Shown: positions 1-64,000 of the stretch, one piece after another
How the letters are laid out: every line of letters starts with the position of its first letter
Numbering within the stretch: position 1 is the first letter of the stretch
The notes under the pieces: model-generated
What the model was told of the DNA's origin: nothing
Database searches by the model: none
The model's input: only the letters and a program-made list of their open reading frames with translations
NCBI GenBank assembly: GCA_030606215.1
Contig: JAUWGW010000006.1
Span: forward strand, 2,207 to 66,206
Origin: a bacterium
GTDB lineage: Bacteria > NPL-UPA2 > JAUVJM01
DNA length: 64,000 nt
Direction of reading: 5' to 3'
Position numbers and translations under genes: made by a program

Positions 1-477
1 AGGTGCAGATGCGGCAGGAGAGGATGTCTTGAGGCAATTGCTTCAGGCTGGGCTATTCTTTCCCGTGTTAGGGAGGAGTTAAGGCAAGGTAGAGAATCTA
101 AGATTTCAAAATTAGTCAACTCCCCACCAGAACATAAGGCAATCAGGTATGTCTTTCAAGCAGCAAGAGAAGGGGACAAATTTGCTCTTCAGGTTATTAA
201 TGAAGCAGGTCATTTCTTAGGGCTGGCAATAGCTAATGCGATAAATTATGCTGATCCGGGATTAGTTGTTCTTGCAGGTTATGTAACATATAAGAGTAGA
301 GGAATGCTTCTACCCATCATCAGGGAAACTGTTAAGGAACATACGGTTAATGGCAGGTTAAGGACAATCAGGATAGAAGAAGGAAGCCTGGGGGAAAACA
401 GCGCACTTATTGGGGCGGCAACGCTTGTTTATCAAGGTGTATTTGGTATAACTTCATCGTCCTGCATTTCACCTTAG
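1..477 (+). CDS. ROK-family protein (NagC/XylR/glucokinase-like), C-terminal part; 5' end lies outside the window
   Basis: Frame 1 is open from the window edge to TAG at 475-477. The C-terminal sequence ...IANAINYADPGLVVLAGYV...SALIGAA... matches the ROK-family C-terminal region. The ORF track did not list it because it has no in-window start. Confidence 0.55.
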   Translation, partial: RCRCGRRGCLEAIASGWAILSRVREELRQGRESKISKLVNSPPEHKAIRYVFQAAREGDKFALQVINEAGHFLGLAIANAINYADPGLVVLAGYVTYKSRGMLLPIIRETVKEHTVNGRLRTIRIEEGSLGENSALIGAATLVYQGVFGITSSSCISP

Positions 478-500
478 CTCTAGCTGCAGGGGATACACTC

Positions 501-1964
501 ATGTTATCCGTAGAAGACAGAGAGATACTCAGAGAAAAAGTTTATGCACTTCTTGAGGATGTTGGTATGAAAGTTGAGAATGAGGAAGTTTGCTCTTTCT
601 TGCTTAAGAACGGTTGTTTTGAGACTCCCTCTAAAAGAATAAGAATACCCAAGAAGTTAATAGATGGAATGGCAATTTCACAGAAAAAAACTCAAAGTGA
701 GGATGATAAAGACCAGGAGCTAATCTTTCCCTGTGGAGTGGATTGGGCGCATTCCATAATCTGGAATAAGAAACAAGATGATATGAGAGATGTATTAAAA
801 AAGAGATTTTTAATGTCTGCTTTTGATTGCGGTCCCACTAAATACTATGATTACAAAAAGAAGGAAAGTATTCCGGTGGATACGGAAATATTTATTGAAA
901 TGAAGAAGTTTGCTCAGGCTACTCCTGAGATAGGTTATATCAGCACGTGGTACAGGCAGGGTGTCCCTGCGAAAATAGAAAGATTGGATTCTTTGATTCT
1001 TGGGCTTAAGCATACAGACAAGTTAGATGGTATTGAAGCTATATATCCAGAGGTAATAAAGTATTTAAAGGAGGCAAGTGAAATAATAACTGGTAGAGAT
1101 GGTGATTCAAGTTATTTAGCCGGTTCGGAATGTATTACTTCTCCTCTTGTATTGGAGAGAAGGTCTGCTGAGGACATATTAGAAAGGAAGAAGAGAGGAA
1201 TAAACAGGTACCATGTTGCTTCCATGCCTACCATAGGAGTATCCACTCCGGTTACCGTAGCGGGAGCTATTGTAATGTCAGCAGCAGAAATCTTAGGTGG
1301 TATGGCTATCTGTTTCCTTCTTGACCCCAAATCAGACCTCTCCGGCAGGATGATTTCAATGGTTACTGATATGAAGACGGGGAATTCTCTCAGTAGTGGA
1401 CCGGAGGTAAGTCTGGTTAATATAGGGGTGAAAGAACTGTTTGATGCTTTCTGGGGAGGGCATCTCTGGGTTGAGGTATTTTTCAGTCCTTCAGCAAAAG
1501 AGCCAGGTTTAATGACAGTATATGAAAACCTTTATGGAGCTTATCGCTATTCTAAGCTAACCAGGAACCCGGATATTCCCTACCCGGGAATGGGAACTTT
1601 AGGCGATGGAGGAATAGGTTCTCCAACTCAATTTATTCTGGATATGGAGATAAGGAAATCTGAGTTTGCTCTCAAAGACAGTATAGATGTTGATGAAGAA
1701 ACCCTCCCTTTCGTCGATATTTGTAAAATGACTGAGGAAAGAAAAGAATTCTTAAGCAGTGAACATACCTTGAAACATTTCCGGGAACTCTGGTCATCAG
1801 ACATACTTAATTTTAAAGGAGATGGAAAAAATATTCTAAATAGATGTGATGAGGTGTGGAGAGAGAATGTCAAAAAATGGGAACCTCCTGAATGGCCGGA
1901 GGATAAAATCAAAGCCCTGAACAATTTATTGGAAAGGGCAAAAGAGGAGCTTTTAAATGCCTGA
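501..1964 (+). CDS. MttB-superfamily protein (trimethylamine/glycine-betaine:corrinoid methyltransferase family; no in-frame amber codon, so non-pyrrolysine)
   Basis: 487 aa. The N-terminus LSVEDREILREKVYALLEDVGMKVENEEVCSFLLKNGCFETPSKRIRIP fits the MttB/MtgB N-terminal pattern (IHxASLEILExxGV...EEAL.LL..AGA.V.G.RVRIP). Size is typical of the family. AGGGGA-like RBS upstream. A paralog lies at 6367-7827. Confidence 0.6.
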   Translation: MLSVEDREILREKVYALLEDVGMKVENEEVCSFLLKNGCFETPSKRIRIPKKLIDGMAISQKKTQSEDDKDQELIFPCGVDWAHSIIWNKKQDDMRDVLKKRFLMSAFDCGPTKYYDYKKKESIPVDTEIFIEMKKFAQATPEIGYISTWYRQGVPAKIERLDSLILGLKHTDKLDGIEAIYPEVIKYLKEASEIITGRDGDSSYLAGSECITSPLVLERRSAEDILERKKRGINRYHVASMPTIGVSTPVTVAGAIVMSAAEILGGMAICFLLDPKSDLSGRMISMVTDMKTGNSLSSGPEVSLVNIGVKELFDAFWGGHLWVEVFFSPSAKEPGLMTVYENLYGAYRYSKLTRNPDIPYPGMGTLGDGGIGSPTQFILDMEIRKSEFALKDSIDVDEETLPFVDICKMTEERKEFLSSEHTLKHFRELWSSDILNFKGDGKNILNRCDEVWRENVKKWEPPEWPEDKIKALNNLLERAKEELLNA

Positions 1965-3012
1965 GAAGATTCGGCTTGGTTTAGTTCGGTGTGACACACA
2001 CAGCTATTATTTTGGCGCAATGCTTAACAAATGCGACCCTCTGCTCTTACAGAAAAATAATTATGTTGTTCATCACTATCTCACCAATATATATAACCCG
2101 AAGCGCTTAACTATGCCAAAGGTCACAGGGTTCAGATTGGTCAAGGTGTACGACTATAATCCAGAGGAGGCAAAAAAGTTTTCTGAAACCTTCCTGAGTA
2201 AGCCTCAAATATGCGAGACCTTAGAGAAAATGACAGAGGGTATTGATGCAGTCTTCATCGCTGACTGTGATGGAGGAGGTGGAGACCATTTAAAGTTGGC
2301 GACCCCTTTCTTGAAGAAAGGCATCCCCGCTTTTGTTGATAAACCATTCGCATCAACTTTAAGAGATGCAAAAGCAGTTGTTGCATTGGGGAAGAAATAT
2401 AATGCTCCAATTTTCAATTCTTCAATTCTAAGTGTTGTTCCTGCTGCAGACCAATTCAAAAATAGGATTAATGAAATTGTCAGAGCATATTGGCCCGTTC
2501 CCTCTTCACTCCCTCCTGCAGGGAGTATTTTGGGTGTGGTGAAGGGTGTTGGAGGTGCCTTTTCCCAGGAACTTAAAGGTAAAGCGATTACTGGCGGGTT
2601 AGAAGAGCGGTTAGCCTATGTCATTCATGGTATTGCGCTCGGGCTAAACCTTTTTGGAAGAAGTGTGGAATGGGTGGAGTGTATGGGGACCCTTCCCCTT
2701 GAATATCTGCATATGCATCTTAAGAGCGGAGTTGAAATCTTGGTAATGAATACTTCCATAGATTTCTTTCCGGAATCTTGCTCCTTCTATGCCGCGGCAT
2801 ATAGTAAATTTGGCACTATCCACTCTCAACCTATAGGTGACCCCGAATTCATTGGAGGAGGTGCGAAGATTCTGCGGCTCTTCAAGAAGATGATTTTAAC
2901 AGGAAAACCACCTGTTCCATATGAGGACATCCTTGAACACATTGCTGTTGTAGAAGCCGGTCAATTAGCACAGAAGACGGGGAAGCGGGTTTATCTAAAA
3001 GATATCACGTAG
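1957..3012 (+). CDS. Divergent Gfo/Idh/MocA-like oxidoreductase-fold protein; the dinucleotide-binding GxGxxG is replaced by RCDTHSY
   Basis: 351 aa. The block [58 protein letters not shown] aligns with the Gfo/Idh/MocA core (DAVxIATP..H......AL.AGKHVLCEKP.A....EA..M...A.K.G). AAGAGGAG RBS 7 nt upstream. ATG overlaps the stop of the upstream gene. A paralog lies at 7847-8878. Confidence 0.5.
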   Translation: MPEKIRLGLVRCDTHSYYFGAMLNKCDPLLLQKNNYVVHHYLTNIYNPKRLTMPKVTGFRLVKVYDYNPEEAKKFSETFLSKPQICETLEKMTEGIDAVFIADCDGGGGDHLKLATPFLKKGIPAFVDKPFASTLRDAKAVVALGKKYNAPIFNSSILSVVPAADQFKNRINEIVRAYWPVPSSLPPAGSILGVVKGVGGAFSQELKGKAITGGLEERLAYVIHGIALGLNLFGRSVEWVECMGTLPLEYLHMHLKSGVEILVMNTSIDFFPESCSFYAAAYSKFGTIHSQPIGDPEFIGGGAKILRLFKKMILTGKPPVPYEDILEHIAVVEAGQLAQKTGKRVYLKDIT

Positions 3013-3021
3013 GGAAGACAT

Positions 3022-3981
3022 ATGCTTAATAAAATTAATATGTTAAGGTCGATGTATCGGATACGTTTCTTTGAAGAGAAAGCAAAGAAACTTTATAAAG
3101 AGGGTATGATGGCTGGCGATTCCTTAGGAGCGCTTCATTCCTATATTGGTGAGGAAGCCATAGCAGTTGGTGCTTGCGCTACACTTAAAAAAGGTGACTA
3201 TGTATTAAGCACTCATAGAGGTCATGGTCACTGTATTGCTAAAGGTGGTAACATAAAGAGGATTATGGCTGAACTTCAAGGGAAAGAAACAGGTTACTCC
3301 CGAGGGAGAGGCGGTTCAATGCACCTTTTTGCTCCTGAGATAGGATTCATGGGTGGGAATGGGATTGTAGGAGGTGGTATTCCAATTGCAGTTGGCACGT
3401 CTTACTCAGCCAGCTACAGAGAGACAGATCAGGTTACAATATGTTTCTTTGGTGATGGAGCTGCAACTCAAGGGACATTCCACGAATCCTTAAACATAGC
3501 TTCGCTATGGAAGTTACCGGTTATATTCGTCTGTGAAAACAATCTTTACGCTGTTACTACCCCTGTGTCAGAGACGATATCTATACCAAATATTGGAGAT
3601 AGAGCATGTGCTTATGGTATGCCAGGGAAGGTCGTAGATGGTAACGATGTTTTGCAGGTTTATGAAACTGTCTTAGAAGCTGTAAATAGAGCACGAGCTA
3701 AAGAATGGCCAACATTAATTGAATGCAGGACATATCGCTGGGACCCTCATTGTTTTGTTATCCCTGAAACGAGGGGAGGAGATGAGATAAAAGATTGGAA
3801 GACCAAGGACCCAATTGCCCGCTTTGAGAAGATTCTTTTAGATGAAGGCGCTATAACAGGAGAGCAAGTGGGAAAGATAAGGTCAGAGATTATTAAAGAG
3901 ATAGATGAGGCAGAGGAATTTGCCAGAAATAGCCCGTATCCAGATGTTGTGGAATTCAAAAGAGAGGTAGATGTTTACTGA
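3022..3981 (+). CDS. TPP-dependent 2-oxoacid dehydrogenase E1 component, alpha subunit (PdhA/AcoA family)
   Basis: 319 aa. TPP-binding motif FFGDGAATQGTFHESLNIASLWKLPVIFVCENNLYAV (GDG...NN). E1-alpha motifs ...THRGHGHCIAKG... and RGRGGSMH are present. Confidence 0.85.
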   Translation: MLNKINMLRSMYRIRFFEEKAKKLYKEGMMAGDSLGALHSYIGEEAIAVGACATLKKGDYVLSTHRGHGHCIAKGGNIKRIMAELQGKETGYSRGRGGSMHLFAPEIGFMGGNGIVGGGIPIAVGTSYSASYRETDQVTICFFGDGAATQGTFHESLNIASLWKLPVIFVCENNLYAVTTPVSETISIPNIGDRACAYGMPGKVVDGNDVLQVYETVLEAVNRARAKEWPTLIECRTYRWDPHCFVIPETRGGDEIKDWKTKDPIARFEKILLDEGAITGEQVGKIRSEIIKEIDEAEEFARNSPYPDVVEFKREVDVY

Positions 3982-4026
3982 ACCCCGTGTCATTCTGACC
4001 CTGAGTGAAGCGAAGGGGAAGAATCT

Positions 4027-5031
4027 ATGGAAGGCAGCATGCGAGAAATAAGGTATGTTGATGCTTTAAATGAAGCACTATGTGAAGAAATGGAGAGAGA
4101 TAAAAATGTCTTTCTCATTGGAGAAGATATAGGTCCCTTAGGAGGAGGTTTTGGAGTAAGCAAAGGGCTCTTTGATAAGTTTGGTGAGAAGAGAGTGAGA
4201 CAAACACCAATCTCAGAGTCAGCCATCATAGGAACGGCAGTTGGAACCGCAATGACAGGTTTGAAGCCAATTGCTGAGATAATGTATATAGATTTTATCA
4301 CCTGCGGGATGGATCAGGTAATAAATCAGGCGGCAAAACTTTCTTTCATGTCCGGAGGCGGTATAAAAATTCCTCTGGTTATCAGGACACAACAGGGAAT
4401 TGGAACGAGGGAAGCCGCCCAGCATAGCCAGAACTTAGAAGCCTGGTTTGTCCACACTCCAGGTCTTAAGGTTGTGATGCCTGCAACTCCCTATGATGCG
4501 AAAGGATTGCTCAAAGCAAGTATCAGGGATGATTCGCCTGTAGTCTTTATTGAGAATAGACTCCTGTATTTCAAGAAAGATACTGTGCCTGAAGGTGAGT
4601 GGTTAGTTCCCTTAGGAGAAGCTGAAATTAAAAGAGAAGGGAATGATATTACTGTAATTGCTACTTCTCTTATGGTACATAAGGCATTGGAAACCGCAGC
4701 TACTCTTTCGCCGGAAATAAGTGTAGAGGTAATTGATTTAAAAACTTTGGTGCCACTTGATATAAAGAGAATAATTGAGTCAGTGAAGAAAACAGGCAAA
4801 ATTTTGGTTCTTCATGAGGCACCTACAAGAGGAGGAGTAGGGGCAGAGATATTAAGAGAAGTAATGAAGGAAGCATTTAGGTATTTAGTTACTCCACCAA
4901 GAGTTCTTGGAGGTTTAAATACACCTATTCCCTTCTCTCCTCCTCTGGAGGACGTTTGTGTACCCCAGACAAAAGATATTGTCAAAATGGTGAGAGAGAT
5001 TATAAAGGAGAAATGGAATGAGCGAAATTGA
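4027..5031 (+). CDS. TPP-dependent 2-oxoacid dehydrogenase E1 component, beta subunit (PdhB/AcoB family; transketolase-like C-terminal domain)
   Basis: 334 aa. IRYVDALNEAL...VFLIGEDIG..GGGFGVSKGLFDKFGEKRVRQTPISESAIIGTAVGTAMTGLKPIAEIMYIDF is a typical E1-beta N-terminus. It lies immediately downstream of the alpha subunit. Confidence 0.85.
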   Translation: MEGSMREIRYVDALNEALCEEMERDKNVFLIGEDIGPLGGGFGVSKGLFDKFGEKRVRQTPISESAIIGTAVGTAMTGLKPIAEIMYIDFITCGMDQVINQAAKLSFMSGGGIKIPLVIRTQQGIGTREAAQHSQNLEAWFVHTPGLKVVMPATPYDAKGLLKASIRDDSPVVFIENRLLYFKKDTVPEGEWLVPLGEAEIKREGNDITVIATSLMVHKALETAATLSPEISVEVIDLKTLVPLDIKRIIESVKKTGKILVLHEAPTRGGVGAEILREVMKEAFRYLVTPPRVLGGLNTPIPFSPPLEDVCVPQTKDIVKMVREIIKEKWNERN

Positions 5032-6367
5032 AGATTTAAAAAAAGATGCTCTGGCTTACATTTGCCCGCATTTTGCATCTAACACAGAACTTTCTAAAGG
5101 ACCAAAGATATTTGTCAAAGGAGAAGGCTGTTACGTTTATGATATAGAAGGAAACTGCTATCTGGATACCTTTGCATCTCTTCTCACCACAATATGCGGT
5201 CATAATCGCTCTGAGATAGCGAAGGTGGTTCAGGAACAAATGAAGCAGTTAGAGTTTTTCCCAAATTATGTGGATACTTTCACCGTGCCGCTTATAAAGT
5301 TGGCAAAGAAATTAGCTGAGATTACTCCAGGAGACCTTTCGGTCTCCTTCTTTGTTAACAGCGGTTCTGAAGCCTGTGAGACTGCCATAAAGATGGCAAG
5401 ACAGTACCACTTAGAAAAAGGAGAACGTTCAAGATATAAGATTATTGCAAGGAGATATTCTTATCATGGGACAACCCTGGGTGGCGTATCAGCCACTGGG
5501 ATACCATGGTTCAGGGAATATTTCGAGCCTCTACTTCCTGGATTTATCCATGTAATTGCTCCACATTGTTTCAGGATGGGACTTGAGCCAGATGAATGTA
5601 AAGAAATCTGCTTAAAGGCAATGGAGGAGACAATTCTCTGGGAGGGGCCTGAGTCAGTTGCGGCAGTTATCCTTGACCCTATTCCTGGTTCAAATATGGG
5701 TTATCCACTTCCTCCTGATGGGTATCTTCAGGGCATAAGAAAGATATGTAATAAATATGGGATTTTGCTTATTTTTGATGAAGTGCAGACTGGTTTTGGT
5801 AAGACAGGAAAAATGTTTGCTTGTGAACACTGGGATGTGACACCGGACATTATGGCTATTGGTAAAGGGTTTACTGGTGGATATATACCTCTGGCTGCAA
5901 CCATAACCACACCCGGGATATATGAAGTATTCAAGAAACCCGGTTCTGAATTCCGCAGCGGCAGCACATATGGAGGGCATACGACTGCATGTGCTGCTAC
6001 TCTTACTAATATAGATATAATTGAGAAGGAAAATCTTGTAGAAAAAGCGGCGGAGATGGGAAAGTATTTAAAAAGTAAATTGGAGGAACTATATAAGTAC
6101 AGAATAGTTGCAGATTTTCGTGGTATAGGGATGCTCTGGGCAATAGAACTGATGGCGGATAGAGAAAAGAGAAAGCCGCTTGATACAAAGCTCAATGTAG
6201 GCAGCTGGATAAGAGAATGGTGCTGGAAGAATAAGATGATTCTCAGGAATAATGCCGATATTCTCGTTATTGCACCTGCGCTTGTGATGACAAAAGACCA
6301 GATAGATGAAATGCTTGGCAAAATTGACCAGGCTATAGGAGAAGCAATTAAACAATTCAATCTGTGA
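5018..6367 (+). CDS. Class-III (omega) aminotransferase, PLP-dependent
   Basis: 449 aa. Motifs GSEACETAIKMARQY, ILLIFDEVQTGFGKTGKMFA and MAIGKGFTGGYIPLAA (PLP-binding Lys) are characteristic of the aspartate aminotransferase fold type I, class III. Overlaps the upstream gene by 14 nt. Confidence 0.8.
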   Translation: MSEIEDLKKDALAYICPHFASNTELSKGPKIFVKGEGCYVYDIEGNCYLDTFASLLTTICGHNRSEIAKVVQEQMKQLEFFPNYVDTFTVPLIKLAKKLAEITPGDLSVSFFVNSGSEACETAIKMARQYHLEKGERSRYKIIARRYSYHGTTLGGVSATGIPWFREYFEPLLPGFIHVIAPHCFRMGLEPDECKEICLKAMEETILWEGPESVAAVILDPIPGSNMGYPLPPDGYLQGIRKICNKYGILLIFDEVQTGFGKTGKMFACEHWDVTPDIMAIGKGFTGGYIPLAATITTPGIYEVFKKPGSEFRSGSTYGGHTTACAATLTNIDIIEKENLVEKAAEMGKYLKSKLEELYKYRIVADFRGIGMLWAIELMADREKRKPLDTKLNVGSWIREWCWKNKMILRNNADILVIAPALVMTKDQIDEMLGKIDQAIGEAIKQFNL

Positions 6368-7827
6368 TGACAATGGCACTCAACTATGCTTATCCTACTT
6401 ATAAAATGGATATAACGAGTGAAATACTTGATGAATGCTGTGATATTGCTGTGAGATTATTGAAAGAAGTTGGCATGGAGGTAGGGCATGAAAGATTCCT
6501 GGATACAATAAAAAGGAGAAGTGGAATAAAAATTGAAGGGAAGAAGGTTCGTTTTGAAGAAGCCCTCGTGCGAAAAAATTTAGAGAGATGCATTGCTGAG
6601 AGTAAAGAGGTGTTGAAGCAGAAAGAAGAAGGGCGAGATAACAAGTGGAGGCTGATGTCAAATGGATATTCTATGTGTGTTATTGATATTGAAACTGATG
6701 AAATCAGGCCTGCGACCTGTCAGGATTTAAGAGACCTGATTAAACTGAAGGATTCTTTTGGAATAGTTGGGTCCTACCCGGTTATGCCACAAGACCTTCC
6801 TCCTTTAATGAGAGCTATCGCTTGTTTTAAAATCTGCTGTGAGGCAAGTGACAAAACCAGGCCATATGATTACCAGAATATAAAACAAACAAGATACATA
6901 TACGAAATGTGTAAAGTAATGGGGAAAAGTTTTGAGATAGTATTAAATATCTCACGAACAATGGCGATAGACAGGAATGACATGGATGTTTTCTTTGATT
7001 TTTATCCTGATTGGAAAAAGGGTGGTGATATATCTCTGACAGCTAATAGTTACCCCATGCTTGGAATAAATAAGCCTATCACTGCAACAGGGTGTATTGC
7101 ATTACACATGGCTGAGATGCTTGGAGTACAGGTTTTGTTTAACTTATTTGACCCGGAAATAAAATTAGCGTTTAAGGTTCGAGCTGGGTATCCTACTGAT
7201 ATGAGACACACATGCTGGGCATTTGGTTCTCCCAAAGCTCATCTTTATGCATACTTGAATTCCAGGATTTTTCCCAACCTATGCAAATGTGATAATGGAA
7301 ATTATACGCCTGACACTGTTCGGTTAGAAACAAGCTCAAGCGCAGTGGATGAACAGGCTGCTCTGGAAAAAATAGGGGTGGCAATGGTGGCGGCTCTTCA
7401 AGGATGCAAAAGTTTCTCATATGCTGGAAATCTCTGTGTGGATGACCTTTTTAGCGGTGTGCAGTTTGTAATAGATGTGGAGATATTTAATTATATCAAG
7501 GAAACGATAGAATCTTTCGATCCCCATCCGGACATTTTCAGTATGGACGGGTTATATGAAATGCTGAGGGATGTAAGCATAGGAAAGGAGCAGTTCCTAT
7601 CCCATCCGGACACAGCCGCAAAGTTAAGGAATATTCTACCGTCATCGGAGCGGATTCATCGTGAGAAACTGAGCTCATGGTTTGAGCATAGAAAGACACT
7701 CAAAGATAGGGCAAGGGAAGAATGTATAGAAAGGATAAAAAATTTCCCTGAGTATCATTTGCCTGAGGATAAGCAGAAAGAGCTGGATGCGATATACAAG
7801 AGAGCAAACGCTGACCTTGTGAAATAA
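6367..7827 (+). CDS. MttB-superfamily protein, second paralog (non-pyrrolysine)
   Basis: About 486 aa. ITSEILDECCDIAVRLLKEVGMEVGHERFLDTIKRRSGIKIEGKKVRFEE matches the same N-terminal pattern as 501-1964. ATG at 6367 overlaps the TGA of the aminotransferase; GTG at 6364 is an alternative start. Confidence 0.6.
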   Translation: MTMALNYAYPTYKMDITSEILDECCDIAVRLLKEVGMEVGHERFLDTIKRRSGIKIEGKKVRFEEALVRKNLERCIAESKEVLKQKEEGRDNKWRLMSNGYSMCVIDIETDEIRPATCQDLRDLIKLKDSFGIVGSYPVMPQDLPPLMRAIACFKICCEASDKTRPYDYQNIKQTRYIYEMCKVMGKSFEIVLNISRTMAIDRNDMDVFFDFYPDWKKGGDISLTANSYPMLGINKPITATGCIALHMAEMLGVQVLFNLFDPEIKLAFKVRAGYPTDMRHTCWAFGSPKAHLYAYLNSRIFPNLCKCDNGNYTPDTVRLETSSSAVDEQAALEKIGVAMVAALQGCKSFSYAGNLCVDDLFSGVQFVIDVEIFNYIKETIESFDPHPDIFSMDGLYEMLRDVSIGKEQFLSHPDTAAKLRNILPSSERIHREKLSSWFEHRKTLKDRAREECIERIKNFPEYHLPEDKQKELDAIYKRANADLVK

Positions 7828-7846
7828 AAATTGGGAGGGGTTGGGG

Positions 7847-8878
7847 ATGAAAAAGTTTCGTATTGGGATGATTCGTTGTGATACACATTCCTACTGGTAT
7901 GGAGCATTTATGGCAAAATGCGATATTGCGCTCTTGCAGAAAAACAGTGTTGCTGTCCATGATTACTTTTGCAGATTTAACGAACTGGCCATTTCGCTTG
8001 TTCCGGGACTTGAAATCGTCAGGGTATGGGATTATGATTCCGCTACGGCACAGAAATTCTCCGAGACATTTCTTGGCAAACCACAGGTCTGCGAAACAGT
8101 GGAGGAAATGACAGATGGTATTGATGCGGTGTTTATTGCTGATTCCACTGGAGATGGATCAGACCATCTGGAACTTGCTTCGCCTTTTTTGAAGAAGGGG
8201 ATACCTGCCTTTGTTGATAAGCCATTTGCTTCGAGGTTTAAAGATGCAAAGGCAATGGTGAGGCTGGCGAAGAAGAATGATGTGCCGCTTATGTCAGCAT
8301 CTTTATTGCAAGGATATACCGATACGGCGATAGAGTTTCGCCGTCGGTTCAAAGAGATCGGCCCTATCCAACTTGCGGTGAAAAAGGAAATAGAATTTCG
8401 CCGACGATTTAGAGAAACTAGCCCTATCCGACTTGCGGTGGTGAAAGGACTGACAAGCCTTGCCGGTGTCATTCACGGTATATCCATGGTGCAGGGCTTT
8501 TTCGGAGATGGTGTAGAGTGGGTGGAATGTATGGGTTCGCTTCCTCTGGAGTTCCTACTTCTGCATTATAAGAACGGGTTGCAAGCCATTGTGATGAGTC
8601 CTTCGAATGAGAGTTTTCACTACACCTGCTCCTTCCATTGTTCCGTCTATAGTAGGTTCGGTAAGATCCATAATCGTGGAGTTCTCCATATGCCACCCAT
8701 AGGTGATTTTGAATTTCCCACGGGCACACGGCGAATCGTACTTCAGTTTAAGCAGATGCTAAAAATACGTAAGCCTCCCATCCCTTATGAATTTCTACTT
8801 GAACTGATTGCTATCATGGATGCCGGAAGGATGGCTCAACAAAAAGGAAGGCGAATATATTTGAAGGATGTAAAATAA
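7847..8878 (+). CDS. Divergent Gfo/Idh/MocA-like protein, second paralog; contains an in-frame 2 x 20-aa tandem duplication
   Basis: N-terminus [20 protein letters not shown] and core [58 protein letters not shown] parallel 1957-3012. The GGGAGGGG RBS favours ATG at 7847; the track's 7841 is a TTG start. Confidence 0.5.
8330..8449 (+). repeat. In-frame imperfect tandem duplication, 2 x 60 nt, encoding [20 protein letters not shown] / [20 protein letters not shown]
   Basis: Direct comparison of 8330-8389 with 8390-8449 gives about 80% identity. The paralog at 1957-3012 has only one copy of the corresponding segment. Confidence 0.6.
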
Positions 8879-8895
8879 GAAAGGGGGAATCAGGA

Positions 8896-9528
8896 ATGTT
8901 AAAGAGGATGACTGACAAATTGCATGGTTTTACCCTCATAGAGTTACTTGTCGTAGTTGCCATAATTGCTGTCCTGGCGGCAATGCTTTTGCCAGCATTA
9001 AGCCAGGCAAGGGAGAAAGCAAGGCAGGCAAAATGCATCAGTAATTTGAGACAACTTGGCACTATACTTATTATGTATAGCATTGATCGTGGGGGATGGA
9101 TGGTACCCTGGTACGATGGTAGTAAAACCTGGACTAAGATATTAGACGATGAAAATTATGTTAGTAATACCTCTATTTACCTTTGTCCTTCCTATCCTCC
9201 CACGGAACACTCTTCACCTGTATACGCTTATGGGTATAATACAAAGGATCCGACAAAAGCTGATTTGGGTATAGGGGAAACTTATCGACTGGATACCGTG
9301 AGTTCTTCCAGCTCATACTTTATCCTGGCAGATAGTATAGAGATAGCCGTGAAAAAACAAACCTACTATATACCTAGTGGAAATACTAGGGAAATACATT
9401 GTCGGCACAACGGAATGGCAGATTTACTTTATGCAGATGGTCATGTAGAAATTGAGAGTCCTGAGGAAATAGATGCCGCCGATAATGGATACTACTTGGC
9501 TTGGGGCCACATATATGTGGGAGAGTAA
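8896..9528 (+). CDS. Prepilin-type N-terminal cleavage/methylation domain protein with C-terminal H-X9-DG domain (DUF1559-like)
   Basis: [45 protein letters not shown] is the classic type IV pilin-like N-terminus of this family. C-terminal [13 protein letters not shown] gives an H-X9-DG spacing. AAGGGGGA RBS. Confidence 0.7.
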
Positions 9529-9623
9529 AATTTAACATCGGACAGAGTGAAATTTAGCACTTAGTGTGGAATATTTCTGAAAAGGGGCAAAAACATGGAA
9601 ATGAAAGTAAAGGAGGGTTTGTC

Positions 9624-12374
9624 GTGCTTATAAAATCTGTATTGTTTGTTTGGTTAGCTCTTTGTTTTTCTTCTTTGGGTATCGCTGAAGAACAGGGGCT
9701 GGTAGCCTATTACGATTTTAACGAAGGCTCGGAGCTAATAGCACATGATAGGAGTGGAAATAAGAATGATGGGAAGATAATAGGAGCTACCTGGGTAAAG
9801 GGTAGATATGGCACTGCTTTAGAGTTTGATGGGATAAATGACTATGTTGACTGCGGGGAGAAACCAAGTTTTGATGTTAAAAATGTAGTTACCCTTGAGG
9901 CTTGGGTTTTACCTACGAAGGCCCCTTCTGGAGAACCAGCAATAGTAGGCAAAAAAATCTCCAGATATGCATTGACCTATTACAAAAATGGGAACTGTTA
10001 CTTCTATATATCTGCTGGTGTTAATCATTGTGTAGCTCGCCACCTTGCCGTTGGTGTTTGGCATCACATTGTAGCAACATTTGATGGAACAACAATGAAT
10101 CTGTACGTTGATGGAGATTTAAAGGACACTCGCACCTCACTTTACAAAACGATAGATAGTCGTGGTGGAAATCTTTTTATTGGCAAGCGGGATAACGATT
10201 ATTTCTGCGGCATAATTGACGAAGTTAGAATATATAATCGTACTTTATCCGAAGAAGAAATTCAAACCCATTATCAGTCAGATGCAAGAATGAAAAAAGC
10301 TGTAGTAAATAATAAAACCGGAACAGATACCATGACAAAATTCAGATATAGTCCTGATCAGAGAAGTGAACCCCTTCCACCCTGGCCGCCTGTAGAAGTG
10401 AGGAAGAGAAAAGTTATTGTATGGGGAAGAGAATACACCTTTTCTAATCTCCCTATCCCGGTCTCTATTATTTCTCAGGGGCAAGAGTTATTAGCTAGTT
10501 CTCCAAAGCTTGAAGTTCTGGTAGAGGGAAAACCGCTGGTATGGCAGCCAGTGCGAATTGAAAGAATTTCACCTGCGGTTGCCAAAGTAATTTCTCAGGG
10601 GAAAGCAGGAGACTTTCTAATTCAAGGAGAGAGCTTCGTTGAATTCGATGGGCTGGTCTGGGTTCAACTAAGGCTCAGTTGTACCCAGGAAAAGTTAGTC
10701 TCTATCAAAAATTTGAGCCTCAAAATTCCTCTGAAATCACCCCCAGTTCAGCTTTTTTCCCATCAGCTCGTTAGGACAGCTAATTTTCAAAGCTCGTTTC
10801 AGTTATTGACTACTCCAGAACAGTTCTATTACACTGGCGCATTGCCTCATGAAGGTTGGAAAGGAGAATTTACCCCACAGGTCTGGGTAGGAAATGTCGA
10901 TCGGGGACTGGCATGGATTAGTGAATCTCCACATTCATGGGAAATCGGTCATAAAGAAGCCGTATTGGAACTGATCCCAGACAGCAAAAAAGTGTGGCTG
11001 AACGTGACATTTGTATCAATTCCCATTAGATTGGAAAAGGAAAGGAATATAGAATTCGGACTAATGGCGACCCCTGTGAAACCTTGGCCAACTGATAGAT
11101 CTCTTTTGCGGGTATCCCATACTGGTGGGGGGGCTTTTGAAAAGCTCCGGGATACCTACATTATTCCGCGAAAGGAAGATGGAAAGACCGGACTTGACGA
11201 CTTTGCCAAGGAGGGGGTTCGTACGCTCGTCCTGTGGGACTACTACTCGGATGTCTGGGGGTTTCCAAAGATTGTCAGCTCTAAGAATAGAGAGTTTGCT
11301 AAGGCATTTGTACAGAAGGCACATAAGCTGGGTATTCGTGTCATGCCATATCAGGCTACGTTGCAGATCCTGCCCGAAAGACATCCTGAATTTGAGGAAC
11401 TCAAAAAGCGGTTTCAAGTTTATCCTCAGTGTGAAGAGAAGGGATATCACAAAGTTAAGCTAACAGATGACTTTATAATGTGGTATGCATCGCAAGCGGC
11501 AGCACATATGCGTGAATTTGACCTGGACGGTTACTACTTGGATACCTTTAATGACCCAGACCGTTTTAACCACAGTGATGTCGTAATGTATGATATACTG
11601 CAAACCCGAAAATTATACAAAGCCTTATATGAGATAGTTTACAAGGAAAAGGGTAAGCATGGCATTATTTTCCTTCATGATTCTGCACCGCCTCTATTTC
11701 CCCTGGCAAGTTTTTCTGACCTCCGCCTAACAGGTGAAATGCAATACTGGAGATTGGCTTTCCAGCACCTGACAAGAAGTAGCAATCCTTTGCTGCAGGC
11801 TATTCCACTTGAACAGATTCAGGTATGGGATATGGGGGAGGTTGTAGGGGTGCCAACGGTTTGGTGCTGGAAGCATCCCGACAAAGAGTATAGGGTGAGA
11901 ACCGGGTTGGATTTGCTAACATATAAGACTGGGGAGTTATTCGATACGGAGGAAGTGTTTAGCATTATGGGACTTTTTCACATACCAATTTTTGCTCGAC
12001 CTCTCTGGTGGCGATCCCCCAGCCCAGTGCCGAGAATGTCTCAGATATGGAAGCTGGAGGATGAATTTGGATTGCAGAATGCCAGATGGTACCCCTATTG
12101 GGAAAACGCAGGTCTCATTTCTGTCTCTCCCCCAGAAGTAAAAGTAAGCTTCTATCTCAAAGAAGACTGTTCATTACTAATGCATGTTGCTAATCTGGGA
12201 GAGAAGGAGAACATAACTCAGATTAAATTTACTAGCTCCTCCGGCCTGAAGAGCAAACGGTTTGAGATAATAAATGCTGTGGGAAGTTATCATGTTAGAG
12301 GAAGATTGGGGGGAGTGGAATTGAGATTACCTCCAGGTCAATCCACACTCTTGATGCTTCGGGTGAAGAAATAA
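9624..12374 (+). CDS. Secreted LamG/concanavalin-A-like lectin-domain protein with a large C-terminal domain of uncertain function (possibly glycoside-hydrolase-like TIM barrel)
   Basis: About 916 aa. GTG at 9624 has AAGGAGGG 7 nt upstream and yields a signal-peptide-like N-terminus (LIKSVLFVWLALCFSSLGIA). The LamG_3-like segment is GLVAYYDFNEGSELIAHDRSGNKNDGKIIGATWVKGRYGTALEFDGINDYVDCG...LYVDGDL. The track's ATG at 9564 is an alternative start. Confidence 0.55.
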   Translation: MLIKSVLFVWLALCFSSLGIAEEQGLVAYYDFNEGSELIAHDRSGNKNDGKIIGATWVKGRYGTALEFDGINDYVDCGEKPSFDVKNVVTLEAWVLPTKAPSGEPAIVGKKISRYALTYYKNGNCYFYISAGVNHCVARHLAVGVWHHIVATFDGTTMNLYVDGDLKDTRTSLYKTIDSRGGNLFIGKRDNDYFCGIIDEVRIYNRTLSEEEIQTHYQSDARMKKAVVNNKTGTDTMTKFRYSPDQRSEPLPPWPPVEVRKRKVIVWGREYTFSNLPIPVSIISQGQELLASSPKLEVLVEGKPLVWQPVRIERISPAVAKVISQGKAGDFLIQGESFVEFDGLVWVQLRLSCTQEKLVSIKNLSLKIPLKSPPVQLFSHQLVRTANFQSSFQLLTTPEQFYYTGALPHEGWKGEFTPQVWVGNVDRGLAWISESPHSWEIGHKEAVLELIPDSKKVWLNVTFVSIPIRLEKERNIEFGLMATPVKPWPTDRSLLRVSHTGGGAFEKLRDTYIIPRKEDGKTGLDDFAKEGVRTLVLWDYYSDVWGFPKIVSSKNREFAKAFVQKAHKLGIRVMPYQATLQILPERHPEFEELKKRFQVYPQCEEKGYHKVKLTDDFIMWYASQAAAHMREFDLDGYYLDTFNDPDRFNHSDVVMYDILQTRKLYKALYEIVYKEKGKHGIIFLHDSAPPLFPLASFSDLRLTGEMQYWRLAFQHLTRSSNPLLQAIPLEQIQVWDMGEVVGVPTVWCWKHPDKEYRVRTGLDLLTYKTGELFDTEEVFSIMGLFHIPIFARPLWWRSPSPVPRMSQIWKLEDEFGLQNARWYPYWENAGLISVSPPEVKVSFYLKEDCSLLMHVANLGEKENITQIKFTSSSGLKSKRFEIINAVGSYHVRGRLGGVELRLPPGQSTLLMLRVKK

Positions 12375-12393
12375 GATCGTTAAAAATGATCGG

Positions 12394-13710
12394 ATGATGT
12401 TAAAGAAGAAGTTTGCAGACATCAAATCACAGTCCTATTTTGACAGTGCCATTAGAACTCTATTCATAATACTGACAGCAAGCTCCATTTTTCTTTCTGG
12501 TTGTGGGAGGAAAGAGGAAGGCAAGGTCAGGTTAAAATATGCCATTTTCTCAACTCCGAAGTACATTCAGCTCGAGAAAGAACTGATTAAGGATTTTGAG
12601 AGTAAAAACCCTGACATAAAAGTAGAGTTGAGGACAGCGGGGTACGGGCTCCATCATGAAAAAATCCAGGTTGAGATAGTAGCCGGTATGGCTCCCGACC
12701 TCTGGCTTACTGATGGAGTTTATATCATGGAGTGGGCTGAACGCGGTGTCATAGAAGAACTGACAGAACTTTTTAATTCCAAGATGAAATCAGAAGAATA
12801 TTTCGGGCTGCAGGCATTAAGAGATCCGGAAGGTAGATTGTGGGGTATTCCAAAAGAAATCCAAACCTTCGGATTATTCTATAATAAGGACATTTTTGAC
12901 CGTTTCGGAGTCCAGTATCCGGACGATTCCTGGACATGGGATGAGGTTGTATGTGCCGCCAAATCGCTCACCAAGGATACAGATGGTGATGGAAGGGTAG
13001 ATATTTATGGATTTGGACAGGGAGTAGTTACTCTTATTTCAAACCTGATTTATCAATACGGTGGGTCCATACTGGATGAGAAACGCAGAAACTCGCTTCT
13101 CAATACACTTCCTGCACGACAAGCCATTGAATTTGGTCTCTCATTGTGTAAGCAAAAAGTCATGCCAACCCTTGCAGACAAGAGTACATTCAGCGAGCTA
13201 GAGATGTTTCGAATGGGAAAACTTGCCATGTGCATAGGAAATTATGCTTATGTAAATGAAATAGAGACGACTTTCAATTACTCAGTGGCCTTACCTCCAA
13301 AGAAGGTGAATCGCCGGTGCTACTATGACCCAAATGCTCTTGTCATAAGCCGGGGAAAATCCCAGGTTGTGAAGGATGCCGCCTGGAGGTATATTGAATA
13401 TCACTCCAGTTTGGAGGCGCAGATTAAACTCGGGAGGAGAGGAGAAGGACTGCCTTTTAACCGGAGAGCCGCCCTCTCAGTAGTAGATACTGAGGAAGCG
13501 AGGAAGCATAACCTCAAAGTATTTTATGATATGGTTGATGAGTCAGTTGACTATGATGTGAATGGATGCTGGAGGAAATGGAGAAGAGATGCATTTCAAA
13601 AAGAAATTGAAAAGGGGGCATTGGGAATAGTTCCTATAGAGGAGGTGCCAGATAACGCCCACAGGGAAGTGCAAAAGGTCCTTGATGCGTATTATGGAAG
13701 TGATTCATGA
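12394..13710 (+). CDS. ABC transporter substrate-binding lipoprotein (family 1, carbohydrate-type)
   Basis: 438 aa. Signal peptide plus lipobox (FLSGCG). GKVRLKYAIFSTPKY...FESKNPDIKVEL...MAPDLWLTDGVYIMEWAERGVIEELTELF is typical of sugar-binding proteins. There is no adjacent permease or ATPase gene. Confidence 0.7.
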   Translation: MMLKKKFADIKSQSYFDSAIRTLFIILTASSIFLSGCGRKEEGKVRLKYAIFSTPKYIQLEKELIKDFESKNPDIKVELRTAGYGLHHEKIQVEIVAGMAPDLWLTDGVYIMEWAERGVIEELTELFNSKMKSEEYFGLQALRDPEGRLWGIPKEIQTFGLFYNKDIFDRFGVQYPDDSWTWDEVVCAAKSLTKDTDGDGRVDIYGFGQGVVTLISNLIYQYGGSILDEKRRNSLLNTLPARQAIEFGLSLCKQKVMPTLADKSTFSELEMFRMGKLAMCIGNYAYVNEIETTFNYSVALPPKKVNRRCYYDPNALVISRGKSQVVKDAAWRYIEYHSSLEAQIKLGRRGEGLPFNRRAALSVVDTEEARKHNLKVFYDMVDESVDYDVNGCWRKWRRDAFQKEIEKGALGIVPIEEVPDNAHREVQKVLDAYYGSDS

Positions 13711-15245
13711 ACGAATACAAGTTATATTGGGGTGATTTACATACACATCTTGAGGATTTCGACAACAGCGATGCAATCCTTCGTGATGCCCAAGAGAACA
13801 TCGACTTTTGTGCCGTGCTCTGCTACCCATTTGCCTGGGAAAGAAAACGCGGATTGCTAGTTGAAAGTGTCAGGCAACGGCCGGAATTTCTTCAATGGTG
13901 GGAAAAACTCCGGGAGTTGGCTCGCACGCACCATCACCCCGGCCGCTTTGTCACCTTTCTGGGTTATGAATGGCATGGAAATCGAACACATTATGGTGAC
14001 CACAATGTGATCTATTTTGATGAAAATAATCCATTGGATGATGCATGGGCGTTAGAGGATCTGTACAGAAATCTACAGAAGCGCAGGGCAATTGCCATCC
14101 CTCACCACACGGGTTATTGTCGGGGATGGCGCGGTAAGAACTGGGATGTTTTTGACGAAAAGTTATCCCCTGTGATGGAGGTATTCTCTATACATGGCTC
14201 ATCCGAAGGTTGCAACACACCGTTTCCCCTGGAGCAGAATAGTAGCATGGGGCCCCGGACCACAGGCGGTACGCTTCACGATGCCCTCGCGCGGGGTTAT
14301 CAGGTTGGTGTTATTGGATCAAACGATGGTTCTGGACTTCCAGGTCGGTGGGGGATTGGACGGGCAGGTGTTTGGGCACGCGAGTGCACACGAGAAGCCA
14401 TCTGGGAGGCATTGCTGGCGCGCCGCACATATGCTACGACCGGAGATCGAATTAAGCTTGATTTTCAAATAAATGGTGCACCTATGGGATCAGTAATACA
14501 AAGAGATAGTTCAATAGATGCCGATGTAATCATTGAAGGCTCTCACGCCATTGACCGAGTAGAGTTATTGCAAAATGGATACGTTATTGATACATACTGC
14601 CACAGTGGTTGCTGGGAAGACCAAGTACAAAAATCCGGACGGTTCAAGGTTTTTATAGAAGCTGGCTGGGGACCTGCGGCACACTATGGATATCAGCCGA
14701 TGAATTGGAAGTGGTCGTGTCGTCTTGATGTTGAATTGGGTCGTTTAGTGAGTGTGGAGAGATGCTTTTCGCTTTTAGGTCAGAGAGTTAAGTCACATAG
14801 TGAGAGCCACTGTACTTGGGAGCTGACTACGGCAGGTCGTACAATCCGTAACAACCCCTTTGGAATGTGCCAGGGGATTGTCTTTGAGCTGGAGGGCGAC
14901 CTCAAGACACGGCTTCGTTTGCAGATGGAGGGGGTGACACTCGAGCTGTCAGTCGGGGATCTCATAAGAGGATCCCATGTGGTTCCGCTCGTGGAAGAAT
15001 CAAAACGCAGGGTGCAGGAGACCTTCGGCCTGGAGGAAAAGGAGTTGGGTAACTGTGATACATACTACTCCAATGCCCGAAAAATTAAACTGCACAAGGC
15101 AATTCCGGAGAGAGGTTACCGGGTCGCTCACACGTTTCGCAATCTCAATCTGACTAAGGGTCGCAATTACTTCTATGTAAGAGTGTCGCAGCTCAATGGG
15201 CAGTTGGCATGGTCATCGCCGATTTGGATGGACTCTAAGTCATGA
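13707..15245 (+). CDS. DUF3604/PHP-like metal-dependent hydrolase-fold protein (function unknown)
   Basis: 512 aa. N-terminus YWGDLHTHL...FLGYEWHG...IAIPHHTGY is rich in the His-containing motifs typical of PHP/DUF3604 proteins. Strong ORF. Its GC content is visibly higher than that of flanking genes. Confidence 0.4.
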   Translation: MNEYKLYWGDLHTHLEDFDNSDAILRDAQENIDFCAVLCYPFAWERKRGLLVESVRQRPEFLQWWEKLRELARTHHHPGRFVTFLGYEWHGNRTHYGDHNVIYFDENNPLDDAWALEDLYRNLQKRRAIAIPHHTGYCRGWRGKNWDVFDEKLSPVMEVFSIHGSSEGCNTPFPLEQNSSMGPRTTGGTLHDALARGYQVGVIGSNDGSGLPGRWGIGRAGVWARECTREAIWEALLARRTYATTGDRIKLDFQINGAPMGSVIQRDSSIDADVIIEGSHAIDRVELLQNGYVIDTYCHSGCWEDQVQKSGRFKVFIEAGWGPAAHYGYQPMNWKWSCRLDVELGRLVSVERCFSLLGQRVKSHSESHCTWELTTAGRTIRNNPFGMCQGIVFELEGDLKTRLRLQMEGVTLELSVGDLIRGSHVVPLVEESKRRVQETFGLEEKELGNCDTYYSNARKIKLHKAIPERGYRVAHTFRNLNLTKGRNYFYVRVSQLNGQLAWSSPIWMDSKS

Positions 15246-15246
15246 A

Positions 15247-16299
15247 ATGAAACAGGCAGAGGTCAAAAAAGCTTGGTTAACTGCAGGTAATCGAGCACGT
15301 GTCATAGCCACATTGAGTCATAAGAAATCAGACAAGGTGCCTTATAATGTAAGTTTTACCCGAAAGGCACGTGCTAAGATGATTGAATCTTATGGAGATC
15401 CTGATTTCGAATCAAAATTGGGAAATTGTCTGACAGTGATGCGTTGTGAGCCCAAAGATAGTTGGAAAGAGGTAAACCCCAATATTTGGGAGGACCAATT
15501 CAGAGTCCAGTGGAATCGGACCGTAGATAAAGATATAGGTGTGGTTTGTAATTGTTTAGTAACACCGGATAATATCAATGAATATGAATTTCCTGACCCA
15601 GATGATCCGTTAAGATATGATGATTATAACGAGATTATTAAAACAAAGAAAGATGGATTTTTTGTAGTAGCTCTCGGATTTAGCCTATTTGAAAGAGCTT
15701 GGACTCTCACCGGTATGGAGAATTTACTTATGGCGATGATCTCCGATAAGGATTTTGCCAATTCTTTGCTGGATAAGATTTTGGATTTCAATCTAAGAAT
15801 AATCGAAAATGCTTGCCTCTTTGATATTGATGCGATGATGTTTGGAGATGATTGGGGGCAGCAGACTGGTCTTATCATGGGCCCAAAACTTTGGCGGGAA
15901 TTTATCAAGCCTCGTATCAAACAGATGTATGAGTTAGTAAAATCAAAGGGCAAATTCGTCTTCATCCATTCTTGCGGCAAAGTGGATGAAATATTTCCAG
16001 ATTTGATAGATTGTGGTGTGGATGTATTTAATCCGTTTCAACCTGAGGTAATGAATGTATTTGAGATGAAGAAGAGATATGGTAGTTCACTAAGTTTCTA
16101 TGGTGGTATCAGCACCCAGCGGACTTTACCCTATGGGACTGTCACTGAGGTGAAAGACGAAGTCAAGCGACTGCTCGATGTTATCGGGGAAAATGGGGGT
16201 TACATTGCAGCTCCTGCACACGCTATACCAGCTGATGCAAAGCCCGAAAACATTGCTGCCATGATAGAAGTTTTACAACATCAATTTCCACAAATATGA
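15247..16299 (+). CDS. Uroporphyrinogen-decarboxylase (URO-D/MtaA-like) family protein
   Basis: About 350 aa from ATG 15247, the first codon after the stop of the upstream gene. The C-terminal region LWREFIKPRIKQMYELVKSKGKFVFIHSCGKVDEIFPDLIDCGVDVFNPFQPEV...YIAAPAHAIP fits the URO-D/methylcobamide:CoM methyltransferase fold. Confidence 0.55.
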   Translation: MKQAEVKKAWLTAGNRARVIATLSHKKSDKVPYNVSFTRKARAKMIESYGDPDFESKLGNCLTVMRCEPKDSWKEVNPNIWEDQFRVQWNRTVDKDIGVVCNCLVTPDNINEYEFPDPDDPLRYDDYNEIIKTKKDGFFVVALGFSLFERAWTLTGMENLLMAMISDKDFANSLLDKILDFNLRIIENACLFDIDAMMFGDDWGQQTGLIMGPKLWREFIKPRIKQMYELVKSKGKFVFIHSCGKVDEIFPDLIDCGVDVFNPFQPEVMNVFEMKKRYGSSLSFYGGISTQRTLPYGTVTEVKDEVKRLLDVIGENGGYIAAPAHAIPADAKPENIAAMIEVLQHQFPQI

Positions 16300-16414
16300 A
16301 GATTGGATTAGCTTGAAGTTTGATAGATGACATTTTTGACTTGCAATAACAGTAATGTCATTTACTACTTGTGATGAGAGGAAAAAGCTACATCAAGTTT
16401 CGAAACATGATGGG

Positions 16415-16479
16415 TTAATGATGATGTTGTCTATCAATCTTGTTTTGCCGATCCACACGGCGAGAGCTATGAGCACAGC
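16415..16479 (-). pseudogene. Relic copy of the panC 3' terminus (last ~20 codons); about 83% identical to 18443-18507
   Basis: Aligned by eye: ttaatgatgatgttgtctatcaatcttgttttgccgatccacacggcgagagctatgagcacagc versus ttgacgataatgttgtctatcagtcttgttttaccaatccacacggcaatggcgatgaggacagg. The minus-strand translation gives ...LIALAVWIGKTRLIDNIIIN, parallel to the real PanC C-terminus. Confidence 0.45.
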
Positions 16480-16645
16480 TTCAAAGTGTAGTAAAGTAAA
16501 CTATTCTTGATTATTCATTATTTAAATCTAACACAGGAATTCCGCAACTAAAAAACTTTTCTTGTAATCCACCATAAACTGGCACTTAAGTGCCCAATCT
16601 GTTGGAGGAGCAAATCCGCATTGATTTTTTTCTAACAGGATTTTC

Positions 16646-16673
16646 TTGACGGGGGGTGGGAGTGAGTGATAAT
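16646..16673 (+). promoter_or_regulatory. Putative sigma70-type promoter (TTGACG-16nt-GATAAT) for the 16747-18412 gene pair
   Basis: Read directly: ttgacg ggggggtgggagtgagt gataat. It lies about 75 nt upstream of ATG 16747. Confidence 0.3.
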
Positions 16674-16746
16674 ATCAGTTACTGGGGAAGACGGTCTCTG
16701 GAGTCAAAAGGTGGTATTAGCCTGCGTTAATTTGGAGGGAAGAGAC

Positions 16747-17697
16747 ATGGATTTAGTTTCTACGATAGAAGGTTCACTATTAGAAGGGTTTTTCCCTGAA
16801 GGTTGGGATTTGAAAAAATTGGATGAGTGCTGTAACAATGCACCTGAATCCATCACAGAATCTCAGGAATGGTGGCATTCTGATTTCAGACCTGTTCCCT
16901 GTGAGGATTTATCAGAGTTTAACACACTGATGGGACATGAAATAGCTCTCAGAATAAAGGAGAGTAAAGAGGAGGGAAAGAAGATAATTTTTATTCTTCC
17001 GGTAGGTCCAATGGGAATGTATAAATGGGCGGTATACTTCTTAAAAGAGTGGGGAGTGGATTGTAAACATGTCTATGGATTCAATATGGATGAATGGAGT
17101 GATGGGAAGGGAAATACTTTGCCTTCTGATAATCCCGGCGCATTTCAAAATGCTATGGAGGCGGCTTTCTATGGACCTTTAGGGGAATTAACTGTGCCGG
17201 CGGAACAGCGGCATTTTGCTGCTAAAGATGTTTTGCCTGCCTATCCGGAGAAAATAGCAAAACTCAAGCAGGAAGGAGCGCAACTCGTAGTTGTCTTTGG
17301 TATAGGCAGAATTTTCCATATTGCTTTCTGGGAACCACATTTTGCCGCTGAGTTTAAAACGGAAGAGGAGTGGAAGAACCAGAGTTACAGATTGGGCGCC
17401 AAGCTCCATCCATTAACTATAGAGCAGAATGCTATTACCAGTTTCAAAAGTAGAACTACACTGGTTCCCTGTTTTGCCAATACCATAGGTCCCGGTATAT
17501 TTCTTGAGGCGGATTGGATTATAGGGGGTTGTGATGGTAGTTTAGGTCGTGGTATGATGTGGCAGGGGTTATCGTTATGGGTAACCTTAAGGCATGGTCC
17601 AAGTATCTGGATACCGTCAAGTTTTATGCCGACATTACCAGGCAAACTCTTCTTCCTCAAGGAATTGGCAGGTCCATTAGAAGCAGAATGTAACTAA
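16747..17697 (+). CDS. Glucosamine-6-phosphate deaminase/6-phosphogluconolactonase (NagB-like) fold protein, tentative
   Basis: About 316 aa from ATG 16747, which has GGAGGG 6 nt upstream; the track's 16666 start precedes the [20 protein letters not shown]...GFNMDEW...[16 protein letters not shown] resembles the NagB/SOL fold. Paired with a PIG-L deacetylase. Confidence 0.4.
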
Positions 17698-17710
17698 TGG
17701 AGGATTACGC

Positions 17711-18412
17711 ATGAACATCTTAGCTGTGGGGGCTCATCCTGATGATCTGGAGATTCTTTGTGCCGGGACGCTGGCGAAGTATTCCCGGGATGGACATAGG
17801 GTAAGCATGGCACATCTCTGTAATGGTAACAAGGGACATCACCATATTCCACCAGATGAGCTGGCTAAAATTAGAGATAAAGAAGCTGCTTCTTCCGCTA
17901 AGATAATTGGGGCTGAGCACATCAACCTTGGTATAGAAGACCTGGATGTTTATCTGGAGCGGGAGCAGGTCTTAGCGTGTGTGGAATTGATTAGAAGGAC
18001 AAAACCGGATGTGATTATTACCCATTCGCCAGATGATTATATGCCTGACCACACTGTGACTTCAAGTTTGATATTTAATGCCAGTTTCATTGCTACCTTG
18101 CCTCATACGAAGACTGAAAGTAAGTATTTTGAAAAAATAACCCCGCTTTATTATATGGATACCGTGGCCGGGGCTAAATTTCATCCTACTGAGTATGTGG
18201 ATACCTCTGATACCTTTGCCATCAAGAAAAAGATGCTTTCCTGTCACCAGAGCCAGTTAAAGTGGCTTAGCGAGCATGATAAGGTTGACATACTGGAGTT
18301 TATAGAAGTAGTTGCCAGGTTTAGAGGATTGCAATGTGGTGTTTTGTATGCAGAAGGTTTTCGGAAAGCTGAAGTTTGGGGTAGGAATGTTACAAAAAGG
18401 TTCCTGCCATAG
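17711..18412 (+). CDS. PIG-L/LmbE-family N-acetylglucosaminyl deacetylase
   Basis: 233 aa. ILAVGAHPDDLEILCAGTLAKY...H...DVIITHSPDDYMPDH carries the AHPDDxE and HxxH motifs of the PIG-L family. GGAGGA RBS. Confidence 0.75.
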   Translation: MNILAVGAHPDDLEILCAGTLAKYSRDGHRVSMAHLCNGNKGHHHIPPDELAKIRDKEAASSAKIIGAEHINLGIEDLDVYLEREQVLACVELIRRTKPDVIITHSPDDYMPDHTVTSSLIFNASFIATLPHTKTESKYFEKITPLYYMDTVAGAKFHPTEYVDTSDTFAIKKKMLSCHQSQLKWLSEHDKVDILEFIEVVARFRGLQCGVLYAEGFRKAEVWGRNVTKRFLP

Positions 18413-18435
18413 AAGTCTTCACATCCAAATGACTA

Positions 18436-19281
18436 TTATAAATTGACGATAATGTTGTCTATCAGTCTTGTTTTACCAATCCACACGGCAATGGCGATGA
18501 GGACAGGTTTATCTATACCGGCTATCTCCTGAAGATTTTCAGGGTCAACTATTGTAATATAATCAATCCGTGCGAGTTTTTCACTCTCTATCATTTCGGT
18601 TATTTCTTTTCTTATGAATTTCAATAACTTGTCTCCCCTAATTATTTCATCCTTCGCTTTGAGGAGCGCTCTGTATAAAACTGTCGCGGCTTTTCTCTCC
18701 TCCTCATTCAGATACGCATTTCTGGAACTCATCGCAAGTCCATCTTTCTCCCGAACAGTTGGACAAACGTGTATTTCCACACCCATATTCAAATCGGATA
18801 CCATCTTTTTGATAATAACGACCTGCTGTGCATCTTTCTGCCCGAAATAGGCAGTGTCAGGTTCAATCAGATTGAATAATTTCGCAACAACGGTTGTTAC
18901 GCCGCGAAAATGTGCCGGGCGGTTCTTCCCGCACATTACCTTGCTTAGACCTTCCACTTCAACAAAGGTAGAATAACCAGATGAATACATCTCCGAAACA
19001 TCCGGAGCAAAGATAAAATCAACCTTTCCCCTTTCTGCTATTACTTCATCTCTATTCAAATCTCTCGGGTAACGTTCATAGTCCTCGCTTGGGTCAAACT
19101 GGGTTGGGTTGACAAATATGCTAACTATGAGAACATCACACTTCTTTCTTGCTTCTCTAATTAAACTTAAGTGACCTTCGTGAAAATACCCCATTGTTGG
19201 AACCAGAGCGATAGATTTCCCGTCTCTTTTAGCTTCACGCACAATTCCTCTCATCTCAGCGGCTGTTTTGACTGTCTTCAC
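18436..19281 (-). CDS. panC: Pantoate--beta-alanine ligase
   Basis: [22 protein letters not shown]... is the PanC signature. GTG at 19281 (GGAGGAGG RBS) gives an N-terminal length matching E. coli PanC. ATG at 19254 or the track's 19308 are alternatives. Confidence 0.9.
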   Translation of the reverse strand: MKTVKTAAEMRGIVREAKRDGKSIALVPTMGYFHEGHLSLIREARKKCDVLIVSIFVNPTQFDPSEDYERYPRDLNRDEVIAERGKVDFIFAPDVSEMYSSGYSTFVEVEGLSKVMCGKNRPAHFRGVTTVVAKLFNLIEPDTAYFGQKDAQQVVIIKKMVSDLNMGVEIHVCPTVREKDGLAMSSRNAYLNEEERKAATVLYRALLKAKDEIIRGDKLLKFIRKEITEMIESEKLARIDYITIVDPENLQEIAGIDKPVLIAIAVWIGKTRLIDNIIVNL

Positions 19282-20020
19282 TTTCCTCCTCCGATTCAAG
19301 AGCGGCAATTACAATCTCAACCTCGTGGATTCTGTCTTCTATTGGCGGGTGAGTACTCAAAAAAGTTATCTGCACACCCCTTGCCTGCTCCCCGAGCTTT
19401 TCAAGAACACTTATCATTGCGTGGGGGTCATACCCGCTTTGGTGTGTATAAATTGTCCCGAGACGGTCAGCTTGAAATTCATCTTTTCTGCTGTATCCAA
19501 GAATGATTAGTGTGAAGATGTCATCTGCAATTTGTTGTACTTGCCTTGCTTCAGTTTTGTCGCCAAGAACAGCTAAGGCAAGGGTAGCCGCAAGCTGGTA
19601 TCCGAAAACAGACTGGATTCTCTTAATCCCATGTCTTGCTGCTACATGTCCAGTCTCGTGACCGAGAATAGCGGCGAGTTCCGGTTCATCAACAATATCC
19701 AGGAGCCCTTTGTATATATAGATAAAGCCGCCTGGCAGGGCAAAGGCATTGATTTCAGGTGAATTTATTGCTTTGAAACTGTAAGGTATGTCGGGACGGT
19801 GAGAATTACTTGCCACAAGTTGACCAATTCTATTGACTCTACTATCCTCGTATGCCTCATTTTCCTTTTCAATCTGTTCAGCGACCTTTTTCCCGAGTGC
19901 AATTTCCTGCTCAACGGTATATAGAGTCCGCTCTTCTCTCCTGGTGACTGGATTGTAGACAGTAGCGCAACCGAGGAGGGAGATGAGGAGGAGGGATACG
20001 ATGCAATTTGCAGTTTTCAT
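19256..20020 (-). CDS. M48-family zinc metallopeptidase lipoprotein
   Basis: 254 aa. Signal peptide plus lipobox (LLGCAT). The HETGH motif (HEXXH) is in a ...AFALPGGFIYIYKGLL...AAILGHETGHVAARH context typical of M48 (BepA/LoiP-like) peptidases. Confidence 0.75.
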   Translation of the reverse strand: MKTANCIVSLLLISLLGCATVYNPVTRREERTLYTVEQEIALGKKVAEQIEKENEAYEDSRVNRIGQLVASNSHRPDIPYSFKAINSPEINAFALPGGFIYIYKGLLDIVDEPELAAILGHETGHVAARHGIKRIQSVFGYQLAATLALAVLGDKTEARQVQQIADDIFTLIILGYSRKDEFQADRLGTIYTHQSGYDPHAMISVLEKLGEQARGVQITFLSTHPPIEDRIHEVEIVIAALESEEESEDSQNSR

Positions 20021-20415
20021 GGAACTGTACTCAGTTCAAGAAGGCTTTCTTCAGCGAAAATTGGAGCCTCAGCACGAAGTGCGAGAGCTATACCATCACT
20101 TGGACGAGCGTCAACTTCCTTGCTTCGTCCATCGCCTGTCCTCAATATAAGTTTTGCGAAAAATGTCCCCTGACGGAGTTTATGAATTACTACCATTTCA
20201 AGTTCGGCTTCAAGTTCCCTGATGGTATTCCGCAAAAGGTCGTGTGTCAGAGGACGCGGCAGTTCTACTCCGCTTATCTTAAGTCTTATAGCATCAGCTT
20301 CGTGCACACCAATGACGATAGGGAGGACCCGGCTGCCATTCTTCTCTCTCAGTATGATAAGCTGGTCTCTCCTCTTATCATCTATCCTGATTCTGAAAAG
20401 TTCCATTTTAACCAC
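20017..20415 (-). CDS. Bifunctional nuclease (BFN/DUF151) family protein
   Basis: 132 aa. VLPIVIGVHEADAI...ARPSDGIALALRAEAPIF matches the DUF151 core. Its stop overlaps the ATG of the downstream M48 gene (ATGA). Confidence 0.6.
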   Translation of the reverse strand: MVKMELFRIRIDDKRRDQLIILREKNGSRVLPIVIGVHEADAIRLKISGVELPRPLTHDLLRNTIRELEAELEMVVIHKLRQGTFFAKLILRTGDGRSKEVDARPSDGIALALRAEAPIFAEESLLELSTVP

Positions 20416-20894
20416 TTTTTCCCACCTCCCTTCTCAATTAGCAATTCTCTAATTGTCTGCCCTGACAGGGGTGAGCGCAAATCAGGAGCAATTTCTGCCA
20501 GAGGCACAAGGACAAAACTTCTTCTCTCAAGTTCCCGATGGGGGACCTGAAGTTCTTCCTCTTTTACGAGAAGGTCGCCGTAGAGGAGAATATCAAGGTC
20601 AATTATTCTTGGGCCAAAGTGCCTCCCTTCAGTCCTGCCAAGTTTTTTCTCCAATTTCTTCACGCAGTCCAGAAGTTCCGCGGGCGTGAGAACCGTTTCT
20701 ATCTCAGCCGCGCAATTCACAAACTTTGGCTGGTTGAGCACTTCCTCAGGTTCTGTCTCATAGAGAGAAGAAACTCTGCATACCTTAATCTTGACTGTCT
20801 CGCGCAGTGATTTAATTGCATTTCTGATATTTTCTATACGATTCCCGAGATTTGACCCAAGTCCAAGATATACTTTCACCCACTTCTCTTCCAC
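20382..20894 (-). CDS. folK: 2-amino-4-hydroxy-6-hydroxymethyldihydropteridine pyrophosphokinase
   Basis: VKVYLGLGSNLGNRIENI...GPRIIDLDILLYGD is the HPPK signature. GTG at 20879 (GTGA overlap with the dapL stop) is a likely alternative to the track start at 20894. Confidence 0.85.
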   Translation of the reverse strand: MEEKWVKVYLGLGSNLGNRIENIRNAIKSLRETVKIKVCRVSSLYETEPEEVLNQPKFVNCAAEIETVLTPAELLDCVKKLEKKLGRTEGRHFGPRIIDLDILLYGDLLVKEEELQVPHRELERRSFVLVPLAEIAPDLRSPLSGQTIRELLIEKGGGKKWLKWNFSESG

Positions 20895-22048
20895 ACAGCA
20901 ATCCTTTCCACTGCTTCCTCTAATTTTTTCTTATCTATCGTCAAACTCATTCGTATGAATCCATCGCCATTTTCACCAAATCCTACTCCTGGTGTTGTGG
21001 CAACTCCTGCTCTCTCAAGGAGAGATAACACCAAACGCATGGAGCTATATCCTAAGAGAACAGGAGCCCATATGTAAAATGTAGCTTTTGGTTTTGGAAT
21101 ATCCCATCCTATTCTCTTCAACCCGTTGACAAATGTGTCTCTACGTTCCTGATAAATTTTCAGAGTCCTCTTTATCTCTTCCTGGGAACCGTTCAGAGCT
21201 TCTATCCCTGCCCATTGAATTGCCTGAAATATGCCTGAATCAAGATTGGTTTTAACTTTTCCGAGCCCGCTGATGATTTTGCTGTTGCCAACGATAAACC
21301 CTATCCGCCAGCCGGTCATATTATATGTTTTAGAAAGAGAATGAAATTCCACTCCAATTTCTTTTGCCCCATCCACCTCAAGGAAACTCGGAGCGATGTA
21401 ACCATCATAACAGATTTCAGAATAAGCCGCATCATGACATACGATTATGTTGTGTCTTTCAGCAAAATTCCGAACCTCCGAGAAAAAAGTTCTGTCTGCA
21501 ATCGCAGATGTTGGATTGTTTGGATAATTGAGAAACATCATCTTTGCTTTCTTCGCTATCGTTTCAGGGATACTGCTCAAATCTGGCAGGAAATTGTTTC
21601 CCGGGAGTAGAGGCATTGAGAAACATTTCCCACCGGCAAGTGTAATGCCTGCGCGATATACAGGATAACCCGGATCCGGAATAAGAGCAATATCCCCCTC
21701 GTTTATTACGGCAAGTGGAATATGCCCGATCCCTTCCTTTGACCCTATAAGAGGGAGAATTTCAAGTTCCGGGTCAAGCTCTACTCCAAACCTCTTTTTA
21801 TACCATGCGGCAAGACTTATTCTCAACTCTAACAAACCTTTGTAAGACGCATAACGGTGATTTTCATGCCTGGTGGAGAATTTCTGAAGAGAGCTTACAA
21901 TGTGTTCAGGAGTAGCTATGTCAGGGTCACCTACACCGAGATCAATAATGTCAACTCCCTTCCCTCTAACTTCTCTCTTCATCTCATCAAGTTTGGCAAA
22001 AAGATAGGGGGGCAGTTTTTTAAGCTTGTCTGAAAACTCAATATTCAT
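20876..22048 (-). CDS. dapL: Class I/II PLP aminotransferase, probable LL-diaminopimelate aminotransferase
   Basis: 390 aa. KLKKLPPYLFAKLDEMKREVRGKGVDIIDLGVGDPDIATPEHIV and SLSKTYNMTGWRIGF (PLP Lys) are present. It overlaps dapB by an ATGA junction, and no dapD/dapC/dapE is present in the cluster. The DapL assignment rests on context. Confidence 0.6.
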   Translation of the reverse strand: MNIEFSDKLKKLPPYLFAKLDEMKREVRGKGVDIIDLGVGDPDIATPEHIVSSLQKFSTRHENHRYASYKGLLELRISLAAWYKKRFGVELDPELEILPLIGSKEGIGHIPLAVINEGDIALIPDPGYPVYRAGITLAGGKCFSMPLLPGNNFLPDLSSIPETIAKKAKMMFLNYPNNPTSAIADRTFFSEVRNFAERHNIIVCHDAAYSEICYDGYIAPSFLEVDGAKEIGVEFHSLSKTYNMTGWRIGFIVGNSKIISGLGKVKTNLDSGIFQAIQWAGIEALNGSQEEIKRTLKIYQERRDTFVNGLKRIGWDIPKPKATFYIWAPVLLGYSSMRLVLSLLERAGVATTPGVGFGENGDGFIRMSLTIDKKKLEEAVERIAVWKRSG

Positions 22049-22845
22049 TGTTTTATAACATCCTGCATGTCATATAGTCCAGAACCTGCACCTGCTATAA
22101 ATCTTATTGCTTTTATCACTCCTCTAACGAAAACCTCCCGACTTTCTGCACGATGTATCAATTCCACTCTTTCACCTGCTCCAGCAAAAATTACATTGTG
22201 TTCGCCGGTGACACTTCCGCCACGCACAGCATGTATTCCAATTGCCCCTGTTTTTCTCTCTCCTGTAGTTCCCTTGCGACCATATACTGCAATTTCTTTC
22301 AAGCTTTTGCCTCTTGCCTCTGCAATAATTCCTGCCAACTTCAACGCTGTCCCACTCGGAGCATCTTTTTTCATACGATGATGGGTTTCCACAATTTCTA
22401 CATCATATTCAGTCCCGAGGATTTTTGCCGCCTCACCTGCTATCTTAAATAGGAGGTTCACCCCGATACTCATATTTGGTGAAAGAAGCACCGGGATTTT
22501 TGAACTAAAATTTTTTATCCTCTCCTTTTCTTCGTCACTAAAACCTGTTGTCCCGATAACAACCCCATTATTTTTCTCCACTGCTGCTGGTAGATGGGAG
22601 AGTGCTGCACGAGGGGTGCTGAACTCAACAAGAATATCCCCGCCACTTATAACTTTCTCCATGTCATCCACAAGCAAGATACCAGATTTAACCAAACCTA
22701 TTACTTCTCCAACATCCTTATTGAGAAACGGGTGTTCTTTCTTTTCAACTGCTCCGGCAAGTTCCATGTCGTCTTCTTCAGTCACTGCTTGCAGGAGCAG
22801 TTTCCCCATCTGTCCACCTGCTCCGCTTATAACTACCCTTACCAT
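22045..22845 (-). CDS. dapB: 4-hydroxy-tetrahydrodipicolinate reductase
   Basis: MVRVVISGAGGQMGKLL (Rossmann) and EIVETHHRMKKDAPSGTA (DapB signature) are present. Confidence 0.9.
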   Translation of the reverse strand: MVRVVISGAGGQMGKLLLQAVTEEDDMELAGAVEKKEHPFLNKDVGEVIGLVKSGILLVDDMEKVISGGDILVEFSTPRAALSHLPAAVEKNNGVVIGTTGFSDEEKERIKNFSSKIPVLLSPNMSIGVNLLFKIAGEAAKILGTEYDVEIVETHHRMKKDAPSGTALKLAGIIAEARGKSLKEIAVYGRKGTTGERKTGAIGIHAVRGGSVTGEHNVIFAGAGERVELIHRAESREVFVRGVIKAIRFIAGAGSGLYDMQDVIKQ

Positions 22846-22854
22846 TTTCCCTCC

Positions 22855-23913
22855 TCACTTATATGCAAGCGTATCCCAGTATGCGTCATTTGCGAGTCTT
22901 TCCCCAATATCCACTTCATAAGCTTTCTCTATCGGTTCTAATATCTGCGGATTTTTCTCCCAGACCAGCTTTGCGGCATTGCGGACAATCTCTACACCAG
23001 CGCGGGTCATTTTGCCGAGAGGCGGACGACACAGCCCCGCAGGCATTCCAAGACCGTTCATCAATGTTTTTATTGGAAGCGGGTTCCTGAATTTATCTTC
23101 AACAGCTACTTTTCTTTTCCGCGATAGAGTTCTCTCATTCTTGCATTTGACAGTCACTATTCCGAATAGCGGCTGAAGCGCTTCTTGAATTGCTCTTGCT
23201 TCAGCCTGTTCGCCGGCAATGACCTTCCTTGTCATTTCCTCAATAGCCCCCGGGACAACATTTGAAATTACAGAGATAACACCTGAAGATTTAATCTTTG
23301 GATTAATCATCATCTCAAATGTCAGGTCATCATCACCTGAGAGAATGTCAAAATCTTCCCCTATAAGTTCTCTTGTCCTCTTCATCCGCTGCAGATTACC
23401 TGTTGCCTCTTTCACAGCCCGTACATTTGGGCATTCCTGTGAAAGAATTGCAAGGTCCTCGGGACTAATGGCAGTTCCAGTCCGCCCAGGGATTACATAA
23501 GGTATAATGTAGATCTCAGGGCAGGTTTGAGCTATTTTCGCATAGTACTCCCTACGGAGTTCTATAGATGATGGTCCATTATAGTAACAATCTATGAGAA
23601 GCACAGATTCAATTCCTACCTCCTTTGCTTTCCTTGTCGCTTTGAGTGCTTCTTCCGTAGAATTACTCCCAGCCCCTGCTATAACACCACACCTTTTCTG
23701 GGAAAGGTCCAAACAGTTACTTATCACCTGCGTATGCTCCTCCCAGATAAGTGTTGGAGATTCTCCGGTTGTCCCTACAGGAAGGACCCCGGTTATGCTC
23801 TGTGAAATCTGGAACTCAATGTTCTTTTGAAACCCCTCCCAATCAATTTCATTCTCCTCTGTGAATGGTGTCACAAGAGCAGTCCATGCCCCTTCAAACT
23901 TCAATCTGCTCAT
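22855..23913 (-). CDS. dapA: 4-hydroxy-tetrahydrodipicolinate synthase (DapA/NAL family) with an extended C-terminal region
   Basis: WTALVTPF, VLPVGTTGESPTL and an active-site K context are present. At 352 aa it is about 55 aa longer than a typical DapA. Confidence 0.8.
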   Translation of the reverse strand: MSRLKFEGAWTALVTPFTEENEIDWEGFQKNIEFQISQSITGVLPVGTTGESPTLIWEEHTQVISNCLDLSQKRCGVIAGAGSNSTEEALKATRKAKEVGIESVLLIDCYYNGPSSIELRREYYAKIAQTCPEIYIIPYVIPGRTGTAISPEDLAILSQECPNVRAVKEATGNLQRMKRTRELIGEDFDILSGDDDLTFEMMINPKIKSSGVISVISNVVPGAIEEMTRKVIAGEQAEARAIQEALQPLFGIVTVKCKNERTLSRKRKVAVEDKFRNPLPIKTLMNGLGMPAGLCRPPLGKMTRAGVEIVRNAAKLVWEKNPQILEPIEKAYEVDIGERLANDAYWDTLAYK

Positions 23914-24731
23914 CTATTTACCTCCATGATTAGTTCCCCTTCATATACAAATGTAGCGTTGCCTTGCAGGTAAACATCTGTGACTTTTCCATCTTCAGGT
24001 TTGAAGTGGACTACTAATGTAGAGTTCCCTCCCGTCTCAACACTAGTAGGAGGGTTAACCTTCCCCAATAAATGCCCCACAATAGCTCCTGCCACAGCTC
24101 CTGTCCCGCAGGCAAGAGTTTCAGCTTCAACGCCTCTCTCATAGGTTCTCAGACGGATTTTTCTCCTGCCGACTACCTCAACAAAATCCACATTTGTTCC
24201 CTCTGGCTGAAACATTTTATGATAGCGTATTTTCCTGCCAAGCTCAATATCTATTGCTTCAAGATTTTCCACAATAAGCACAGTATGCGGGACGCCTGTA
24301 TTTATGGAACTTGCGGAGTATTCCCTGTTATCTATTAAAAGTTTAAAGGAGAGCTTAATCCCGGTGGGTTCATACATTTTCAATTTGACTTCAGTGCCGA
24401 TAACTTCAGCAGAAACCAATCCTGCAAGTGTTTCAAGGTTTACCTTCCTGCCGCTGATACCTTTACGGCTCGCAAATGCGGCAATACATCCGGCTCCGTT
24501 CCCGCACATCTCTGCTTCACTTCCATCAGGATTGAAAATACGCATTTTTAATTGGTCGGGTTTCCTGCTTTTTTCAAGAAGAAGCAATCCGTCTGCTCCA
24601 ACTGAATATGAGCGCTTGCATAACTTAAGGGCAAGGGAAGCTCTATCATGACAAGTCCCGAATCGGTTATCAATGACAATGAAATCATTTCCGCCTGCAC
24701 ACATTTTAGTAAACTTTAACCCTGATTGCAT
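23910..24731 (-). CDS. dapF: Diaminopimelate epimerase
   Basis: FTKMCAGGNDFIVID plus two catalytic-Cys contexts (MCGNGAGC, LACGTGAVA) are present. Confidence 0.9.
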   Translation of the reverse strand: MQSGLKFTKMCAGGNDFIVIDNRFGTCHDRASLALKLCKRSYSVGADGLLLLEKSRKPDQLKMRIFNPDGSEAEMCGNGAGCIAAFASRKGISGRKVNLETLAGLVSAEVIGTEVKLKMYEPTGIKLSFKLLIDNREYSASSINTGVPHTVLIVENLEAIDIELGRKIRYHKMFQPEGTNVDFVEVVGRRKIRLRTYERGVEAETLACGTGAVAGAIVGHLLGKVNPPTSVETGGNSTLVVHFKPEDGKVTDVYLQGNATFVYEGELIMEVNR

Positions 24732-24733
24732 AT

Positions 24734-25966
24734 TTAATATATTTCTCCACGTATTAAATCTTCATATTGTTCTCTTTCCCGTATAAGACGGAATTTATCC
24801 CCTTCTACAAGAAATTCAGAACACCTGGGACGCGAATTGTAGGTTGAAGCCATTGAAAACCCGTAGGCACCTGCACTGAATATAGCCAAGAAATCCCCCG
24901 ACTTCACTTTGAGGATTTTTCTATCACGTGCAAAAAAATCTCCTGTTTCACATATCGGTCCCACAATGTCTGCTGCAATTTCTTCAGACTCTCTCATTTG
25001 CACAGGTTTTATCTCATGGTACGCCCCATAAAGCGAAGGGCGGATAAGGTCATTCATACCAGCGTCTACTACAATGAATGTCCGTGAACCGGATTCTTTG
25101 ACGTACAGGACTTTTGTAACAAGTATACCGGCATTCCCGACAATAAATCGTCCTGGTTCTAAAATAATCTTCAAGCCTCTTTCCTTAACAAGCGGGATGA
25201 CTGCCTGTGCAAATTCTTCTGCAGTAGAAGGCTTTTCATCCCTGTAGATTATCCCGAGCCCCCCGCCAATATTGAGCCATTTTAATTCAAAATTTAGCGC
25301 CTCTATAAAACCGACCACTTTCCTTATGCTTTCAGTGAACGGAGTGACACTTGTAATCTGAGACCCGATATGAAGATGGACACCTTTTAGCTCAACATTG
25401 TGGAAACTATCCCTCTTCTTGAAAATGTTATCTGCTATATCAATTGTTAAACCAAACTTATCTTCACTTTTCCCTGTTCTGATATAAGCATGAGTTTCAA
25501 CTTCCACGTCAGGATTCACACGAATTGCAACCGCGGCTTTCTTCTTCATCCTGCCTGCTATTTCGTTTATGAGATGTAATTCTTGAATTGATTCCACATT
25601 GAACATGAGAATGCCTTTATTCAGAGCGTATGTTATCTCGTCTTGAGTCTTCCCAACTCCTGCATAGACTATTTTCCCGGGAGCTATACCTGAAAGAAGT
25701 GCTTTGAAAAGTTCCCCGCCTGAGGTTACATCCGCACCTGCTTCCATTTCAGCAAGGAGCTTCAGGAGATAGATGTTAGAATTTGCTTTCAAAGAATAGC
25801 AGATGAGATGTGGTATTGATGAGAAAGCAGTATTTAACTTCCTGTAATGGTCGCTGACCGTCTTTCTGCTGTAGAGGTACAGTGGGGTTTTACTCTGAGA
25901 GGCAATATCATTAACTTTCACCTTCTCACAGATAAGCTCCCCATTTAGATAGTGGAAATCATGCAT
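24734..25966 (-). CDS. lysA: Diaminopimelate decarboxylase
   Basis: CYSLKANSN (PLP Lys), VHLHIGSQ, EPGRFIVGNAG and GPICETGD motifs are present. Confidence 0.9.
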   Translation of the reverse strand: MHDFHYLNGELICEKVKVNDIASQSKTPLYLYSRKTVSDHYRKLNTAFSSIPHLICYSLKANSNIYLLKLLAEMEAGADVTSGGELFKALLSGIAPGKIVYAGVGKTQDEITYALNKGILMFNVESIQELHLINEIAGRMKKKAAVAIRVNPDVEVETHAYIRTGKSEDKFGLTIDIADNIFKKRDSFHNVELKGVHLHIGSQITSVTPFTESIRKVVGFIEALNFELKWLNIGGGLGIIYRDEKPSTAEEFAQAVIPLVKERGLKIILEPGRFIVGNAGILVTKVLYVKESGSRTFIVVDAGMNDLIRPSLYGAYHEIKPVQMRESEEIAADIVGPICETGDFFARDRKILKVKSGDFLAIFSAGAYGFSMASTYNSRPRCSEFLVEGDKFRLIREREQYEDLIRGEIY

Positions 25967-27308
25967 TTAGGGTTTTCCTTGCCTTTTCAATTAACCGCCT
26001 GACTTCTCGTGGAGATGTTGATTTTCTTCTTTTAACGGAAACCTCGGGTTTTAGAAGTTTCTTTACATCTGAGCCAAAACCGAAGGAATGAAAATCTTTG
26101 TCTGAGAGGTCAGTAAAGTTTTTCTTATTCTTAATACAGTGCAGAACCAGCTTCCCGACTTTCTCATGAGCTTTGCGGAAAGGAATACCCTTGGTCACAA
26201 GATATTCTGCTAAATCAGTCGCGGTAGTAAAACCTTCCTGAGCAAGGCTCGTAATCCTTTCAACATTCAAGTGTAGAGCCTTCAGAAACACTGGATAAAC
26301 TTCAAGAGACCTTTTCAAAGTATCAACTGTATCAAAGAGAGGCTCTTTATCCTCCTGCATATCACGGTTATAGGAGAGCGGTAAACCTTTCATCATAGTA
26401 AGTGTATTCACAAGGTTCCCATATACCCTTCCACATTTGCCGCGGATAAGTTCTGCGATATCGGGGTTTTTCTTCTGCGGCATCATACTGCTGCCGGTGA
26501 GGACAGTTTCATCAAGAGTTATGAAATCAAATTCAGGGGATGCCCACATAATGAGCTCCTCACTCAACCTTGAAAGATGCATCATTAATATGGCACCGGC
26601 AGAAAGGAATTCCAGGATAAAATCTCTATCGCTTACCGCATCTATGCTGTGTTCGCATACTCTTGAGAAGTTCAGGAGACGAGCGACGAATCTCGGCTCT
26701 ATCGGTAGAGTTGAGCCGGCGAGTGCTCCTGCACCGAGAGGCAAACAGTCAACTTCTAAAAGAGCATTTCTTAACCTCTTCTTATCCCGTTCAAGCATAT
26801 AGAAATACGTCATGATATGATGTGAGAAAAGTACCGGTTGAGCATGCTGAAGATGGGTAAAACCTGGCATTACTACATCAAGATTTCCTTCAGCTAAATT
26901 CAGGATACTTTTTTCCAGAGCTTTTAAAAGGTTCAAGATAGCCTTGATTTCATCGCGCAGGTATAGTCTCATATCAAGGGCGATCTGGTCATTCCTGCTT
27001 CTCGCAGTATGAAGTTTACCCGCTACCTTACCTATCTTCTTATGTAAACGCTTCTCAATTGAGAGGTGGATATCTTCCTCCGGTGCGAGTTTACCGACTT
27101 CATCCGCAATTTTCTTCAGACCCTTTATTATAATGTCTCTCTCCTTTAGCTTTATGATTTTGCATTTTGCAAGCATCTTTACATGCGCAATACTACCTTC
27201 TATATCATATTTAGCAAGCCGTATGTCAAATGATATTGAGGCCGCGAAATCATCTATAACGGAACTTCTCGCATCTTGAAAAGCTCCCCCCCATAGTTTA
27301 TCACTCAT
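25959..27308 (-). CDS. argH: Argininosuccinate lyase
   Basis: KLWGGAFQD at the N-terminus and the GSSMMPQKKNPD fumarase/ASL signature are present. Confidence 0.9.
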   Translation of the reverse strand: MSDKLWGGAFQDARSSVIDDFAASISFDIRLAKYDIEGSIAHVKMLAKCKIIKLKERDIIIKGLKKIADEVGKLAPEEDIHLSIEKRLHKKIGKVAGKLHTARSRNDQIALDMRLYLRDEIKAILNLLKALEKSILNLAEGNLDVVMPGFTHLQHAQPVLFSHHIMTYFYMLERDKKRLRNALLEVDCLPLGAGALAGSTLPIEPRFVARLLNFSRVCEHSIDAVSDRDFILEFLSAGAILMMHLSRLSEELIMWASPEFDFITLDETVLTGSSMMPQKKNPDIAELIRGKCGRVYGNLVNTLTMMKGLPLSYNRDMQEDKEPLFDTVDTLKRSLEVYPVFLKALHLNVERITSLAQEGFTTATDLAEYLVTKGIPFRKAHEKVGKLVLHCIKNKKNFTDLSDKDFHSFGFGSDVKKLLKPEVSVKRRKSTSPREVRRLIEKARKTLNA

Positions 27309-28486
27309 TTCTTATACCCCCTGAAAGGTAGTCCCCAGAGTTTAATAAATCCTTTTGCCAGAGTCCTGTCAAACTTATCTCCTTCTTCATATGTGGCAAG
27401 AGACAAATCATAGAGTGAGTTAGGAGATTTCCTGCCAACAGCTTCACACACACCTCTGTAAAGTTTAATTCTGACAGTTCCGGTTACTTTCTCCTGCGTC
27501 TTTCTGGTAAAGGCATCAAGCGCCTCTCTAAGAGGAGAATACCACATCCCATAATACACGACTTCCCCGAACTTCTGGCTGACCAACTCCTTGAAATGCG
27601 CTGTCTCCCTGTCAAGAATAAGGTTTTCAAGTTCCCTGTGAGATATATGGAGAATGGTAGCAGCCGGAGCTTCGTACACTTCCCTCGATTTAATCCCTAC
27701 TACCCGGTTTTCTACAAGGTCAACCCTTCCAACACCGTTTTCCCCTCCGAGTTTATTCAACTGCTCAACAAGTTCTACAATCCCGTATTCTTTCCCGTTG
27801 ATTTTCTTCGGAACGCCGCTCTCAAAGTATATCTCTAAATATAACGGTTCATCTGGTGCGTCCTGTGGATTAACAGTCAATTGATAGGCTTTCTCCGGCA
27901 CCTCTTTCCATGGATCCTCTAATTCACCACACTCAATACTTACTCCCCATATATTTCTGTCAATACTGTATGGGTTTTCCTTTGTTGCAGAGACAGGGAT
28001 ATTATGTTCCTTCGCATAATCAACCTCATCGGACCTTGTCTTTAAAGACCACTCCCTTAGCGGTGCTATTGCCTCAAGAGATGGGTTGAGAGCGCTGAAA
28101 GCAAGTTCAAACCTCACTTGGTCATTCCCCTTACCTGTGCAGCCGTGAGCTACAAATTGCGCACCAACTTTTTCTGCAATCTCGGTAACTTTCTTTGCAA
28201 TGAGGGGTCGTCCCAGAGCAGTTGCAAGGAGATATTTCCCTTCATAAGAGGCTCCCGCCATGAGGGCAGGGAATACCCAGTCTTTCAAGAAACTCTCCCT
28301 CAAATCTTCAATATAGGCCTTTTTTGCTCCGCTTCTGAGAGCTTTATTCTTTAACTCATCCTGATTCAACCCCTGACCGAGTTCAGCAGAAAAAGTGATT
28401 ACATCAAGTCCCTTCTCTTCCTGCAGCCATTTAACACAGACTGAAGTATCCAACCCTCCGGAATAAGCAAGAACGACTTTAGCCAT
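27305..28486 (-). CDS. argG: Argininosuccinate synthase
   Basis: VVLAYSGGLDTSVCVKWL (PP-loop) is present. At 393 aa it is the canonical length. Confidence 0.9.
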   Translation of the reverse strand: MAKVVLAYSGGLDTSVCVKWLQEEKGLDVITFSAELGQGLNQDELKNKALRSGAKKAYIEDLRESFLKDWVFPALMAGASYEGKYLLATALGRPLIAKKVTEIAEKVGAQFVAHGCTGKGNDQVRFELAFSALNPSLEAIAPLREWSLKTRSDEVDYAKEHNIPVSATKENPYSIDRNIWGVSIECGELEDPWKEVPEKAYQLTVNPQDAPDEPLYLEIYFESGVPKKINGKEYGIVELVEQLNKLGGENGVGRVDLVENRVVGIKSREVYEAPAATILHISHRELENLILDRETAHFKELVSQKFGEVVYYGMWYSPLREALDAFTRKTQEKVTGTVRIKLYRGVCEAVGRKSPNSLYDLSLATYEEGDKFDRTLAKGFIKLWGLPFRGYKK

Positions 28487-28487
28487 T

Positions 28488-29396
28488 TTATCCCCCTAAT
28501 AATAGTAAAAGAATTGCTTTCTGGACATGTAGTCTATTTTCTGCCTGGTCAAGCACAACTGACGCCGGACCATCTATCACACCCTCTGTTATTTCTTCTC
28601 CCCTGTGTGCAGGTAAGCAGTGCATCACAAGTGTATCTTTCCCTGTTTTTTTGATAAGTTTCTCAGTAACACGGAAATTACCGAAAATTTCCTTTCTTTT
28701 CTCTTTCTCTTCCTCCTTACCCATACTTGCCCACACGTCTGTATATACGATATCGGCATCCACAACTGCTTCAAAAGCATCTCCAAGGACTTCAATTTTA
28801 GAACCGGTTTTCTTCGCCGTCTCTATCGCAGACTGGACAATTTCAGGTAGTGGTTCATATCCCGGAGGTGTCGCAATTGCCAGATCAAATCCAACTTTCG
28901 CTGCTCCATACAGCCAGGAATGAGCAACATTATTTCCATCTCCGATAAAAGCCACTTTTATTTTTCTCATCCCCGCCTTCTCCCGTATGGTGTAAATGTC
29001 ACTTAATACCTGACATGGATGCAACTTATCTGAAAGTCCGTTAATCACAGGGACATCTGCCGCCTCAGCCATTTCTACAATTCTCTCATGAGCAAATGTC
29101 CTCATAACAATTCCATCAACATAGCGAGAGAGAACCTTCCCAACATCCTTGACTTGCTCTCTCACACCGAGCTGTATATCATCCTGCCCTAAATAAATAC
29201 TGGAGCCTCCAAGTTGAAACATTGCCACTTCAAAAGAGACCCGGGTCCTGGTGGATGGTTTCTCAAAAATAAGTGCCAGGGTCTTCCCCGAAAGTGGTTC
29301 TTTTTTAGGGAAGCCTCCTTCTTTTAGAAGAGAAGTTTTTGAGAAAATCTCTTCTATGAAATCCCTTTCAAGTTCATGAATGGAGATTAAATTCAT
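28488..29396 (-). CDS. argF: Ornithine carbamoyltransferase
   Basis: STRTRVSFE and HCLPAHRGEE motifs are present. Confidence 0.9.
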   Translation of the reverse strand: MNLISIHELERDFIEEIFSKTSLLKEGGFPKKEPLSGKTLALIFEKPSTRTRVSFEVAMFQLGGSSIYLGQDDIQLGVREQVKDVGKVLSRYVDGIVMRTFAHERIVEMAEAADVPVINGLSDKLHPCQVLSDIYTIREKAGMRKIKVAFIGDGNNVAHSWLYGAAKVGFDLAIATPPGYEPLPEIVQSAIETAKKTGSKIEVLGDAFEAVVDADIVYTDVWASMGKEEEKEKRKEIFGNFRVTEKLIKKTGKDTLVMHCLPAHRGEEITEGVIDGPASVVLDQAENRLHVQKAILLLLLGG

Positions 29397-30567
29397 TTAG
29401 AACCTCACCCAGCACTTTTATACCTGCGTCAATTTCTTCCTCAGTAACGATTAGAGGAGGAAGAAAACGGATAACGGTTTCAACTGTACAGTTCAGTAAA
29501 ACTCCCCGCAAGGCACATTCTTTAACAATTTCTTTGCATGGTGTATTCAATTCAATCCCGACCATCAGACCTTTCCCGCGAACATCAGAAATTAGATTGT
29601 GTTTTTCTTTGAGCCGGCAGAGTTTTTCAAAAAGGTATTTCCCGGTAGTTTTTGCTCTTTCAGCAAGATTTTCCTTAAGTATCACTTCAAGAGTTGCGGC
29701 ACCGGCAGAACATGCAACTGGATTACCACCGAATGTTGAGGCATGGCTCCCAGGAGTGAAAACTTCAGAAACTCTCTCAGTTGCAAGTGCCGCTCCGAGA
29801 GGGAGACCTCCACCAAGAGGCTTGGCTAGGGTCATTATATCAGGTTCTATCCCGTAATGCTCATACGCAAAAAGTTTGCCTGTTCTTCCAAGACCGCATT
29901 GAATTTCATCAAGAATCAAGAGTAAATTCCTCTCGTCACATAATCTGCGAAGGCCAACAATGAATTCTGCCTCAGCTGCTCTGACCCCGCCTTCCCCCTG
30001 CACAGGCTCAATCATAACTGCTATGGTTTTGTCCCCTATTACCTTCTCTACAGCAGAAAGGTCATTGAATGGGACATGTTTAAATCCTGGTATAAGTGGT
30101 GCAAATCCTTTTTTGATTTTCTCCTGTCCTGTTGCGGTCAGAGTAACAATGGTTCTCCCGTGAAATGAACCTTCCATTGTGATTATCTCATATTTCCCAT
30201 TACCAAACTTCCTGCTAAGTTTTATAGCTGCTTCATTTGCTTCAGCTCCGCTGTTACAGAAGAAAACCTTATCAGCAAAAGAATTCTCAATCAATTTTTT
30301 ACCGAGTTCTGCCTGAGGTCTGGTATAGTAAAGGTTTGAAGCGTGAATAAGTATCTCTGCCTGTTTCCTGATGGCATCCACAATTTCGGGATGGCAATGT
30401 CCCAGTGTGCTCACAGCTATACCTGCTATTAAATCCAGATATTCTTTCCCGTGCGAATCCCATACCTTTGTTCCTTTCCCCCTGACGATACTTATTACGC
30501 GCTCGCCATATGTATTCATCAAAAAATCATTAGAAAGCTTTTCAAAATCTACTCCGTCGGGGGTCAC
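29374..30567 (-). CDS. argD: Acetylornithine aminotransferase (class III)
   Basis: LLILDEIQCGLGRTGKLFA and TLAKPLGGGLPLGA (PLP Lys) are present. It sits in the arg context. Confidence 0.85.
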   Translation of the reverse strand: MTPDGVDFEKLSNDFLMNTYGERVISIVRGKGTKVWDSHGKEYLDLIAGIAVSTLGHCHPEIVDAIRKQAEILIHASNLYYTRPQAELGKKLIENSFADKVFFCNSGAEANEAAIKLSRKFGNGKYEIITMEGSFHGRTIVTLTATGQEKIKKGFAPLIPGFKHVPFNDLSAVEKVIGDKTIAVMIEPVQGEGGVRAAEAEFIVGLRRLCDERNLLLILDEIQCGLGRTGKLFAYEHYGIEPDIMTLAKPLGGGLPLGAALATERVSEVFTPGSHASTFGGNPVACSAGAATLEVILKENLAERAKTTGKYLFEKLCRLKEKHNLISDVRGKGLMVGIELNTPCKEIVKECALRGVLLNCTVETVIRFLPPLIVTEEEIDAGIKVLGEVLNEFNLHS

Positions 30568-31379
30568 TTTACGATCTCCGTCCCTACACCTTTATCTGTA
30601 AATATCTCGAGGAGAAGGGAATGGTCGATTCTTCCATCGATGATATGCGCTTTCCTGACACCTGCTTTCAAAGCTTTCACACAGGCAAGCACTTTCGGAA
30701 TCATACCACTGCTTATCACCCTTCCCCTTATCAGGACTTCACAATCATCAATTTTTAATGTTGAAATGATAGATTGCTCATTCATTATACCAGGAACATC
30801 CGTCATAAGAATAAGTTTTTCAGCCCCTAATTTGGCGGCAATTCCTGATGCGGCCTCATCTGCATTTATATTGAATGTTTCATCATTTTCTCCCTTACCG
30901 AGAGGAGCAATTACTGGTATAACTTTCTCCTGTATTATGCTCAAAAGTTTACTGTCTATCCCACCCACCTCACCTACAAATCCGAAATCTTGACTTAGTT
31001 TCTTCGCTTTGATAAATTCCTTTCCATTCAACCCAACTGCTTTCCCGCCCGCTTCTTCAATCAACCCTATAATTTCCCTGTTTATATTCATCAAAGTATT
31101 CTCTACAATAGCGAGTGTTTCTCTGTCAGTCACTCTTAACCCATTTATAAACTTTGACTTCTTCCCCCTCGCTTTCATTTCTTCATTTATGGCTGTGCCT
31201 CCGCCGTGGATAAGAATTGGTCTTAGCCCGACAAATTTCATAAATACGACATCCTTAACAAAATCTTTTCTGAGCTTCTCTCCTCCTCCATACTTAATAA
31301 CCACAAATTTGTCATGGAAACGCCTGATATATGGCAGTGCTTCCATTAATACATTTACTTTTTCTATCGCTCTTTTCAT
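30564..31379 (-). CDS. argB: Acetylglutamate kinase
   Basis: FVVIKYGGG..., LRPILIHGGG and TDVPGIM motifs are present. Confidence 0.9.
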   Translation of the reverse strand: MKRAIEKVNVLMEALPYIRRFHDKFVVIKYGGGEKLRKDFVKDVVFMKFVGLRPILIHGGGTAINEEMKARGKKSKFINGLRVTDRETLAIVENTLMNINREIIGLIEEAGGKAVGLNGKEFIKAKKLSQDFGFVGEVGGIDSKLLSIIQEKVIPVIAPLGKGENDETFNINADEAASGIAAKLGAEKLILMTDVPGIMNEQSIISTLKIDDCEVLIRGRVISSGMIPKVLACVKALKAGVRKAHIIDGRIDHSLLLEIFTDKGVGTEIVK

Positions 31380-31406
31380 TTTATGAACCAGGCTCTTGTA
31401 GTTTTG

Positions 31407-32594
31407 CTATGTATTAGTTCGCACGTACTCTTCAGTCAAATCACTCGTCCACACAGTATAGTCTTTCTTGCCAAGATTCAGGTAAATAGATACCTTTATC
31501 TCTCCGTCTGCTAAAACTTCTTTCACTTTTCTTTCATCGTAATCTGTCGCACATCCATTCTTCATAACCCGCACATCTCCCATAAAAATTGACAATTTCC
31601 GTTCCATTACATTGACTCCTGCGCTGCCAGCAGCAGATGCTATTCTTCCCCAGTTAGGGTTCTCCCCTCCCAATGCAATCTTGACCAGACTTGAATTAGC
31701 GATATTGAAACCTATTTTCTTTGCATCCTCCTGGCTTTGGGCACCAGCTACTTTTATCTCAATGAACTTTTTTGCTCCCTCGCCATCCTTTACAATCATT
31801 TTCGCCATTTTATGCGTTACATAGTTAAGAGCTTTCTGAAACTCATTAAAGGATTCACTGCCGCTGTGGATTTTTCTGTTACCTGCAATTCCATTTGCAA
31901 GGATGAAGACACTATCATTTGTGCTCCTATCTCCGTCTACTGTAATTCTGTGAAATGATTTATCAACGGAATCTCTAAAAGCTTTCTCAAGTGCGGATTT
32001 GCTTATTGACGCATCGGTTGTTATGAAACATAGCATTGTAGCCATTGATGGGCATATCATACCCGCTCCTTTACCCATAGCGCCAATTGACACACTTTTC
32101 CCGCTAACTTCAAAGCTCACGGCTGCTTCCTTGTGGAAAGTATCAGTGGTCATTATTGCCTGAGCCGCTGAAGTATTTCCCTTGCAGTTAAGGCTTTTCA
32201 CAAGATACCTGATTCTTGACCTTATTTTAGCCACTGGCAGGAACTGGCCAATGATTCCTGTTGAGGCGATAAGAATATCTTCCTTGCTTACCCCAAGTTC
32301 TCTTGCGACAAGAGCTGTTATGAGTTTTGCATCTTTATATCCCCTCGCTCCTGTACAGGCATTTGCATTACCGCTATTTACAATAATTGCCCTTGCTTTT
32401 GCATCTTGCAGATGTTCCCGGCTGAGTTTCACAGATGCTGACTGAATTTTGTTTGTTGTAAATACGGCTGAAGCCAGTGTTTCCCCTTCTGAATAAATTA
32501 GAGCAAGATCTTTCCCCCTCCTTTTTATTCCACAGTGGATACCACATGCAGAAACCCCGGCTGGTGCTGTAATTCCTCCAGAAATTTCTTTCAT
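31407..32594 (-). CDS. argJ: Bifunctional glutamate N-acetyltransferase / amino-acid acetyltransferase
   Basis: The PSMATMLCFITTDA self-cleavage site (ATML) is present. 395 aa. Confidence 0.9.
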   Translation of the reverse strand: MKEISGGITAPAGVSACGIHCGIKRRGKDLALIYSEGETLASAVFTTNKIQSASVKLSREHLQDAKARAIIVNSGNANACTGARGYKDAKLITALVARELGVSKEDILIASTGIIGQFLPVAKIRSRIRYLVKSLNCKGNTSAAQAIMTTDTFHKEAAVSFEVSGKSVSIGAMGKGAGMICPSMATMLCFITTDASISKSALEKAFRDSVDKSFHRITVDGDRSTNDSVFILANGIAGNRKIHSGSESFNEFQKALNYVTHKMAKMIVKDGEGAKKFIEIKVAGAQSQEDAKKIGFNIANSSLVKIALGGENPNWGRIASAAGSAGVNVMERKLSIFMGDVRVMKNGCATDYDERKVKEVLADGEIKVSIYLNLGKKDYTVWTSDLTEEYVRTNT

Positions 32595-32725
32595 ATGCTT
32601 AAGAATTATACCTCTTAAGAAGCTAAAAAGTCAAAAACAAAAAGTGAGCAGGATGCAATCCCGCTCACCCAATGGATAACTACTCTTCTACTTGTAAATA
32701 TTCGGTGGCCTGTGTTTGAGTCCCT

Positions 32726-32751
32726 GTCATTCCTGCGGAAGCAGGAATCCA
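32726..32751. repeat. REP-like 26-bp palindromic element, copy 1 (gtcattcctgcggaagcaggaatcca)
   Basis: 9-bp stem attcctgcg/cgcaggaat with loop gaag. The same 24-mer recurs inverted at 45691-45714, and a compensatory variant is at 45647-45672. It is intergenic between argJ and rpsI. Confidence 0.6.
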
Positions 32752-32781
32752 GAGTAGATGACCGACATAGATTCTCGCTTG

Positions 32782-33168
32782 TTATCTCTTTGAAAACTGG
32801 AAGCGCGCTCTTGCTCCACGCTGGCCGTACTTCTTTCGCTCTTTCATACGCGAGTCACGGGTCAAAAAACCACCTTTCCTGAGCGTTAATCCGAGAGCAT
32901 CATCTGATTGGAGAAGTGCTCGAGCTGTTCCCAGTCTTATTGCTCCAGCCTGCCCTGAGATTCCACCTCCTCTAACTTTTGCCATGACATTGAACTTACT
33001 GACTGTTCCTGTTGCCTCAAGAGGTTCTCTTGTAACCTTCTCGAGGATTTTGCTGCTGAAATATTTTTCAGGGGGAAATCCGTTTACAGATATTCCTCCA
33101 TTACCGGGCAATAACCACACCCGGGCAACAGATTCTTTTCTTCGCCCAGTTCCGTAGTAACTAACCAT
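32782..33168 (-). CDS. rpsI: 30S ribosomal protein S9
   Basis: The C-terminus ...[22 protein letters not shown] and the overall sequence match S9. Confidence 0.95.
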
Positions 33169-33550
33169 TAACCACCACCGGTTTCTGCGCAGAATGCGGG
33201 TGCTCCTCCCCGCGATACACCCTGAGCCTGCACAACATTCTCCGACTTAGGCGATTCTTTGGCATCATCCCTTTTACAGCTTTCATCAAAACTTTTTCCG
33301 GTCTCTCAGCAATTAGTTTCTGGAAACTAACAAGTTTCACCCCGCCAGGGAAACCGCTATGGGAGAAATATTCTTTGTTCTCCCTTTTCTTCCCCGTAAG
33401 CACAATTTTCTCGGCGTTTATTACAATAACGTGGTCCCCGGCATCCAGGTTTGGTGCATAACTTGCCCTATGTTTCCCGCGCAGTAAACTTACAATCCCT
33501 GTAGCTAACCGCCCGAGGACTTTCCCCTTAGCGTCAATCAGATACCACAT
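33161..33550 (-). CDS. rplM: 50S ribosomal protein L13
   Basis: [17 protein letters not shown]...[15 protein letters not shown] matches L13. Standard rplM-rpsI order. Confidence 0.95.
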
Positions 33551-33551
33551 C

Positions 33552-33800
33552 TCATTCTTCTTTCTTCTCTTCTCCAGGCTTTTGTTCTTCCTTCTTCTCC
33601 TCTTTCTTGCTTCTTATCTTGTCTTTGATTGACCCAAGCCCTGCTCCAATTGCGACACAACCACCGAGAATCAGTAATGCCGGGACAGTAGCCACAAGCC
33701 CTTTCAACAAAAAGATTATCCCTCTCTGTCCAAACCACTCAAGAATCAACCCGGCTATCCCGAGCACAATCGCCACTATTCCACCAAGTAGACTAAGCAC
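33552..33800 (-). CDS. Small membrane protein (2 TM) with Lys/Glu-rich C-terminal tail
   Basis: 82 aa. Two hydrophobic helices are followed by KKEEKKEEQKPGEEKKEE. It is tightly packed between rplM and the O-antigen-ligase-like gene. Confidence 0.4.
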   Translation of the reverse strand: MLSLLGGIVAIVLGIAGLILEWFGQRGIIFLLKGLVATVPALLILGGCVAIGAGLGSIKDKIRSKKEEKKEEQKPGEEKKEE

Positions 33801-33803
33801 TGT

Positions 33804-35480
33804 TCATCCACCCCCTTTCAATGTTTTCGGTGAATTATACAATTGCAATTTTTCCCTGTCAACTCTTTTTTCCTCTTGAATAGCTTTAAGAAGAGAAAAA
33901 CTCTCTTCATCATATGGATTCTGATTTAAAGCTTCCCTCAGATGATGGATAGCTTCTCTCTTTCTCCCCATAGAAGCTGAGACAACTGCAATATTGTAGT
34001 GAGCCCTGGCAAAGTTCGGGGATAACTTCAAAATCTCATTGTAAATAAAGAGAGATTCTCCCGGTCTATTTGAAATAGCGTAGAGATATCCGAGTTTATA
34101 GAGAGTACTAAGGTTAGATGGAAAATGTTTCAGGCTTCTTTCCAAAAAATAAATTGCCCCATCTACTTCCCCTTTATTCTGGCAATCCATCCCTTTTTTG
34201 TAATAAATCTGACTTTTTATCTCTCTCAAACCAGATGGGATAGATATGAGAATAGTTATAGAGAGAAAGATTGGAATAAAATAAGAGAGAACCTGACTCA
34301 CTTTTCTATTCCCGGGGAGAGAGCTTGATGCCAGACCAAGACTCAAATAAAAAAAAGGCGGGACGGAATATGTTCTTAAGTTTGTGGAAAAGAGGTTATC
34401 TGCGAGGACAGCTAAAACCCCCGCTCCGAGACCGGTTAAGATATGCCAGTTTTCACCTTCCCGTAACTTCTTATTAAGAAGGAAGAAGAAGAAGACAATA
34501 AAGAGGATGAAAAAAAATAAGGAAGGGATACCGGTCTCAGCCGCCATTTCAAGATATTCATTGTGAGCGTGGTCAGTTATTGCAACTGTCTCTTCTCTTC
34601 CAAAATATTCTCTTGGTCGGAACTTTTGAAAAGAAGTCTCAAATTTACCAGGACCAAATCCTAAGAGAGGTTTTTCTTTAATCATTCTTATTGTACCGGT
34701 ATAATACTGGCAGCGAATATTTTCTTGAAGCTCTGAAATTGAAGATGGTATGAAAAGTGTTGCAATGAGGAAAATAAATGAGAAAATAAAAAAAAGAGCT
34801 TTTCTACCCATCTTTATTTTATCTCTCAGGAAATAGTATAGAACAAATAGAACTGAGGCAGAAAAACCGAAGAAAGCCGCCTGGGACTTACTGATATAGA
34901 GGCTGAAGAGGAAAAGAAACAGCGCGGGGATAAGAAATGGCATGTCTTTTCTCTTTTCAAGGATAAGGGAAATTAAAATGGGTATTGGCAGAATTATGTA
35001 ACCTGCGAAAAAATTTCTATTTCCGAAAGATGCAATTATTCTGCCTTCCCTGAAATACTGTGAAATTACCCAGGTGGAAGCAATGCTGGCGGAAATGAGC
35101 CAGGCGTAAATTACCCATCGTTCCCTCAAAACCTCTTTCAGATTAAATCCTATGAGAAAAATGGCAAGAAAGGTGATAGAAATATTTAACTGTTTGAAAG
35201 AAACAAGCGGGGAAGATGAAAAAGCTAAGGAGATGAGAAATAAAATATAATAAAGGAAAAGGGGAAAGAAAAGTAAAGAATTAAAAAATAGATTCCTTCT
35301 CTTTATGAGAAAATAAAATAAAAAAAGAAGTACAAAACATTGACATAAAGGAAATTTTATTAATGTGTAATCATAAGCCGCCCGCAGTCTAAAAAGAGTC
35401 CCCACTAAAAAAAATAGGGAGAGGATAAAGAAAGGAGGGAAAATTTTCTTCCCTCCCTTAGAAGAGAAACGAACTGCCAT
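33804..35480 (-). CDS. O-antigen ligase (Wzy_C)-like polytopic membrane protein fused to C-terminal TPR repeats
   Basis: 558 aa. Multiple TM helices, then the ...ITDHAHNEYLEMAAETGIP (Wzy_C) motif, then TPR-like repeats (AIYFLERSLKHFPSN...YNEILKLSPNFARAHYNIAVV...). Confidence 0.65.
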   Translation of the reverse strand: MAVRFSSKGGKKIFPPFFILSLFFLVGTLFRLRAAYDYTLIKFPLCQCFVLLFLFYFLIKRRNLFFNSLLFFPLFLYYILFLISLAFSSSPLVSFKQLNISITFLAIFLIGFNLKEVLRERWVIYAWLISASIASTWVISQYFREGRIIASFGNRNFFAGYIILPIPILISLILEKRKDMPFLIPALFLFLFSLYISKSQAAFFGFSASVLFVLYYFLRDKIKMGRKALFFIFSFIFLIATLFIPSSISELQENIRCQYYTGTIRMIKEKPLLGFGPGKFETSFQKFRPREYFGREETVAITDHAHNEYLEMAAETGIPSLFFFILFIVFFFFLLNKKLREGENWHILTGLGAGVLAVLADNLFSTNLRTYSVPPFFYLSLGLASSSLPGNRKVSQVLSYFIPIFLSITILISIPSGLREIKSQIYYKKGMDCQNKGEVDGAIYFLERSLKHFPSNLSTLYKLGYLYAISNRPGESLFIYNEILKLSPNFARAHYNIAVVSASMGRKREAIHHLREALNQNPYDEESFSLLKAIQEEKRVDREKLQLYNSPKTLKGGG

Positions 35481-35489
35481 GTTAAGCCA

Positions 35490-36092
35490 CTACGGATTTA
35501 CAAGAGCACCCTTTGTTGTCGTGCTACCATAACCATCATTAGGAATCTCGGAACTTATATCTGCCTTCTTCACCCAATCTGAATGCCCATCCATGTAGAG
35601 TGCATTTATTCCGTCGGTGGAATGGTTGGTACCAGTAGTTAACTCATCTGCCCAAACCGATGCCGCGCTGCCAGACTGGTCAACTGCCATGGCAGTATCA
35701 TTCTCTGTGCTGGCATCGATGGCACTCAGGTTGTAAGCCAGTGCATAGGAAATGTTCCCTGCTGCAAGACTTAAATTATCCGTATCCTTGGTGTCAGTAC
35801 TGCTCGGGCAAAAGAGAACACCACCTGAACAATATGTTCCATCAGTTACCAGGACCTGGAAGTCATTCACTGTGTTTTGGGTAGAACCAGCAGGGTACTC
35901 CTCATCATAGTCCATCGAATACATTGCCAATCCCAAGGCAATCTGCTTCTGGTTGCTCATACAGACGGCTCTTCTTGCCTGCTCTCTTGCTCTGCTCAAT
36001 GCCGGCAGGAGCATTGCCGCCAAAATCGCAATAATTGCGATAACAACTAACAACTCTATCAACGTAAAACCTCTTTTCATTTTTGTTGTCAC
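35490..36092 (-). CDS. Prepilin-type N-terminal cleavage/methylation domain protein with H-X9/10-DG C-terminal domain
   Basis: [48 protein letters not shown] at the N-terminus; C-terminal [14 protein letters not shown]. Second member of this family in the window. Confidence 0.7.
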
Positions 36093-36140
36093 CCCCTTTC
36101 AACTTTGGTCTATTCAATTTATAACATACCTCACTTTATC

Positions 36141-36169
36141 TTGTCAAGCCCAAAATTAAATGATATAAT
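36141..36169 (+). promoter_or_regulatory. Near-consensus sigma70 promoter with extended -10 (TTGTCA-17nt-TGaTATAAT) for the leuC-leuD-icd operon
   Basis: Read directly: ttgtca agcccaaaattaaatga tataat. It lies about 40 nt upstream of the GTG start at 36208. Confidence 0.45.
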
Positions 36170-36207
36170 TGCATAGATTTTTGATGAGGCAATTTTGGGG
36201 GAGAACA

Positions 36208-37467
36208 GTGGGCAGGACTGTTGTTGAGAAGATACTGAGTGAGCACAGCGGGAGAGAGGTTTGCGCTGGAGAATTTACTGTAGCAGCTGTTGATTTAATC
36301 CTTGCCCAGGATGGAACAGCGCCGCTTGCAATTGACGTTTTCAATCAGCTTGGGGTGGGGAAACTGGCAATTCCCGGGAAGTCAGCATTTTTCATAGACC
36401 ATGCTTCCCCTCCACCGCGTAGAGAACTTGCAAATGACCATGCGAAAATACGAAAGTTTGTCTCTGAGCATAGTGCAGTTATTTTTGATATAGGGGACGG
36501 AGTTTGTCATCAGGTGATGACGGAAAAGTGTACCTCACCAGGCGATATTCTTATTGGTGCTGATTCACATACAGTAACAGGTGGAGCTGTTGGGGCATTT
36601 GCTGTTGGAATGGGTTCAACTGATGTTGCTGTAGGGCTCGCATATGGCAAGAACTGGTTTCGTGTGCCCGAAACTTTTAAGATTCTTCTAAAGGGAATGT
36701 TCAGCAAAGCTGTTTTCCCGAAAGATTTAATTCTTCACCTGATTGGTCTCATCAAAGCGGATGGTGCAAACTATAAATGTCTTGAGTTTACAGGAGAATC
36801 TCTCAGGCATATGAGTATTCCGGATAGGATGACAGTTGCAAATATGTCGGTGGAAGCAGGTGCAAAATGTGGAATATTTCCGTCAGATGAGAGGACAAAA
36901 ATGTTCCTGACTGAACTCGGCAGGGAAGATAAATTCAGAAGAATTGAAGCTGATAAGGATGCTGAGTATGAAGAAACAATTGAAATTGACCTTTCAACTT
37001 TAAGACCTATGGTCTCGCTCCCTCACAGAGTGGATAGAGTTCTGCCTGTAGACGCTCCTGAATTAAAGGAAATAGAAATCAACCAGATTTTTATTGGTAG
37101 TTGCACAAACGGGAGAATTGAAGATTTGAGAATCGCATCCTCCATCATAAAAGGGAAGAGGAAACATGAGAATGTTCGTCTCATTGTAATTCCGGCCTCC
37201 CGCCTCACTTTCAAGCAGGCGATGGATGAAGGGATTCTTGAAATATTCAATGAATTTGGGGCATCTATAAATAATCCTGGTTGTGGTCCGTGCTGTGGAG
37301 TTCATCAGGGCATTCCTTCTGATGGAGAAAATGTCCTTTCTACCTCAAACAGGAATTTCAAGGGCAGAATGGGTAATCCTGAGGCTTTTGTCTATCTGTC
37401 CTCACCGGCTACAGCCGCCGCTTCGGCAATAACAGGTAGAATTACTGACCCAAGGGAGGGGATGTGA
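36208..37467 (+). CDS. leuC: 3-isopropylmalate dehydratase large subunit family protein (LeuC/homoaconitase-type aconitase-family hydro-lyase)
   Basis: About 420 aa from GTG 36208 (GGGGGAG RBS). GADSHTVTGGAVGAFAVGMGSTDVAV, GSCTNGRIEDLR and the CGPCCGVHQG Fe-S ligand motif are present. Confidence 0.85.
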   Translation: MGRTVVEKILSEHSGREVCAGEFTVAAVDLILAQDGTAPLAIDVFNQLGVGKLAIPGKSAFFIDHASPPPRRELANDHAKIRKFVSEHSAVIFDIGDGVCHQVMTEKCTSPGDILIGADSHTVTGGAVGAFAVGMGSTDVAVGLAYGKNWFRVPETFKILLKGMFSKAVFPKDLILHLIGLIKADGANYKCLEFTGESLRHMSIPDRMTVANMSVEAGAKCGIFPSDERTKMFLTELGREDKFRRIEADKDAEYEETIEIDLSTLRPMVSLPHRVDRVLPVDAPELKEIEINQIFIGSCTNGRIEDLRIASSIIKGKRKHENVRLIVIPASRLTFKQAMDEGILEIFNEFGASINNPGCGPCCGVHQGIPSDGENVLSTSNRNFKGRMGNPEAFVYLSSPATAAASAITGRITDPREGM

Positions 37468-37961
37468 AACCTACAGGGAGAGTATGGAAATTTGGGGATA
37501 GCATCAGCACTGACCTCATCTGCCCTGGAAGGTATTACCACCTTCGTTCAAATTTGAATGAGCTTGCAAAACATGTTCTTGAAGACGCTCGCAGTGAATT
37601 TGCTGGTTGTGTCAAGAAAGGGGATTTTATTGTTGCGGGAGCAAATTTTGGTCTTGGTTCAAGCAGAGAGCATGCCGCAATAATAATTAAGATGGCAGGA
37701 ATCTCAGTGGTTTTGGCAAAATCCTGCGCGCGGATCTTTTATCGCAATGCGTATAATATTGGGCTTCCCGTAATTTTGTGCGATACTGTTAAAATAAATG
37801 ACAGGGATGAACTTCGTATAGAGATGGAGAGCGGAGAGATAAAAAACTGTACCACGGGCGAGACTCTGCATTTCTCTCCAATCCCGCAGATAATGGCAGA
37901 TATTTTAAAAGAAGGCGGGTTGGTTTCATATTTAAAGAAATATGGGGATATCAAGATATGA
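37464..37961 (+). CDS. leuD: 3-isopropylmalate dehydratase small subunit family protein
   Basis: 165 aa. [18 protein letters not shown]...[14 protein letters not shown] is the LeuD swivel-domain signature. ATGA overlap with leuC. Confidence 0.85.
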
Positions 37962-39148
37962 AATTTGACCGTGTAAAGCCGCCATCAAATGGTGAGAAAA
38001 TATCCTTCCACGGCGGTAAACTTCAGGTGCCGCAGAACCCTGTAATTCCTTATATTGAAGGAGATGGTGTGGGGCCGGACATTATGAAGGCTGCAAGGCG
38101 GGTTTTTGATTCTGCAGTCGCTAAAGCATATGGCGGCAGGAGAAAAATTATATGGTTTGAAATTTTCGCAGGTGAAAAAGCGAACAACTCCTGTGGAGAA
38201 TATCTCCCAAAGGATACTCTTGAAGCTATAGAGAATTATGTTGTTGCAATAAAAGGCCCTCTGACAACACCTGTTGGAGGCGGATATAGAAGTCTGAATG
38301 TTACAATCAGGCAGGAACTTGACCTCTATGCCTGTGTGCGTCCTGTGAGATATTTTAAGGGTGTTCCTTCACCTCTTAAACATCCGGAGAAATTAAATGT
38401 TGTCATATTTCGTGAGAATACTGAAGATGTCTATGTTGGAAACGAGTGGGAAGCAGGAACAGGGGAAGCAAAGACGATAATAGAGTATCTGAACACTAAA
38501 TTCGGAACGAAGATAAGAGAGGCTTCGGGAATTGGAATTAAGCCGATGAGTGAGTTTGCAACAAAAAGGCTTATGAGGAAAGCTATAAAGTATGCAATTG
38601 AGGAGGGCAGGAATTCTATCACTATAATGCATAAAGGGAATATAATGAAATATACTGAAGGCGCTTTCAGAGAATGGGCGTATGAGGTGGCAAGAGAAGA
38701 GTTCCCTGGCCTTAAAATCATAATTAAAGATAGAATTGCAGATAGTATGTTCCAGCAAATTCTGACAAGACCTGATGAATATGATATTATTGTTGCGCCC
38801 AATCTGAATGGAGATTATATCTCTGATGCGTGTGCGGCACAGGTAGGAGGTCTTGGCATTGCGCCGGGTGCAAATATGGGGGATTTCGTAGCTCTCTTTG
38901 AAGCAACACATGGAACTGCACCAAAATATGCTAACCAGGATAAAGTTAACCCGGGCTCTCTTATTCTGTCAGGGGTGATGATGTTTGATTATATAGGGTT
39001 GAAAGAAGCATCAAAGATAATTATAGATGCTTTTCAAGAAACAATTCTGCAGAAAAAGGTCACCTACGATTTAGCGCGCCAGATGGAGGGGGCTGTAGAG
39101 CTTAAAACTTCTGAGTTCGCCTCCGCAATTATAGAAAATATGAGTTAG
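37958..39148 (+). CDS. icd: NADP-dependent isocitrate dehydrogenase
   Basis: 396 aa. Near-colinear with E. coli Icd: ...[23 protein letters not shown]...[12 protein letters not shown]...[72 protein letters not shown] overlap with leuD. Confidence 0.92.
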
Positions 39149-39161
39149 AGGAGTAACTATC

Positions 39162-40721
39162 ATGCGAAAGATGAAAATTGCCTGCCTTGTTATTGCCATT
39201 TTATTAGTAGTAGCTGGTGTGGCACTGATGCACATTGAGTTTTCCCATCCAGAGCTCAGAAACGCAGTTGCTTCAAGATTGAGCGCTTCTCTCGGGATAC
39301 CTGTGAGAATGGAGAAACTTTCTCTCAGACTCTCGCAGGGAATAAAAGTCAAAAATCTCTCATTGGGCGCTGAGGACGCAGAAATTCTCTCTGCAAAAGG
39401 GATAATTCTCCAGTGTAATTTCCTTCAAATGCTTCGCAGACAATTCAATGTGCGAAGTGTAGTTGTTGAAAAGCCAGTTCTCACATTGCGAAAAGAGCAG
39501 ATTGGATTCCTGCTCCTTCCACTGATTGCCACCAGTCAGCATTCTTCTTCCAGTAACTCGGAATTCCAGTTTCAGCTTGCGGAAGCTCGGGTGCGTAGTG
39601 GCAAAGTAAATGTTGAGCGTGAAGAAAGTGGTTCTCTCGCGGTTGATGAAATTGACCTTGAGGTGTCTTCGGAGGGAAAAGGAAAGCCTGTTAAGATTAA
39701 AGGAGCGGGGACAATGCAGGCATTTGACTTCTCCATGCTTGGTTCATATCAAGCAGGTGAGAAGAGCCCGGTCGATTTTAGAATAACTACTGATGTAGAC
39801 TGGAGCAGAATAAATGAGACACTTAGCAAACTAAATCTGAGAGCGCCAGCCAATCTCAAAGGGAGAGGAAAAAGCACAGTTGATATTATCCTCACAGGCA
39901 GCCCCGGTGAATTGAATGTAGATGTAACCAGCGACCTCACAGAAAATGAGCTCTCCTATGGTAACCTGCATAAGCCAGGCGGATTTGTGACAAAATTTAA
40001 GATGAGCTCTGTATATTCTTCTGGGAGCCTAAGAGTGGATGATATTGTTGTGATTATTGGTGAAGGTAGGTTGACCGGCTCGGGGGAGATTTTGCAGGGC
40101 GGGAAATATAAATTCTCCATAAAAGGCGAAAACATAGATATGGAGAAACTTTTGAGTATAAAGGAGAAAGATGAGGTAAAACTTAATATGAGTGGAAAAG
40201 CAAAGATGCAAGCGCAAATTGCTAATAGTGGCGGGGGCACGCAGGGGCTAAATGGAGGAGGTAGTCTACAAATTCAAAATGGTCTGGTTAAATCGTTTTC
40301 ATGGCTTGAAGACCTTTTTTCAACAATTAATCTGCCTGAGCTTATGCCGTTTAAATATACAAAAATTATCGGAAGTTTTAATATTATAGATGGGAAAGTG
40401 GATATTACAGAAACTATAGTCCATGGGGAAGATGCTGTTCTTGCTACTGAAGAAGGGGAAATTGACCTTGTCAAAAAAACGAAGAATATCTCAGCTGACT
40501 TAGCACTTGCCCCGCATCTTGTGAAAAGGCAGCGTTTCAAATTCAAGGAGTTTGACAAATTTTTCTATGTGGATGAGAATGGTTTCGCACATTTAGCCGT
40601 TGTCTGGAGAGGACCGCTCTCAAAAGGAACTCCTGATTTAACAGCTTCCTTCCTCAAAACAGGAATAAAAAAATATGGCAGCGAGTTACTGGAGAAGTTA
40701 TTTGGGGAAGATGAGGATTAG
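39162..40721 (+). CDS. AsmA-family-like envelope protein (N-terminal TM anchor, long beta-rich periplasmic region)
   Basis: 519 aa. N-terminal TM (IACLVIAILLVVAGVAL) followed by a repetitive low-complexity region. The assignment is tentative. GAGGAG RBS. Confidence 0.45.
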   Translation: MRKMKIACLVIAILLVVAGVALMHIEFSHPELRNAVASRLSASLGIPVRMEKLSLRLSQGIKVKNLSLGAEDAEILSAKGIILQCNFLQMLRRQFNVRSVVVEKPVLTLRKEQIGFLLLPLIATSQHSSSSNSEFQFQLAEARVRSGKVNVEREESGSLAVDEIDLEVSSEGKGKPVKIKGAGTMQAFDFSMLGSYQAGEKSPVDFRITTDVDWSRINETLSKLNLRAPANLKGRGKSTVDIILTGSPGELNVDVTSDLTENELSYGNLHKPGGFVTKFKMSSVYSSGSLRVDDIVVIIGEGRLTGSGEILQGGKYKFSIKGENIDMEKLLSIKEKDEVKLNMSGKAKMQAQIANSGGGTQGLNGGGSLQIQNGLVKSFSWLEDLFSTINLPELMPFKYTKIIGSFNIIDGKVDITETIVHGEDAVLATEEGEIDLVKKTKNISADLALAPHLVKRQRFKFKEFDKFFYVDENGFAHLAVVWRGPLSKGTPDLTASFLKTGIKKYGSELLEKLFGEDED

Positions 40722-41158
40722 TGATGAACGTGAATATTGTATGGGGTGAAATTAATGTATCAACGGATAAACGGTTCAAGATAATAGATATAACTCAGGA
40801 CGTGAGAAAGATTGTCGAGAATGGAAAGGTGAAAGAGGGAACTGTAACAATTTTCAATCCCCATGTTACATGTGCCGTCTGTATTAATGAACATGACACT
40901 GAACTCTGGGAAGATTTGTTAGAAGCGTATCAGAAACTTGCTCCTCTAAAAGGAAACTACCGGCACAACGCCAAATACAGCGGCATCCAGGGTGAGCAAA
41001 ACACACACGCCCATATACTCAATACCCTGATTGGGGCAAGTGTGAATCTTCCTGTGAGAGATGGGAAACTGATTCTCGGAACCTGGCAATCAGTCCTGTT
41101 TGTAGAACTGGATGGCTGTAGAAGAAGAAAACTGACAGTGCAGGTTACCGGGAAATAG
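40721..41158 (+). CDS. YjbQ/UPF0047 family protein (secondary thiamine-phosphate synthase fold)
   Basis: 145 aa. TVTIFNPHVTCAVCINEHDTELWEDL...HILNTLIGASVNLPVRDGKLILGTWQSV matches the YjbQ family. Confidence 0.7.
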   Translation: MMNVNIVWGEINVSTDKRFKIIDITQDVRKIVENGKVKEGTVTIFNPHVTCAVCINEHDTELWEDLLEAYQKLAPLKGNYRHNAKYSGIQGEQNTHAHILNTLIGASVNLPVRDGKLILGTWQSVLFVELDGCRRRKLTVQVTGK

Positions 41159-41178
41159 ATAGTAGTTTCCGAGAAATT

Positions 41179-41198
41179 TTCCGAGGCCCTCCTCGGAA
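41179..41198. terminator. Bidirectional hairpin between convergent yjbQ-like gene and the korG-like gene (ttccgagg-ccct-cctcggaa)
   Basis: Perfect 8-bp stem with 4-nt loop read at 41179-41198. It lies between convergent gene ends. No clear U-tract follows. Confidence 0.4.
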
Positions 41199-41211
41199 CA
41201 GCTTCCACATC

Positions 41212-41751
41212 CTATCGCTGTGCAAAATCCCCCCCACTGATGAGGGATTTTCTATTTACTTCAAGTAATCCATGCCACCTTTCGGGAAGCACATCTTGCA
41301 GAAGACGGCATGCTTTCTCGACTGATGTTAACTTTTTCAACGAGAGATACGCTCCAAGCATGACCATATTTGCAGAGCGGATGTTTCCGGCATCTTCAGC
41401 AAGTTTATTGGCAGGCAATTTTATCACCTTAATATCGCTGCGCTCCGGTTCTTTATCAATAAGGGAGGAATTGAGAATTAATAACCCTTCTTTCTTAAGC
41501 CTTGGGCAGAACTTATCAAGTGATGGTTTATTCATAACAACAATGGTTGATGGGCTGGAACTGAGAGGAGATGCAATTTCTTCTTTTGAGATAATCACTG
41601 TGCAGTTAGCTGTTCCGCCTCTTACTTCAGCTCCGTATGATGGCATATAAGTGAGGCGATACCCTTCCTTCATTGCAATATAGGCAATGAATTTACCCAT
41701 AAACATTACACCCTGCCCGCCAAATCCGGAAATAACTATTTCTTCATGCAT
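41212..41751 (-). CDS. 2-oxoacid:ferredoxin oxidoreductase, gamma subunit
   Basis: 179 aa. [50 protein letters not shown] is the typical gamma subunit sequence. Confidence 0.8.
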
Positions 41752-42487
41752 CTTTCAAATTTCCCTTTATAACGCCCAATGGGAAATTGGGTATCATTTT
41801 TTCCTCAATCCATTCCTTTGCTTCTTTTGGCGAAAGTCTCCAGTAACTTGGACATGGGGAGAGAATCTCAACAAGAGAGAATCCTTTATTCTCAAGTTGA
41901 ACCTGGAAAGCCTTCTTTATAGCCAGTTTGGTTTTCCTGATATTTGCAGGATTACTGATAGCTGTCCTGCAGAGAAAAACTGTTCCAGGGAGGATAGCAA
42001 GTAATTCTGAAACTTTTAAAGGGTATCCTGCACTCGAATCTCGTCCGCCTGGAGTAGTAGCTGTTACCTGTCCGAGCATTGTAGTTGGTGCCATCTGTCC
42101 GCCTGTCATTCCATATACTGCATTGTTAACAAAAATTACAGTTATCCTTTCCCCTCTATTTGCGGCATGGATTATTTCCGATGTCCCTATTGCGGCAAGG
42201 TCACCATCACCCTGGTAGGTAAAAACTACCCTCTCCGGAAGAATACGCTTTATTCCTGTAGCAACGGCGGGTGTTCGTCCATGTGCGGCTTCTGTCATAT
42301 CTATATTGAAGTAATCATATGCAATAACGGCGCATCCTACAGGCGCAACTCCAATAGTCTTCTCCCTGATACCGAGTTCATCAATCACCTCTCCGAGCAG
42401 GCGGTGAATCACACCATGCCCGCAGCCAGGACAATAATGTGTCCAGACATCTTTCATTGATTCGGGAAGCGAGAAAACTTTTTTCAT
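41744..42487 (-). CDS. 2-oxoacid:ferredoxin oxidoreductase, beta (TPP-binding) subunit
   Basis: [15 protein letters not shown]... and GDGDLAAIG...[14 protein letters not shown] motifs are present. ATG at 42487 overlaps the TGA of the alpha subunit; the track's 42568 start would overlap alpha by 85 nt. Confidence 0.85.
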
Positions 42488-43536
42488 AGAAGTTCTCTTA
42501 TCTTCCGACTGATTTCCTCTGCAGTAGGTACTCCACCACCTGTTCTTCCATAGAAATGAACAGGACATTTTCCACTGACAGCTAATCTAACATCTTCCAC
42601 CATCTGCCCTGCGCTCATCTCAATAACGAGAAAACAATTTATCCGTGAGGATACATCTGCTATAACCTTTTCAGGAAATGGCCAGAGAGTTATCGGTCTT
42701 ATAATTCCTGCTCTTATCCCTTCACTCTTTACCTGGTTTAGAGCCGCTTTTGCAATACGGGCTGAGGTCCCATAAGCAACAAGGATTATCTCAGCATCAT
42801 CAATCCCTTCCTCTTCGTAGAGAATTTCCTTTTCCTTCATAACTCTGAATTTATCCTGAAGGTGTCTATTGTGTTTTTCAAGTTCCCCTTCTTTCAGAAT
42901 AAGTGAGCGGATGATTCTGGGGGAACGGCCTTTTGCACCTGTTAGAATCCAGTCTTTCTCAGGGCAAGCAAGCTTGCCAACCCTTTTTTTGATTTTAACA
43001 GGTTCCATCATCTGTCCGAGGATACCATCTCCAAGAATAAGCACAGGATTTCTATATCTGTCAGCTAAATCAAAGGCAGCTCCCATGAGTTCAGCAAGTT
43101 CCTGGACATTAGCAGGTCCAAAAACTATCAAATTGTAATCTCCGTGTCCTCCTCCTTTTGTTGCCTGGAAATAATCGGATTGCGCAGGAGCGATATTACC
43201 AAGTCCCGGGCCTCCGCGCATCATGTTCACAATTACAGCAGGAAGTTCATTCCCTGCAAGGTAGGATATTCCCTCCTGTTTCAGACTTATGCCGGGACTT
43301 GAGGAGGAAGTCATGGCACGTGCGCCGGCAAGAGAAGCTCCAAACACCATACTAATAGCCGCCAGCTCACTTTCTGCTTGTATGAATACACCGCCCTCCT
43401 CAGGCATCCTTCTTGCCATATAGGCAGTCAACTCATTCTGAGGAGTTATTGGATACCCGGCGTAGAACCTGCATCCTGCCTGGATTGCAGCTTCCCCAAC
43501 AACCTCATTCCCGCACATTAATACCTTTTCACTCAT
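42484..43536 (-). CDS. 2-oxoacid:ferredoxin oxidoreductase, alpha subunit
   Basis: 350 aa. [29 protein letters not shown]...[29 protein letters not shown] is the alpha-subunit N-terminal signature. Confidence 0.85.
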
Positions 43537-45604
43537 GGACTATCTCGTAAACAAATACGCCTCTTTCAAGAAATAGTTGCCTGAGGTATTTTTCGGATGT
43601 CAGGAACTCAGCAAACATCTCACTTGCTTTCTCGCTTGCCCAGTTAAATGAGTGGTAATGTTGAGCTACCCTTTTGACTTCGGAGGCATTAAACAGAATA
43701 TGTGTGATTCCAAGTGTGTGGAGCTTATCGCAGATCTCTTTGCTTGATGAGCTTTCATTGACAATTTCAACAATGATGTTTGTATCAAGCGGACTGTTTG
43801 ATACAACCTCGCGATTACAGTAGTATGTCTGGTTCTCCCCTATGAAAAGGAGCTTTGCATCCTCTGGAAGTTCATTATTTATGTAACGAAAGGCAGGATA
43901 CTGGTAGAGGGGTGAGTCAATCAGAAACTCATCCCGATTTTTTATGCCTGTAGCCACTTTCAGCAAATCATATTTAGCTATTGTCAGCGGTAGCCATGCT
44001 AAATTAAAAAGAAACACAAAAAGAATAACAAGATGTATGAACAAAGTCAACTGCTTGTTTCTTTTGTAGCTTTCCACAGCGTATGCTGAAGCTATGCTCA
44101 GAGCCGGGAGACAGGGGATGAGGAATCTTGTATCCTGATGAGTAAAGAAAACCCAGAGCAAAAAATATATACCACCATAAATTAAAAAGAGTTTTACAAC
44201 GGGTTTCACAGAACGGATGAATAAAAGACAGGGCAGTAATAATATAAATGCAGGGCCAATCTTTTTATCCATATTAATTCTCCAGAGGAGCGAGAGAATA
44301 TGCCCTATCCCTAAGTTTTGCGGCTGGTGATGTTTCATAAATCTTTCAGGGTTAAAAGTCTCGCCGAACGGATGCCCGAAGAATTTATAAAAGAAATTGT
44401 GAAAAAAAGGATATACAGGGTTATGAGTGAAAAAGGCATTTTTTATAAGCCATGGGGATGCAACCAGTAAACTGATGAAAATAAAAAGAGCTATTTTTTT
44501 AAAGCAAAGGATGGGAATTTCCTTATCGCTAAACTCTTTAATTACAATTGCTAAAAGCAGGATTGGAAGAAGGAGCAGTAAAGCTGTATACTTTGTTCCG
44601 ATGGACAACCCGCAGAATATGGCTGATACAAATAACCAGGTTTTTTTCTTTGCTGAAAACCAGTTGAGAAATGCCGCTACAGCCAGAAATTCATACAGGG
44701 TTAACATCAGGTCATTAAAAGCCCATCCTGAGAGAAGACCAACAAACGGAATATTGTAGAAAATGAGCGAGGCGAGTAAACTTACCTTCTTATTAAAATG
44801 TTTCACTGAAAAGGAATAAATAGCAAGTATTATGAAGATGCCCATTGAAAAGTGAACTAATTTCGCAAGTGTATCTCCATAGAGAAGCAAGCTGAAAAGA
44901 TAAAGAAATTCCGTTGTCATCGGGAAATTTGCGTATACATTGTGAGGTATGTAGAAAATCTGATGTTCTCCTGCATAAAGCTTCGGGATAGCAAGGTGAT
45001 ATGCGAGGCTGTCATAATTAAGTTCTGGAGTAAAAACCTGGATAAGGTAAAGACAAATGCTGATGATGAGGATAACGCCAAATATGACTACAAATTGGGA
45101 ATTGCCTTTTCCATTTTGAATTTCACACTTTTCTTGAGGAAAGTGCAAGTGCCCCGCTTTCTTTTGTTTCCCCTCCCTCGAGGGGAGGGGGTAAGGGGGA
45201 GGGTGATGGTTACGAAGTTTTCTTAAGAATGTGCGGAGTTGTGGGATGGAGAAGGCTAAGAGGATTACTAATAGTGTATAAGCAGCAGTTCTGTAAAGAA
45301 GGTGGAGAAAACCAAAAATAAAAATTAGAAAGCTCAAAATCCCAAATCCGAGTGAACTGGAAAAGACAAAAGTTTCCAGGGAAGAGCTAAAATATATTTT
45401 CAAATAGCGAAATACTCTCTCACCAAGAGAAAATGCAATAATAATTATGGCAAAAAGTAATATGAAGTTGATTGAAGAGGAAACAATGTGGTGAAGGAGA
45501 AGGAAGTGTTCATTATAGTTGATAAAACGCAGGGCCACCCCAACCACCCATACAAGGACGAAGCATATTACGATAGGTGATTTAACCCTGTAACTCATTC
45601 TCAC
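43529..45604 (-). CDS. Large polytopic membrane protein (about 16 predicted TM; possibly GT-C-fold glycosyltransferase-like) with an internal Pro-rich linker
   Basis: 691 aa. Highly hydrophobic with many TM helices. An internal hydrophilic segment RNHHPPPYPLPSREGKQKKAGHLHFPQ is encoded by a GC-rich near-palindrome at 45170-45200. Function is not assignable from sequence. Confidence 0.55.
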   Translation of the reverse strand: MRMSYRVKSPIVICFVLVWVVGVALRFINYNEHFLLLHHIVSSSINFILLFAIIIIAFSLGERVFRYLKIYFSSSLETFVFSSSLGFGILSFLIFIFGFLHLLYRTAAYTLLVILLAFSIPQLRTFLRKLRNHHPPPYPLPSREGKQKKAGHLHFPQEKCEIQNGKGNSQFVVIFGVILIISICLYLIQVFTPELNYDSLAYHLAIPKLYAGEHQIFYIPHNVYANFPMTTEFLYLFSLLLYGDTLAKLVHFSMGIFIILAIYSFSVKHFNKKVSLLASLIFYNIPFVGLLSGWAFNDLMLTLYEFLAVAAFLNWFSAKKKTWLFVSAIFCGLSIGTKYTALLLLLPILLLAIVIKEFSDKEIPILCFKKIALFIFISLLVASPWLIKNAFFTHNPVYPFFHNFFYKFFGHPFGETFNPERFMKHHQPQNLGIGHILSLLWRINMDKKIGPAFILLLPCLLFIRSVKPVVKLFLIYGGIYFLLWVFFTHQDTRFLIPCLPALSIASAYAVESYKRNKQLTLFIHLVILFVFLFNLAWLPLTIAKYDLLKVATGIKNRDEFLIDSPLYQYPAFRYINNELPEDAKLLFIGENQTYYCNREVVSNSPLDTNIIVEIVNESSSSKEICDKLHTLGITHILFNASEVKRVAQHYHSFNWASEKASEMFAEFLTSEKYLRQLFLERGVFVYEIVHE

Positions 45605-45646
45605 TCTCTTTATGGATTAGTGTGAGTTCAGTGAATCCCATTTCTT

Positions 45647-45672
45647 GTCATTCCCGCGCAAGCGGGAATCCA
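45647..45672. repeat. REP-like palindromic element, copy 2, compensatory variant (gtcattcccgcgcaagcgggaatcca)
   Basis: Same architecture as 32726-32751. The stem substitutions are paired (t->c with a->g), so the hairpin is preserved. Confidence 0.55.
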
Positions 45673-45690
45673 TCCCGGGCTCCAACTTTA

Positions 45691-45714
45691 GATTCCTGCT
45701 TCCGCAGGAATGAC
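45691..45714. repeat. REP-like palindromic element, copy 3, inverted orientation (gattcctgcttccgcaggaatgac)
   Basis: Its reverse complement is identical to the 24-mer core at 32726-32749. It is intergenic between the MFS gene and the 691-aa membrane protein gene. Confidence 0.6.
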
Positions 45715-45719
45715 GTGGT

Positions 45720-46949
45720 TCAGTAAACTTTCTCGCGTAGTCTGCGCGCCCGGAGAGAAAGTCCGCTCTGGATAAGCACTCCTGTAAGCACCACCGCTGA
45801 GCAAAACCAATATACAGTAGCCATTGAGTATCTCTGATAGATTATTCCGCCGATAGAGGAGCCGCAAATAAGACCGGCAGCAATAAGCGACTCGTGTATA
45901 GCCATACGTTTTGGTCTATCCGTGCTTCCAGATACACCGTGAAAAAGGCTGTACGTGTAGCCTAAGGCCATTAACAGTCCTATCCCTCCCAAAATGAGCC
46001 CCAATAATAAAGGTGAATGAGTATAAACCATCAAGATCAATAAAATTGCAAGAGATACCTGTCCCAAAAGCATCGGTAAACTTCTAAAGTGCCAGAAAGT
46101 TGTTCTCCCCAGCATGATAAAACCGGAAGTTGTAAATAGAGCGCGTGATAAGAATAACAGACCGATGACACTTTTCCTCATAAATAAATCAGCCCTCGCA
46201 GAGACAGGGAAAATGTTGAGTATTACACCCATTATAACATAGGTAGTATAAAGACCGACCCACGCTGGATAACGAACTAGTGTATCCTGCCCTTTTTCAA
46301 GACTCCGCCTTTCAAGCGGTAATTTAGTGTCTCTGTCCTTCCGGATACGCGGCAGTGAGAGGATTGCCCCGATAATCATGAAACTGGTTAAGAGAAAGAG
46401 TGCGCTGCCGGCATAAATTGGCAGTTCTGTCCCCTTTTCGCTCAAGTATCCTGCCAGAAAAGGACCGATTATCATTCCTGCACTCCAGGAAAAGTTAAAC
46501 TTAGATATTGTCTTACTCAGTTCAATCCCTTCAACCTTCTGTGAGAGCCAGCCCATTAGAGGTGGCCAGAAAAGAGAAGTCGAAAAACCGTACAAGCCGT
46601 AGAATATGTAGACCCAGATGAGTGAGTCAGAACTGTGTATTGCAAGAGTAAAAACACACATACAGGATGTGGCTATTACCAGAGTATACCGTGGCAGAAT
46701 ATGGTCAAAAAGCGGGCGTATGAATATGCAGCCTGAAATAAAACAGAGTGACCAAAATGCAACGAGGAGTCCGATCTGGCTTCCGGATGCATTGAAAATA
46801 TCGCGCATATAAAAGACTATTCCAAGGGATACCAATCCTGCGCCAACAGCTGCGAGAAAGGCCGATGAAAAAATGACCGTTGTTTTCCCAATACCAGTGT
46901 AGAATGACCTTATCAACTGGCGTCGTTGACTAATATATCGCGGTTTCAA
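45720..46949 (-). CDS. MFS-type transporter
   Basis: 409 aa. About 12 hydrophobic helices in two halves. The loop motif G..SD...RPK... after TM2 is like the MFS signature. Substrate unknown. Confidence 0.55.
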   Translation of the reverse strand: MKPRYISQRRQLIRSFYTGIGKTTVIFSSAFLAAVGAGLVSLGIVFYMRDIFNASGSQIGLLVAFWSLCFISGCIFIRPLFDHILPRYTLVIATSCMCVFTLAIHSSDSLIWVYIFYGLYGFSTSLFWPPLMGWLSQKVEGIELSKTISKFNFSWSAGMIIGPFLAGYLSEKGTELPIYAGSALFLLTSFMIIGAILSLPRIRKDRDTKLPLERRSLEKGQDTLVRYPAWVGLYTTYVIMGVILNIFPVSARADLFMRKSVIGLLFLSRALFTTSGFIMLGRTTFWHFRSLPMLLGQVSLAILLILMVYTHSPLLLGLILGGIGLLMALGYTYSLFHGVSGSTDRPKRMAIHESLIAAGLICGSSIGGIIYQRYSMATVYWFCSAVVLTGVLIQSGLSLRARRLREKVY

Positions 46950-47170
46950 AATAGATGTACACTCTCCTTTCCACTTCGGTTATGGGTCTTATTTTACAGT
47001 GCATTAAACCGAAAAACAATGGCTAAATAAGAAAGCGACAGGAGAAAGAAGTGAAGAAGTGAATGTGATTGACAGCACACTATCGAAGCTGTTATCATTG
47101 AAATGTTTGGGGCATAAAAAAATATGTACAGTGGGGTCAATAATCCTTTACAAAACACAAATGGAGGCAC

Positions 47171-47644
47171 ATGAGAAAAATTCGGATCTATGTTGATACT
47201 TCTGTGATTGGAGGTTGTTGTGATCCTGAATTTGAAGAATGGTCTGAAGGGCTCCTTTCAGATTTCAAAGTAGGCATATTCTCTTTAGTTCTCTCTTCGG
47301 TTACAGATGCAGAGATTGAAGATGGCCCCGAAGAAGTTAAAAAAGTATATCAGGAGTTTAAGGATTGCGAGCATGAATTTCTTGACCTGGACCCTGAAGC
47401 AATAGAACTTGCTGAGGTATACCTGAGACATGGTATTTTATCCTCAAATTATAGAGATGATGCCCGGCATATTGCTATGGCAACTGTGGCAGGTGTAGAT
47501 ATATTGGTAAGCTGGAACTTTCACCATATTGTGCATTTTGACAAAATTCGGCAATTCAATGCAGTCAATCTTGAGAAAGGTTATAGAACAATATCAATCC
47601 ATTCGCCAAGGGAGGTGACAACCCATGCCAGTGAAAGCAGTTGA
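47171..47644 (+). CDS. PIN-domain protein (VapC-like putative toxin/RNase)
   Basis: 157 aa. IRIYVDTSVIGG (first acidic residue), DARHIAMATVAGVDILVSWNFHHIV (PIN C-terminal D...H.A.A motif). GGAGG RBS. Confidence 0.6.
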   Translation: MRKIRIYVDTSVIGGCCDPEFEEWSEGLLSDFKVGIFSLVLSSVTDAEIEDGPEEVKKVYQEFKDCEHEFLDLDPEAIELAEVYLRHGILSSNYRDDARHIAMATVAGVDILVSWNFHHIVHFDKIRQFNAVNLEKGYRTISIHSPREVTTHASESS

Positions 47645-47792
47645 GATGGTTAGAAAGATACGCGATAAGCACTATGCAGAGACAAAAGACTTATCAGCAG
47701 GGGAACAATTGGAATATATACGGAGGAAAGCTGAGAGACTATCCCGAGATTTCCAGGGCAGTCAGCATTCGGCAGCCGGCAAGGTAAGGTAG
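47625..47792 (+). CDS. Small ORF (55 aa) overlapping the 3' end of the PIN gene; possible cognate partner (antitoxin-like), hypothetical
   Basis: ATG at 47625 with GGAGGTG 7 nt upstream. It encodes MPVKAVEMVRKIRDKHYAETKDLSAGEQLEYIRRKAERLSRDFQGSQHSAAGKVR, a basic/helical sequence. Overlaps the PIN ORF by 20 nt in a different frame. Confidence 0.3.
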   Translation: MPVKAVEMVRKIRDKHYAETKDLSAGEQLEYIRRKAERLSRDFQGSQHSAAGKVR

Positions 47793-47869
47793 AGAACTGT
47801 CCATGGCTACTCTATAGCAGCCATTTCGTCTTTGGACCCCAAAAGCGAAATAATATGCTAAAATAACCC

Positions 47870-48003
47870 ATGGAAATGCCAAAAATAAAGTCCAAATTGG
47901 TCCATGCCCTCTTGGACTGCATCCCCATCACCGAAGTCCAAAAACAAGTCGGCCACAAAAGATTGGCAACCACCCAGATTTACTCTAATCTTGCACCAGA
48001 GTA
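47870..48003 (+). pseudogene. Tyrosine recombinase/integrase C-terminal relic (5'-truncated and frameshifted)
   Basis: Frame A (from 47870) gives ...SKLVHALLDCIPITEVQ, similar to R-H-T-F-A-T-H-L-L-E-x-G-x-D-L-x-x-I-Q. Frame B (from about 47941) gives KQVGHKRLATTQIYSNLAPE*, similar to LLGH..L.TTQIYTH with the catalytic Tyr. The two halves are in different frames. A stop lies immediately upstream of 47870. Confidence 0.45.
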
Positions 48004-48031
48004 GGTTAGGGAAGCGTATGAAAAATGATAG

Positions 48032-48418
48032 ATGAAAGGGAGAAAAATGAAAAAGTACAATAAAATAATGGACGTTTCTATTCCCATTCTTTATTTGGGG
48101 ATATGGCTCGCGTTTGTATTTTTTTGTAAACGTTCCGGCTTTTTTGATGCCATAGACGCAACCTCCTTCTTAATTGTCTCATTTCTTGTTATGTTTTTCA
48201 GTATGATAACGAAATCCACCTCGTGGGGAATTGGAAATAAGTTCTTTAATATCAAAGGTAGTTCGGAAAGGCACATAGAGTATAGTTGGCATGAAAACTG
48301 GGAAAATGGTAAGCAAAAAAGTGGCTACACAATCACAATTGACCATGATAATCCTGAGGTAATTAAGCAATTAATGACCCACCACCATTGCTTGGTTAGT
48401 AATAGAGAAGACAACTAG
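48032..48418 (+). CDS. Hypothetical small membrane protein (2 TM)
   Basis: 128 aa. Two hydrophobic helices, then a hydrophilic C-terminus. No recognisable family. Confidence 0.35.
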   Translation: MKGRKMKKYNKIMDVSIPILYLGIWLAFVFFCKRSGFFDAIDATSFLIVSFLVMFFSMITKSTSWGIGNKFFNIKGSSERHIEYSWHENWENGKQKSGYTITIDHDNPEVIKQLMTHHHCLVSNREDN

Positions 48419-48698
48419 AAAATGAACCTTGAGTTTAATTGTCCATATTGCAATAAGGTACTCGTAGGTAAACTCCCTACCAAAAGCGCAGAAAAACCTC
48501 ACCTTCAGAGCCCCAATTTCTATGTCCCAAAATCGCCTTCTAATTCACATTTTTGCTAATTTCAGCAAAATAAACTTGCAAGTTTTTAGTTTTTATGTTT
48601 TAAATGGGGACAAGTGATAAGATATCCCATTATATTTTAGCGGAAATAATTTCCGAAACATCAGAAATGAAAAAGCTTTGAAATTGAGGGGGGGAGAG

Positions 48699-49238
48699 AT
48701 GGAGGTAAGAATTAATCATTCAAAACTTGAACTTAAGGAAGGGGATATTACAGAGGCCGACACCGAAGCAGTTGTGAATGCGGCAAACAGGAGTCTTCTT
48801 GGAGGCGGTGGGGTTGATGGTGCAATTCACCGCGTGGGAGGTCCAGAAATTCTTGAAGAATGCAGGAAACTTGGTGGCTGTGAAACAGGTGATGCAAAGA
48901 TTACAACCGGAGGGAATCTCAAAGCAAAATGTGTGATTCATACTGTTGGTCCGGTTTATCAAGGTGGAGGAAAGGGCGAAGCAGAATTACTTGCAAGCTG
49001 CTACCGCAGGAGTCTTGATGCTGCAAGAGAAAATGGTATAAAGAGTGTTTCTTTCCCGTCAATAAGCACAGGGGCGTATCGGTATCCTATGGAGGAAGCC
49101 GCTAAAATTGCTCTCAGGACTGTTACAGATTATCTGAAGAAACACCAGGAAGTTGAACTTGTCCGTTTTGTTCTATACGGCAAGTCAGCCTATGATACAT
49201 ATTCACAAGCGCTCGCTGCACTCACCGAAAACACCTGA
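48699..49238 (+). CDS. Macro-domain protein (MacroD/Af1521-type ADP-ribose-binding or processing)
   Basis: About 179 aa from ATG 48699 (GGGGGGAGAG RBS). DITEADTEAVVNAANRSLLGGGGVDGAIHRVGGPEILEEC...KITTGGNLKAKCVIHTVGPVY is the canonical macro-domain core. Confidence 0.8.
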   Translation: MEVRINHSKLELKEGDITEADTEAVVNAANRSLLGGGGVDGAIHRVGGPEILEECRKLGGCETGDAKITTGGNLKAKCVIHTVGPVYQGGGKGEAELLASCYRRSLDAARENGIKSVSFPSISTGAYRYPMEEAAKIALRTVTDYLKKHQEVELVRFVLYGKSAYDTYSQALAALTENT

Positions 49239-49320
49239 AGGTACACCTCCACCCTTCCTTCCCCCTCTAAATCCTCTCGCCGAATAGTTTTGTCCCGATA
49301 CGGACTATATTAGCTCCTTC

Positions 49321-49977
49321 TTACTCTTTCCTGAACAGCGGTATTAAAAAGAGTCCTGCGAAAAATCCGCCAATGTGAGCTAACCATGCGACATTTGTCT
49401 GATGCAAAGAGTAAGCGTTTATGAACTGCAGGATAATCCATAAACTCAGGATAATGAGAGCAGGTATTTCTACAAGCCGTATAAAGAAACCAAAAGTGAT
49501 AAGCGTAAGTATTTTGGCTTTTGGGGAAAGAATGAGATAAGCTCCAAGCACACCTGATATTGCGCCGCTTGCTCCTACCAGGGGAATTATTGATTCGGGA
49601 CTACTTCCTATATGAACAATACTTGCGACTACACCACATATTAAATAGAAAAAGATAAAACGCAAATGCCCGACTCTGTCTTCAACATTCCTGCCAAAGA
49701 TCCAGAGATAAAGCATATTCCCAATAATGTGAAGGAGCCCGCCATGAAGGAACATTGATGACAGAAGTGTCAGTTGAACCGGGTGTCCAAGTAGCGGGGG
49801 CTTATCCACTCCGTGTGAGATTTCATAGGGAATCGCTCCGGCCTGCATGATAAGTTCTTCCCTTGCTTCCGGCTCCAGGGAGAGTTGATACATAAAAACA
49901 GCTATATTTATGAGAATAATTAAGATGGTAACAAATGGGAATGTCTCTGTAGGAATATTGTCTTTTAGCGGAATCAT
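49321..49977 (-). CDS. Rhomboid-family intramembrane serine protease
   Basis: 218 aa. HGGLLHIIGNMLYLWIFG...GASGAISGVLGAYL (catalytic Ser in GxSG) ... catalytic H in AHIGGFFAG. About 6 TM. Confidence 0.8.
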   Translation of the reverse strand: MIPLKDNIPTETFPFVTILIILINIAVFMYQLSLEPEAREELIMQAGAIPYEISHGVDKPPLLGHPVQLTLLSSMFLHGGLLHIIGNMLYLWIFGRNVEDRVGHLRFIFFYLICGVVASIVHIGSSPESIIPLVGASGAISGVLGAYLILSPKAKILTLITFGFFIRLVEIPALIILSLWIILQFINAYSLHQTNVAWLAHIGGFFAGLFLIPLFRKE

Positions 49978-50195
49978 TCCTCCACTTTCTTATTTATACT
50001 ACTGCAGCGGGGGCAGGTGGATAGGTCATCTTTAGCATCAATATAGACATATGTACATATAGAACAGCACCAGATATTTTCTGTGTTCAGTGAAGGAAGA
50101 CTTTTCCTTCCTTCTGTGCGAATCCAGACAAACAGTAATATACAGCAGATTGTTAAGAGTTGTAATCCAACTGTAGAAGTGAAGCTACTTTCCAT
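49974..50195 (-). CDS. Small hypothetical protein with C-terminal CxxC...CPRC zinc-ribbon-like motif
   Basis: 73 aa. ...WCCSICTYVYIDAKDDLSTCPRC. Overlaps the rhomboid start by 4 nt. Weak call. Confidence 0.3.
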   Translation of the reverse strand: MESSFTSTVGLQLLTICCILLFVWIRTEGRKSLPSLNTENIWCCSICTYVYIDAKDDLSTCPRCSSINKKVEE

Positions 50196-50553
50196 CGCTG
50201 TCCTCCAACTCCTCAGTCAGCGGGGGAGTTTCCTTTTCATGAATTTCTATTTCCAGAAGCTCCTTATCCCCATTTTTCAGGAATGAACTAATATTCTCAG
50301 GTTCTGGTAAAAACTCAATATCAATCACGGGCCACAAGACTTCCCAGACCTTTCTGCTCTTTAAAAGGTTTGATCTGGCAGGGGCTGTTCCAGATAATTT
50401 TTCCCCAATCATTGAGAACTTTTCCCCGGGCATTCTTATGAATGAGATGGTTACTTTCTCCTGATGCTCTCTTCTCCCATTGAGGTTGAGGGCAGGATAG
50501 GTGGAAAGAATTGCAATATGCAATATGATGGATATAGGAATTGCTATTTTCAT
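50185..50553 (-). CDS. Short membrane-anchored protein downstream of exbD (possible truncated TonB/TolA-like partner), hypothetical
   Basis: 122 aa. N-terminal TM (IAIPISIILHIAILS), an acidic C-terminus, and no clear TonB C-terminal domain. Position as third gene after exbB-exbD. Confidence 0.3.
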   Translation of the reverse strand: MKIAIPISIILHIAILSTYPALNLNGRREHQEKVTISFIRMPGEKFSMIGEKLSGTAPARSNLLKSRKVWEVLWPVIDIEFLPEPENISSFLKNGDKELLEIEIHEKETPPLTEELEDSDGK

Positions 50554-50945
50554 TTCTCTGGTTCTGTTGCGATGGCAATTTGTTTGATCCCGCTATCCCG
50601 TGCAATACCCATAATTTCAATAACATCCTTATGTGTAACATTCCCATCTGCCTCTATGATAAGCAGAGGGTTTCCCCCTTTCTTCCCCGCAAGTTTTGCT
50701 GTTAGTTGAAGAAGAATTGACAGCCCTTCTTTGCTGACCTTCCTGCGATTTAAAAAGATTACCCCGCCAGGTGTCAGAGTAACTGTTGGATTATCCTTTG
50801 CCACAATATCCCCGCTGATTCTCGGAGGAAGTTCCACTTTCGCCGCAGATTGATAAAGAAAATTCCCTGAGAGAGTTAGAAAAGTTGCAATCAGAACGAA
50901 AATATCAATGAAAGGAATGAGAACCACACTCATATTTATTTTCAC
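50550..50945 (-). CDS. exbD: Biopolymer transport protein ExbD/TolR
   Basis: 131 aa. A single N-terminal TM (VLIPFIDIFVLIATFL) followed by ...LLIIEADGNVTHKDVIEIMGIARDSGIKQIAIAT matches ExbD/TolR. Confidence 0.8.
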   Translation of the reverse strand: MKINMSVVLIPFIDIFVLIATFLTLSGNFLYQSAAKVELPPRISGDIVAKDNPTVTLTPGGVIFLNRRKVSKEGLSILLQLTAKLAGKKGGNPLLIIEADGNVTHKDVIEIMGIARDSGIKQIAIATEPEK

Positions 50946-51070
50946 TTCTTTCCCCCTTACTACTTAATTTTCTATTTTGTGAAGTCTGTGGCCTGCATTC
51001 ACCCTCTCCTTAATCCTCCCCCTTGAAGCCCGCCTGCCGGCGAGGCAGGGCGAAGGAGATAGGTGGGGGC

Positions 51071-51697
51071 TTATTGTTCAGGGAAAATGTCAGCAAGTTC
51101 GGATATAGTCCTGTCAGAATCTCGTCTGATTTCATCTATTCTGCTTAAGAAATAGTTATGAGCTAAAATGGTTGGTATCGCAACCATAAGGCCCGCCGCA
51201 GTGGTGAACAGTGCTTCTCCGAAACCAGCGTCTAAATTTCCTTGACCGATAAGTTCCATCTCGCTCTGCAATTGCATGAAAACTTCAATCATTCCTAGGA
51301 CTGTTCCGAGGAAACCAAGCAGAGGCGCTATATAAGAAATGGTCGCAAGAACCGGGAGATATTTTTCGAACTGTGAAAGTTCAAGCTGTGCTCTTTCCTC
51401 CATTGCCTCGCAAATCTTCGTTTTCCCCCTGTCATGTTTCAATACACCGGATTTGATAATCCTTGTGATTGCAGAGGGATACTTATCACATAGAGAGATA
51501 GCTTCTATAATTTTTTCCCTTTTCAGGATTGGCGACAGTTTACTCATAAATTTTGCCCTGTTAAGTCCGCCCTTATGAAAACTTATGAAGCGGTCTATTA
51601 TCATAGCAAACGACACAACGGAACAGAAAAGTATGAGATAGATAAGAACCTGTCCATGAAAAGCAAGGTCTTTTCCCATCTGAAATAGATTAACCAT
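51071..51697 (-). CDS. exbB: MotA/TolQ/ExbB proton-channel protein
   Basis: 208 aa. YIAPLLGFLGTVLGMIEVFMQL and ...TTAAGLMVAIPTILAHNYF are the TolQ/ExbB signature helices. Confidence 0.85.
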   Translation of the reverse strand: MVNLFQMGKDLAFHGQVLIYLILFCSVVSFAMIIDRFISFHKGGLNRAKFMSKLSPILKREKIIEAISLCDKYPSAITRIIKSGVLKHDRGKTKICEAMEERAQLELSQFEKYLPVLATISYIAPLLGFLGTVLGMIEVFMQLQSEMELIGQGNLDAGFGEALFTTAAGLMVAIPTILAHNYFLSRIDEIRRDSDRTISELADIFPEQ

Positions 51698-51698
51698 T

Positions 51699-54338
51699 TT
51701 ATTCTCCCTTCATTATTTTTTCTATTCTCTGGCGTGCTAACTCTCCCTTCACCCCATCCGGGTCAGCAGACAGTATCTTCCTGTAAAAACTTACCGCTTC
51801 CTCAATCTTGCCCTGTTTTTCAAAGCAGATTGCGGCAGATTCCGTAGCCTTAAGCACCAGATTAAAACAGGCAGGATAGAGATAGACAACCTTTAAATAT
51901 TCAAAAATTGCTTCTTCAAATTCCCCGAGTTTATGGAAGCAGGAGGCTATTCTGAACTGTATCTCTGCAGACTGTTTTTCATCTCCTGTCTCCCCGATTT
52001 TTTCAAATGTCCGGACTGCTTCTCTATATCTACCTAATTTCTGTAAAGTTTTGCCCATCTGGAAGTATGTCTCTTGTGCAAATTCATCTTCGCCCTTCTT
52101 TACGATTTCACGATATATGCTCAATGCTTTATTATCCTTACCCTGAAGAGCTAATAGATTCCCAATTCGTAATTTCACTTCTGTAACTCTGGGATTCTCA
52201 GGGAAATTTCTTATAATCTCATTGAATTCTCCCGCAGCTTGCTCATATTTATTTTCTTTCTCAAAACATCTTCCGAGCCAGTAGTGAGCATCAGCTTTCG
52301 CCTCTTCCTCAGGAGATTCAATCAGTGATAATAATATATCTTTTGCCTTACCAAATTCTTTCTTCTCATAGAAGCCCCTTCCAAGCCAGAGTTTCGCTTC
52401 CGTTGAGCTCCTCCCTTCAGGGGAGAACGAGATATATTTCCCGAATATAAGTTCTGCAGTATCTAAATTGCCGAGCTGGAGCTGGCATAACCCCATCCTG
52501 AAATGAGATTCATGCGCTTCAACACTATCCGGGGAAAGTTTCCCGACCTTCTGGTAAGTGTTTATAGCTTCTTGATACAATTTTTTCTGGCATTGAATAT
52601 TACCCAGATTGAAGAAGGCTCCTGACAGAAGCTCACTTTCCGGGAACTTTTCAATAAAGTTTTCATAATACTTTCCTGCCTCTTCTATTTTCCCTGAGTG
52701 AAGCATACATACTGCAAGCCAGTATTGCGCATCATCGCTGATGTAATTTTCTCCATTAATAAGAGGTTTAAAAACAACTCCTGCCTTTTGAAACTTGCCT
52801 TCCTGATAAAGGAGCTTACCAGCCTGGAATTTTGCTAAGTTGGAAAGTTCCCCCTTAACATTATTATAACTTGCTATTGCTTCTTTGAGCAACCCTTCCT
52901 TAGTGAGACAATCCCCAGTCTTCATATATGAGAGGTCTTTATCTCCCACTTTCTCGAAAAATTTCCTTGCTTCCTGGTATTTGCCCATGTTTAAGAGTGA
53001 CTGCCCGATGCAACAGGTTGCCTCGGGCGTCAATTCGCTATCTGGAAACTTCTCACAGAACTTCTTGAATGCATCAATTGCGTCTCTGTAATTTCCTCCT
53101 TTGAAGAGGCTTGCTCCTATATAGAAATGACCTTTCTCTTCCCATTCTCTTCCAAACTCTCCGTCTATCAATTTCTTATATTCCTGACTTGCCTGTATAA
53201 ATTCCTCCCGGGAGAAGAAACTATTTCCCAATTGGTAAAGGATAACAGGTTGCGCTTTCTCCGCCCATTCACTTTGAGGGTAATTATTCAGCAAGTTTTC
53301 TAAAGTTGAGATAGCTTCCTTCTCCTTCTCAGGGTTTATTAAACATCTCCCGAGATGATACAGCGCAGGCGGCGTTACCTTGCTTGCGGGGAATTTCTCC
53401 AGCAGCTCACGATAAAGAATAATTGCAGTATTGAGTTCACCGCAGGATTCATGAATATAGGCAATAGCGTATTGAGCTTCATCAACATACTCGCTCTCGG
53501 GAAATGAAGTGATAAGTTTTTTAAAACTTTCGATTGCCTCCTCACTATTCCCGAGCTTGAAGAAGGTCATCCCAGTTCCATATTGAGCGTCATCAGCATA
53601 CTGGTTTTGGGGGAAATTCTTTAAGATCCTCTGAAAAGAGAATCGCGCTTCTTTCAATCTTCCAGATGAAAGATACACCTGGCCTAACCGGAATTGGGCG
53701 GGCGCGATGAGTTTACTGTCAGGGAATTTTGCAATGATAGTCTTGAATGAAGATATTGCATCCCCTAACAGGTTCATTTTGATGAGGCAGATGCCTCTTG
53801 AAAAAAGTGCGTGTTCAATGTAAGGAGAGTCGGGATATTTTTTCTGTAATTGTAGATATATTTCGCATGCCTCCTCAAATTTATTAGCTTTGATGAGCGC
53901 CTCAGCGAGCCAGTATGTAGCCGCTGGTGCAAACTCACTTTCTGGATAATCTCGCAGAAACTTTTCAAAAGTAGAGATGGTTTTAGCAAAATCATTTTCT
54001 CCAAAGAAACATTTGCCAATCCGGTATACGGCTTTCTCTCTTACCTCATTAGATTTACTGGCAAGCGTATATTCCTCTCTTGCCTTTGAAAATTTTCCCT
54101 GTTTGAATTCACATTCTGCGAGAAAAAAATGAGCCAGTGGCACTTTTTTACTTCTGGGATATTTAATGATGAATTTCTCAAGCTGCTTCCCCGCTATTTC
54201 ATAAAGTCCATCGGAATAAGCGCCTTCTGCCAGTGAGAAATCTTCTTCCTCCCCGGAGAAGGCAAACTGAGTTATTATGGAAAGAAATACAACAACAAAA
54301 ATGGGGAAAGGTCCTAATTCCTTATGCCGCATGGACAT
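51699..54338 (-). CDS. Large secreted tetratricopeptide-repeat (TPR) protein
   Basis: 879 aa. N-terminal signal peptide. More than 20 repeats of the ...A.Y..G.......G.Y..A...F..........P.S..A..A... type. Co-oriented directly downstream of exbB. Confidence 0.8.
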   Translation of the reverse strand: MSMRHKELGPFPIFVVVFLSIITQFAFSGEEEDFSLAEGAYSDGLYEIAGKQLEKFIIKYPRSKKVPLAHFFLAECEFKQGKFSKAREEYTLASKSNEVREKAVYRIGKCFFGENDFAKTISTFEKFLRDYPESEFAPAATYWLAEALIKANKFEEACEIYLQLQKKYPDSPYIEHALFSRGICLIKMNLLGDAISSFKTIIAKFPDSKLIAPAQFRLGQVYLSSGRLKEARFSFQRILKNFPQNQYADDAQYGTGMTFFKLGNSEEAIESFKKLITSFPESEYVDEAQYAIAYIHESCGELNTAIILYRELLEKFPASKVTPPALYHLGRCLINPEKEKEAISTLENLLNNYPQSEWAEKAQPVILYQLGNSFFSREEFIQASQEYKKLIDGEFGREWEEKGHFYIGASLFKGGNYRDAIDAFKKFCEKFPDSELTPEATCCIGQSLLNMGKYQEARKFFEKVGDKDLSYMKTGDCLTKEGLLKEAIASYNNVKGELSNLAKFQAGKLLYQEGKFQKAGVVFKPLINGENYISDDAQYWLAVCMLHSGKIEEAGKYYENFIEKFPESELLSGAFFNLGNIQCQKKLYQEAINTYQKVGKLSPDSVEAHESHFRMGLCQLQLGNLDTAELIFGKYISFSPEGRSSTEAKLWLGRGFYEKKEFGKAKDILLSLIESPEEEAKADAHYWLGRCFEKENKYEQAAGEFNEIIRNFPENPRVTEVKLRIGNLLALQGKDNKALSIYREIVKKGEDEFAQETYFQMGKTLQKLGRYREAVRTFEKIGETGDEKQSAEIQFRIASCFHKLGEFEEAIFEYLKVVYLYPACFNLVLKATESAAICFEKQGKIEEAVSFYRKILSADPDGVKGELARQRIEKIMKGE

Positions 54339-54383
54339 TTAACTCCTCCCTTGGAGAAAATGGGATGTGTCCCTATTTTGGGT

Positions 54384-55073
54384 CTACATTGCCATCTTAT
54401 GATCTTTCTGTCTGTTCACAACTTTTTTCCAGAGCCTATCATCAAGATGACTCACATCATTAATTGAAATGAGAACCGGGACTGCATCATTTTCTCCCTG
54501 GGATTTAAAAAGAATTCTCGCTATACCAGTTTCCAAAATTCCAATATGTGCATAGGCTAACGGAAGATGCCACTGGAGTAGATGAGACAGAATCACAATA
54601 CTCATGCCACCATGACATACAAGACAAATTGTTTTTTCTCTATTGGGTTCTTCTACTTTATATATAAATCCATCTCTTACATAACTGTATTGTGAGAGTA
54701 ATTTATCAAGCCCCGAAGAGACTTCTTCATAAACCTCTCTCAACTCTTTCCCTGCCCAGTATCCATCCTCCCAGAAAATTGGGTCAGCAAATTTCCCTTT
54801 CTTGAGATATTCGTTATGGGGTTTCGCCCAGGGGTAATCTCCCTTATCAACTTCCCTGAGCCAGTGAAGGACTTCTGGCTTAATACCTGTAGCCTTAGAG
54901 ATATGCTCTGCTGTCCTGATAGCCCTTCCAAGAGGACTCACATATAGGGCATCTATTTTTTCAAGTCTTGTGATTCTCTCCGCAAGTTGAACTGCCTGTT
55001 GTTCTCCTTCTTCAGTAATTGAATCTGTATCGTAGATTGGATTCGCATGCCTGACAATTAGGATTTGAAGCAT
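54384..55073 (-). CDS. Histidine phosphatase (phosphoglycerate-mutase-like) family protein
   Basis: 229 aa. LQILIVRHANPIYD...LYVSPLGRAIRTAE... fits the RHG-type catalytic-core architecture. Confidence 0.55.
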   Translation of the reverse strand: MLQILIVRHANPIYDTDSITEEGEQQAVQLAERITRLEKIDALYVSPLGRAIRTAEHISKATGIKPEVLHWLREVDKGDYPWAKPHNEYLKKGKFADPIFWEDGYWAGKELREVYEEVSSGLDKLLSQYSYVRDGFIYKVEEPNREKTICLVCHGGMSIVILSHLLQWHLPLAYAHIGILETGIARILFKSQGENDAVPVLISINDVSHLDDRLWKKVVNRQKDHKMAM

Positions 55074-55148
55074 TTTTTCACACTCCTTCCCTCATACAAT
55101 TATATGAACTAACGGGATGAAAATCAATAGAATTGATTTTGCATCATT

Positions 55149-56465
55149 CTATTTTGGCGCCATACAAAAATCTTTTGCTTTCGCCAGGTCTTCGGGTATC
55201 AAAAATCTTACAGTTGTTCGTTCAATAGCACGCTCACCTCGGAGTGCTAAATTTAAGCAATAAGCTTTGTCAGGTTTATATGTGCCAATGAAACTCCTAA
55301 GGGATTTGCTTATCTTGAATTCTCTTAAATCAACAGCTTTGACTTCAAAAGGAATGGGTTTGAGACTTGGAATCACAAAGTCTACTTCTGCGCCAGCCTT
55401 GGTCCGCCAAAAGTTTATGGGACTTGAATACTTCAAGCGCTCGCCCAAACAAAGGTAGGAGAAATTCTCAAAAAGGCTGCCCTTATCAGGGCGAAATTCG
55501 AAATCCCCAAAGCTTCCGATAGCAAAATTTCTTATACCGTGGTCACGAAAATAAACCTTAGGGCTTTTCAAGAGTTCTTTCCTGGGATTTCTATGAAAAG
55601 GTTTTACAAAATCCAGGATAAAGGTTTGTTCCAAATAAAACAGGTAGTGTTCTAGTGTATTCTTATGGATACTCAAAGTGTTGGAGAGCTCATGCTTATT
55701 TACCAGATTTCCTATTTGCGAAGAAAGAATCTTAACAAGGTTGCGGAATGCCTCTTCGTTTTCGATGTTAAGAAAAGACTTGATATCCTTCTCGATGTAA
55801 CTTTGGAATATCTCTTTGAGAAGCTGCAGTTTTAAATCTTCTTCCTTGGCCAGAGCAACTGCAGGGTATCCTCCATATGTGACATAATGATTCAAAACTC
55901 TTCTAAAGTCCTCTTTTTTCTCTATGACTTCATTGACACTCTTCCTTGGGAATAGGGCCTGAGAAAGTTCTTCCAGGTTGAAAGGATTAAGACGAAAAAC
56001 TACCTTTCTTCCAGTAAGAGCTTCATGAATTTTGCTTCTAATCTCCAGTGAACTTGAACCTGAGACTATCAGTTTAGCTGGTAGGTGAAGATCATAAATA
56101 CCTTTTAGAAATAAACCCGGTTCCTTTAAACGTTGAACTTCATCAATCAACACGTAGGACTTCCTTTTTGATTTGATTATTAAATCAACCAAATAATCCG
56201 GATTATCAAAAAACTGAAGCTGATGAGGAACATCAAGGTTAAAATAGTATATGTTGTCAGTCTTCGGGAGAAGGGCATCGTTTATTAACTGATAAAGGAG
56301 AACACTTTTTCCGGTTTGGTGAGCACCAGTAACAATAATTATTTCTTCTCTCTCAATCCATGGTGCTATTTTCTCTTTTATCTTACGCTGAACTACCTGG
56401 GGTGGCAGCTTTACCCCAAGCCTTTCCAACTCCTTTTTCTTTTTGCTATATCTCATTTTTGCCAT
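55149..56465 (-). CDS. AAA+-type ATP-binding protein with C-terminal DUF4143-like domain
   Basis: 438 aa. Walker A IIIVTGAHQTGKSVLLYQL and Walker B LIDEVQRL. The C-terminal region is typical of the ATPase+DUF4143 family often found next to R-M and defence genes. Confidence 0.7.
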   Translation of the reverse strand: MAKMRYSKKKKELERLGVKLPPQVVQRKIKEKIAPWIEREEIIIVTGAHQTGKSVLLYQLINDALLPKTDNIYYFNLDVPHQLQFFDNPDYLVDLIIKSKRKSYVLIDEVQRLKEPGLFLKGIYDLHLPAKLIVSGSSSLEIRSKIHEALTGRKVVFRLNPFNLEELSQALFPRKSVNEVIEKKEDFRRVLNHYVTYGGYPAVALAKEEDLKLQLLKEIFQSYIEKDIKSFLNIENEEAFRNLVKILSSQIGNLVNKHELSNTLSIHKNTLEHYLFYLEQTFILDFVKPFHRNPRKELLKSPKVYFRDHGIRNFAIGSFGDFEFRPDKGSLFENFSYLCLGERLKYSSPINFWRTKAGAEVDFVIPSLKPIPFEVKAVDLREFKISKSLRSFIGTYKPDKAYCLNLALRGERAIERTTVRFLIPEDLAKAKDFCMAPK

Positions 56466-56589
56466 GATGCAACTCCCTCACTATTTGCACATGTACTTTT
56501 AGCAAGGTTATTATAACATAGCAAAATAGTTAGTCAAGTACTTCTTGCCTTATCACGGAAATCCAGTTTGGTGTTCCTGCCCTTCCGTC

Positions 56590-56700
56590 GTTTAGACCTT
56601 GAGTCGTTTGTGAGGCGTTTATTAGGCATTTTAGGCATTTATTAGGCGTTTGAGCCCTTTGTGAGCCTTTCATGATTCCTTTGAGTCCTTTCAATCAAAT
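56590..56700. repeat. Low-complexity region with ~10-bp periodic T-rich motifs (cgtttattaggc / atttattaggc / ctttgtgagc / ctttgagtcc)
   Basis: Read directly. It lies in the 430-bp intergenic region between the hsdS 3' end and the ATPase 5' end. It is not a CRISPR (no spacers; unit about 10 bp). Confidence 0.3.
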
Positions 56701-56895
56701 ATTTTTGTCCGATATCTGTCCATTATTTGTCCTTTATCATTCATTCATAAGCTCGTTGCTGCAAGAATATATAACCTTTTTCCTATTTTGCGCAGGGGAC
56801 AGCCTGTTTTCTCCCTCCAGTTACGCCTTTGAATGGTATTTCTTGAAATTCCCAGGATCTCTGATATTTGTTCAACAGTTAAAATATCTTTACAC

Positions 56896-57732
56896 TCATA
56901 CTCTGACTTTTCCACTTAATAATACCTGCGTCAAACCTTTCTTGATATCTTCCAATCTTTCCTCATGAACAATTTCCTTATTTATTTCTTCATCAACAGA
57001 TGACAAAATTTCAGCAATCTTTTCCTGTTCGGCAAGAGTGGGAAGAGGAATTTTTGTCTTCTTAAACTTCTTATGGCCGATTCCGCGGGTCAGCAATTCC
57101 TGCATCAACCCCCTTTTTAGCTCTTTCGTCTTTTCTATGATCTCCTTCCTTTTCTCAATTGCCTCATCTACGGTTGATAGGATCTTGGCGATCTTTTTTT
57201 GTTCGGGCAGAGGTGGAAGGGGTATTACAATTCTCTCAATGCTTTTTCCACTAACATTAGGCTGTGCTCCGCCGGCAGCATCTATGAGCAAATCTTCTTT
57301 GAACCTTTTCGTCAACACTACCTGTCCTAAATATCTCTTTGCAATACGGTTTGAATCTTCAATCATAAATCTGCCAACACGTTGGTTAAGCAATGCTGGT
57401 AGGTCTTTCTTTGAAACAACCCCTATTTTTCCGGTTGTTGCACCGGACATAGCAACAAGTACATCCCCATCTTCAAGCAGAAAATCACTAAATTCCTTAG
57501 CAAAAGAGGCTGGAAGATATACACATTCATTTAACATAATCCCACTAGAGGTTACATTTGATATTCTGACTAAAGGCACACCTCTTCCTTTATAATCGCT
57601 ACTTTCAAAAGCGAATCCTCCCTGGAGACGTACTGTTTCCCCAAGATTGACAATTTCCCAATCCACTGGAATCTCGCCAATCTCCGTTTTCTTAAATTTG
57701 TCTTCGGTTCTTAAGCTATCTGCTTGTACCAC
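56896..57732 (-). CDS. hsdS: Type I restriction-modification specificity subunit, single-TRD (half-size) form
   Basis: 278 aa. One variable target-recognition domain followed by the conserved helical spacer, IPLPPLPEQKKIAKILSTVDEAIEKRKEIIEKTKELKRGLMQELLTRGI. A second conserved repeat (IPLPTLAEQEKIAEILSSVDEEI...) follows and the protein ends without a second TRD. Confidence 0.8.
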   Translation of the reverse strand: MVQADSLRTEDKFKKTEIGEIPVDWEIVNLGETVRLQGGFAFESSDYKGRGVPLVRISNVTSSGIMLNECVYLPASFAKEFSDFLLEDGDVLVAMSGATTGKIGVVSKKDLPALLNQRVGRFMIEDSNRIAKRYLGQVVLTKRFKEDLLIDAAGGAQPNVSGKSIERIVIPLPPLPEQKKIAKILSTVDEAIEKRKEIIEKTKELKRGLMQELLTRGIGHKKFKKTKIPLPTLAEQEKIAEILSSVDEEINKEIVHEERLEDIKKGLTQVLLSGKVRV

Positions 57733-58768
57733 TTTTGGCTCCCAAGACCCTGGTTATAAAGTTCTGGAATTCTTTCTCATATTTTTCAGCAGTAATATTG
57801 ATGTACGGAGCAGGAGGTAAGTCAAGACCGCTTGCCAAAAATCCAATACTGATTCCCTCCATCGCCTGACGCAGCTTTGAACTCCTCATATAATCTGACC
57901 CGGTTTTTTGAATATCGGCTAAGACATTCCACACATCTGTCAGCGCAGCGTAGAGTGAAATCCAATCAACCCAAAGCGGCTTTTTCGCATCTTCGTATTC
58001 CATTCCACAGAGAAATTCCCACCACCTTTTCTCTGGCAGCCAATACTCTATCTTCCGTTTACCTTTAATGCGCGTAAGCACTAAACCTGATTCTGCAAGT
58101 TCAATCAATGCATCCTGTGTTCCCCGAACAGACAGGCCGATTGCCTTAGCTACTTCGGAAGGATGTCCTGCGCCGTAGACTAAAAGATACAAAATACATT
58201 CAGAGCGTGAACCTATACCAAACATTGCTCTCAACAGAAAACGGATGGTGTTTCCTGCCATGACCGGTACGGGCTTCGACGTTTTCCGCACCGTAAAACT
58301 TTCGCGCAAAAATCCGTATTCTTTGAATATGTTTGATTCCGTAACCGGTTTTGGGTAGGGCTTTCCTTCTTTCGTTTTGAAAAGCATTTCGTCCTGCGTA
58401 CTTGTTTTAGCTCTATGGAGCAATGCTAAAGTCTTCCATTTACGCTGGTATGTTCCTGCCTCGCGCGACAGAAAACAAGCAACCGCGCTCATAAGTCGTT
58501 GCGTTCTTTCATCTTTCTGTTTCATAATTCCGCGCAGGCGCTGAATATCAATCCACTTTCCGTTTACAACAAGCCAGTCGAGTATCTCATCAAAGAAGCG
58601 TGGCTCGTACCGACCCATTTCCAGTGAAAAGAGAAGGAGAGCTTCCAGATCGATCGCCCATTCATGCTTTGAGCGCGCACCACCTGCTACACCCAGGGCA
58701 GACCACTGCCCCCAGAGAAAATCTAAAACTTCCTTCAGAAAGAATTCCCTAAAGTTTATCTGCGACAT
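57716..58768 (-). CDS. Hypothetical 350-aa protein with central winged-helix DNA-binding-like segment, embedded between hsdM and hsdS
   Basis: A wHTH-like segment ECILYLLVYGAGHPSEVAKAIGLSVRGTQDALIELAESGLVLTRIKGKRKIEYWL lies at about residues 200-255. No HEPN R-x4-6-H motif. Overlaps the upstream NTase gene by 20 nt. Confidence 0.5.
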   Translation of the reverse strand: MSQINFREFFLKEVLDFLWGQWSALGVAGGARSKHEWAIDLEALLLFSLEMGRYEPRFFDEILDWLVVNGKWIDIQRLRGIMKQKDERTQRLMSAVACFLSREAGTYQRKWKTLALLHRAKTSTQDEMLFKTKEGKPYPKPVTESNIFKEYGFLRESFTVRKTSKPVPVMAGNTIRFLLRAMFGIGSRSECILYLLVYGAGHPSEVAKAIGLSVRGTQDALIELAESGLVLTRIKGKRKIEYWLPEKRWWEFLCGMEYEDAKKPLWVDWISLYAALTDVWNVLADIQKTGSDYMRSSKLRQAMEGISIGFLASGLDLPPAPYINITAEKYEKEFQNFITRVLGAKSGTSR

Positions 58769-59354
58769 CTTTGTAACCTATTTCTTTAAGAAAATCCTTA
58801 AGGACTTTTCTGTAACCCTCGGAAATGTCATGTGTCATACTCCAACGAGCCGCTTTTTCTAATTCCTCTGCAATAGGTTTTAATGCAAGTAGGTCACCGT
58901 AATGAACATCACCTCTATCCCGATCTACTACAGCATAGAGCTTAAAATGAATCTGGTCATACCGGCTGAGAAAGTGAATTGTTAGATTCTTTCCATAAGT
59001 ACGGGTTTCCACCCTATCCATAAGACCGTCAGGCAATCCTAAATCCATAACAGACGCCGGTCCGGGATTAAGCCAGTTGTCGGTCAAATCAAAATCTTTC
59101 TGCACTCTCGTGGCTGCATCCTCAACTGCAGGATTCATAGGTTTGGTGGCTTTGACTAAAGTAATAGAGCCGTCACTCTTCTTATCTACAAATGCGACAA
59201 CATCCACGTCTTCGGTAACACGGCTCACGTACCCCAATATATTGAGAGCTGCCCCTCCGCACACAACCATTTCGCAGTGCATCACCCCCCGCACTTCCAG
59301 TTGCTCGGCGAGTGCTGTGAGTACAGATTCTATTTGTTGTTTGCCTTCAAACAT
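58749..59354 (-). CDS. AbiEii-like (DUF1814-type) nucleotidyltransferase-fold protein, short form; putative toxin-like NTase
   Basis: 201 aa. MVVCGGAALNILGYVSRVTEDVDVVAF fits the AbiEii/NTase-fold motif (GGTAL ... R.S.DIDh), i.e. a Gly-rich loop followed by a DxD acidic pair. It starts 3 nt after the hsdM stop. Confidence 0.5.
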   Translation of the reverse strand: MFEGKQQIESVLTALAEQLEVRGVMHCEMVVCGGAALNILGYVSRVTEDVDVVAFVDKKSDGSITLVKATKPMNPAVEDAATRVQKDFDLTDNWLNPGPASVMDLGLPDGLMDRVETRTYGKNLTIHFLSRYDQIHFKLYAVVDRDRGDVHYGDLLALKPIAEELEKAARWSMTHDISEGYRKVLKDFLKEIGYKDVADKL

Positions 59355-59356
59355 GC

Positions 59357-60844
59357 TTACACCCTATAACGCAATTCTCTTAAATAGCCTGACACCTTCC
59401 TATCAATATTTTTATATTCTTCCTTGAGTTTCTTCAGGTCATCGATAGTTTTCTGAATATCAATGTTCTCTTCTTGTTCTGTAACATCAATATATCGTGT
59501 GATGTTAAGGTTGTGGTCGTTCTCCCTTATTTCATTAATCCGTACAGGACGACAATACTTATCTATCGTGCTATATTCTCCAAAGGCTGATACAATTTTC
59601 TCAATGTCTTCTTTACGCAGCTTATTCTGCTTCTTTCCCTCTTGATAGTCGCCTGCACCGTAAAGGAAGAACGCCTTTCCTCTCCTCTCTTTAGGCTTGT
59701 CTCTGTTGATTATGAACAAGCACGCAGGAATGCCCGCGCCATAGAATAACTTAGGTGGCAAGCCTATGACGCCTTCAAGGAGGTCTTCTTCGACTATACC
59801 CTTTCTAATCTTTCCTTCTGCCCCTCCGCGGAATAAGACTCCATGCGGTAGGACAACACCGACTCTCCCTTTAGGGTTCGCAATAGCTATCATGTGCTGG
59901 ACAAATGCGTAGTCACCGTATCCCTTCGGAGGTATCCCGAACCTGAACCTTTTGTAGGGGTCATTCTGAGCATTTTCATAGCCCCAATTCTTGAGTGAAA
60001 AAGGCGGATTTGCTATTACAATATCAAATTGCATTAGTTGTCCCTTGGTGAGCAGCTTAGGTTCCCGTAAGGTATCAGCTCTCCGGATCTTTGCACTTTG
60101 TAATCCATGAAGGAGCAGATTCATCTTGCAGATTGCCCATGTCCCAACATTGATCTCCTGACCATACAGAGCAATGTTCTTAGGATTTTGCCCCTTTCCC
60201 TGTAAGTGGCACACGGATTGTATCAACATTCCACCTGAACCACACGCAGGGTCACAAATTCTCATTCCTTCTTTCGGATCCAGAATGTCTACTAATAGCT
60301 CAACAACCTCCTTGGGTGTATAGAACTCCCCTCCTTTCTTGCCAGCGCTTGAAGCAAATTGGGCGATAAGATATTCATATGCATCACCCAGGATATCGGG
60401 TTTCTCCAAATCTTCATTTCTCAACCTAATTTTGGAGAAGTGGTTGATAAGCTGGGAAAGTATATGGTCCGGCAGCCGGTCTTTATCGTTAAAGTCAACA
60501 GCAGAAAGAACGCCTTCCAGAGTTTCCGGGTTTTCTTCTTCCAAGGAGTCGTTTGCTTTGTTGATAGCTTCACCTATGTTCTGGGTCAGTGATTTAAGAT
60601 AATCCCATCGCGCCCTTTTGGGAACGAAAAAGTCGTGATAATCGCGGTCTTCATACGCAATCTTTTTGCTGCCTGTCTCATGTAGTATTCTCTCAACCTC
60701 TTCGTCAAACACGTCGGATAATCGCTTCAAAAACAAGAGCCCGAAAATGTAATTCTTGTAATCTGCGGCGTCAATATGACCCCGCAGAATGTCCGCGGAT
60801 GCCCAGAGGTGATACTTCAGGGCTTGCGAGTTTACCTTTTCCAT
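59357..60844 (-). CDS. hsdM: Type I restriction-modification DNA methyltransferase subunit (N6-adenine)
   Basis: 495 aa. N-terminal HsdM_N-like region, AdoMet motif I MRICDPACGSGGML and catalytic motif IV IVIANPPFS. AAGGAAAGG RBS. Confidence 0.9.
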   Translation of the reverse strand: MEKVNSQALKYHLWASADILRGHIDAADYKNYIFGLLFLKRLSDVFDEEVERILHETGSKKIAYEDRDYHDFFVPKRARWDYLKSLTQNIGEAINKANDSLEEENPETLEGVLSAVDFNDKDRLPDHILSQLINHFSKIRLRNEDLEKPDILGDAYEYLIAQFASSAGKKGGEFYTPKEVVELLVDILDPKEGMRICDPACGSGGMLIQSVCHLQGKGQNPKNIALYGQEINVGTWAICKMNLLLHGLQSAKIRRADTLREPKLLTKGQLMQFDIVIANPPFSLKNWGYENAQNDPYKRFRFGIPPKGYGDYAFVQHMIAIANPKGRVGVVLPHGVLFRGGAEGKIRKGIVEEDLLEGVIGLPPKLFYGAGIPACLFIINRDKPKERRGKAFFLYGAGDYQEGKKQNKLRKEDIEKIVSAFGEYSTIDKYCRPVRINEIRENDHNLNITRYIDVTEQEENIDIQKTIDDLKKLKEEYKNIDRKVSGYLRELRYRV

Positions 60845-60867
60845 GAGAGGTTCCTTTCCTTATGTGC

Positions 60868-60921
60868 TGTATATTTACTTACTACGTAAGTAAATATACA
60901 ACATGTTAGGAGAGTTGTCAA
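60868..60921 (-). promoter_or_regulatory. hsdM promoter (TTGACA-17nt-TATATT) with an overlapping perfect 15-3-15 inverted repeat (tgtatatttacttac-tac-gtaagtaaatataca), a putative operator
   Basis: On the minus strand: TTGACA (plus 60916-60921), a 17-nt spacer, TATATT (plus 60893-60898). The palindrome spans 60868-60900 and overlaps the -10 and the TSS. It ends 24 nt upstream of the hsdM ATG. Confidence 0.45.
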
Positions 60922-61313
60922 GTTTTATTTCTTATCTGTATAGTTTGACTGCACTAACAGTGAGGATAAACTATAATAAGAGGGATATTATTCGCTTTGA
61001 AAAATACCGCTCTTCTCTCTTAGGCTAATATGACCATGCGGTGTAACTATGATGTGGTCTATCGCCGTAATACCAACCGCAAGGCATGCTGAAATGATAA
61101 ACTTAATCTAAGAGATAAAAATACTTTTTCTTACATAAAACGAGCCTTTCCATAGTAAAGGTTAGTAGTGACTACCTTCTACGAAAATTGTTCTGACGAG
61201 AAAATTTCATTTACCGTCTAAGCAATTTCCGGAAAGTCCCGCGACGGTAATTATAGGGATTTGTGGATATGCATTGGATTCGGGGTCCGGGACGACCCCG
61301 ACTACCTGTGATG

Positions 61314-61403
61314 TGGCGGAGAGGCCGGGATTCGAACCCGGGGTGGAGTTGCCCCCACAACTGCTTAGCAGGCAGCTGCCTTCAACCGCTCGGCCACCTC
61401 TCC
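61314..61403 (-). tRNA. tRNA-Ser (anticodon GCU), class II with long variable arm
   Basis: Reverse complement is GGAGAGGTGGCCGAGCGGTTGAAGGCAGCTGCCTGCTAAGCAGTTGTGGGGGCAACTCCACCCCGGGTTCGAATCCCGGCCTCTCCGCCA. Perfect 7-bp acceptor stem, T-arm CCGGG-TTCGAAT-CCCGG, anticodon loop CU-GCU-AA, encoded CCA. Confidence 0.85.
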
Positions 61404-61611
61404 TGATCTGGTTACCAAGTAGGCTGTGTTATTCTCCCACATTTAACTTACGTCTGTCAAACAAAATTTATTGGAAGTGTGGGAAGTGAGTTATGGTTGG
61501 TGGCAGGATTCAGTACAGATGATTATGGAGAGGATAGCTCAGGCAATTGTTAGATTAGGCTAATAAAGGACCGATTATTGTATTTGACATAAAGCCGAAG
61601 GTAAATTTAAG

Positions 61612-61640
61612 TTGACAAAATTATATTTGTATGTTTTAAT
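61612..61640 (+). promoter_or_regulatory. Putative sigma70 promoter (TTGACA-17nt-TTTAAT) for the abiEi-like gene
   Basis: Read directly: ttgaca aaattatatttgtatgt tttaat. It lies about 30 nt upstream of the AAGGGGGG RBS and ATG 61671. Confidence 0.35.
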
Positions 61641-61670
61641 TCTTAATAGATACCTAAGGGGGGTATGTAA

Positions 61671-62450
61671 ATGGCTTCAAAAAATACTATTTTAACGGAA
61701 AAACGGCTCAAAGATATTGAGGATATTATTGCTTCTTTTGGTCGAATTGTATCCACTGACGATGTTTATAAGACTTTAGGCGGAAAATACTCAAAATTTG
61801 TCCTAAAGAAAAGGATATACGAGTTACGAGAAAAAGGGTGGCTTATCCCTTTAAAAAGGGGGCTTTATTTTATCTCGGATATTTCTTCACGTGGTTTTGT
61901 GAATATCTCGCCTTTTATCATTGCCAGTGCTTTTGATAAAAATTCTTATATTTCATTAGATTCGGCTTTAAGTTTCTATGGTCTCTTTGAGCAGATGCTA
62001 CGCACGACTTCATCTGTAACCAGCCTTAAGTCCAAAAAATACGTATTTCAGGATAACACTTATCGATATCTCAAGATAAACAAAAAACTATATTTTGGTT
62101 TTAGAACTGAAAATTTGGAAGGCTATTATGTCAAAGTAGCAGAGCTTGAAAAGGTAGTTTTGGATTACCTCTATTTTAAGAATGACACCTATTCCATAGA
62201 TTTGTTGTTAGAGAAACTACAAGAGGCAAAAGATAGGCTCGATTTTAAGAAACTCTTTAATTATGCACGAAAATTTCCCGAAACAACCAAGAGAAAATTA
62301 GGATTTATTTTAGATTTATTTAAAATAGATACCGAAGAGCTGCACAAGGATGTAGAAATGAAAGGCTATAGTAAGCTTACTCCCAATTCAAAAAAATTTA
62401 ACGCAAAATGGAGGCTTTATTATGAAGATAGATTTACTGGACAGGTCTAG
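61671..62450 (+). CDS. AbiEi-family (type IV toxin-antitoxin antitoxin-like) protein
   Basis: 259 aa. The N-terminal region ...IVSTDDVYKTLGGKYSKFVLKKRIYELREKGWLIPLKRGLYFISD fits the AbiEi_4 wHTH pattern (L..L...G.L..L.RGLY). Confidence 0.55.
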   Translation: MASKNTILTEKRLKDIEDIIASFGRIVSTDDVYKTLGGKYSKFVLKKRIYELREKGWLIPLKRGLYFISDISSRGFVNISPFIIASAFDKNSYISLDSALSFYGLFEQMLRTTSSVTSLKSKKYVFQDNTYRYLKINKKLYFGFRTENLEGYYVKVAELEKVVLDYLYFKNDTYSIDLLLEKLQEAKDRLDFKKLFNYARKFPETTKRKLGFILDLFKIDTEELHKDVEMKGYSKLTPNSKKFNAKWRLYYEDRFTGQV

Positions 62451-62571
62451 GCTTGAGATTTTAAATAAACGCGGCCCCAGATACCACTTACAGGATGCCG
62501 AAAAAGATTATTTTTTATCGGTGATTCTTAGCTCTGCTCAGAATGACGGGAGATTGTTTCCCCCGTATTAA
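62422..62571 (+). pseudogene. AbiEii-like nucleotidyltransferase toxin gene reduced to a 49-codon N-terminal stub
   Basis: ATG at 62422 overlaps the abiEi-like gene end. It encodes MKIDLLDRSRLEILNKRGPRYHLQDAEKDYFLSVILSSAQNDGRLFPPY* (AEKDYxLxxIL is the typical AbiEii N-terminus). It stops before the NTase core and runs into the convergent uvrA 3' end. Confidence 0.4.
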
Positions 62572-62599
62572 ATGCGGGGTCGCAATGACACTGTAATAG

Positions 62600-64000
62600 T
62601 CACATTTTCAGCCGCATAACTTTTCTTAAAAATTTCCCTGTGTAGGACTTGTCAACCCCGGCAACTTTTTCTGGCGTTCCTTCAGCTACAATCCAGCCGC
62701 CTTCATCCCCTCCTTCCGGGCCGAGGTCAATAATATAGTCGGCTGTTTTGATGACATCCAGATTGTGTTCAATAACGACAACAGTATTCCCTGCATCGGT
62801 AAGCCGCGCCAGCACATTCAGGAGTTTATCAATATCTGCAAAATGTAAGCCGGTTGTCGGCTCATCAAGGATGTAAAGTGTTTTCCCCGTGCTTTTCTTA
62901 CTGAGTTCTTTTGAAAGTTTCACTCTCTGCGCTTCACCTCCCGAGAGAGTTGTAGCTGATTGCCCAAGCTTTATGTAGCCCAGTCCGACATCGTAAACAG
63001 TCTGCAGTTTCTTCTTTATCTGGGGAATATTCTTGAAGAATTCAAGATTCTCCTCCACTGACATTTCAAGAACATCAGCAATATTTTTCCCTTTATAACG
63101 GATCTCAAGTGTTTCTCTGTTGTAACGCCTTCCTTTACACTCCTGGCATCTGACATAGACATCCGGGAGAAAATGCATTTCAATTTTTATGATACCACCT
63201 CCCTGGCAATTCTCGCATCTCCCCCCTTTCACATTAAAACTGAACCTGCCGGGTTTGTAACCGCGCATCCTTGCTTCAGGGACACGAGAGAGAAGCTGCC
63301 GTATGAAAGCAAATACTCCTGTATACGTAGCCGGGTTAGAGCGGGGGGTTCTCCCAATGGGGGACTGGTCTATCACTATAACCTTATCAATATGCTTAAC
63401 TCCCAGGAGACGATCGTGCTCACCGGGTTTAGCATGAGATTTGTATAAAATCTGGTTGAGGGCTTTGTGCAGGATTTCATCGATAAGTGTGCTTTTACCG
63501 GAACCTGATACTCCGGTAACACATGTAAGGACCCCTACCGGTATGCGCACATCAATATTTTTAAGATTGTTTTCCCTTGCTCCTTTTATAGTGATAAATT
63601 TAGCGCCAGTTGCTCTTCGCTTCTCGGGTATTCTAATGGAAAGTGCACCTTTTAGATATTTCCCTGTTAGAGACCTGCTGCATCTCAAAATCTCGGAGAG
63701 TTTGCCGCAGGCAACTACTTCGCCTCCACTCAACCCTGCTCCAGGTCCAAGGTCAATTATGTAGTCTGCACTGCGGATTGTCGTCTCATCATGTTCCACG
63801 ACAATAACTGTGTTTCCCAGATCCCTCAATTGACGCAGAGTCTTGAGGAGCCTGCGGTTATCTCGCTGATGAAGACCAATACTCGGCTCATCCAGTATGT
63901 AGAGAACTCCCGCAAGTCCTGAACCAATCTGTGTTGCCAGGCGAATACGTTCTGCTTCACCTCCGGAAAGTGTTCCTGCGGCTCTATCCAGCGTCAGATA
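62600..64000 (-). CDS. uvrA: Excinuclease ABC subunit A, C-terminal ~465 aa; 5' part lies beyond the window edge
   Basis: The minus frame is open to the window end. Zn-finger CxxC pairs (CENCQGGG...CQECKGRRY), Walker [11 protein letters not shown] and the ABC signature [12 protein letters not shown] are present. The revcomp of 63830-64000 continues ...[16 protein letters not shown]... The track's 63829 is an internal Met. Confidence 0.9.

Follow-up and report, generated by a model that had tools for sequence, protein, structure and literature searches.

Closest described systems

MenT toxins add nucleotides to tRNA 3' ends and block translation. AbiEi, the antitoxin of AbiE type IV toxin–antitoxin (TA) pairs, is known for negative autoregulation, and mnt-hepn operons (type VII TA) encode the nucleotidyltransferase (NTase) first and its partner second. 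Several other systems are linked to Type I restriction–modification (R-M) genes. Ronin consists of an hsdR-less HsdMS and the toxin RonA (10.1101/2023.04.06.535777), RptR is a dedicated repressor associated with Type I R-M (PMC12255303), and TgvAB (PMC11411939) and DarTG2 (PMC12255303) are independent two-gene cassettes co-transcribed inside Type I R-M operons. We analyzed a 64-kb window of bacterial DNA (the whole stretch under study) in which two genes, here termed NT and P350, are located between hsdM and hsdS.

Among the closest systems is MenAT of M. tuberculosis, especially MenT1/MenA1 (PDB 8an4; PMC10435456, PMC11375011, PMC7450476). NT–P350, too, is an operon of two genes in which the NTase has a protein partner of its own, and the NT sequence contains the series Thr-x-Asp ... 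Lys ... Asp in the same order and with near-identical spacing. Unlike in MenAT, the predicted toxin is encoded first, is acidic and belongs to the Pfam family DUF6036 rather than DUF1814, with toxicity and a tRNA target being predictions in its case. P350, a three-domain protein of 350 residues with a winged helix-turn-helix (wHTH), is unrelated to MenA1-4, and the pair usually resides inside a Type I R-M operon. With AbiE the pair shares the NTase motif GG...RxS/TxDxD, a partner containing a wHTH, an inverted repeat at the promoter suggestive of negative autoregulation, and frequent occurrence in defence islands and R-M loci. It differs in NT size (201 aa versus ~300 aa), in the central rather than N-terminal wHTH of P350, and in gene order, which is reversed with respect to the antitoxin-then-toxin arrangement of AbiE both in the window and in 77 of the 83 related loci that could be assessed. 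The minimal acidic NTase encoded ahead of its partner resembles HEPN/MNT; however, P350 has neither the HEPN fold nor its motif, and NT carries a motif of the kind seen in DUF1814/MenT proteins. As in PrrC-EcoprrI and Ronin, a predicted effector gene lies within hsdM/hsdS or in close linkage with them, and the window resembles Ronin also in having no hsdR. In contrast to both, the effector is a protein different from the anticodon nuclease PrrC and from the 61-aa membrane protein RonA, hsdR is the norm in the NT–P350 family, and the pair also occurs without HsdMS. The conserved operon contains no short transmembrane ORF of the Ronin kind. The embedding logic is that of TgvAB, DarTG2 and the 'guilt-by-embedding' candidates (10.1101/2024.01.29.577857), but NT and P350 are different proteins from all of these. 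Pfam describes DUF6036 as a 'nucleotidyltransferase of unknown function' and gives no partner or context; we found no paper mentioning the family in the literature searched. The NT–P350 cassette is widespread but unstudied, and P350 is predicted to be a new DNA-binding partner.

Gene layout

All four genes lie on the minus strand: hsdM (59357-60844, 495 aa), NT (58749-59354, 201 aa), P350 (57716-58768, 350 aa) and hsdS (56896-57732, 278 aa, GTG start). The preliminary description had listed the same four genes, two overlapping ones between hsdM and a 278-aa hsdS, and all the reading frames were recovered at these positions. A gap of 2 nt separates hsdM from NT, which shares 20 nt with P350; P350 in turn shares 17 nt with hsdS. 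NT–P350 is a translationally coupled two-gene module. HsdM is an intact methyltransferase subunit of the Type I R-M kind. Profile searches detected N6_Mtase (E=5.4e-109) and HsdM_N (E=8.8e-31), the TIGR00497 score (265.7 bits) exceeds the cut-off of 242.75, PADLOC assigned MTase_I (E=1.7e-166), and the sequence shows the motifs NPPF and DPACGSGG.

The nucleotidyltransferase and its winged-helix partner

NT had been described as an AbiEii/DUF1814-like NTase on the basis of the motif VCGGAALN...SRVTEDVDVV. The motif was confirmed; the family assignment was not, as NT belongs to DUF6036 (PF19502, E=2e-9, 37.9 bits versus the gathering cut-off of 23.6). Most NT homologues also carry the precomputed PF19502 annotation. 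The AbiEii profile (PF08843) scored 21.4 bits, below its cut-off of 22.5, and the alignment covers motif I only (NT residues 26-88, profile positions 12-63 of 238) instead of the full length; direct comparison with AbiEii gave an hhalign probability of 0.16. The nearest folds are those of MenT1/MenT4/MenT3 and ANT(2''). All elements of the MenT/DUF1814-type core (hG[GS], RxS/TxDxD, the catalytic Lys and the distal Asp) are present in NT, and the catalytic set GG...RxTxDxD...K...D is invariant. Judged by motif order and spacing, the invariant residues T47, D49, K138 and D154 would correspond to T39, D41, K137 and D152 of MenT1, its phospho-acceptor and catalytic residues (PMC11375011); the order is the same and the spacing nearly so.

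P350 begins with a helical domain (residues 1-115), which is followed by a middle region, a winged helix (~175-245) and, at the C terminus, a further helical domain (269-342). Of these, only the winged helix is recognizable: no family was assigned, and the fold search returned wHTH proteins and no other structural relative. The partner had been described as unlike AbiEi, and indeed the hhalign probability against AbiEi is 0.2 and no AbiEi domain (COG5340) was detected. The possibility that P350 is a degraded hsdR or hsdS was rejected (hhalign probabilities of 0.09 and 0.33, respectively). The N-terminal domain contains a dense cluster of invariant charged residues (D40, E42, R53, R57, D60, E61 and R77).

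This cluster could be an active site, which leads to a reading with type VII-like polarity: NT would be a modifying antitoxin like MNT, and P350 a basic, nucleic acid-binding effector silenced by nucleotidylation. In its favour are the NTase-then-partner order, which agrees with that of mnt-hepn operons, and the acidic character of the NT family next to the basic P350 family (median pI of 5.5 versus 9.0). We nevertheless consider this reading unlikely. P350 has no HEPN family match and, family-wide, neither a HEPN Rx4-6H motif nor an invariant Ser/Thr/Tyr that might serve as an acceptor, and the NT signature RxTxDxD is that of DUF1814/MenT toxins and not the GSx10-SDxD of MNT. Moreover, NT was lost or disrupted next to an intact P350 in 11 of 74 loci and the converse was seen in 2 of 51, a pattern unexpected for a protective NT, although the asymmetry is of borderline significance (one-sided Fisher p=0.043) and subject to ascertainment bias. 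P350 is the longer mutational target of the two, yet NT is lost more often.

NT–P350 as an autonomous module

The pair in the window belongs to a large conserved family and is no oddity of one locus. At 50% identity, the P350 family comprises 1,732 representatives. Starting from P350, we found NT ahead of it in 77 of the 83 assessable loci, the other six having no intact NT; starting from NT, P350 directly followed in 76 of 77 assessable loci. The order noted in the preliminary description, NTase and then wHTH partner, is thus that of nearly all assessable loci. Insertion into the hsdM–hsdS interval, with overlap of the reading frames, is systematic and occurs in many phyla. Close relatives of the pair occupy this position, and 19 loci, all of them distant relatives except L037, have the pair without adjacent hsdM or hsdS. 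Since the pair also occurs without R-M genes, NT–P350 is an autonomous module, and its suggested dependence on the M–S scaffold is weakened accordingly. Neighbours of the pair include AbiE, PDC-S01 ATPases, PLD-helicases and TOTE genes. NT and P350 fit none of the PADLOC v2.0.0 models, PDC candidates included, with weak matches only to AbiEii (NT, E=4e-4) and to the Csa3 wHTH (P350, E=3.5e-3). In 2.9 million viral contigs there was a single distant match, and PHROGs gave none.

On balance, we lean towards viewing NT–P350 as a TA or abortive-infection module similar to AbiE and MenAT, reversed in order and with a new autoregulating partner; its toxicity is suggested by analogy. NT would be the effector, a predicted active NTase of the Pol-beta fold with the catalytic set of the MenT toxins. 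P350 would be the cognate neutralizer and, by analogy with MenA1, MenA3 and AbiEi, may act either by triggering autophosphorylation of NT at its conserved Thr47 or by sequestration. The more frequent loss of NT than of the longer P350, borderline as it is, also favours this assignment of roles. From the preliminary proposal of a reversed AbiE-like or new NTase-based module, this reading retains the order and the non-AbiEi partner, but not the idea of a designed hsdR-less, single-TRD locus that needs its scaffold.

Several features count against such a module. The NTase-first order is the reverse of that in both AbiE and MenAT, an acidic NT with a basic P350 is the opposite of the usual combination of RNA-binding toxin and antitoxin, and the sequence similarity to AbiEii is below threshold and limited to motif I.

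Promoter region and candidate operator

A promoter-like site, TTGACA-17-TATATT (60893..60921, minus strand; 11/12 matches), precedes the hsdM ATG by ~50 nt, and relatives share its CTTGACA hexamer. Another ~18 nt upstream, as counted from the -35 element, lies an inverted-repeat box, TAGTTTA-N19-(C)AAACTA (60941..60973), which has one mismatch to the general form TAGTTTA-N17-19-TAAACTA. Its columns are invariant in the alignment of relatives. Of 68 close-clade loci, 55 have the box, located between -101 and -137 relative to the hsdM ATG; in three loci of this clade that lack hsdM (L037, L088 and L098) it immediately precedes NT. It was found in none of 28 loci of the distant P350 clade, where stand-alone loci have other palindromes over the NT start instead. 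A second palindrome in the window (60854..60914; 29-nt arms, 83% complementary, 3-nt centre) overlaps the -10 hexamer and is common only to the nearest relatives, L084 and L081. The box is a candidate operator of P350, the only HTH protein of the conserved operon; the link between the two is one of association, and the recognition helix showed no clear covariation with the sequence of the box. In the TA reading, P350 would be an autorepressor whose winged helix would bind the TAGTTTA-N19-TAAACTA box beside the promoter. In the embedded form, hsdM and hsdS are driven by this promoter too, so that P350 would also co-regulate expression of the methyltransferase.

The same observations might be taken to mean that the pair serves the R-M system, P350 being the transcriptional controller of the operon (an analogue of C-proteins or RptR) and NT an enzyme with a sensing or regulatory role in adjusting how restriction is established or alleviated. 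RptR provides a precedent, and hsdM, NT and P350 co-diverge (r=0.6-0.86). Such a role is improbable, however, given the 19 loci in which the pair has no adjacent R-M genes and the three in which box and promoter precede NT–P350 without hsdM. Furthermore, a three-domain protein of this size together with an NTase that is catalytically intact by sequence would far exceed the needs of a controller.

Decay of the surrounding R-M operon

The closest relatives of the locus are 88% (L084) and 74% identical to it in DNA sequence, and the canonical order in relatives is radC-hsdM-NT-P350-hsdS-hsdR-ygjP, with an hsdS of 411-446 aa. L081 and L084 both have a full hsdS; L081 also has hsdR (1017 aa) and ygjP, while the L084 contig stops before the hsdR position. 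Domains of HsdR (1016-1017 aa, downstream of hsdS), YgjP and RadC were confirmed in relatives. The locus is collinear with L084 from inside radC (61097) to the hsdS stop codon, where the homology ends, except for the missing TRD2 block. At the radC end, only the last ~30 codons remain (61000..61097, minus strand), detected by tblastn with the RadC of L001 (residues 223-251 of 253, E=8.5e-6) at the position where relatives have an intact RadC (PF04002).

The absence of hsdR, noted earlier for the surroundings of the locus, extends to the entire window: HsdR domains were found in no ORF, the two other large ORFs checked were a lectin/GH123 protein and a PMT-type glycosyltransferase, and tblastn with the HsdR of a relative gave no match (best E=0.73). 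HsdS (Methylase_S, E=4.3e-33) had been described as half-size with a single TRD. It does have one TRD, but it is a full hsdS from which TRD2 was removed in frame, both conserved helices being kept (TRD1, central helix, distal helix). The match to the 411-aa HsdS of L084 is collinear up to ...GIGHKKFKKTKI and is then joined to PLPTLAEQ... of the distal conserved region. In a collection of 15 billion proteins, the 278-aa variant forms a one-member cluster from a single contig, which fits recent decay.

Thus, the locus represents a composite operon of wide distribution in a decayed state, having lost hsdR, ygjP, most of radC and the TRD2 of hsdS. Its odd R-M architecture results from decay and not from design; the designed noncanonical system suggested by the preliminary description is contradicted by the more complete operons of the nearest relatives, the radC stub and the one-member HsdS cluster. 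Loss of hsdR recurs in other lineages, where remnants of hsdR and ygjP are left (L023, L045 and L038). Half-size hsdS variants have at least six origins, all in frame, with hsdR absent in all assessable cases and hsdM, NT and P350 intact. Overall, 24 of the 30 loci whose hsdS is full-size have hsdR, compared with none of the six whose hsdS is half-size (Fisher p=4.7e-4).

A further reading is a guard mechanism of the PrrC/Ronin type, in which HsdM–HsdS holds NT–P350 latent until phage anti-restriction proteins of the Ocr/ArdA type free the pair, the hsdR-less half-S form in the window being a decoy version. These repeated in-frame variants, the position between hsdM and hsdS, the translational coupling to hsdS and the precedents of PrrC/EcoprrI and Ronin would suit this mechanism, but we regard it as quite improbable: hsdR is found in the nearest relatives and in most of the family, stand-alone pairs show that HsdMS is not required for function, the HsdS variant of the window is restricted to one contig, and contact between HsdMS and the pair is hypothetical. 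Finally, a small-molecule (antibiotic or metabolite) NTase with P350 as its ligand-responsive transcription factor, hitch-hiking in defence islands as a resistance or detoxification module, would have the regulator–enzyme pair and upstream operator typical of resistance operons, yet is very hard to reconcile with the systematic insertion into hsdM/hsdS, the defence-related neighbours and the toxin signature RxTxDxD...K...D.

The dN/dS values across all four genes are 0.08-0.18 (0.08 for hsdM versus L084), and the intact hsdM, NT and P350 are under purifying selection. The copy in the window is probably a still functional NT–P350 module residing on a methylation-only remnant of M and half-S.

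Organization of the locus

The locus had previously been described as four ORFs lacking hsdR, and this observation was borne out, since the four ORFs were found and the searches for HsdR came back empty. All four lie on the minus strand: hsdM (59357-60844, 495 aa), the nucleotidyltransferase gene NT (58749-59354, 201 aa), the gene for its winged-helix partner P350 (57716-58768, 350 aa) and hsdS (56896-57732, 278 aa, GTG start). They are tightly packed, with a gap of 2 nt between hsdM and NT and overlaps of 20 nt (NT/P350) and 17 nt (P350/hsdS). The hsdM product is a canonical Type I M subunit (N6_Mtase, E=5.4e-109; HsdM_N, E=8.8e-31; TIGR00497 above the cut-off). PADLOC identified hsdM as MTase_I (E=1.7e-166) and hsdS as Specificity_I (E=1.1e-58), the latter also matching Methylase_S (E=4.3e-33). 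HsdR is absent across the 64-kb window, where tblastn with the HsdR of a relative found nothing, and the remaining large ORFs examined encode a lectin/GH123 protein and a PMT glycosyltransferase.

Decay of the host restriction operon

We scanned one genome per GTDB species for P350 relatives, which yielded 322 loci, and fetched 80 of them (numbered with the prefix L below); two additional close relatives were obtained by exact-protein look-up. At P350 identities of at least 51%, the usual gene order is radC - hsdM - NT - P350 - hsdS (400-446 aa) - [occasional insert] - hsdR (~1016 aa) - ygjP. Pfam searches on the relatives assigned HSDR_N, SWI2_SNF2 and T1RH-like_C to the 1016-aa protein and YgjP-like to a 240-aa protein, with RadC upstream. 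In L081 (75% P350 identity), for example, hsdS (446 aa) is followed by an unknown 238-aa gene, hsdR (1017 aa) and ygjP.

The closest relative with genomic context is L084 (84% P350 identity), which aligns collinearly with the window from 61097 to 57050 at 88% DNA identity, the homology starting within the last ~100 nt of radC and stopping at the hsdS stop codon; of radC itself the window retains only a stub (tblastn, E=8.5e-6). The two hsdS products agree up to ...GIGHKKFKKTKI, after which L084 enters the second target-recognition domain (TRD2) and the window protein jumps in frame to PLPTLAEQ..., where TRD2 ends and the distal conserved helix begins. The resulting 278-aa HsdS forms a one-member cluster among ~15 billion proteins. 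The simplest reading for the window is therefore recent decay to a methylation-only remnant, consisting of M and a HsdS with a single TRD (half-S). The non-canonical R-M system proposed in the preliminary description is thus accounted for by the complete operon of the relatives, the radC stub and the in-frame loss of TRD2. Type I loci that appear hsdR-less and half-HsdS should be compared with their relatives before being labeled non-canonical.

Loss of hsdR with remnants left behind was found in further lineages (76 aa in L023, 150 aa in L045), and L038 has a ygjP stub. Half-size hsdS genes also occur in five loci (L005, L011, L017, L021 and L023), with different junctions that all preserve the reading frame of the distal helix. 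Of 30 loci with full-S, 24 have hsdR, whereas no assessable half-S locus does (Fisher p=4.7e-4). Both the in-frame recurrence of half-S and its link to the absence of hsdR are noteworthy. Purifying selection acts on hsdM, NT, P350 and the kept portion of hsdS, with dN/dS values against L084 of 0.08, 0.18, 0.17 and 0.17, respectively.

A 56-aa ORF (56745-56915, minus strand) overlaps the hsdS stop and matches HTH_17 (excisionase/AlpA-like, E=3.9e-7) and, weakly, a PHROG excisionase family; its location coincides precisely with the end of homology to the canonical operon, and it may therefore mark the rearrangement by which hsdR was lost. In the spacer that separates this ORF from the promoter of the following ATPase gene, a ~20-nt unit (AGGCRTTTATTAGGCRTTT) occurs in three imperfect tandem copies (56602-56652). 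An additional gene, coding for 229-238 aa and matching nothing in Pfam, is found between hsdS and hsdR in L081 (12383-13099; the 238-aa gene mentioned above) and L084 (5989-6678), and in other relatives this position is taken by DUF3644 or a SEC-C + Xre_MbcA_ParS_C protein. The region between hsdS and hsdR is therefore a second insertion hotspot in the operon.

NT-P350 is a conserved autonomous module

A word-indexed search found 438 relatives of P350, and 894 relatives of NT were found. An exhaustive profile search extended the P350 family to 1,732 representatives at 50% identity (364 at E<=1e-30), nearly all of them 330-370 aa long. A full-length NT match lies directly upstream of P350 in 77 of 83 assessable loci found through P350, and P350 directly follows NT in 76 of 77 assessable cases among 80 metagenome loci found through NT. 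Close relatives of the pair are located between hsdM and hsdS; at 33-42% identity, the majority are not embedded in this way. In 19 loci the pair stands beside unrelated genes with neither hsdM nor hsdS adjacent and is therefore independent of the R-M scaffold. Seven distant members (L040, L044, L057, L058, L068, L072 and L079) are once more found with hsdR-bearing Type I operons. NT-P350 is thus a conserved autonomous module, and the window copy is an ordinary member of this family in a decayed host operon. An exact-sequence look-up of its P350 gave no record. Hosts span many phyla, and the pair is common in uncultured ones, among them Omnitrophota, Aminicenantes, Nitrospirota, Desulfobacterota, Verrucomicrobiota and Acidobacteriota. 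A phage origin was rejected, as 2.9 million viral contigs gave one distant match and PHROGs none; the module is cellular.

In a mirror-tree test, pairwise distances of NT co-diverge with those of hsdM and of all four P350 regions (r=0.5-0.9), and no P350 domain stands out as the one contacting NT. Compared with L084 (3170-3710), the window NT (58778-59315) is a divergent allele patch with 59-72% DNA identity, flanked by hsdM and the 5' half of P350 at 86-99%; the 3' half of P350 is 74-83% identical. The corresponding dS is 1.57 in the patch against 0.33-0.5. These differences point to allele exchange by recombination or to a diversifying turnover of the NTase. Two convergent NT-P350 pairs lie side by side on one Verrucomicrobiia contig (L053, 5112-8487). 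Some loci have kept P350 intact but not NT, which has been cleanly deleted or broken in L008, L025, L041 and L077 and disrupted in L002, L011, L012, L028, L030, L047, L053 and L054; the P350 of L077 comes after a TOTE-type AEP-helicase gene next to hsdM-hsdS.

Properties of the two proteins

NT belongs to Pfam DUF6036 (E=2e-9, above the cut-off), a family without mention in the literature searched; its AbiEii score is slightly under the cut-off and covers motif I alone. The AlphaFold model of NT is confident (pLDDT 91). Its fold-comparison scores include those with a fungal NTase-like protein (5uvd, 8.9), MenT1 (8.1), ANT(2'') (8.0), MenT4 (7.3), MenT3/TglT (7.0), TM1012 (6.4) and LnuA (6.1), so that toxins and antibiotic NTases are not told apart. 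Residues invariant among 30 relatives, down to 41% identity, include C32 G33 G34, R45 T47 D49 D51, K138, H151 and D154. The conserved NTase residues of MenT1 are T39, D41, K137 and D152, T39 being the site of antitoxin-induced autophosphorylation (PMC11375011). Judging from the motifs, the NT residues appear to match those of MenT1 in kind, in order and almost in spacing. With such a residue set, NT is very likely an active enzyme, predicted to belong to the MenT/AbiEii branch of Pol-beta NTases.

P350 has no significant match in Pfam, NCBIfam, PADLOC or PHROGs and no sequence relative among solved structures, and PDB profile searches gave no significant match for either family. In its model (pLDDT 82, pTM 0.82), a helical domain at the N terminus (1-115) is followed by a mixed middle region, then by a winged helix (~175-245) and by a helical domain at the C terminus (269-342); no structural relatives were found for the N- and C-terminal domains. 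The possibility that P350 is a degraded fragment of hsdR or hsdS, raised in the preliminary description, did not hold up, and degraded AbiEi was likewise ruled out (hhalign probability <=0.33 throughout). A HEPN-like partner was also ruled out, as neither motif nor fold matches. Some P350 homologs (L048, 2611-4968; P0256; P0253) carry C-terminal fusions to Schlafen AlbA_2 (SLFN_AlbA_2, E=2e-16) or DUF5677, which we set aside as a functional clue because they may be read-through into a neighboring gene.

A conserved promoter box

The hsdM ATG is preceded at ~50 nt by a strong promoter-like site, TTGACA-17-TATATT (60921-60893), and an inverted repeat, TAGTTTA-N19-CAAACTA (60941-60973), is found ~18 nt further upstream. 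With one mismatch tolerated per half-site, 55 of 68 close-clade loci carry this box, between -101 and -137 relative to the hsdM ATG. When the upstream regions, which otherwise diverge, are aligned, the columns of the box are invariant. Its exact form occurs 32 times in L001-L084 versus 3.1 expected from shuffles. In three close-clade loci without hsdM (L037, L088 and L098), the box with its -35 and -10 immediately precedes NT. None of the 28 distant-clade loci has the box; several of their stand-alone loci instead carry different palindromes (arms of 8-14 nt, center of 5 nt) across the NT ribosome-binding site or start codon.

Since NT and P350 are the sole constant downstream genes and P350 is the only DNA-binding protein of the module, we predict that P350 autoregulates the operon by binding the box, the two forming a candidate regulator-operator pair. 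In the embedded form, P350 would through the box also regulate hsdM and hsdS. Judging by where the box lies, ahead of hsdM, an embedded cassette may be able to take over the regulation of its host R-M operon. The sequence of the box showed no clear pattern of covariation with the recognition helix of the wHTH. A separate palindrome with 29-nt arms (60854-60914) overlaps the -10 hexamer of the same promoter. Only the two nearest relatives, L084 and L081, share it with the window, and it is not the same element as the family-wide TAGTTTA-N19-TAAACTA box.

Possible mechanisms

Independent cassettes inside Type I operons are well established, PrrC being one example. Others include TgvAB (PMC11411939) and DarTG2 (PMC12255303), and Payne et al. 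have catalogued embedded cassettes in thousands (10.1101/2024.01.29.577857). NT-P350 differs from AbiE in profile score, partner and gene order, shares the catalytic motif of MenT-type NTases and is not included in PADLOC v2.0.0. We assign it to the NTase toxin-antitoxin/abortive-infection modules. The earlier proposal of a new NTase-based module is supported and now covers a large family that has a putative operator.

Having weighed the evidence for and against NT as the toxin, we slightly favor a toxin-antitoxin or abortive-infection module in which NT would be the effector. The MenT-type catalytic signature and the wHTH in the partner, as in AbiEi, argue for it. So does the pattern of gene loss, NT being missing or disrupted beside an intact P350 in 11 of 74 loci and the converse holding in 2 of 51 even though P350 is 1.75 times longer; this asymmetry is borderline (one-sided Fisher p=0.043) and open to ascertainment bias. 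On the other side, AbiE and MenAT have the opposite gene order, the NT family is acidic (median pI 5.5) and that of P350 basic (9.0), and fold scores fail to split toxins from antibiotic NTases. A type VII-like polarity of the pair is a live rival. So is a role as R-M controller. A third live rival is a PrrC/Ronin-like guard, and in Ronin HsdMS without hsdR can serve as a toxin-releasing decoy (10.1101/2023.04.06.535777). We consider improbable a combined scheme of restriction-coupled abortive infection, in which P350 would act both as controller of the Type I operon (via the TAGTTTA-N19-TAAACTA box) and as a latch on a MenT-like NTase toxin, released when phage anti-restriction proteins attack HsdM-HsdS, and in which the recurrent in-frame half-HsdS, hsdR-less derivatives, the window included, would be selected Ronin-like decoys rather than debris.

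If NT is indeed the effector of a toxin-antitoxin or abortive-infection module, NT-P350 would represent an uncharacterized branch of NTase systems of the AbiE and MenAT kind, combining a minimal DUF6036 NTase with a new 350-aa partner and missing from current defense-system catalogs.

Neighborhood of the operon

An orphan AbiEi antitoxin gene (61671-62450, plus strand; PADLOC AbiEi, E=9.5e-34; weak Pfam AbiEi_4 and AbiEi_1) has no AbiEii downstream, where the 3' end of uvrA follows at 62600, and tblastn with an AbiEii found nothing window-wide. It is another sign that the neighborhood is a defense-gene graveyard. Between this gene and the radC stub lies tRNA-Ser(GCT) (61314-61403, minus strand; ARAGORN; Rfam, 60.9 bits), and the truncated operon begins ~220 nt from the tRNA 3' end. 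We found neither att-like direct repeats of this 3' end, as island borders, nor an integrase. Directly downstream of hsdS, an AAA_14 + DUF4143 ATPase gene (55149-56465, minus strand) has its own promoter-like site (56537-56510) and matches the PADLOC single-gene defense candidate PDC-S01 (E=8.9e-88). Related ATPases occur within a few kb of NT-P350 in L054, L067, L069 and L098, a proximity that may merely reflect co-location in defense islands.

What the first reader, a model, noticed from the sequence alone, without database searches (positions are those of the whole stretch)
60868..60921. Near-consensus hsdM promoter overlapped by a perfect 15-3-15 palindrome (putative operator)
On the minus strand the sequence reads TTGACA-17 nt-TATATT, followed by AAGGAAAGG-8 nt-ATG. 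The 33-bp inverted repeat tgtatatttacttac/tac/gtaagtaaatataca spans the -10 and the predicted transcription start. Such a precisely symmetric site overlapping the core promoter is characteristic of dimeric repressor operators, including controller-protein or antitoxin-mediated autoregulation of R-M and TA operons. Candidate binders are the wHTH protein at 57716-58768 or the AbiEi-like protein at 61671-62450.
Basis: seen in the sequence. Interest (0 to 1): 0.5.

Follow-up and report, generated by a model that had tools for sequence, protein, structure and literature searches.

The report
Start-site palindrome in hsdM promoter
A perfect 33-bp hairpin-forming palindrome really does sit on the start site of a restriction-modification gene promoter, but related sequences show it is kept as a self-pairing structure rather than a fixed protein-binding site, and the better candidate for a conserved operator lies about 50 bp further upstream.

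Summary
On the minus strand, TTGACA-17-TATATT (11 of 12 consensus positions) precedes AAGGAAAGG-8-ATG of hsdM. A perfect 15-3-15 inverted repeat (60868-60900) covers the -10 and is centred on the predicted start site. It is the only perfect repeat with arms of 10 bp or more in the 64 kb window.

The operator interpretation is only partly supported. The promoter belongs to a mobile cassette found in many phyla: radC-hsdM-DUF6036 nucleotidyltransferase-350 aa winged-helix protein (p350)-hsdS-hsdR. The window copy is decayed.

Across about 45 relatives the conserved cis-element is a different inverted repeat, TATAGTTT-N21-AAACTATA (60939-60975), just upstream of the -35. It occurs only where p350 is encoded, so it is the likelier p350 site.

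The start-site palindrome exists only in the closest relatives. There it keeps self-complementarity while arm length (15-20 bp), loop and spacing change, with compensatory double substitutions. p350's recognition helix stays nearly invariant (two conservative changes, in L081). The AbiEi neighbour belongs to a separate, truncated module beyond a tRNA gene.

My best reading (about 0.35) is a structure-dependent element. Read-through transcripts would fold a hairpin next to the ribosome-binding site, while promoter-initiated transcripts start in the loop. An unidentified repressor, a cruciform or a mutational by-product remain possible.

The parts
60916..60921 (-). -35 hexamer TTGACA of the hsdM promoter
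   Evidence: Sequence and promoter scan. TTGAC(A) is found at the equivalent place in nearly all p350-encoding relatives.
60893..60898 (-). -10 hexamer TATATT, 17 nt after the -35; it lies inside the left arm of the palindrome
   Evidence: A TAnnnT hexamer at 17-18 nt spacing recurs in relatives.
60868..60900 (.). Perfect 15-3-15 palindrome (TGTATATTTACTTAC-GTA-GTAAGTAAATATACA on the minus strand). The centre of symmetry is at 60884. The predicted start site is 60885-60887, so promoter-initiated RNA would begin in the loop.
   Evidence: Close relatives have 18-3-18 (L081), 19-3-19 with a flipped loop (L216), 16-3-16 (L082) and 20-4-20 (L084).
60854..60914 (.). Imperfect outer extension of the palindrome. 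On the sense RNA the upstream CUCUCCU would pair with AGGAAAG of the ribosome-binding site.
   Evidence: Repeat finder: 29-nt arms, 83% complementary. RNA and DNA folds pair UCCU with AGGA.
60853..60861 (-). Shine-Dalgarno-like AAGGAAAGG, 8 nt before the hsdM ATG (60844-60842)
60939..60975 (.). Upstream inverted repeat TATAGTTT-N21-AAACTATA. The proximal half-site ends 17 nt before the -35. This is the conserved candidate operator of the cassette and the probable p350 site.
   Evidence: Single match in the window, 0 expected by chance. Same motif, spacing and distance to TTGACA in relatives from many phyla. Absent where p350 is absent.
59357..60844 (-). hsdM, type I methyltransferase subunit
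   Evidence: Pfam, PADLOC MTase_I 2e-166, NCBIfam hsdM.
58749..59354 (-). DUF6036 nucleotidyltransferase, distantly AbiEii-like; conserved second gene of the cassette
   Evidence: Pfam DUF6036 2e-09 and AbiEii 3e-04. Present after hsdM in relatives.
57716..58768 (-). p350, a 350-aa protein with a central winged helix-turn-helix (about residues 185-245); the candidate regulator of the cassette promoter
   Evidence: No curated family match. AlphaFold model with pLDDT 86; Foldseek matches only ArsR/MarR-type winged-helix domains. 438 homologues with E <= 0.001; the 120 listed are 54-88% identical to it.
56896..57732 (-). Half-size hsdS (278 aa). It matches target-recognition domain 1 of the L081 HsdS at 91% plus the C-terminal conserved region; the second recognition domain is deleted.
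   Evidence: Pfam Methylase_S; BLAST against the L081 HsdS.
60991..61089 (-). Remnant of radC: only the last 33 codons remain, 97% identical to L081 RadC
   Evidence: tblastn. A full radC precedes hsdM in relatives.

Best explanation
The palindrome is a lineage-specific, structure-dependent add-on to the promoter of a mobile type I restriction-modification cassette. It is not the cassette's conserved operator.

Shown:
- The promoter (TTGACA-17-TATATT) is conserved across relatives.
- The upstream inverted repeat TATAGTTT-N21-AAACTATA is the element that travels with the embedded winged-helix protein p350.
- Within the window's own sub-clade the start-site palindrome is preserved as self-complementarity while its sequence, arm length, loop and internal spacing change.

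Inferred mechanism:
- The symmetry centre falls within a few bases of the predicted start site.
- A transcript initiated at this promoter therefore starts in the loop, carries only the right arm, and has an open 5' leader.
- A transcript arriving from upstream carries both arms. Upstream sources are radC (with its own TGGTATAAT promoter in L081 and L082) or, in the window, whatever lies beyond the radC remnant.
- Such a transcript would fold an 18-20 bp hairpin that abuts or includes the ribosome-binding site.
- The hairpin would thus mark read-through RNA for poor translation or for double-strand-specific processing. Expression of hsdM and the genes behind it would then depend on the regulated promoter.

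In the window the cassette is decayed: radC is truncated, hsdS is halved and hsdR is absent. The outermost stem positions have begun to lapse, so the element may be a relic there.
For: Conservation as structure:
- Window: 15-3-15, then T.G and two more pairs.
- L081: 18-3-18.
- L216: 19-3-19, with loop TAC, the reverse complement of the window's GTA.
- L082: 16-3-16 with loop TTC. Positions 15 and 16 of the arm are changed on both sides (T.A to G.C, and C.G to T.A). The spacer and leader flanks are roughly half diverged, yet the inner 14+14 nt are unchanged.
- L084: 20-4-20. It aligns as the same element with 7 central bases missing and further double changes. The two GTATATTT/AAATATAC cores are then 8 nt apart instead of 15, which a rigid dimer would not tolerate.
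- L035: an unrelated 15-6-15 palindrome covers its own -10 (TAAACT), ribosome-binding site and ATG.

Position: the centres of the three strong families lie at about +1.5, -2 and +1 relative to the predicted start site (derived).

Folding: read-through RNAs form the hairpin at -29 to -42 kcal/mol, against -2 to -13 for promoter-initiated RNAs. The unpaired probability of the ribosome-binding region falls from 0.66 to 0.30 in L084 and from 0.30 to 0.12 in L035, but only from 0.57 to 0.49 in the window.

Single-sided changes: the two seen in the stem (window position 16; L216 CUCUUCU) are both C-to-U opposite G, which keeps a wobble pair in the sense RNA.

No cassette protein tracks the palindrome:
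- p350's helix is nearly invariant.
- HsdS of L081 and L082 are only 37% identical although the inner palindrome is the same.

Read-through is plausible. No terminator-like site lies in 60300-61800, and radC has no conserved promoter or motif of its own.
Against: - No transcript data: the start site is predicted, not mapped.
- In the window, sequestration of the ribosome-binding site is modest.
- Most relatives (L001-L034, L207, L220, L224) manage without any such hairpin, so it is not essential to the cassette.
- L211 (11-2-11) and L218 (8-0-8) have palindromes centred inside the -10 whose right arm would not be transcribed. The RNA model does not explain these.
- The flipped loop in L216 shows that the arms interact at the DNA level. 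Templated correction between arms could therefore keep them complementary without selection for RNA pairing.
- Perfect palindromes across the -10 and +1 are classically repressor sites.
- Only about four distinct sequence variants of the window-type element were recovered, too few for a statistical covariation test.
Confidence: 0.35

Rival explanations
1. It is an operator for an unidentified symmetric repressor that is neither p350 nor AbiEi. The repressor would sit over the -10 and start site and block RNA polymerase, as the first reader proposed in general terms. The binder could be a host factor or a lineage-specific cassette gene such as the 229-238 aa PLD-like protein found between hsdS and hsdR in L081 and L084.
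For: - The location and dyad symmetry are those of classical repressor sites.
- There is precedent for transcriptional control of type I systems: RptR binds three TAGCTA motifs overlapping the -10 of an hsdM operon (PMC12255303).
- AbiEi-type regulators use long inverted repeats separated by 3 bp (PMC7319586).
- The inner 14+14 nt are unchanged between the window and L082 although the flanks are about half diverged.
- The PLD-like p229/p238 gene occurs only in the two palindrome lineages whose hsdS-hsdR interval was recovered, and in no other fetched locus.
Against: - The spacing between the conserved cores differs by 7 bp between the window type and L084.
- Complementarity is kept out to 18-20 bp from the centre, beyond the reach of an ordinary helix-turn-helix dimer. 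It is kept by double substitutions at positions a protein need not read.
- L035 carries a wholly different palindrome at the same place.
- No small helix-turn-helix ORF exists in the cassette or in the radC-hsdM spacer.
- p229 shows no DNA-binding domain and matches a candidate defence gene (PDC-S05). It is absent from the window.
- The half-site is found nowhere else in the window.
Confidence: 0.25
2. It has no dedicated function. It would be a by-product of template-switch (fold-back) mutation that repeatedly copies the -10 region in inverted orientation next to itself, tolerated because the early leader is unconstrained and kept perfect by correction between the arms.
For: - The loop is GTA in the window and L081 but its exact reverse complement TAC in L216. 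That is one flip event rather than three substitutions, and it shows arm-to-arm interaction in DNA.
- The element grows and decays within one sub-clade: 7-bp arms in L207, 15-20 bp in others, none in L217 and L224.
- Leader length is unchanged (67-77 nt from -35 to ATG), as expected for replacement rather than insertion.
- All five palindrome centres, including the short ones in L211 and L218, fall inside the region melted in an open complex (-11 to +2).
- Most relatives lack the element.
Against: - The right arm (14 nt with no promoter role) shows zero changes against about 50% divergence of neighbouring non-coding sequence between the window and L082. This argues for constraint.
- Strong palindromes arose at the same position in at least three sequence families.
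- A stable hairpin over a promoter is unlikely to be neutral.
Confidence: 0.18
3. It acts at the DNA level. Under negative supercoiling the palindrome would extrude as a cruciform, or form hairpins in the melted bubble, removing the -10 from duplex form. That would make the promoter sensitive to superhelicity, for example just after the cassette enters a new cell.
For: - The arms are perfect and AT-rich and the loop is 3-4 nt, which is favourable for extrusion. Single-strand DNA fold: -13.9 kcal/mol, z = -5.4.
- The centres coincide with the region opened by RNA polymerase.
- The flipped loop shows DNA-level pairing at least on evolutionary time.
- It also accommodates the -10-centred palindromes of L211 and L218.
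Against: - Arms of 15-20 bp rarely extrude in vivo at physiological superhelicity (general knowledge, not tested here).
- The window's T.G and L216's U.G positions are tolerated in RNA but are mismatches in DNA.
- There is no direct evidence.
Confidence: 0.12
4. One reading: the palindrome is the operator of the 350-aa winged-helix protein or of the neighbouring AbiEi protein.
For: - Both proteins have winged-helix domains.
- AbiEi operators are inverted repeats separated by 3 bp that overlap a promoter.
- p350 follows an AbiEii-like nucleotidyltransferase, so an AbiE-like autoregulatory pair is conceivable.
Against: - p350's recognition helix and wing are nearly identical across lineages with different palindromes or none (two conservative changes in L081). 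Its co-occurring motif is the upstream repeat.
- AbiEi is divergently placed about 770 bp away, beyond tRNA-Ser, with a truncated toxin partner.
- No AbiEi was called on the retrieved stretches (5.9-11 kb) of L081, L082 and L084, which carry the palindrome.
- No copy of the half-site lies upstream of abiEi.
Confidence: 0.07

Closest known systems
RptR-controlled type I restriction-modification islands (enteropathogenic E. coli; PMC12255303)
   Same: - A type I R-M operon with an embedded toxin-like module.
- It is transcribed from one promoter upstream of hsdM.
- That promoter carries symmetric repeats over the -10.
- A dedicated regulator is encoded in the island.
   Different: - RptR is a 9-kDa four-helix protein encoded as the first ORF. 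It binds three 6-bp TAGCTA motifs.
- Here there is no small upstream ORF and no TAGCTA.
- The candidate regulator is a 350-aa winged-helix protein encoded third in the operon.
- Its conserved motif lies upstream of the -35.
- The element over the -10 is a single long hairpin-forming palindrome that varies between close relatives.
AbiEi/AbiEii type IV toxin-antitoxin autoregulation (S. agalactiae AbiEi, M. tuberculosis Rv2827c; PMC7319586)
   Same: - A winged-helix protein is paired with a nucleotidyltransferase.
- Inverted repeats lie at the promoter.
- The 3-bp gap between arms matches the 3 bp between the two 23-bp AbiEi repeats.
- The widely spaced upstream repeat resembles the 13-bp-spaced Rv2827c sites.
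   Different: - Gene order is reversed: the nucleotidyltransferase comes first.
- p350 matches no AbiEi model.
- The nucleotidyltransferase is DUF6036, with only a marginal AbiEii score.
- The pair is embedded in an hsdM-hsdS-hsdR operon.
- The start-site palindrome does not track the winged-helix protein.
Controller (C) proteins and C-boxes of type II restriction-modification systems
   Same: A dedicated transcription factor with symmetric operators times and limits expression of a restriction system carried on mobile DNA.
   Different: - C proteins are helix-turn-helix proteins of roughly 80-100 aa (from memory). They are encoded just upstream of the endonuclease gene and bind paired operators in front of their own gene.
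- No such ORF or operator arrangement is present here.
Leader hairpins that occlude a ribosome-binding site only in longer transcripts
   Same: A stem whose 3' arm lies next to or over the Shine-Dalgarno sequence. Its formation depends on whether the 5' arm is part of the RNA.
   Different: This comparison rests on general knowledge, not on a curated family. Here the 5' arm coincides with the -10 of an internal promoter, so the choice of promoter would decide folding. I found no described example of that arrangement in the searches made.

Membership tests
Sigma-70-type promoter | -35 TTGACA and -10 TATAAT-like hexamers spaced 16-18 nt apart, at a suitable distance from the gene | tested here: met
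   11 of 12 consensus positions with a 17-nt spacer, 77 nt from the -35 to the ATG. The same architecture is conserved in about 40 relatives.
Sigma-70-type promoter | An experimentally mapped transcription start | not testable with these tools
   No transcript data. The start at 60885-60887 is predicted from the position of the -10.
Dimeric-repressor operator | Dyad-symmetric site overlapping the core promoter | tested here: met
   15-3-15 palindrome spanning the -10 and the predicted +1.
Dimeric-repressor operator | Half-site sequence and spacing conserved wherever the cognate binder is conserved | tested here: not met
   Core spacing is 15 nt in the window and 8 nt in L084; arms range from 15 to 20 bp; L035 and L211 have different sequences; most relatives have none. 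All cassette proteins are conserved throughout.
Dimeric-repressor operator | An identifiable cognate DNA-binding protein, and further copies of the site | tested here: not met
   No second copy in the window. No small helix-turn-helix ORF. p350 and AbiEi are excluded on comparative grounds.
AbiEi operator (type IV TA) | Paired inverted repeats in the promoter of the abiEi-abiEii operon itself, bound by the AbiEi encoded just downstream | tested here: not met
   The palindrome precedes hsdM. The window's abiEi is divergent, about 770 bp away beyond tRNA-Ser. No AbiEi was called on the retrieved stretches of L081 (6.8 kb), L082 (5.9 kb) and L084 (11 kb), which carry the palindrome.
RptR regulon | A small (about 9 kDa) rptR ORF preceding hsdM, and TAGCTA repeats over the -10 | tested here: not met
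   No TAGCTA in 60850-60990 (read). The radC-hsdM spacer of 115-145 bp holds no ORF. Features taken from PMC12255303.
C-protein/C-box control of R-M | A small helix-turn-helix C gene upstream of the endonuclease gene, with C-boxes in front of it | tested here: not met
   Gene lists of the window and of complete relatives show none.
Intrinsic terminator | G+C-rich stem followed directly by a T run | tested here: not met
   0 terminator-like sites in 60300-61800. The stem is A+T-rich and is followed by GCACATAAGG.
Single-strand (Frpo-type) promoter hairpin | The fold-back reconstitutes both the -35 and the -10 in a duplex stem | tested here: not met
   Even the extended arms start after the -35 (60914), so only the -10 would be in duplex form.
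Known RNA family (Rfam) | A match at the gathering score | tested here: not met
   Only sub-threshold microRNA-precursor matches (27.7 bits against 93, and 24.5 against 84), as expected for any long hairpin.
Complete type I R-M system | hsdM, a full-length hsdS and hsdR all present | tested here: not met
   hsdM is present. hsdS has lost its second recognition domain. An AAA_14/DUF4143 gene, not hsdR, follows hsdS, and the nine largest ORFs between 51699 and 63829 were screened with no HsdR-type hit. Relatives carry a 1016-1017 aa hsdR.

The most novel reading that the evidence does not exclude
Start-site-centred palindromes are a protein-independent device by which mobile defence cassettes tell their own promoter's transcripts from read-through transcripts. 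The same DNA gives an open leader when transcription starts in the loop, and a hairpin that silences the ribosome-binding site when transcription comes from outside. This would insulate a potentially toxic restriction operon from whatever genomic context it lands in. It would work alongside a previously undescribed embedded winged-helix regulator (p350) that binds TATAGTTT-N21-AAACTATA upstream of the -35.
Probability: 0.3. Interest if true: 0.65.

Novelty: new variant of a known kind. Interest (0 to 1): 0.45.

Why it matters

This locus points to a second, unrelated arrangement that is spread across many phyla:
- an embedded 350-aa winged-helix protein with a conserved, widely spaced inverted repeat upstream of the -35;
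- in some lineages, an additional hairpin centred on the start site.

If the hairpin separates promoter-initiated from read-through RNA, it would be a simple and portable way for horizontally moving, potentially toxic operons to stay independent of their insertion context.

If it is only a repressor site or a mutational by-product, the finding is ordinary. The practical lesson would be that the conserved operator is 50 bp away from the eye-catching palindrome.

Tried and rejected
- **HsdS or methyltransferase binding to its own promoter.** Rejected: L081 and L082 share the inner palindrome, but their HsdS proteins are only 37% identical.
- **AbiEi as binder.** Rejected.
- **p350 as binder of the palindrome.** Rejected on the near-invariance of its recognition helix.
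- **Terminator.** None found.
- **Frpo-type single-strand promoter.** The -35 lies outside the stem.
- **Antisense promoter from the mirrored -10.** The best -35 candidate at the right spacing is GAGGTT (read), so this is not credible.
- **Rfam.** Only spurious sub-threshold hairpin matches.
- **E. coli genomes.** No match.
- **Metagenome scan with TATAGTTTATCCTCAC.** 120 hits, almost all chance. Only L166 (a copy of the L081 type) was useful. L168 and L190 carry the motif in a different context that looks phage-like from its ORF translations.
- **Viral-contig scans.** None gave anything usable for hsdM relatives, the palindrome or p350.
- **Source contig.** The window's own p350 (P0001) could not be traced to a contig.
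- **PDB sequence search with p350.** No meaningful hit.
- **Formal pair counting.** Not run. MAFFT placed a 2-nt gap in L082's right arm and broke the register, so compensatory changes were read directly from the sequences.
- **DUF6036 in the paper library.** No paper found.
- **IR motif upstream of radC.** Searched for and not found.

Full report
**1. Observation**

On the minus strand the window reads as follows:
- TTGACA (60921-60916), then a 17-nt spacer, then TATATT (60898-60893).
- The -10 is embedded in TGTATATTTACTTAC-GTA-GTAAGTAAATATACA (60900-60868).
- Then GCACAT, AAGGAAAGG (60861-60853), 8 nt, and ATG (60844).

The ORF is a type I HsdM. The promoter scan scores 11 of 12, the best site in the region. 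The inverted repeat is perfect, and the repeat finder extends it imperfectly to 29-nt arms. With one T.G mismatch the stem runs to 18 bp.

It is the only perfect inverted repeat with arms of 10 bp or more in the 64 kb window, and block shuffles never exceeded 12-bp arms. Folded as single-stranded DNA it gives z = -5.4. The half-site has no other copy in the window.

**2. Context**

The operon downstream of the promoter is:
- hsdM;
- a DUF6036 nucleotidyltransferase, with a marginal AbiEii score;
- a 350-aa protein with no family match (p350);
- a 278-aa hsdS;
- then an AAA_14/DUF4143 gene, and no hsdR.

Upstream on the same strand lies tRNA-Ser(GCU), at 61314-61403. Beyond it, on the other strand, lies a true AbiEi (PADLOC 1e-33). 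It is followed by a 49-codon stub that looks like a truncated AbiEii start.

Relatives of HsdM at 66-95% identity come from many phyla, among them Aminicenantes, Omnitrophota, Desulfobacterota, Nitrospirota and Elusimicrobiota. They show the intact cassette: radC-hsdM-nucleotidyltransferase-p350-hsdS-(variable gene)-hsdR.

The window copy is decayed:
- Only the last 33 codons of radC remain (61089-60991).
- hsdS has lost its second recognition domain.
- hsdR is gone.

**3. What is conserved at the promoter**

I anchored about 40 upstream regions on the -35. TTGACA, a 17-18 nt spacer and a TAnnnT hexamer recur throughout, which is good comparative support for the promoter.

A second element recurs 13-17 nt upstream of the -35: TATAGTTT-N21-AAACTATA. 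The start-to-start distance is exactly 29 nt in at least 15 loci. In the window this element is at 60939-60975 and is unique, with 0 expected by chance.

Almost every locus with a p350 gene on the contig and at least 150 bp of upstream sequence has this motif, its proximal half, or a TATAGT/ACTATA variant (four have only looser variants). None of about 48 loci that lack p350 has it; these are the Bacillales-type relatives, the viral hits and L031.

In the Elusimicrobiota sub-clade the p350 recognition helix differs (FWLSxHQAL instead of SVRGTQDAL), and the motif is rearranged into compact or direct copies of the same TATAGT/ACTATA core. However, L224 and L002 have a third helix type with the usual motif, so this correspondence is only suggestive.

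p350 has a confident model (pLDDT 86). Its only structural matches are ArsR/MarR-type winged-helix domains at residues of about 185-245. I infer that the upstream repeat, not the palindrome, is p350's site. This rests on co-occurrence, which is confounded with phylogeny.

**4. The palindrome in relatives**

It is absent from L001-L034, L220 and L224, and only a 7-bp stem remains in L207. It is present in the closest relatives:

| Locus | HsdM identity | Palindrome | Note |
|---|---|---|---|
| window | - | 15-3-15 | loop GTA; 18 bp with one T.G |
| L081 (and L166) | 94% | 18-3-18 | loop GTA |
| L216 | 95% | 19-3-19 | loop TAC, the reverse complement of GTA |
| L082 | 89% | 16-3-16 | loop TTC |
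| L084/L085 | 82% | 20-4-20 | different arms |

- **L082.** Arm positions 15 and 16 are changed on both sides. The spacer and leader flanks are about half diverged, yet the inner 14+14 nt are unchanged.
- **L084.** It aligns as the same element with 7 central bases missing and further double changes, so the two GTATATTT/AAATATAC cores are 8 rather than 15 nt apart.
- **Unrelated palindromes at the same place.** L035 has 15-6-15, including the ribosome-binding site and ATG. L211 has 11-2-11 and L218 has 8-0-8; both of these are centred in the -10.

The three strong families are centred within 2 nt of the predicted start site.

**5. Who could bind it**

- **p350.** Its helix and wing are nearly identical in the window, L081, L082, L084 and L211, so it cannot account for the different palindromes.
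- **HsdS.** It does not track the palindrome.
- **AbiEi.** It is not part of the cassette.
- **A small regulator.** No such ORF exists.
- **p229/p238.** This PLD-like gene matches PADLOC PDC-S05. It occurs only in L081 and L084/85/86 among all fetched loci. That makes two lineages, possibly with one common ancestor, and the protein has no evident DNA-binding domain. This is a lead I could not follow.

**6. Mechanism**

The element is preserved as complementarity while spacing, arm length and loop change, and it is kept out to 18-20 bp. I therefore favour a structure-dependent role.

The placement of the centre at the start site suggests the following:
- Promoter-initiated RNA begins in the loop and lacks the left arm.
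- Read-through RNA carries both arms. It could come from radC, which has its own TGGTATAAT promoter-like sequence in L081 and L082 and no terminator.
- Read-through RNA would fold a hairpin that abuts the ribosome-binding site (L084), partly includes it (window type, UCCU with AGGA) or fully includes it (L035).

The predicted effect on accessibility is clear in L084 and L035 but small in the window. I give this reading 0.35.

Rivals:

| Rival | Confidence |
|---|---|
| Unidentified repressor | 0.25 |
| By-product of fold-back mutation, supported by the flipped loop and the growth and decay of the element | 0.18 |
| DNA cruciform or bubble hairpin | 0.12 |

**7. Comparison with known systems**

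The nearest described system is RptR control of type I islands (PMC12255303). The regulator and its sites there are different. AbiEi operators share the 3-bp gap geometry (PMC7319586), but the membership tests fail. C-protein control, terminators, Frpo-type promoters and Rfam families were tested and not met.

**8. Verdict**

The feature is real and non-random, and the promoter call is sound. The operator reading is not excluded, but the named binders are very unlikely. The conserved candidate operator lies at 60939-60975. I rate it as a new variant of a known kind, with moderate interest (0.45).

Noticed in passing
window 61314-61403 (-): tRNA-Ser(GCU) lies between two defence modules. The hsdM cassette is about 390 bp downstream on the same strand, and an AbiE module lies on the other side. 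This looks like a tRNA-associated defence island. No integrase or att repeat was searched for.
   Followed up: partly
window 61671-62450 (+) and 62422-62571 (+): A true AbiEi antitoxin (PADLOC 1e-33) is followed by a 49-codon ORF that looks like the start of AbiEii and then stops, so this appears to be a decayed AbiE module.
   Followed up: partly
window 62600-63829 (-) and 55149-56465 (-): There is a mad3-like ATPase (PADLOC 2e-67; a 1157-aa relative sits upstream of hsdM in L028) and a PDC-S01 AAA_14/DUF4143 ATPase (9e-88). These are further defence-island genes flanking the cassette.
   Followed up: no
window 60991-61089 (-); 56896-57732 (-): The cassette is decayed. radC is reduced to its last 33 codons. 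hsdS is a single-domain form, made of recognition domain 1 of the L081 HsdS joined to the C-terminal conserved region. hsdR is missing.
   Followed up: yes
window 61211-61250: An imperfect 24-nt-arm palindrome containing TTCCGGAA lies about 60 nt downstream of the tRNA-Ser 3' end and is followed on the minus strand by a short T-rich run. It could be the tRNA terminator or an attachment-site remnant.
   Followed up: no
L081:5989-6678, L084:7383-8099: A 229-238 aa gene with an HKD/PLD-like motif (HDRFYVID...GASLN; PADLOC PDC-S05 7e-20) lies between hsdS and hsdR. It occurs only in the two palindrome-bearing lineages whose contigs reach that far, and in no other fetched locus or the window.
   Followed up: partly
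L216:643-722 compared with window 60883-60885: The palindrome loop is TAC in L216 and GTA in the window and L081. These are exact reverse complements, a loop flip that implies pairing or template switching between the arms in DNA.
   Followed up: partly
L084:2816-2850; L007, about 163 nt before hsdM: A second A+T-rich palindrome (GAGTATTTTCAA-AAA-TTGAAAATACTC, and a 10-3-10 version in L007) sits at the radC stop codon, just upstream of the conserved repeat.
   Followed up: no
L209:1700-1930, L211:930-1150: In two relatives the leader between the promoter and hsdM is about 150 nt longer. It holds other repeats: a G+C-rich hairpin in L209 and AATTAGCG-type direct repeats in L211. These look like insertions of small repeat elements.
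   Followed up: no
L168:8620-8660, L190: The TATAGTTTATCCTCAC...GTTAAACTATA motif also occurs between small ORFs of a contig that looks phage-like from its ORF translations (a large methyltransferase-like ORF, a sigma-factor-like ORF and a cell-wall-hydrolase-like ORF; no family search was run), with no hsdM or p350 nearby.
   Followed up: partly
L081:680-700, L082:550-575: An extended -10-like TGGTATAAT lies about 90 nt upstream of radC in the window-type lineage. Upstream regions of radC are otherwise unrelated between loci, which suggests the cassette's left edge is at radC.
   Followed up: partly

Follow-up and report, generated by a model that had tools for sequence, protein, structure and literature searches.

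The window (the whole stretch of 64,000 nt analysed here) holds a single tRNA gene, called by ARAGORN as tRNA-Ser(gct) on the minus strand at 61314-61403, with an R-M block on one side and, on the other, a predicted AbiEi antitoxin gene followed by the first codons of its toxin gene. The coordinates that an initial annotation of this DNA gave for the tRNA, the abiEi ORF and a 49-codon ORF overlapping it hold. From left to right, the features are:

55135..61313 (-): slot for variable cargo next to the tRNA 3' end, 6.2 kb; left border set by homology, right border by the tRNA
55149-56465: DUF4143 ATPase, in the slot (Pfam/PADLOC, as for the next five)
56745-56915: HTH_17 ORF, in the slot
56896-57732: half-size hsdS, 278 aa, with one target-recognition domain, in the slot
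57716-58768: 350-aa wHTH-containing ORF, in the slot
58749-59354: DUF6036 NTase, in the slot
59357-60844 (-): hsdM, intact (N6_Mtase E 5e-109)
61314..61403 (-): tRNA-Ser(GCU) gene, 90 nt, long variable arm (ARAGORN; Rfam tRNA 60.9 bits)
61431..61460 (-): promoter-like site of the tRNA; TTGACA, 18-nt spacer, TG-GAGAAT (10/12 matches in a consensus scan)
61612..61640 (+): abiE cassette promoter; TTGACA at 61612-61617, 17-nt spacer, TG-n-TTTAAT at 61635-61640
61671..62450 (+): abiEi, 259 aa, N-terminal wHTH and AbiEi C-terminal domain (PADLOC, fold, relatives)
62422..62532 (+): abiEii remnant, first 37 codons only (tblastn with the AbiEii of relative L002; DNA alignment)
62533..62599 (no strand): DNA other than abiEii between the junction and the uvrA stop (sequence reading; no similarity to any relative's abiEii)
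62600..64000 (-): uvrA 3' half, convergent with abiE and continuing beyond the window end (proteins named excinuclease ABC subunit UvrA match it at 67-88% identity)

The tRNA gene and its two flanks

The 3' end of the tRNA (61314) points to lower coordinates, toward hsdM and the R-M/NTase block. The tRNA sequence is the same in L002 and 96.7% identical in a second relative, L046. Both hexamers of the promoter-like site are kept in L002, L003 and L046, with spacer and upstream DNA diverging in L046, and the site probably acts as the promoter of the tRNA.

The initial annotation described the DNA at the tRNA 3' end as an R-M island in an integration hotspot. The first part of this description needs correcting: hsdM and a half-size hsdS are present, but hsdR is absent, leaving the hsdM, hsdS and hsdR set of a type I R-M system incomplete. 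In the ORF lists no hsdR-sized frame adjoins the block, and the sole window ORF of more than 900 aa (9564-12374) is glycoside-hydrolase-like. The hotspot, for its part, stands by comparison with relatives. At the left border of the slot, window positions 55075-55134 are homologous to L002 996-1052; between the same borders L002 carries a 1.5-kb SocA/Panacea antitoxin gene pair and not the R-M block, while L046 carries the same hsdM-NTase-ORF cargo at 94.5% nucleotide identity. The abiE side, that is, the 5' flank of the tRNA, also varies among relatives, L046 having a PIN_3 gene in the place of abiE. The tRNA is a two-sided variable hotspot for TA and defence cargo, a gene that collects exchangeable modules on both flanks with no visible integrase; the moving vehicle is not visible.

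The att-like direct repeats of the tRNA 3' end that had been proposed did not appear in the window, neither when a 35-nt pattern was matched with as many as 3 mismatches allowed nor by blastn-short with the tRNA and its flanks, and direct repeats in 44-64 kb were chance-level 14-24-mers only. No integrase is encoded within 55135-61313; the only integrase trace in the window is a 44-aa C-terminal fragment at 47870-48004, 13 kb away. Like tRNA-associated islands and defence hotspots, the locus has defence and TA cargo that lies against the tRNA 3' end and changes from relative to relative. Unlike such islands, it shows neither integrase nor att direct repeat nor any recognizable mobile-element backbone, its tRNA 5' flank varies too, and its R-M set lacks hsdR. 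What was found is a tRNA-associated variable hotspot, with differing cargo in the same slot of relatives, and not a tRNA-integrated genomic island with a recombinase and att repeats.

The abiEi gene and the remnant of its toxin gene

In the AbiE system, AbiEi is the antitoxin, a wHTH protein that represses its own gene, and the toxin, AbiEii, is a DUF1814 nucleotidyltransferase. In L. lactis and S. agalactiae it is an abortive-infection TA system, classed first as type IV and lately proposed as type VII. By profile and predicted fold, the protein encoded at 61671-62450 is a member of the AbiEi antitoxins (COG5340; AbiEi_4/AbiEi_1), within a subfamily of 257-261 aa. It matches 23 PADLOC AbiEi models (best E 9.5e-34), with scores under the curated thresholds of Pfam (AbiEi_4 and AbiEi_1, 19.1 vs a cut-off of 25 and 17.4 vs 22.2) and of NCBIfam (TAA_AbiEi, 30 vs 150). 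The AlphaFold model (pLDDT 84, pTM 0.80) has the two-domain AbiEi fold, and its best PDB match is S. agalactiae AbiEi, 6Y8Q (E 6e-7, 208 columns, about 17% identity). The next is M. tuberculosis Rv2827c, 1ZEL (TM 0.60, query-normalised; about 11-12% identity), the antitoxin of MenA3-MenT3, which the window resembles in antitoxin fold and from which it differs in having no toxin. The initial annotation had called this ORF AbiEi, to be given up if a profile search found no AbiEi similarity; PADLOC profiles and predicted fold agree on the name.

The gene is intact, as are its promoter and ribosome-binding site, and no decay is seen in it; all family-invariant AbiEi residues are present in the window copy. 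GC content is 0.33 in abiEi and the cassette vs about 0.42-0.45 nearby. Promoter positions are at least 80% conserved in 19 cassettes from different contigs, and the window promoter fits the family consensus. Repeated GTAT/ATAC motifs downstream of the promoter are conserved as well, are intact in the window, and may be operator sites of AbiEi. AbiEi controls its own expression by way of repeats in the promoter (PMC7319586).

Behind abiEi, and overlapping it by 29 nt, lies the 49-codon ORF (62422-62571, 49 aa), with 28 nt between its end and the uvrA stop. Its residues 1-37 align at 100% identity with the start of the 251-aa, PF08843-type AbiEii of L002, bearing out the earlier view that it is the 5' remnant of the cognate abiEii; its last 12 codons and stop (62569-62571) come from unrelated DNA, where a hairpin also lies (62561-62579). 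In tblastn of L002 AbiEii against the whole window, residues 1-37 gave the only match. Nucleotide identity with L002 is about 96-98% from the tRNA onward; the homology ends abruptly at 62532/62533, after codon 37, and only 67 nt are left between this break and the uvrA frame, which ends at 62600 (-) and is called as a 548-aa partial gene on the Logan contig L001. The KGGT phosphoacceptor/NTase core motif starts at about residue 51 of L002 AbiEii (VFKGGT from residue 49) and is missing from the stub. The 49-aa product has no Pfam or PADLOC match, and the NTase core, KGG[ST] motif and catalytic aspartates of AbiEii/DUF1814 toxins are not in it: the catalytic core and phosphoacceptor of the toxin are gone. 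AbiEi neutralises AbiEii by inducing autophosphorylation at T65 in the NTase core (bioRxiv 10.64898/2026.01.19.700257). For the wider family, two studies describe an NTase toxin that acts on tRNA and is neutralised by antitoxin-induced autophosphorylation (PMC7450476, PMC11375011).

The comparison with related genomes that the initial annotation had suggested finds abiEii at full length there. L002 has the same tRNA-Ser-abiEi order followed by the 251-aa gene with the same 29-nt overlap, and L003 has the same arrangement as far as its contig end; an AbiEii of 250-251 aa with this overlap occurs in L002, L004, L007-L011 and about 15 more loci. A bicistronic AbiE operon with a full DUF1814/PF08843 NTase gene downstream is thus present in relatives and absent from the window. 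Across 17 intact cassettes, conservation extends from about -60 of the abiEi ATG to the abiEii stop and not beyond, a unit of about 1.57 kb from promoter to stop codon. Near-identical cassettes occur in metagenomes, at 96% in L002 and L003 (the identity of their AbiEi with that of the window) and at 75-88% in dozens of contigs. Among MAGs, those named Ratteibacteria and Omnitrophota reach AbiEi identities of at least 82%, and those of Planctomycetales 78-80%. As in L. lactis and S. agalactiae, these relatives have abiEi directly upstream of an overlapping PF08843/DUF1814 NTase gene, in a compact two-gene cassette that carries its own promoter. The window differs from those systems in a toxin of 37 codons, which leaves it unable to act in TA or Abi fashion, and in an AbiEi below the Pfam and NCBIfam cut-offs, at about 17% identity to 6Y8Q.

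We considered a frameshift or sequencing error near the end of the ORF, whose correction, according to the initial annotation, might restore a full-length abiEii. It is rejected: after 62532 there is no abiEii-like sequence in any frame. With no abiEii DNA past this point and just 67 nt before uvrA, a frameshift cannot account for the loss, which is a true deletion. A broader form of the same doubt is that the truncation was made by the assembly, as a chimeric join at the edge of a multi-copy cassette. The window does come from a metagenome assembly, the cassette is shared at high identity by many genomes, which is where assemblers break or misjoin, and in one MAG abiEi is split over two contigs (L012 and L014). 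Against this, L001, the one other contig on record, repeats 2643 nt across the junction at 100%, with the qualification that it may come from the same reads as the window, and analogous truncations recur in unrelated assemblies, one of them, of a Ratteibacteria type, in many contigs and samples. We hold an artefact to be very improbable.

The locus is best read, with a probability of roughly 85%, as the remnant of a canonical AbiE module whose toxin gene was lost by deletion or rearrangement. The compact cassette to which it belongs is spread horizontally among uncultivated bacteria and in this lineage lies just upstream of tRNA-Ser(GCU); here the event took abiEii from codon 38 on and joined the remnant to the 67 nt past uvrA. 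A simple deletion and a more complex rearrangement cannot be told apart at this junction, because the ancestral DNA on its right side was not recovered: the nearest UvrA relatives, L047 and L048 (88% and 83%), end 158-175 nt past uvrA and are not alignable there, and nothing in the window corresponds to the ECF sigma, anti-sigma and flavodoxin genes found on L002. By analogy with S. agalactiae, AbiEi is most likely still made and self-repressing, with no cognate toxin to neutralise, and the 49-residue product of the stub is most likely a functionless by-product. In per-column conservation of the 17 intact cassettes, codons 10-37 showed no peak that might indicate a cis element behind the retention of the stub. 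Conserved exceptions in that region are the abiEi/abiEii overlap and an EKDYF motif.

A clean break next to relatives with the full gene supports the alternative offered in the initial annotation, a decaying second AbiE locus, as far as decay is concerned. The word "second" overstates the NTase locus at 58749-59354 as a first AbiE, because that NTase is a DUF6036 protein, lies inside the hsdM-hsdS operon and is present in L046, which has no abiE next to the tRNA. The locus is an ordinary decaying AbiE in a tRNA hotspot, a clean and delimited example of the decay of a TA defence cassette, with the toxin deleted and the antitoxin retained, and it adds little on mechanism. For annotation, the 49-codon ORF becomes a pseudogene remnant, AbiE drops out of any count of functional systems, and the R-M set is to be entered as incomplete.

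The nucleotidyltransferase in the R-M block

The initial annotation also raised the possibility that AbiEi (61671) regulates or neutralises the 58749-59354 NTase in trans. The two genes are indeed 2.3 kb apart or less, and the N-terminal 60 or so residues of the NTase show a weak match to AbiEii, below threshold in Pfam (PF08843, 21.4 bits vs a cut-off of 22.5, over 63 residues) and with an E of 4e-4 in PADLOC. Its best family, however, is DUF6036 (E 2e-9), and it is barely similar to the AbiEii that was lost, 47 residues aligning with L002 AbiEii at 23% identity (E 0.005). An AbiEii would score above the gathering threshold of PF08843 and have abiEi directly upstream; this gene does neither. 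It sits between hsdM, which is upstream, and hsdS, and overlaps by 20 nt the downstream 350-aa wHTH ORF, the likelier partner, for whose family only marginal wHTH matches were found. In L046 the same hsdM-NTase-ORF block stands beside tRNA-Ser with the PIN gene in the place of abiE, so that the NTase exists without this AbiEi; conversely, the 5.5-kb contig of L002 bears this abiE but lacks such an NTase. These comparisons do not support the proposal, and we regard regulation in trans as very improbable. In a search for plasmid carriage, the NTase had no match and the 350-aa ORF a weak wHTH match only.

Truncated abiEii in other lineages and the orphan antitoxin

In three further lineages abiEii is cut at codons 31-52, with abiEi recorded as kept. 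Including the window, the breakpoints in the four lineages fall at 93, about 99, 111 and about 157 nt of the 756-nt gene, all within its first 160 nt. The window and a Ratteibacteria type are the two truncated lineages in which abiEi and its promoter are covered by sequence, and both are intact there; the contigs of the other two end before the abiEi start. No longer abiEii stub was found among about 28 lineages. The Ratteibacteria-type truncation is fixed, recurring with an unchanged context in many samples and listed in 91 index blocks.

These observations bear on whether the orphan abiEi is kept by selection, either as immunity against near-identical AbiEii toxins arriving with the same cassette as it circulates (anti-addiction) or as a domesticated regulator. 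Such a reading shares its origin with the preferred one, the remnant of a canonical AbiE module, and differs in present function only. The anti-addiction idea for orphan antitoxins is known from the TA literature. Several points agree with it: the gene is intact, with a dN/dS of 0.16 vs L002 (overall 0.13-0.16, about 0.15) and 9 synonymous vs 5 conservative nonsynonymous changes on the window branch; near-identical cassettes circulate; and the other truncated lineages, the Ratteibacteria type above all, kept the antitoxin. Regulatory roles of AbiEi outside its own operon are also reported for Mesorhizobium (PMC8436566). Yet a low dN/dS by itself does not prove selection on the orphan, because the value spans the time before as well as after the truncation, as do the window-branch counts, which are tiny. 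The 11 Ratteibacteria copies are clonal, differing at 0-1 sites, and with no power to detect it they give no selection signal. Protein and DNA-pattern searches for phage or viral carriage of the cassette or the NTase found no relatives on viral contigs. Orphan AbiEi-like genes are reported in surveys, and the decay of TA loci commonly leaves antitoxins without a toxin (PMC6504116, PMC8562856), degenerate loci that the window resembles in its intact antitoxin beside a deleted toxin. We therefore treat selection on the orphan as a tentative reading, on the unlikely side.

The truncation pattern across lineages is small and suggestive. We think it improbable that this cassette family loses abiEii and keeps abiEi recurrently and in a non-random way. 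Were it true, a cassette that re-invades time and again may select for orphan AbiEi as immunity; alternatively, deletions or insertions may have a hotspot in the T-rich tract of nt 85-96. To our knowledge, similar 5'-proximal abiEii breakpoints across lineages are not a described feature. They are the only lead of wider interest at this locus and, if upheld in a survey, would bear on the selection of orphan antitoxins as anti-addiction genes. A library search with the AbiEii N-terminus (residues 1-53) returned many short proteins with unrelated tails, some of which may be contig-end fragments.

The abiE remnant and its junction with uvrA

The initial annotation considered, as one of two readings, a decaying AbiE locus beside the tRNA, and this reading is right: abiEii is cut after residue 37, and the gene is full-length in a close relative. 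Its coordinates and gene order are also correct by ARAGORN, Rfam and our ORF listing. Features of the locus:

61314-61403, minus strand: tRNA-Ser(gct), the sole tRNA in the window (ARAGORN; Rfam agrees)
61460-61431, minus strand: sigma-70-like site of the tRNA gene (TTGACA, 18-nt spacer, TG-GAGAAT), 20-55 nt upstream of its 5' end
61612-61640: promoter of the abiE cassette, intact
61671-62450, plus strand: 259-aa ORF (abiEi), on the tRNA 5' side
62422-62571, plus strand: 49-codon ORF, overlapping the preceding ORF by 29 nt
62600: frame end of the convergent uvrA 3' end

The closest AbiEi relatives, at 96% identity, lie on contigs L002 (JGI) and L003 (ENA). In L002, abiEi is directly followed by a gene for a 251-aa PF08843 AbiEii, with the same 29-nt overlap, and L003 carries the first 142 AbiEii residues before the contig ends. 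In DNA alignment the window and these relatives are nearly identical over a stretch that begins at the tRNA promoter, includes abiEi and ends at 62532, and they have nothing in common afterwards; by tblastn, residues 1-37 of the L002 toxin match 62422-62532 at 100% identity, with no further piece in the 64-kb window. The 67 nt before the uvrA stop supply the remainder of the 49-codon ORF, namely its last 12 codons and stop. As had been proposed, the stub adjoins the uvrA 3' end and stops short of the NTase core: it is missing the KGGT motif, which begins at about residue 51 in L002 AbiEii and whose Thr is the autophosphorylation site of S. agalactiae AbiEii (bioRxiv 10.64898/2026.01.19.700257). 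Judged from these alignments, the 3' part of abiEii was lost through a deletion or rearrangement, and the junction recurs at 100% identity on a Logan contig (L001). A frameshift is ruled out by the lack of abiEii homology past 62532 in the DNA alignment and tblastn; likewise, correcting a sequencing error near 62570, envisaged earlier as a way to reveal a full abiEii, cannot restore the gene, as no AbiEii piece beyond residues 1-37 is present in the window. Between the tRNA promoter and the cassette, a 54-nt indel (61488/61489 vs L002 2715-2768) distinguishes the window from both L002 and L003.

The toxin gene is without its core; abiEi itself, together with its promoter and RBS, is intact, and the cassette is canonical in relatives. 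By analogy with the family (PMC3985639, PMC7319586, bioRxiv 10.64898/2026.01.19.700257), AbiEi would be expressed and repress its own promoter; family behaviour also suggests that it may still be able to neutralise a cognate AbiEii arriving from outside. The stub peptide is most likely inert. Each of its elements, AbiE, orphan antitoxin and hotspot at a tRNA gene, is of a kind already known.

AbiEi and its horizontally spread cassette

As first suspected, the 259-aa protein is an AbiEi; it belongs to a divergent subfamily (257-261 aa). Its matches to Pfam AbiEi_4, Pfam AbiEi_1 and NCBIfam TAA_AbiEi all fall under the curated cut-offs, and phmmer returned no solved structure; 23 PADLOC AbiEi models match it (best E 9.5e-34), and NCBI lists close homologues under the name AbiEi family antitoxin. 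An AlphaFold model built from 31 homologues (pLDDT 84, pTM 0.80) has significant PDB matches only to S. agalactiae AbiEi (6Y8Q, E 6e-7) and M. tuberculosis Rv2827c (1ZEL). Window and L002 abiEi differ by 17 synonymous and 11 nonsynonymous changes (dN/dS 0.16), with 9 synonymous and 5 conservative nonsynonymous changes on the window branch (polarised with L006, a Ratteibacteria-type locus), and all 28 family-invariant residues are kept. The window gene is without sign of decay, on low substitution counts that span a period reaching back before the truncation.

Loci were collected from a single scan each of representative genomes and metagenomes, plus contig look-ups. Full abiEii follows abiEi in about 22 distinct loci; in 17 of them the conserved stretch extends from some 60 nt before the abiEi ATG, a part that comprises a promoter (CTTGACA-N17-TGnTTTAAT) with repeated GTAT/ATAC motifs, to the abiEii stop. 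Among the carriers whose AbiEi is 78-85% identical are MAGs named Ratteibacteria, Omnitrophota and Planctomycetales, and the GC of the window cassette is 0.33 vs approximately 0.42-0.45 nearby. The abiE cassette is a small, horizontally spread unit.

In four independent lineages abiEii (756 nt) is cut near its 5' end:

Breakpoints in abiEii
Window, 62422-62532: nt 111 (alignment to L002)
Ratteibacteria type (L006, L016-L025), L006 1290-1389: about nt 99, in many samples
L014/L051, L014 410-502: nt 93 (vs intact L040, 96% identical)
L050, 282-440: about nt 157, after which comes an ORF6N-like ORF

Where the contig covers all of abiEi (window, Ratteibacteria loci, L051) the gene is complete; L014 and L050 end inside it. 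No longer stub occurs among about 28 lineages, and a T-rich tract, GATTATTTTTTA, lies at abiEii nt 85-96. With a target of 726 nt, the chance that three breakpoints fall inside 19 nt is about 0.2%, a post hoc figure on very few events. Searching 1.8 billion representatives with the AbiEii N-terminus, a query blind to later breaks, returned many short proteins with unrelated tails, breaking anywhere at residues 28-62, some possibly contig-end fragments. We regard recurrent 5'-proximal truncation as a lead, not a finding. In Ratteibacteria (L016-L025, e.g. L016 4520-6815), abiEi and a 38-codon stub are flanked on one side by an ECF sigma gene and on the other, where its anti-sigma gene would lie, by a 130-aa ORF, in the same orientation; an ECF sigma/anti-sigma pair follows the intact abiE of L002, the two sigma factors being only 29% identical.

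A variable locus around tRNA-Ser

Among all fetched loci, tRNA-Ser is on the contig only in the window, L002 and L046, and abiE adjoins it only in the first two; L003 begins within the tRNA by alignment. As the gene is on the minus strand, its 3' end points to lower coordinates. Core DNA shared with L002 (1-414 vs 53887-54255, 80%; 996-1052 vs 55075-55134, 82%) brackets a slot from 55135 to the tRNA 3' end at 61313.

Cargo on the two sides of tRNA-Ser
Window, 3' side: DUF4143 ATPase, HTH_17 ORF, half-size hsdS, 350-aa ORF, DUF6036 NTase, hsdM
Window, 5' side: abiEi and abiEii remnant
L002, 3' side: HTH-SocA/Panacea gene and 126-aa ORF
L002, 5' side: abiEi and full abiEii
L046, 3' side: hsdM, NTase and start of the next ORF (94.5% nucleotide identity to the window)
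L046, 5' side: C-terminal part of a PIN_3 gene

The cargo thus differs on either side of the tRNA, and the two sides assort independently. The integration hotspot postulated earlier holds in substance, given this differing cargo; the predicted att sites were not found. Since repeat searches of the window detected no att repeat, and no integrase accompanies the tRNA-side block, it is the comparison alone that carries the hotspot reading.

Several smaller features were observed around the slot. The segment immediately past the tRNA 3' end (61054-61313) is not shared with L046. At the far end, the DUF4143/AAA_14 ATPase (55149-56465) matches PDC-S01, a candidate defence family in PADLOC (E 9e-88). 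In the region 54384-55134 (L002 520-1052), between a TPR gene and about 60 nt of upstream DNA, both conserved, a histidine phosphatase gene of the window is exchanged for a flavodoxin gene in L002, which makes this another small replacement slot. Some 13 kb from the tRNA, a PIN-like ORF (47171-47644), a 55-aa ORF and a 44-aa C-terminal tyrosine recombinase fragment (47870-48004; Pfam Phage_integrase, E 6e-4) probably represent the scar of an older mobile element (47171-48004).

The R-M block and the neighbouring NTase

What had been called an R-M island is an incomplete Type I set (56896-57732 and 59357-60844): hsdM is intact, and the ORF lists contain no hsdR-sized ORF beside hsdM/hsdS. The 278-aa hsdS has one target-recognition domain, then two conserved repeats back to back.

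Regulation in trans of the NTase at 58749-59354 by AbiEi, also suggested at first, is unsupported. The protein is a DUF6036 NTase (E 2e-9), its AbiEii match being sub-threshold over about 60 residues, and its alignment to the lost cognate AbiEii spans 47 residues (E 0.005). It sits between hsdM and hsdS, overlapping by 20 nt a 350-aa ORF that contains a wHTH, and the two genes occur separately: L046 has the NTase block without abiE, and L002 the window-type abiE without the NTase.

The NTase and 350-aa ORF pair (57716-59354) is also found in L046 (2210-3053); the wHTH is central in the 350-aa ORF, which matched no curated family. A near-perfect palindrome (about 15 + 15 nt; TGTATATTTACTTAC...GTAAGTAAATATACA, 60867-60903) lies shortly before the hsdM start and is kept in L046 (660-710); it may act as an operator or form a hairpin in the 5' UTR.
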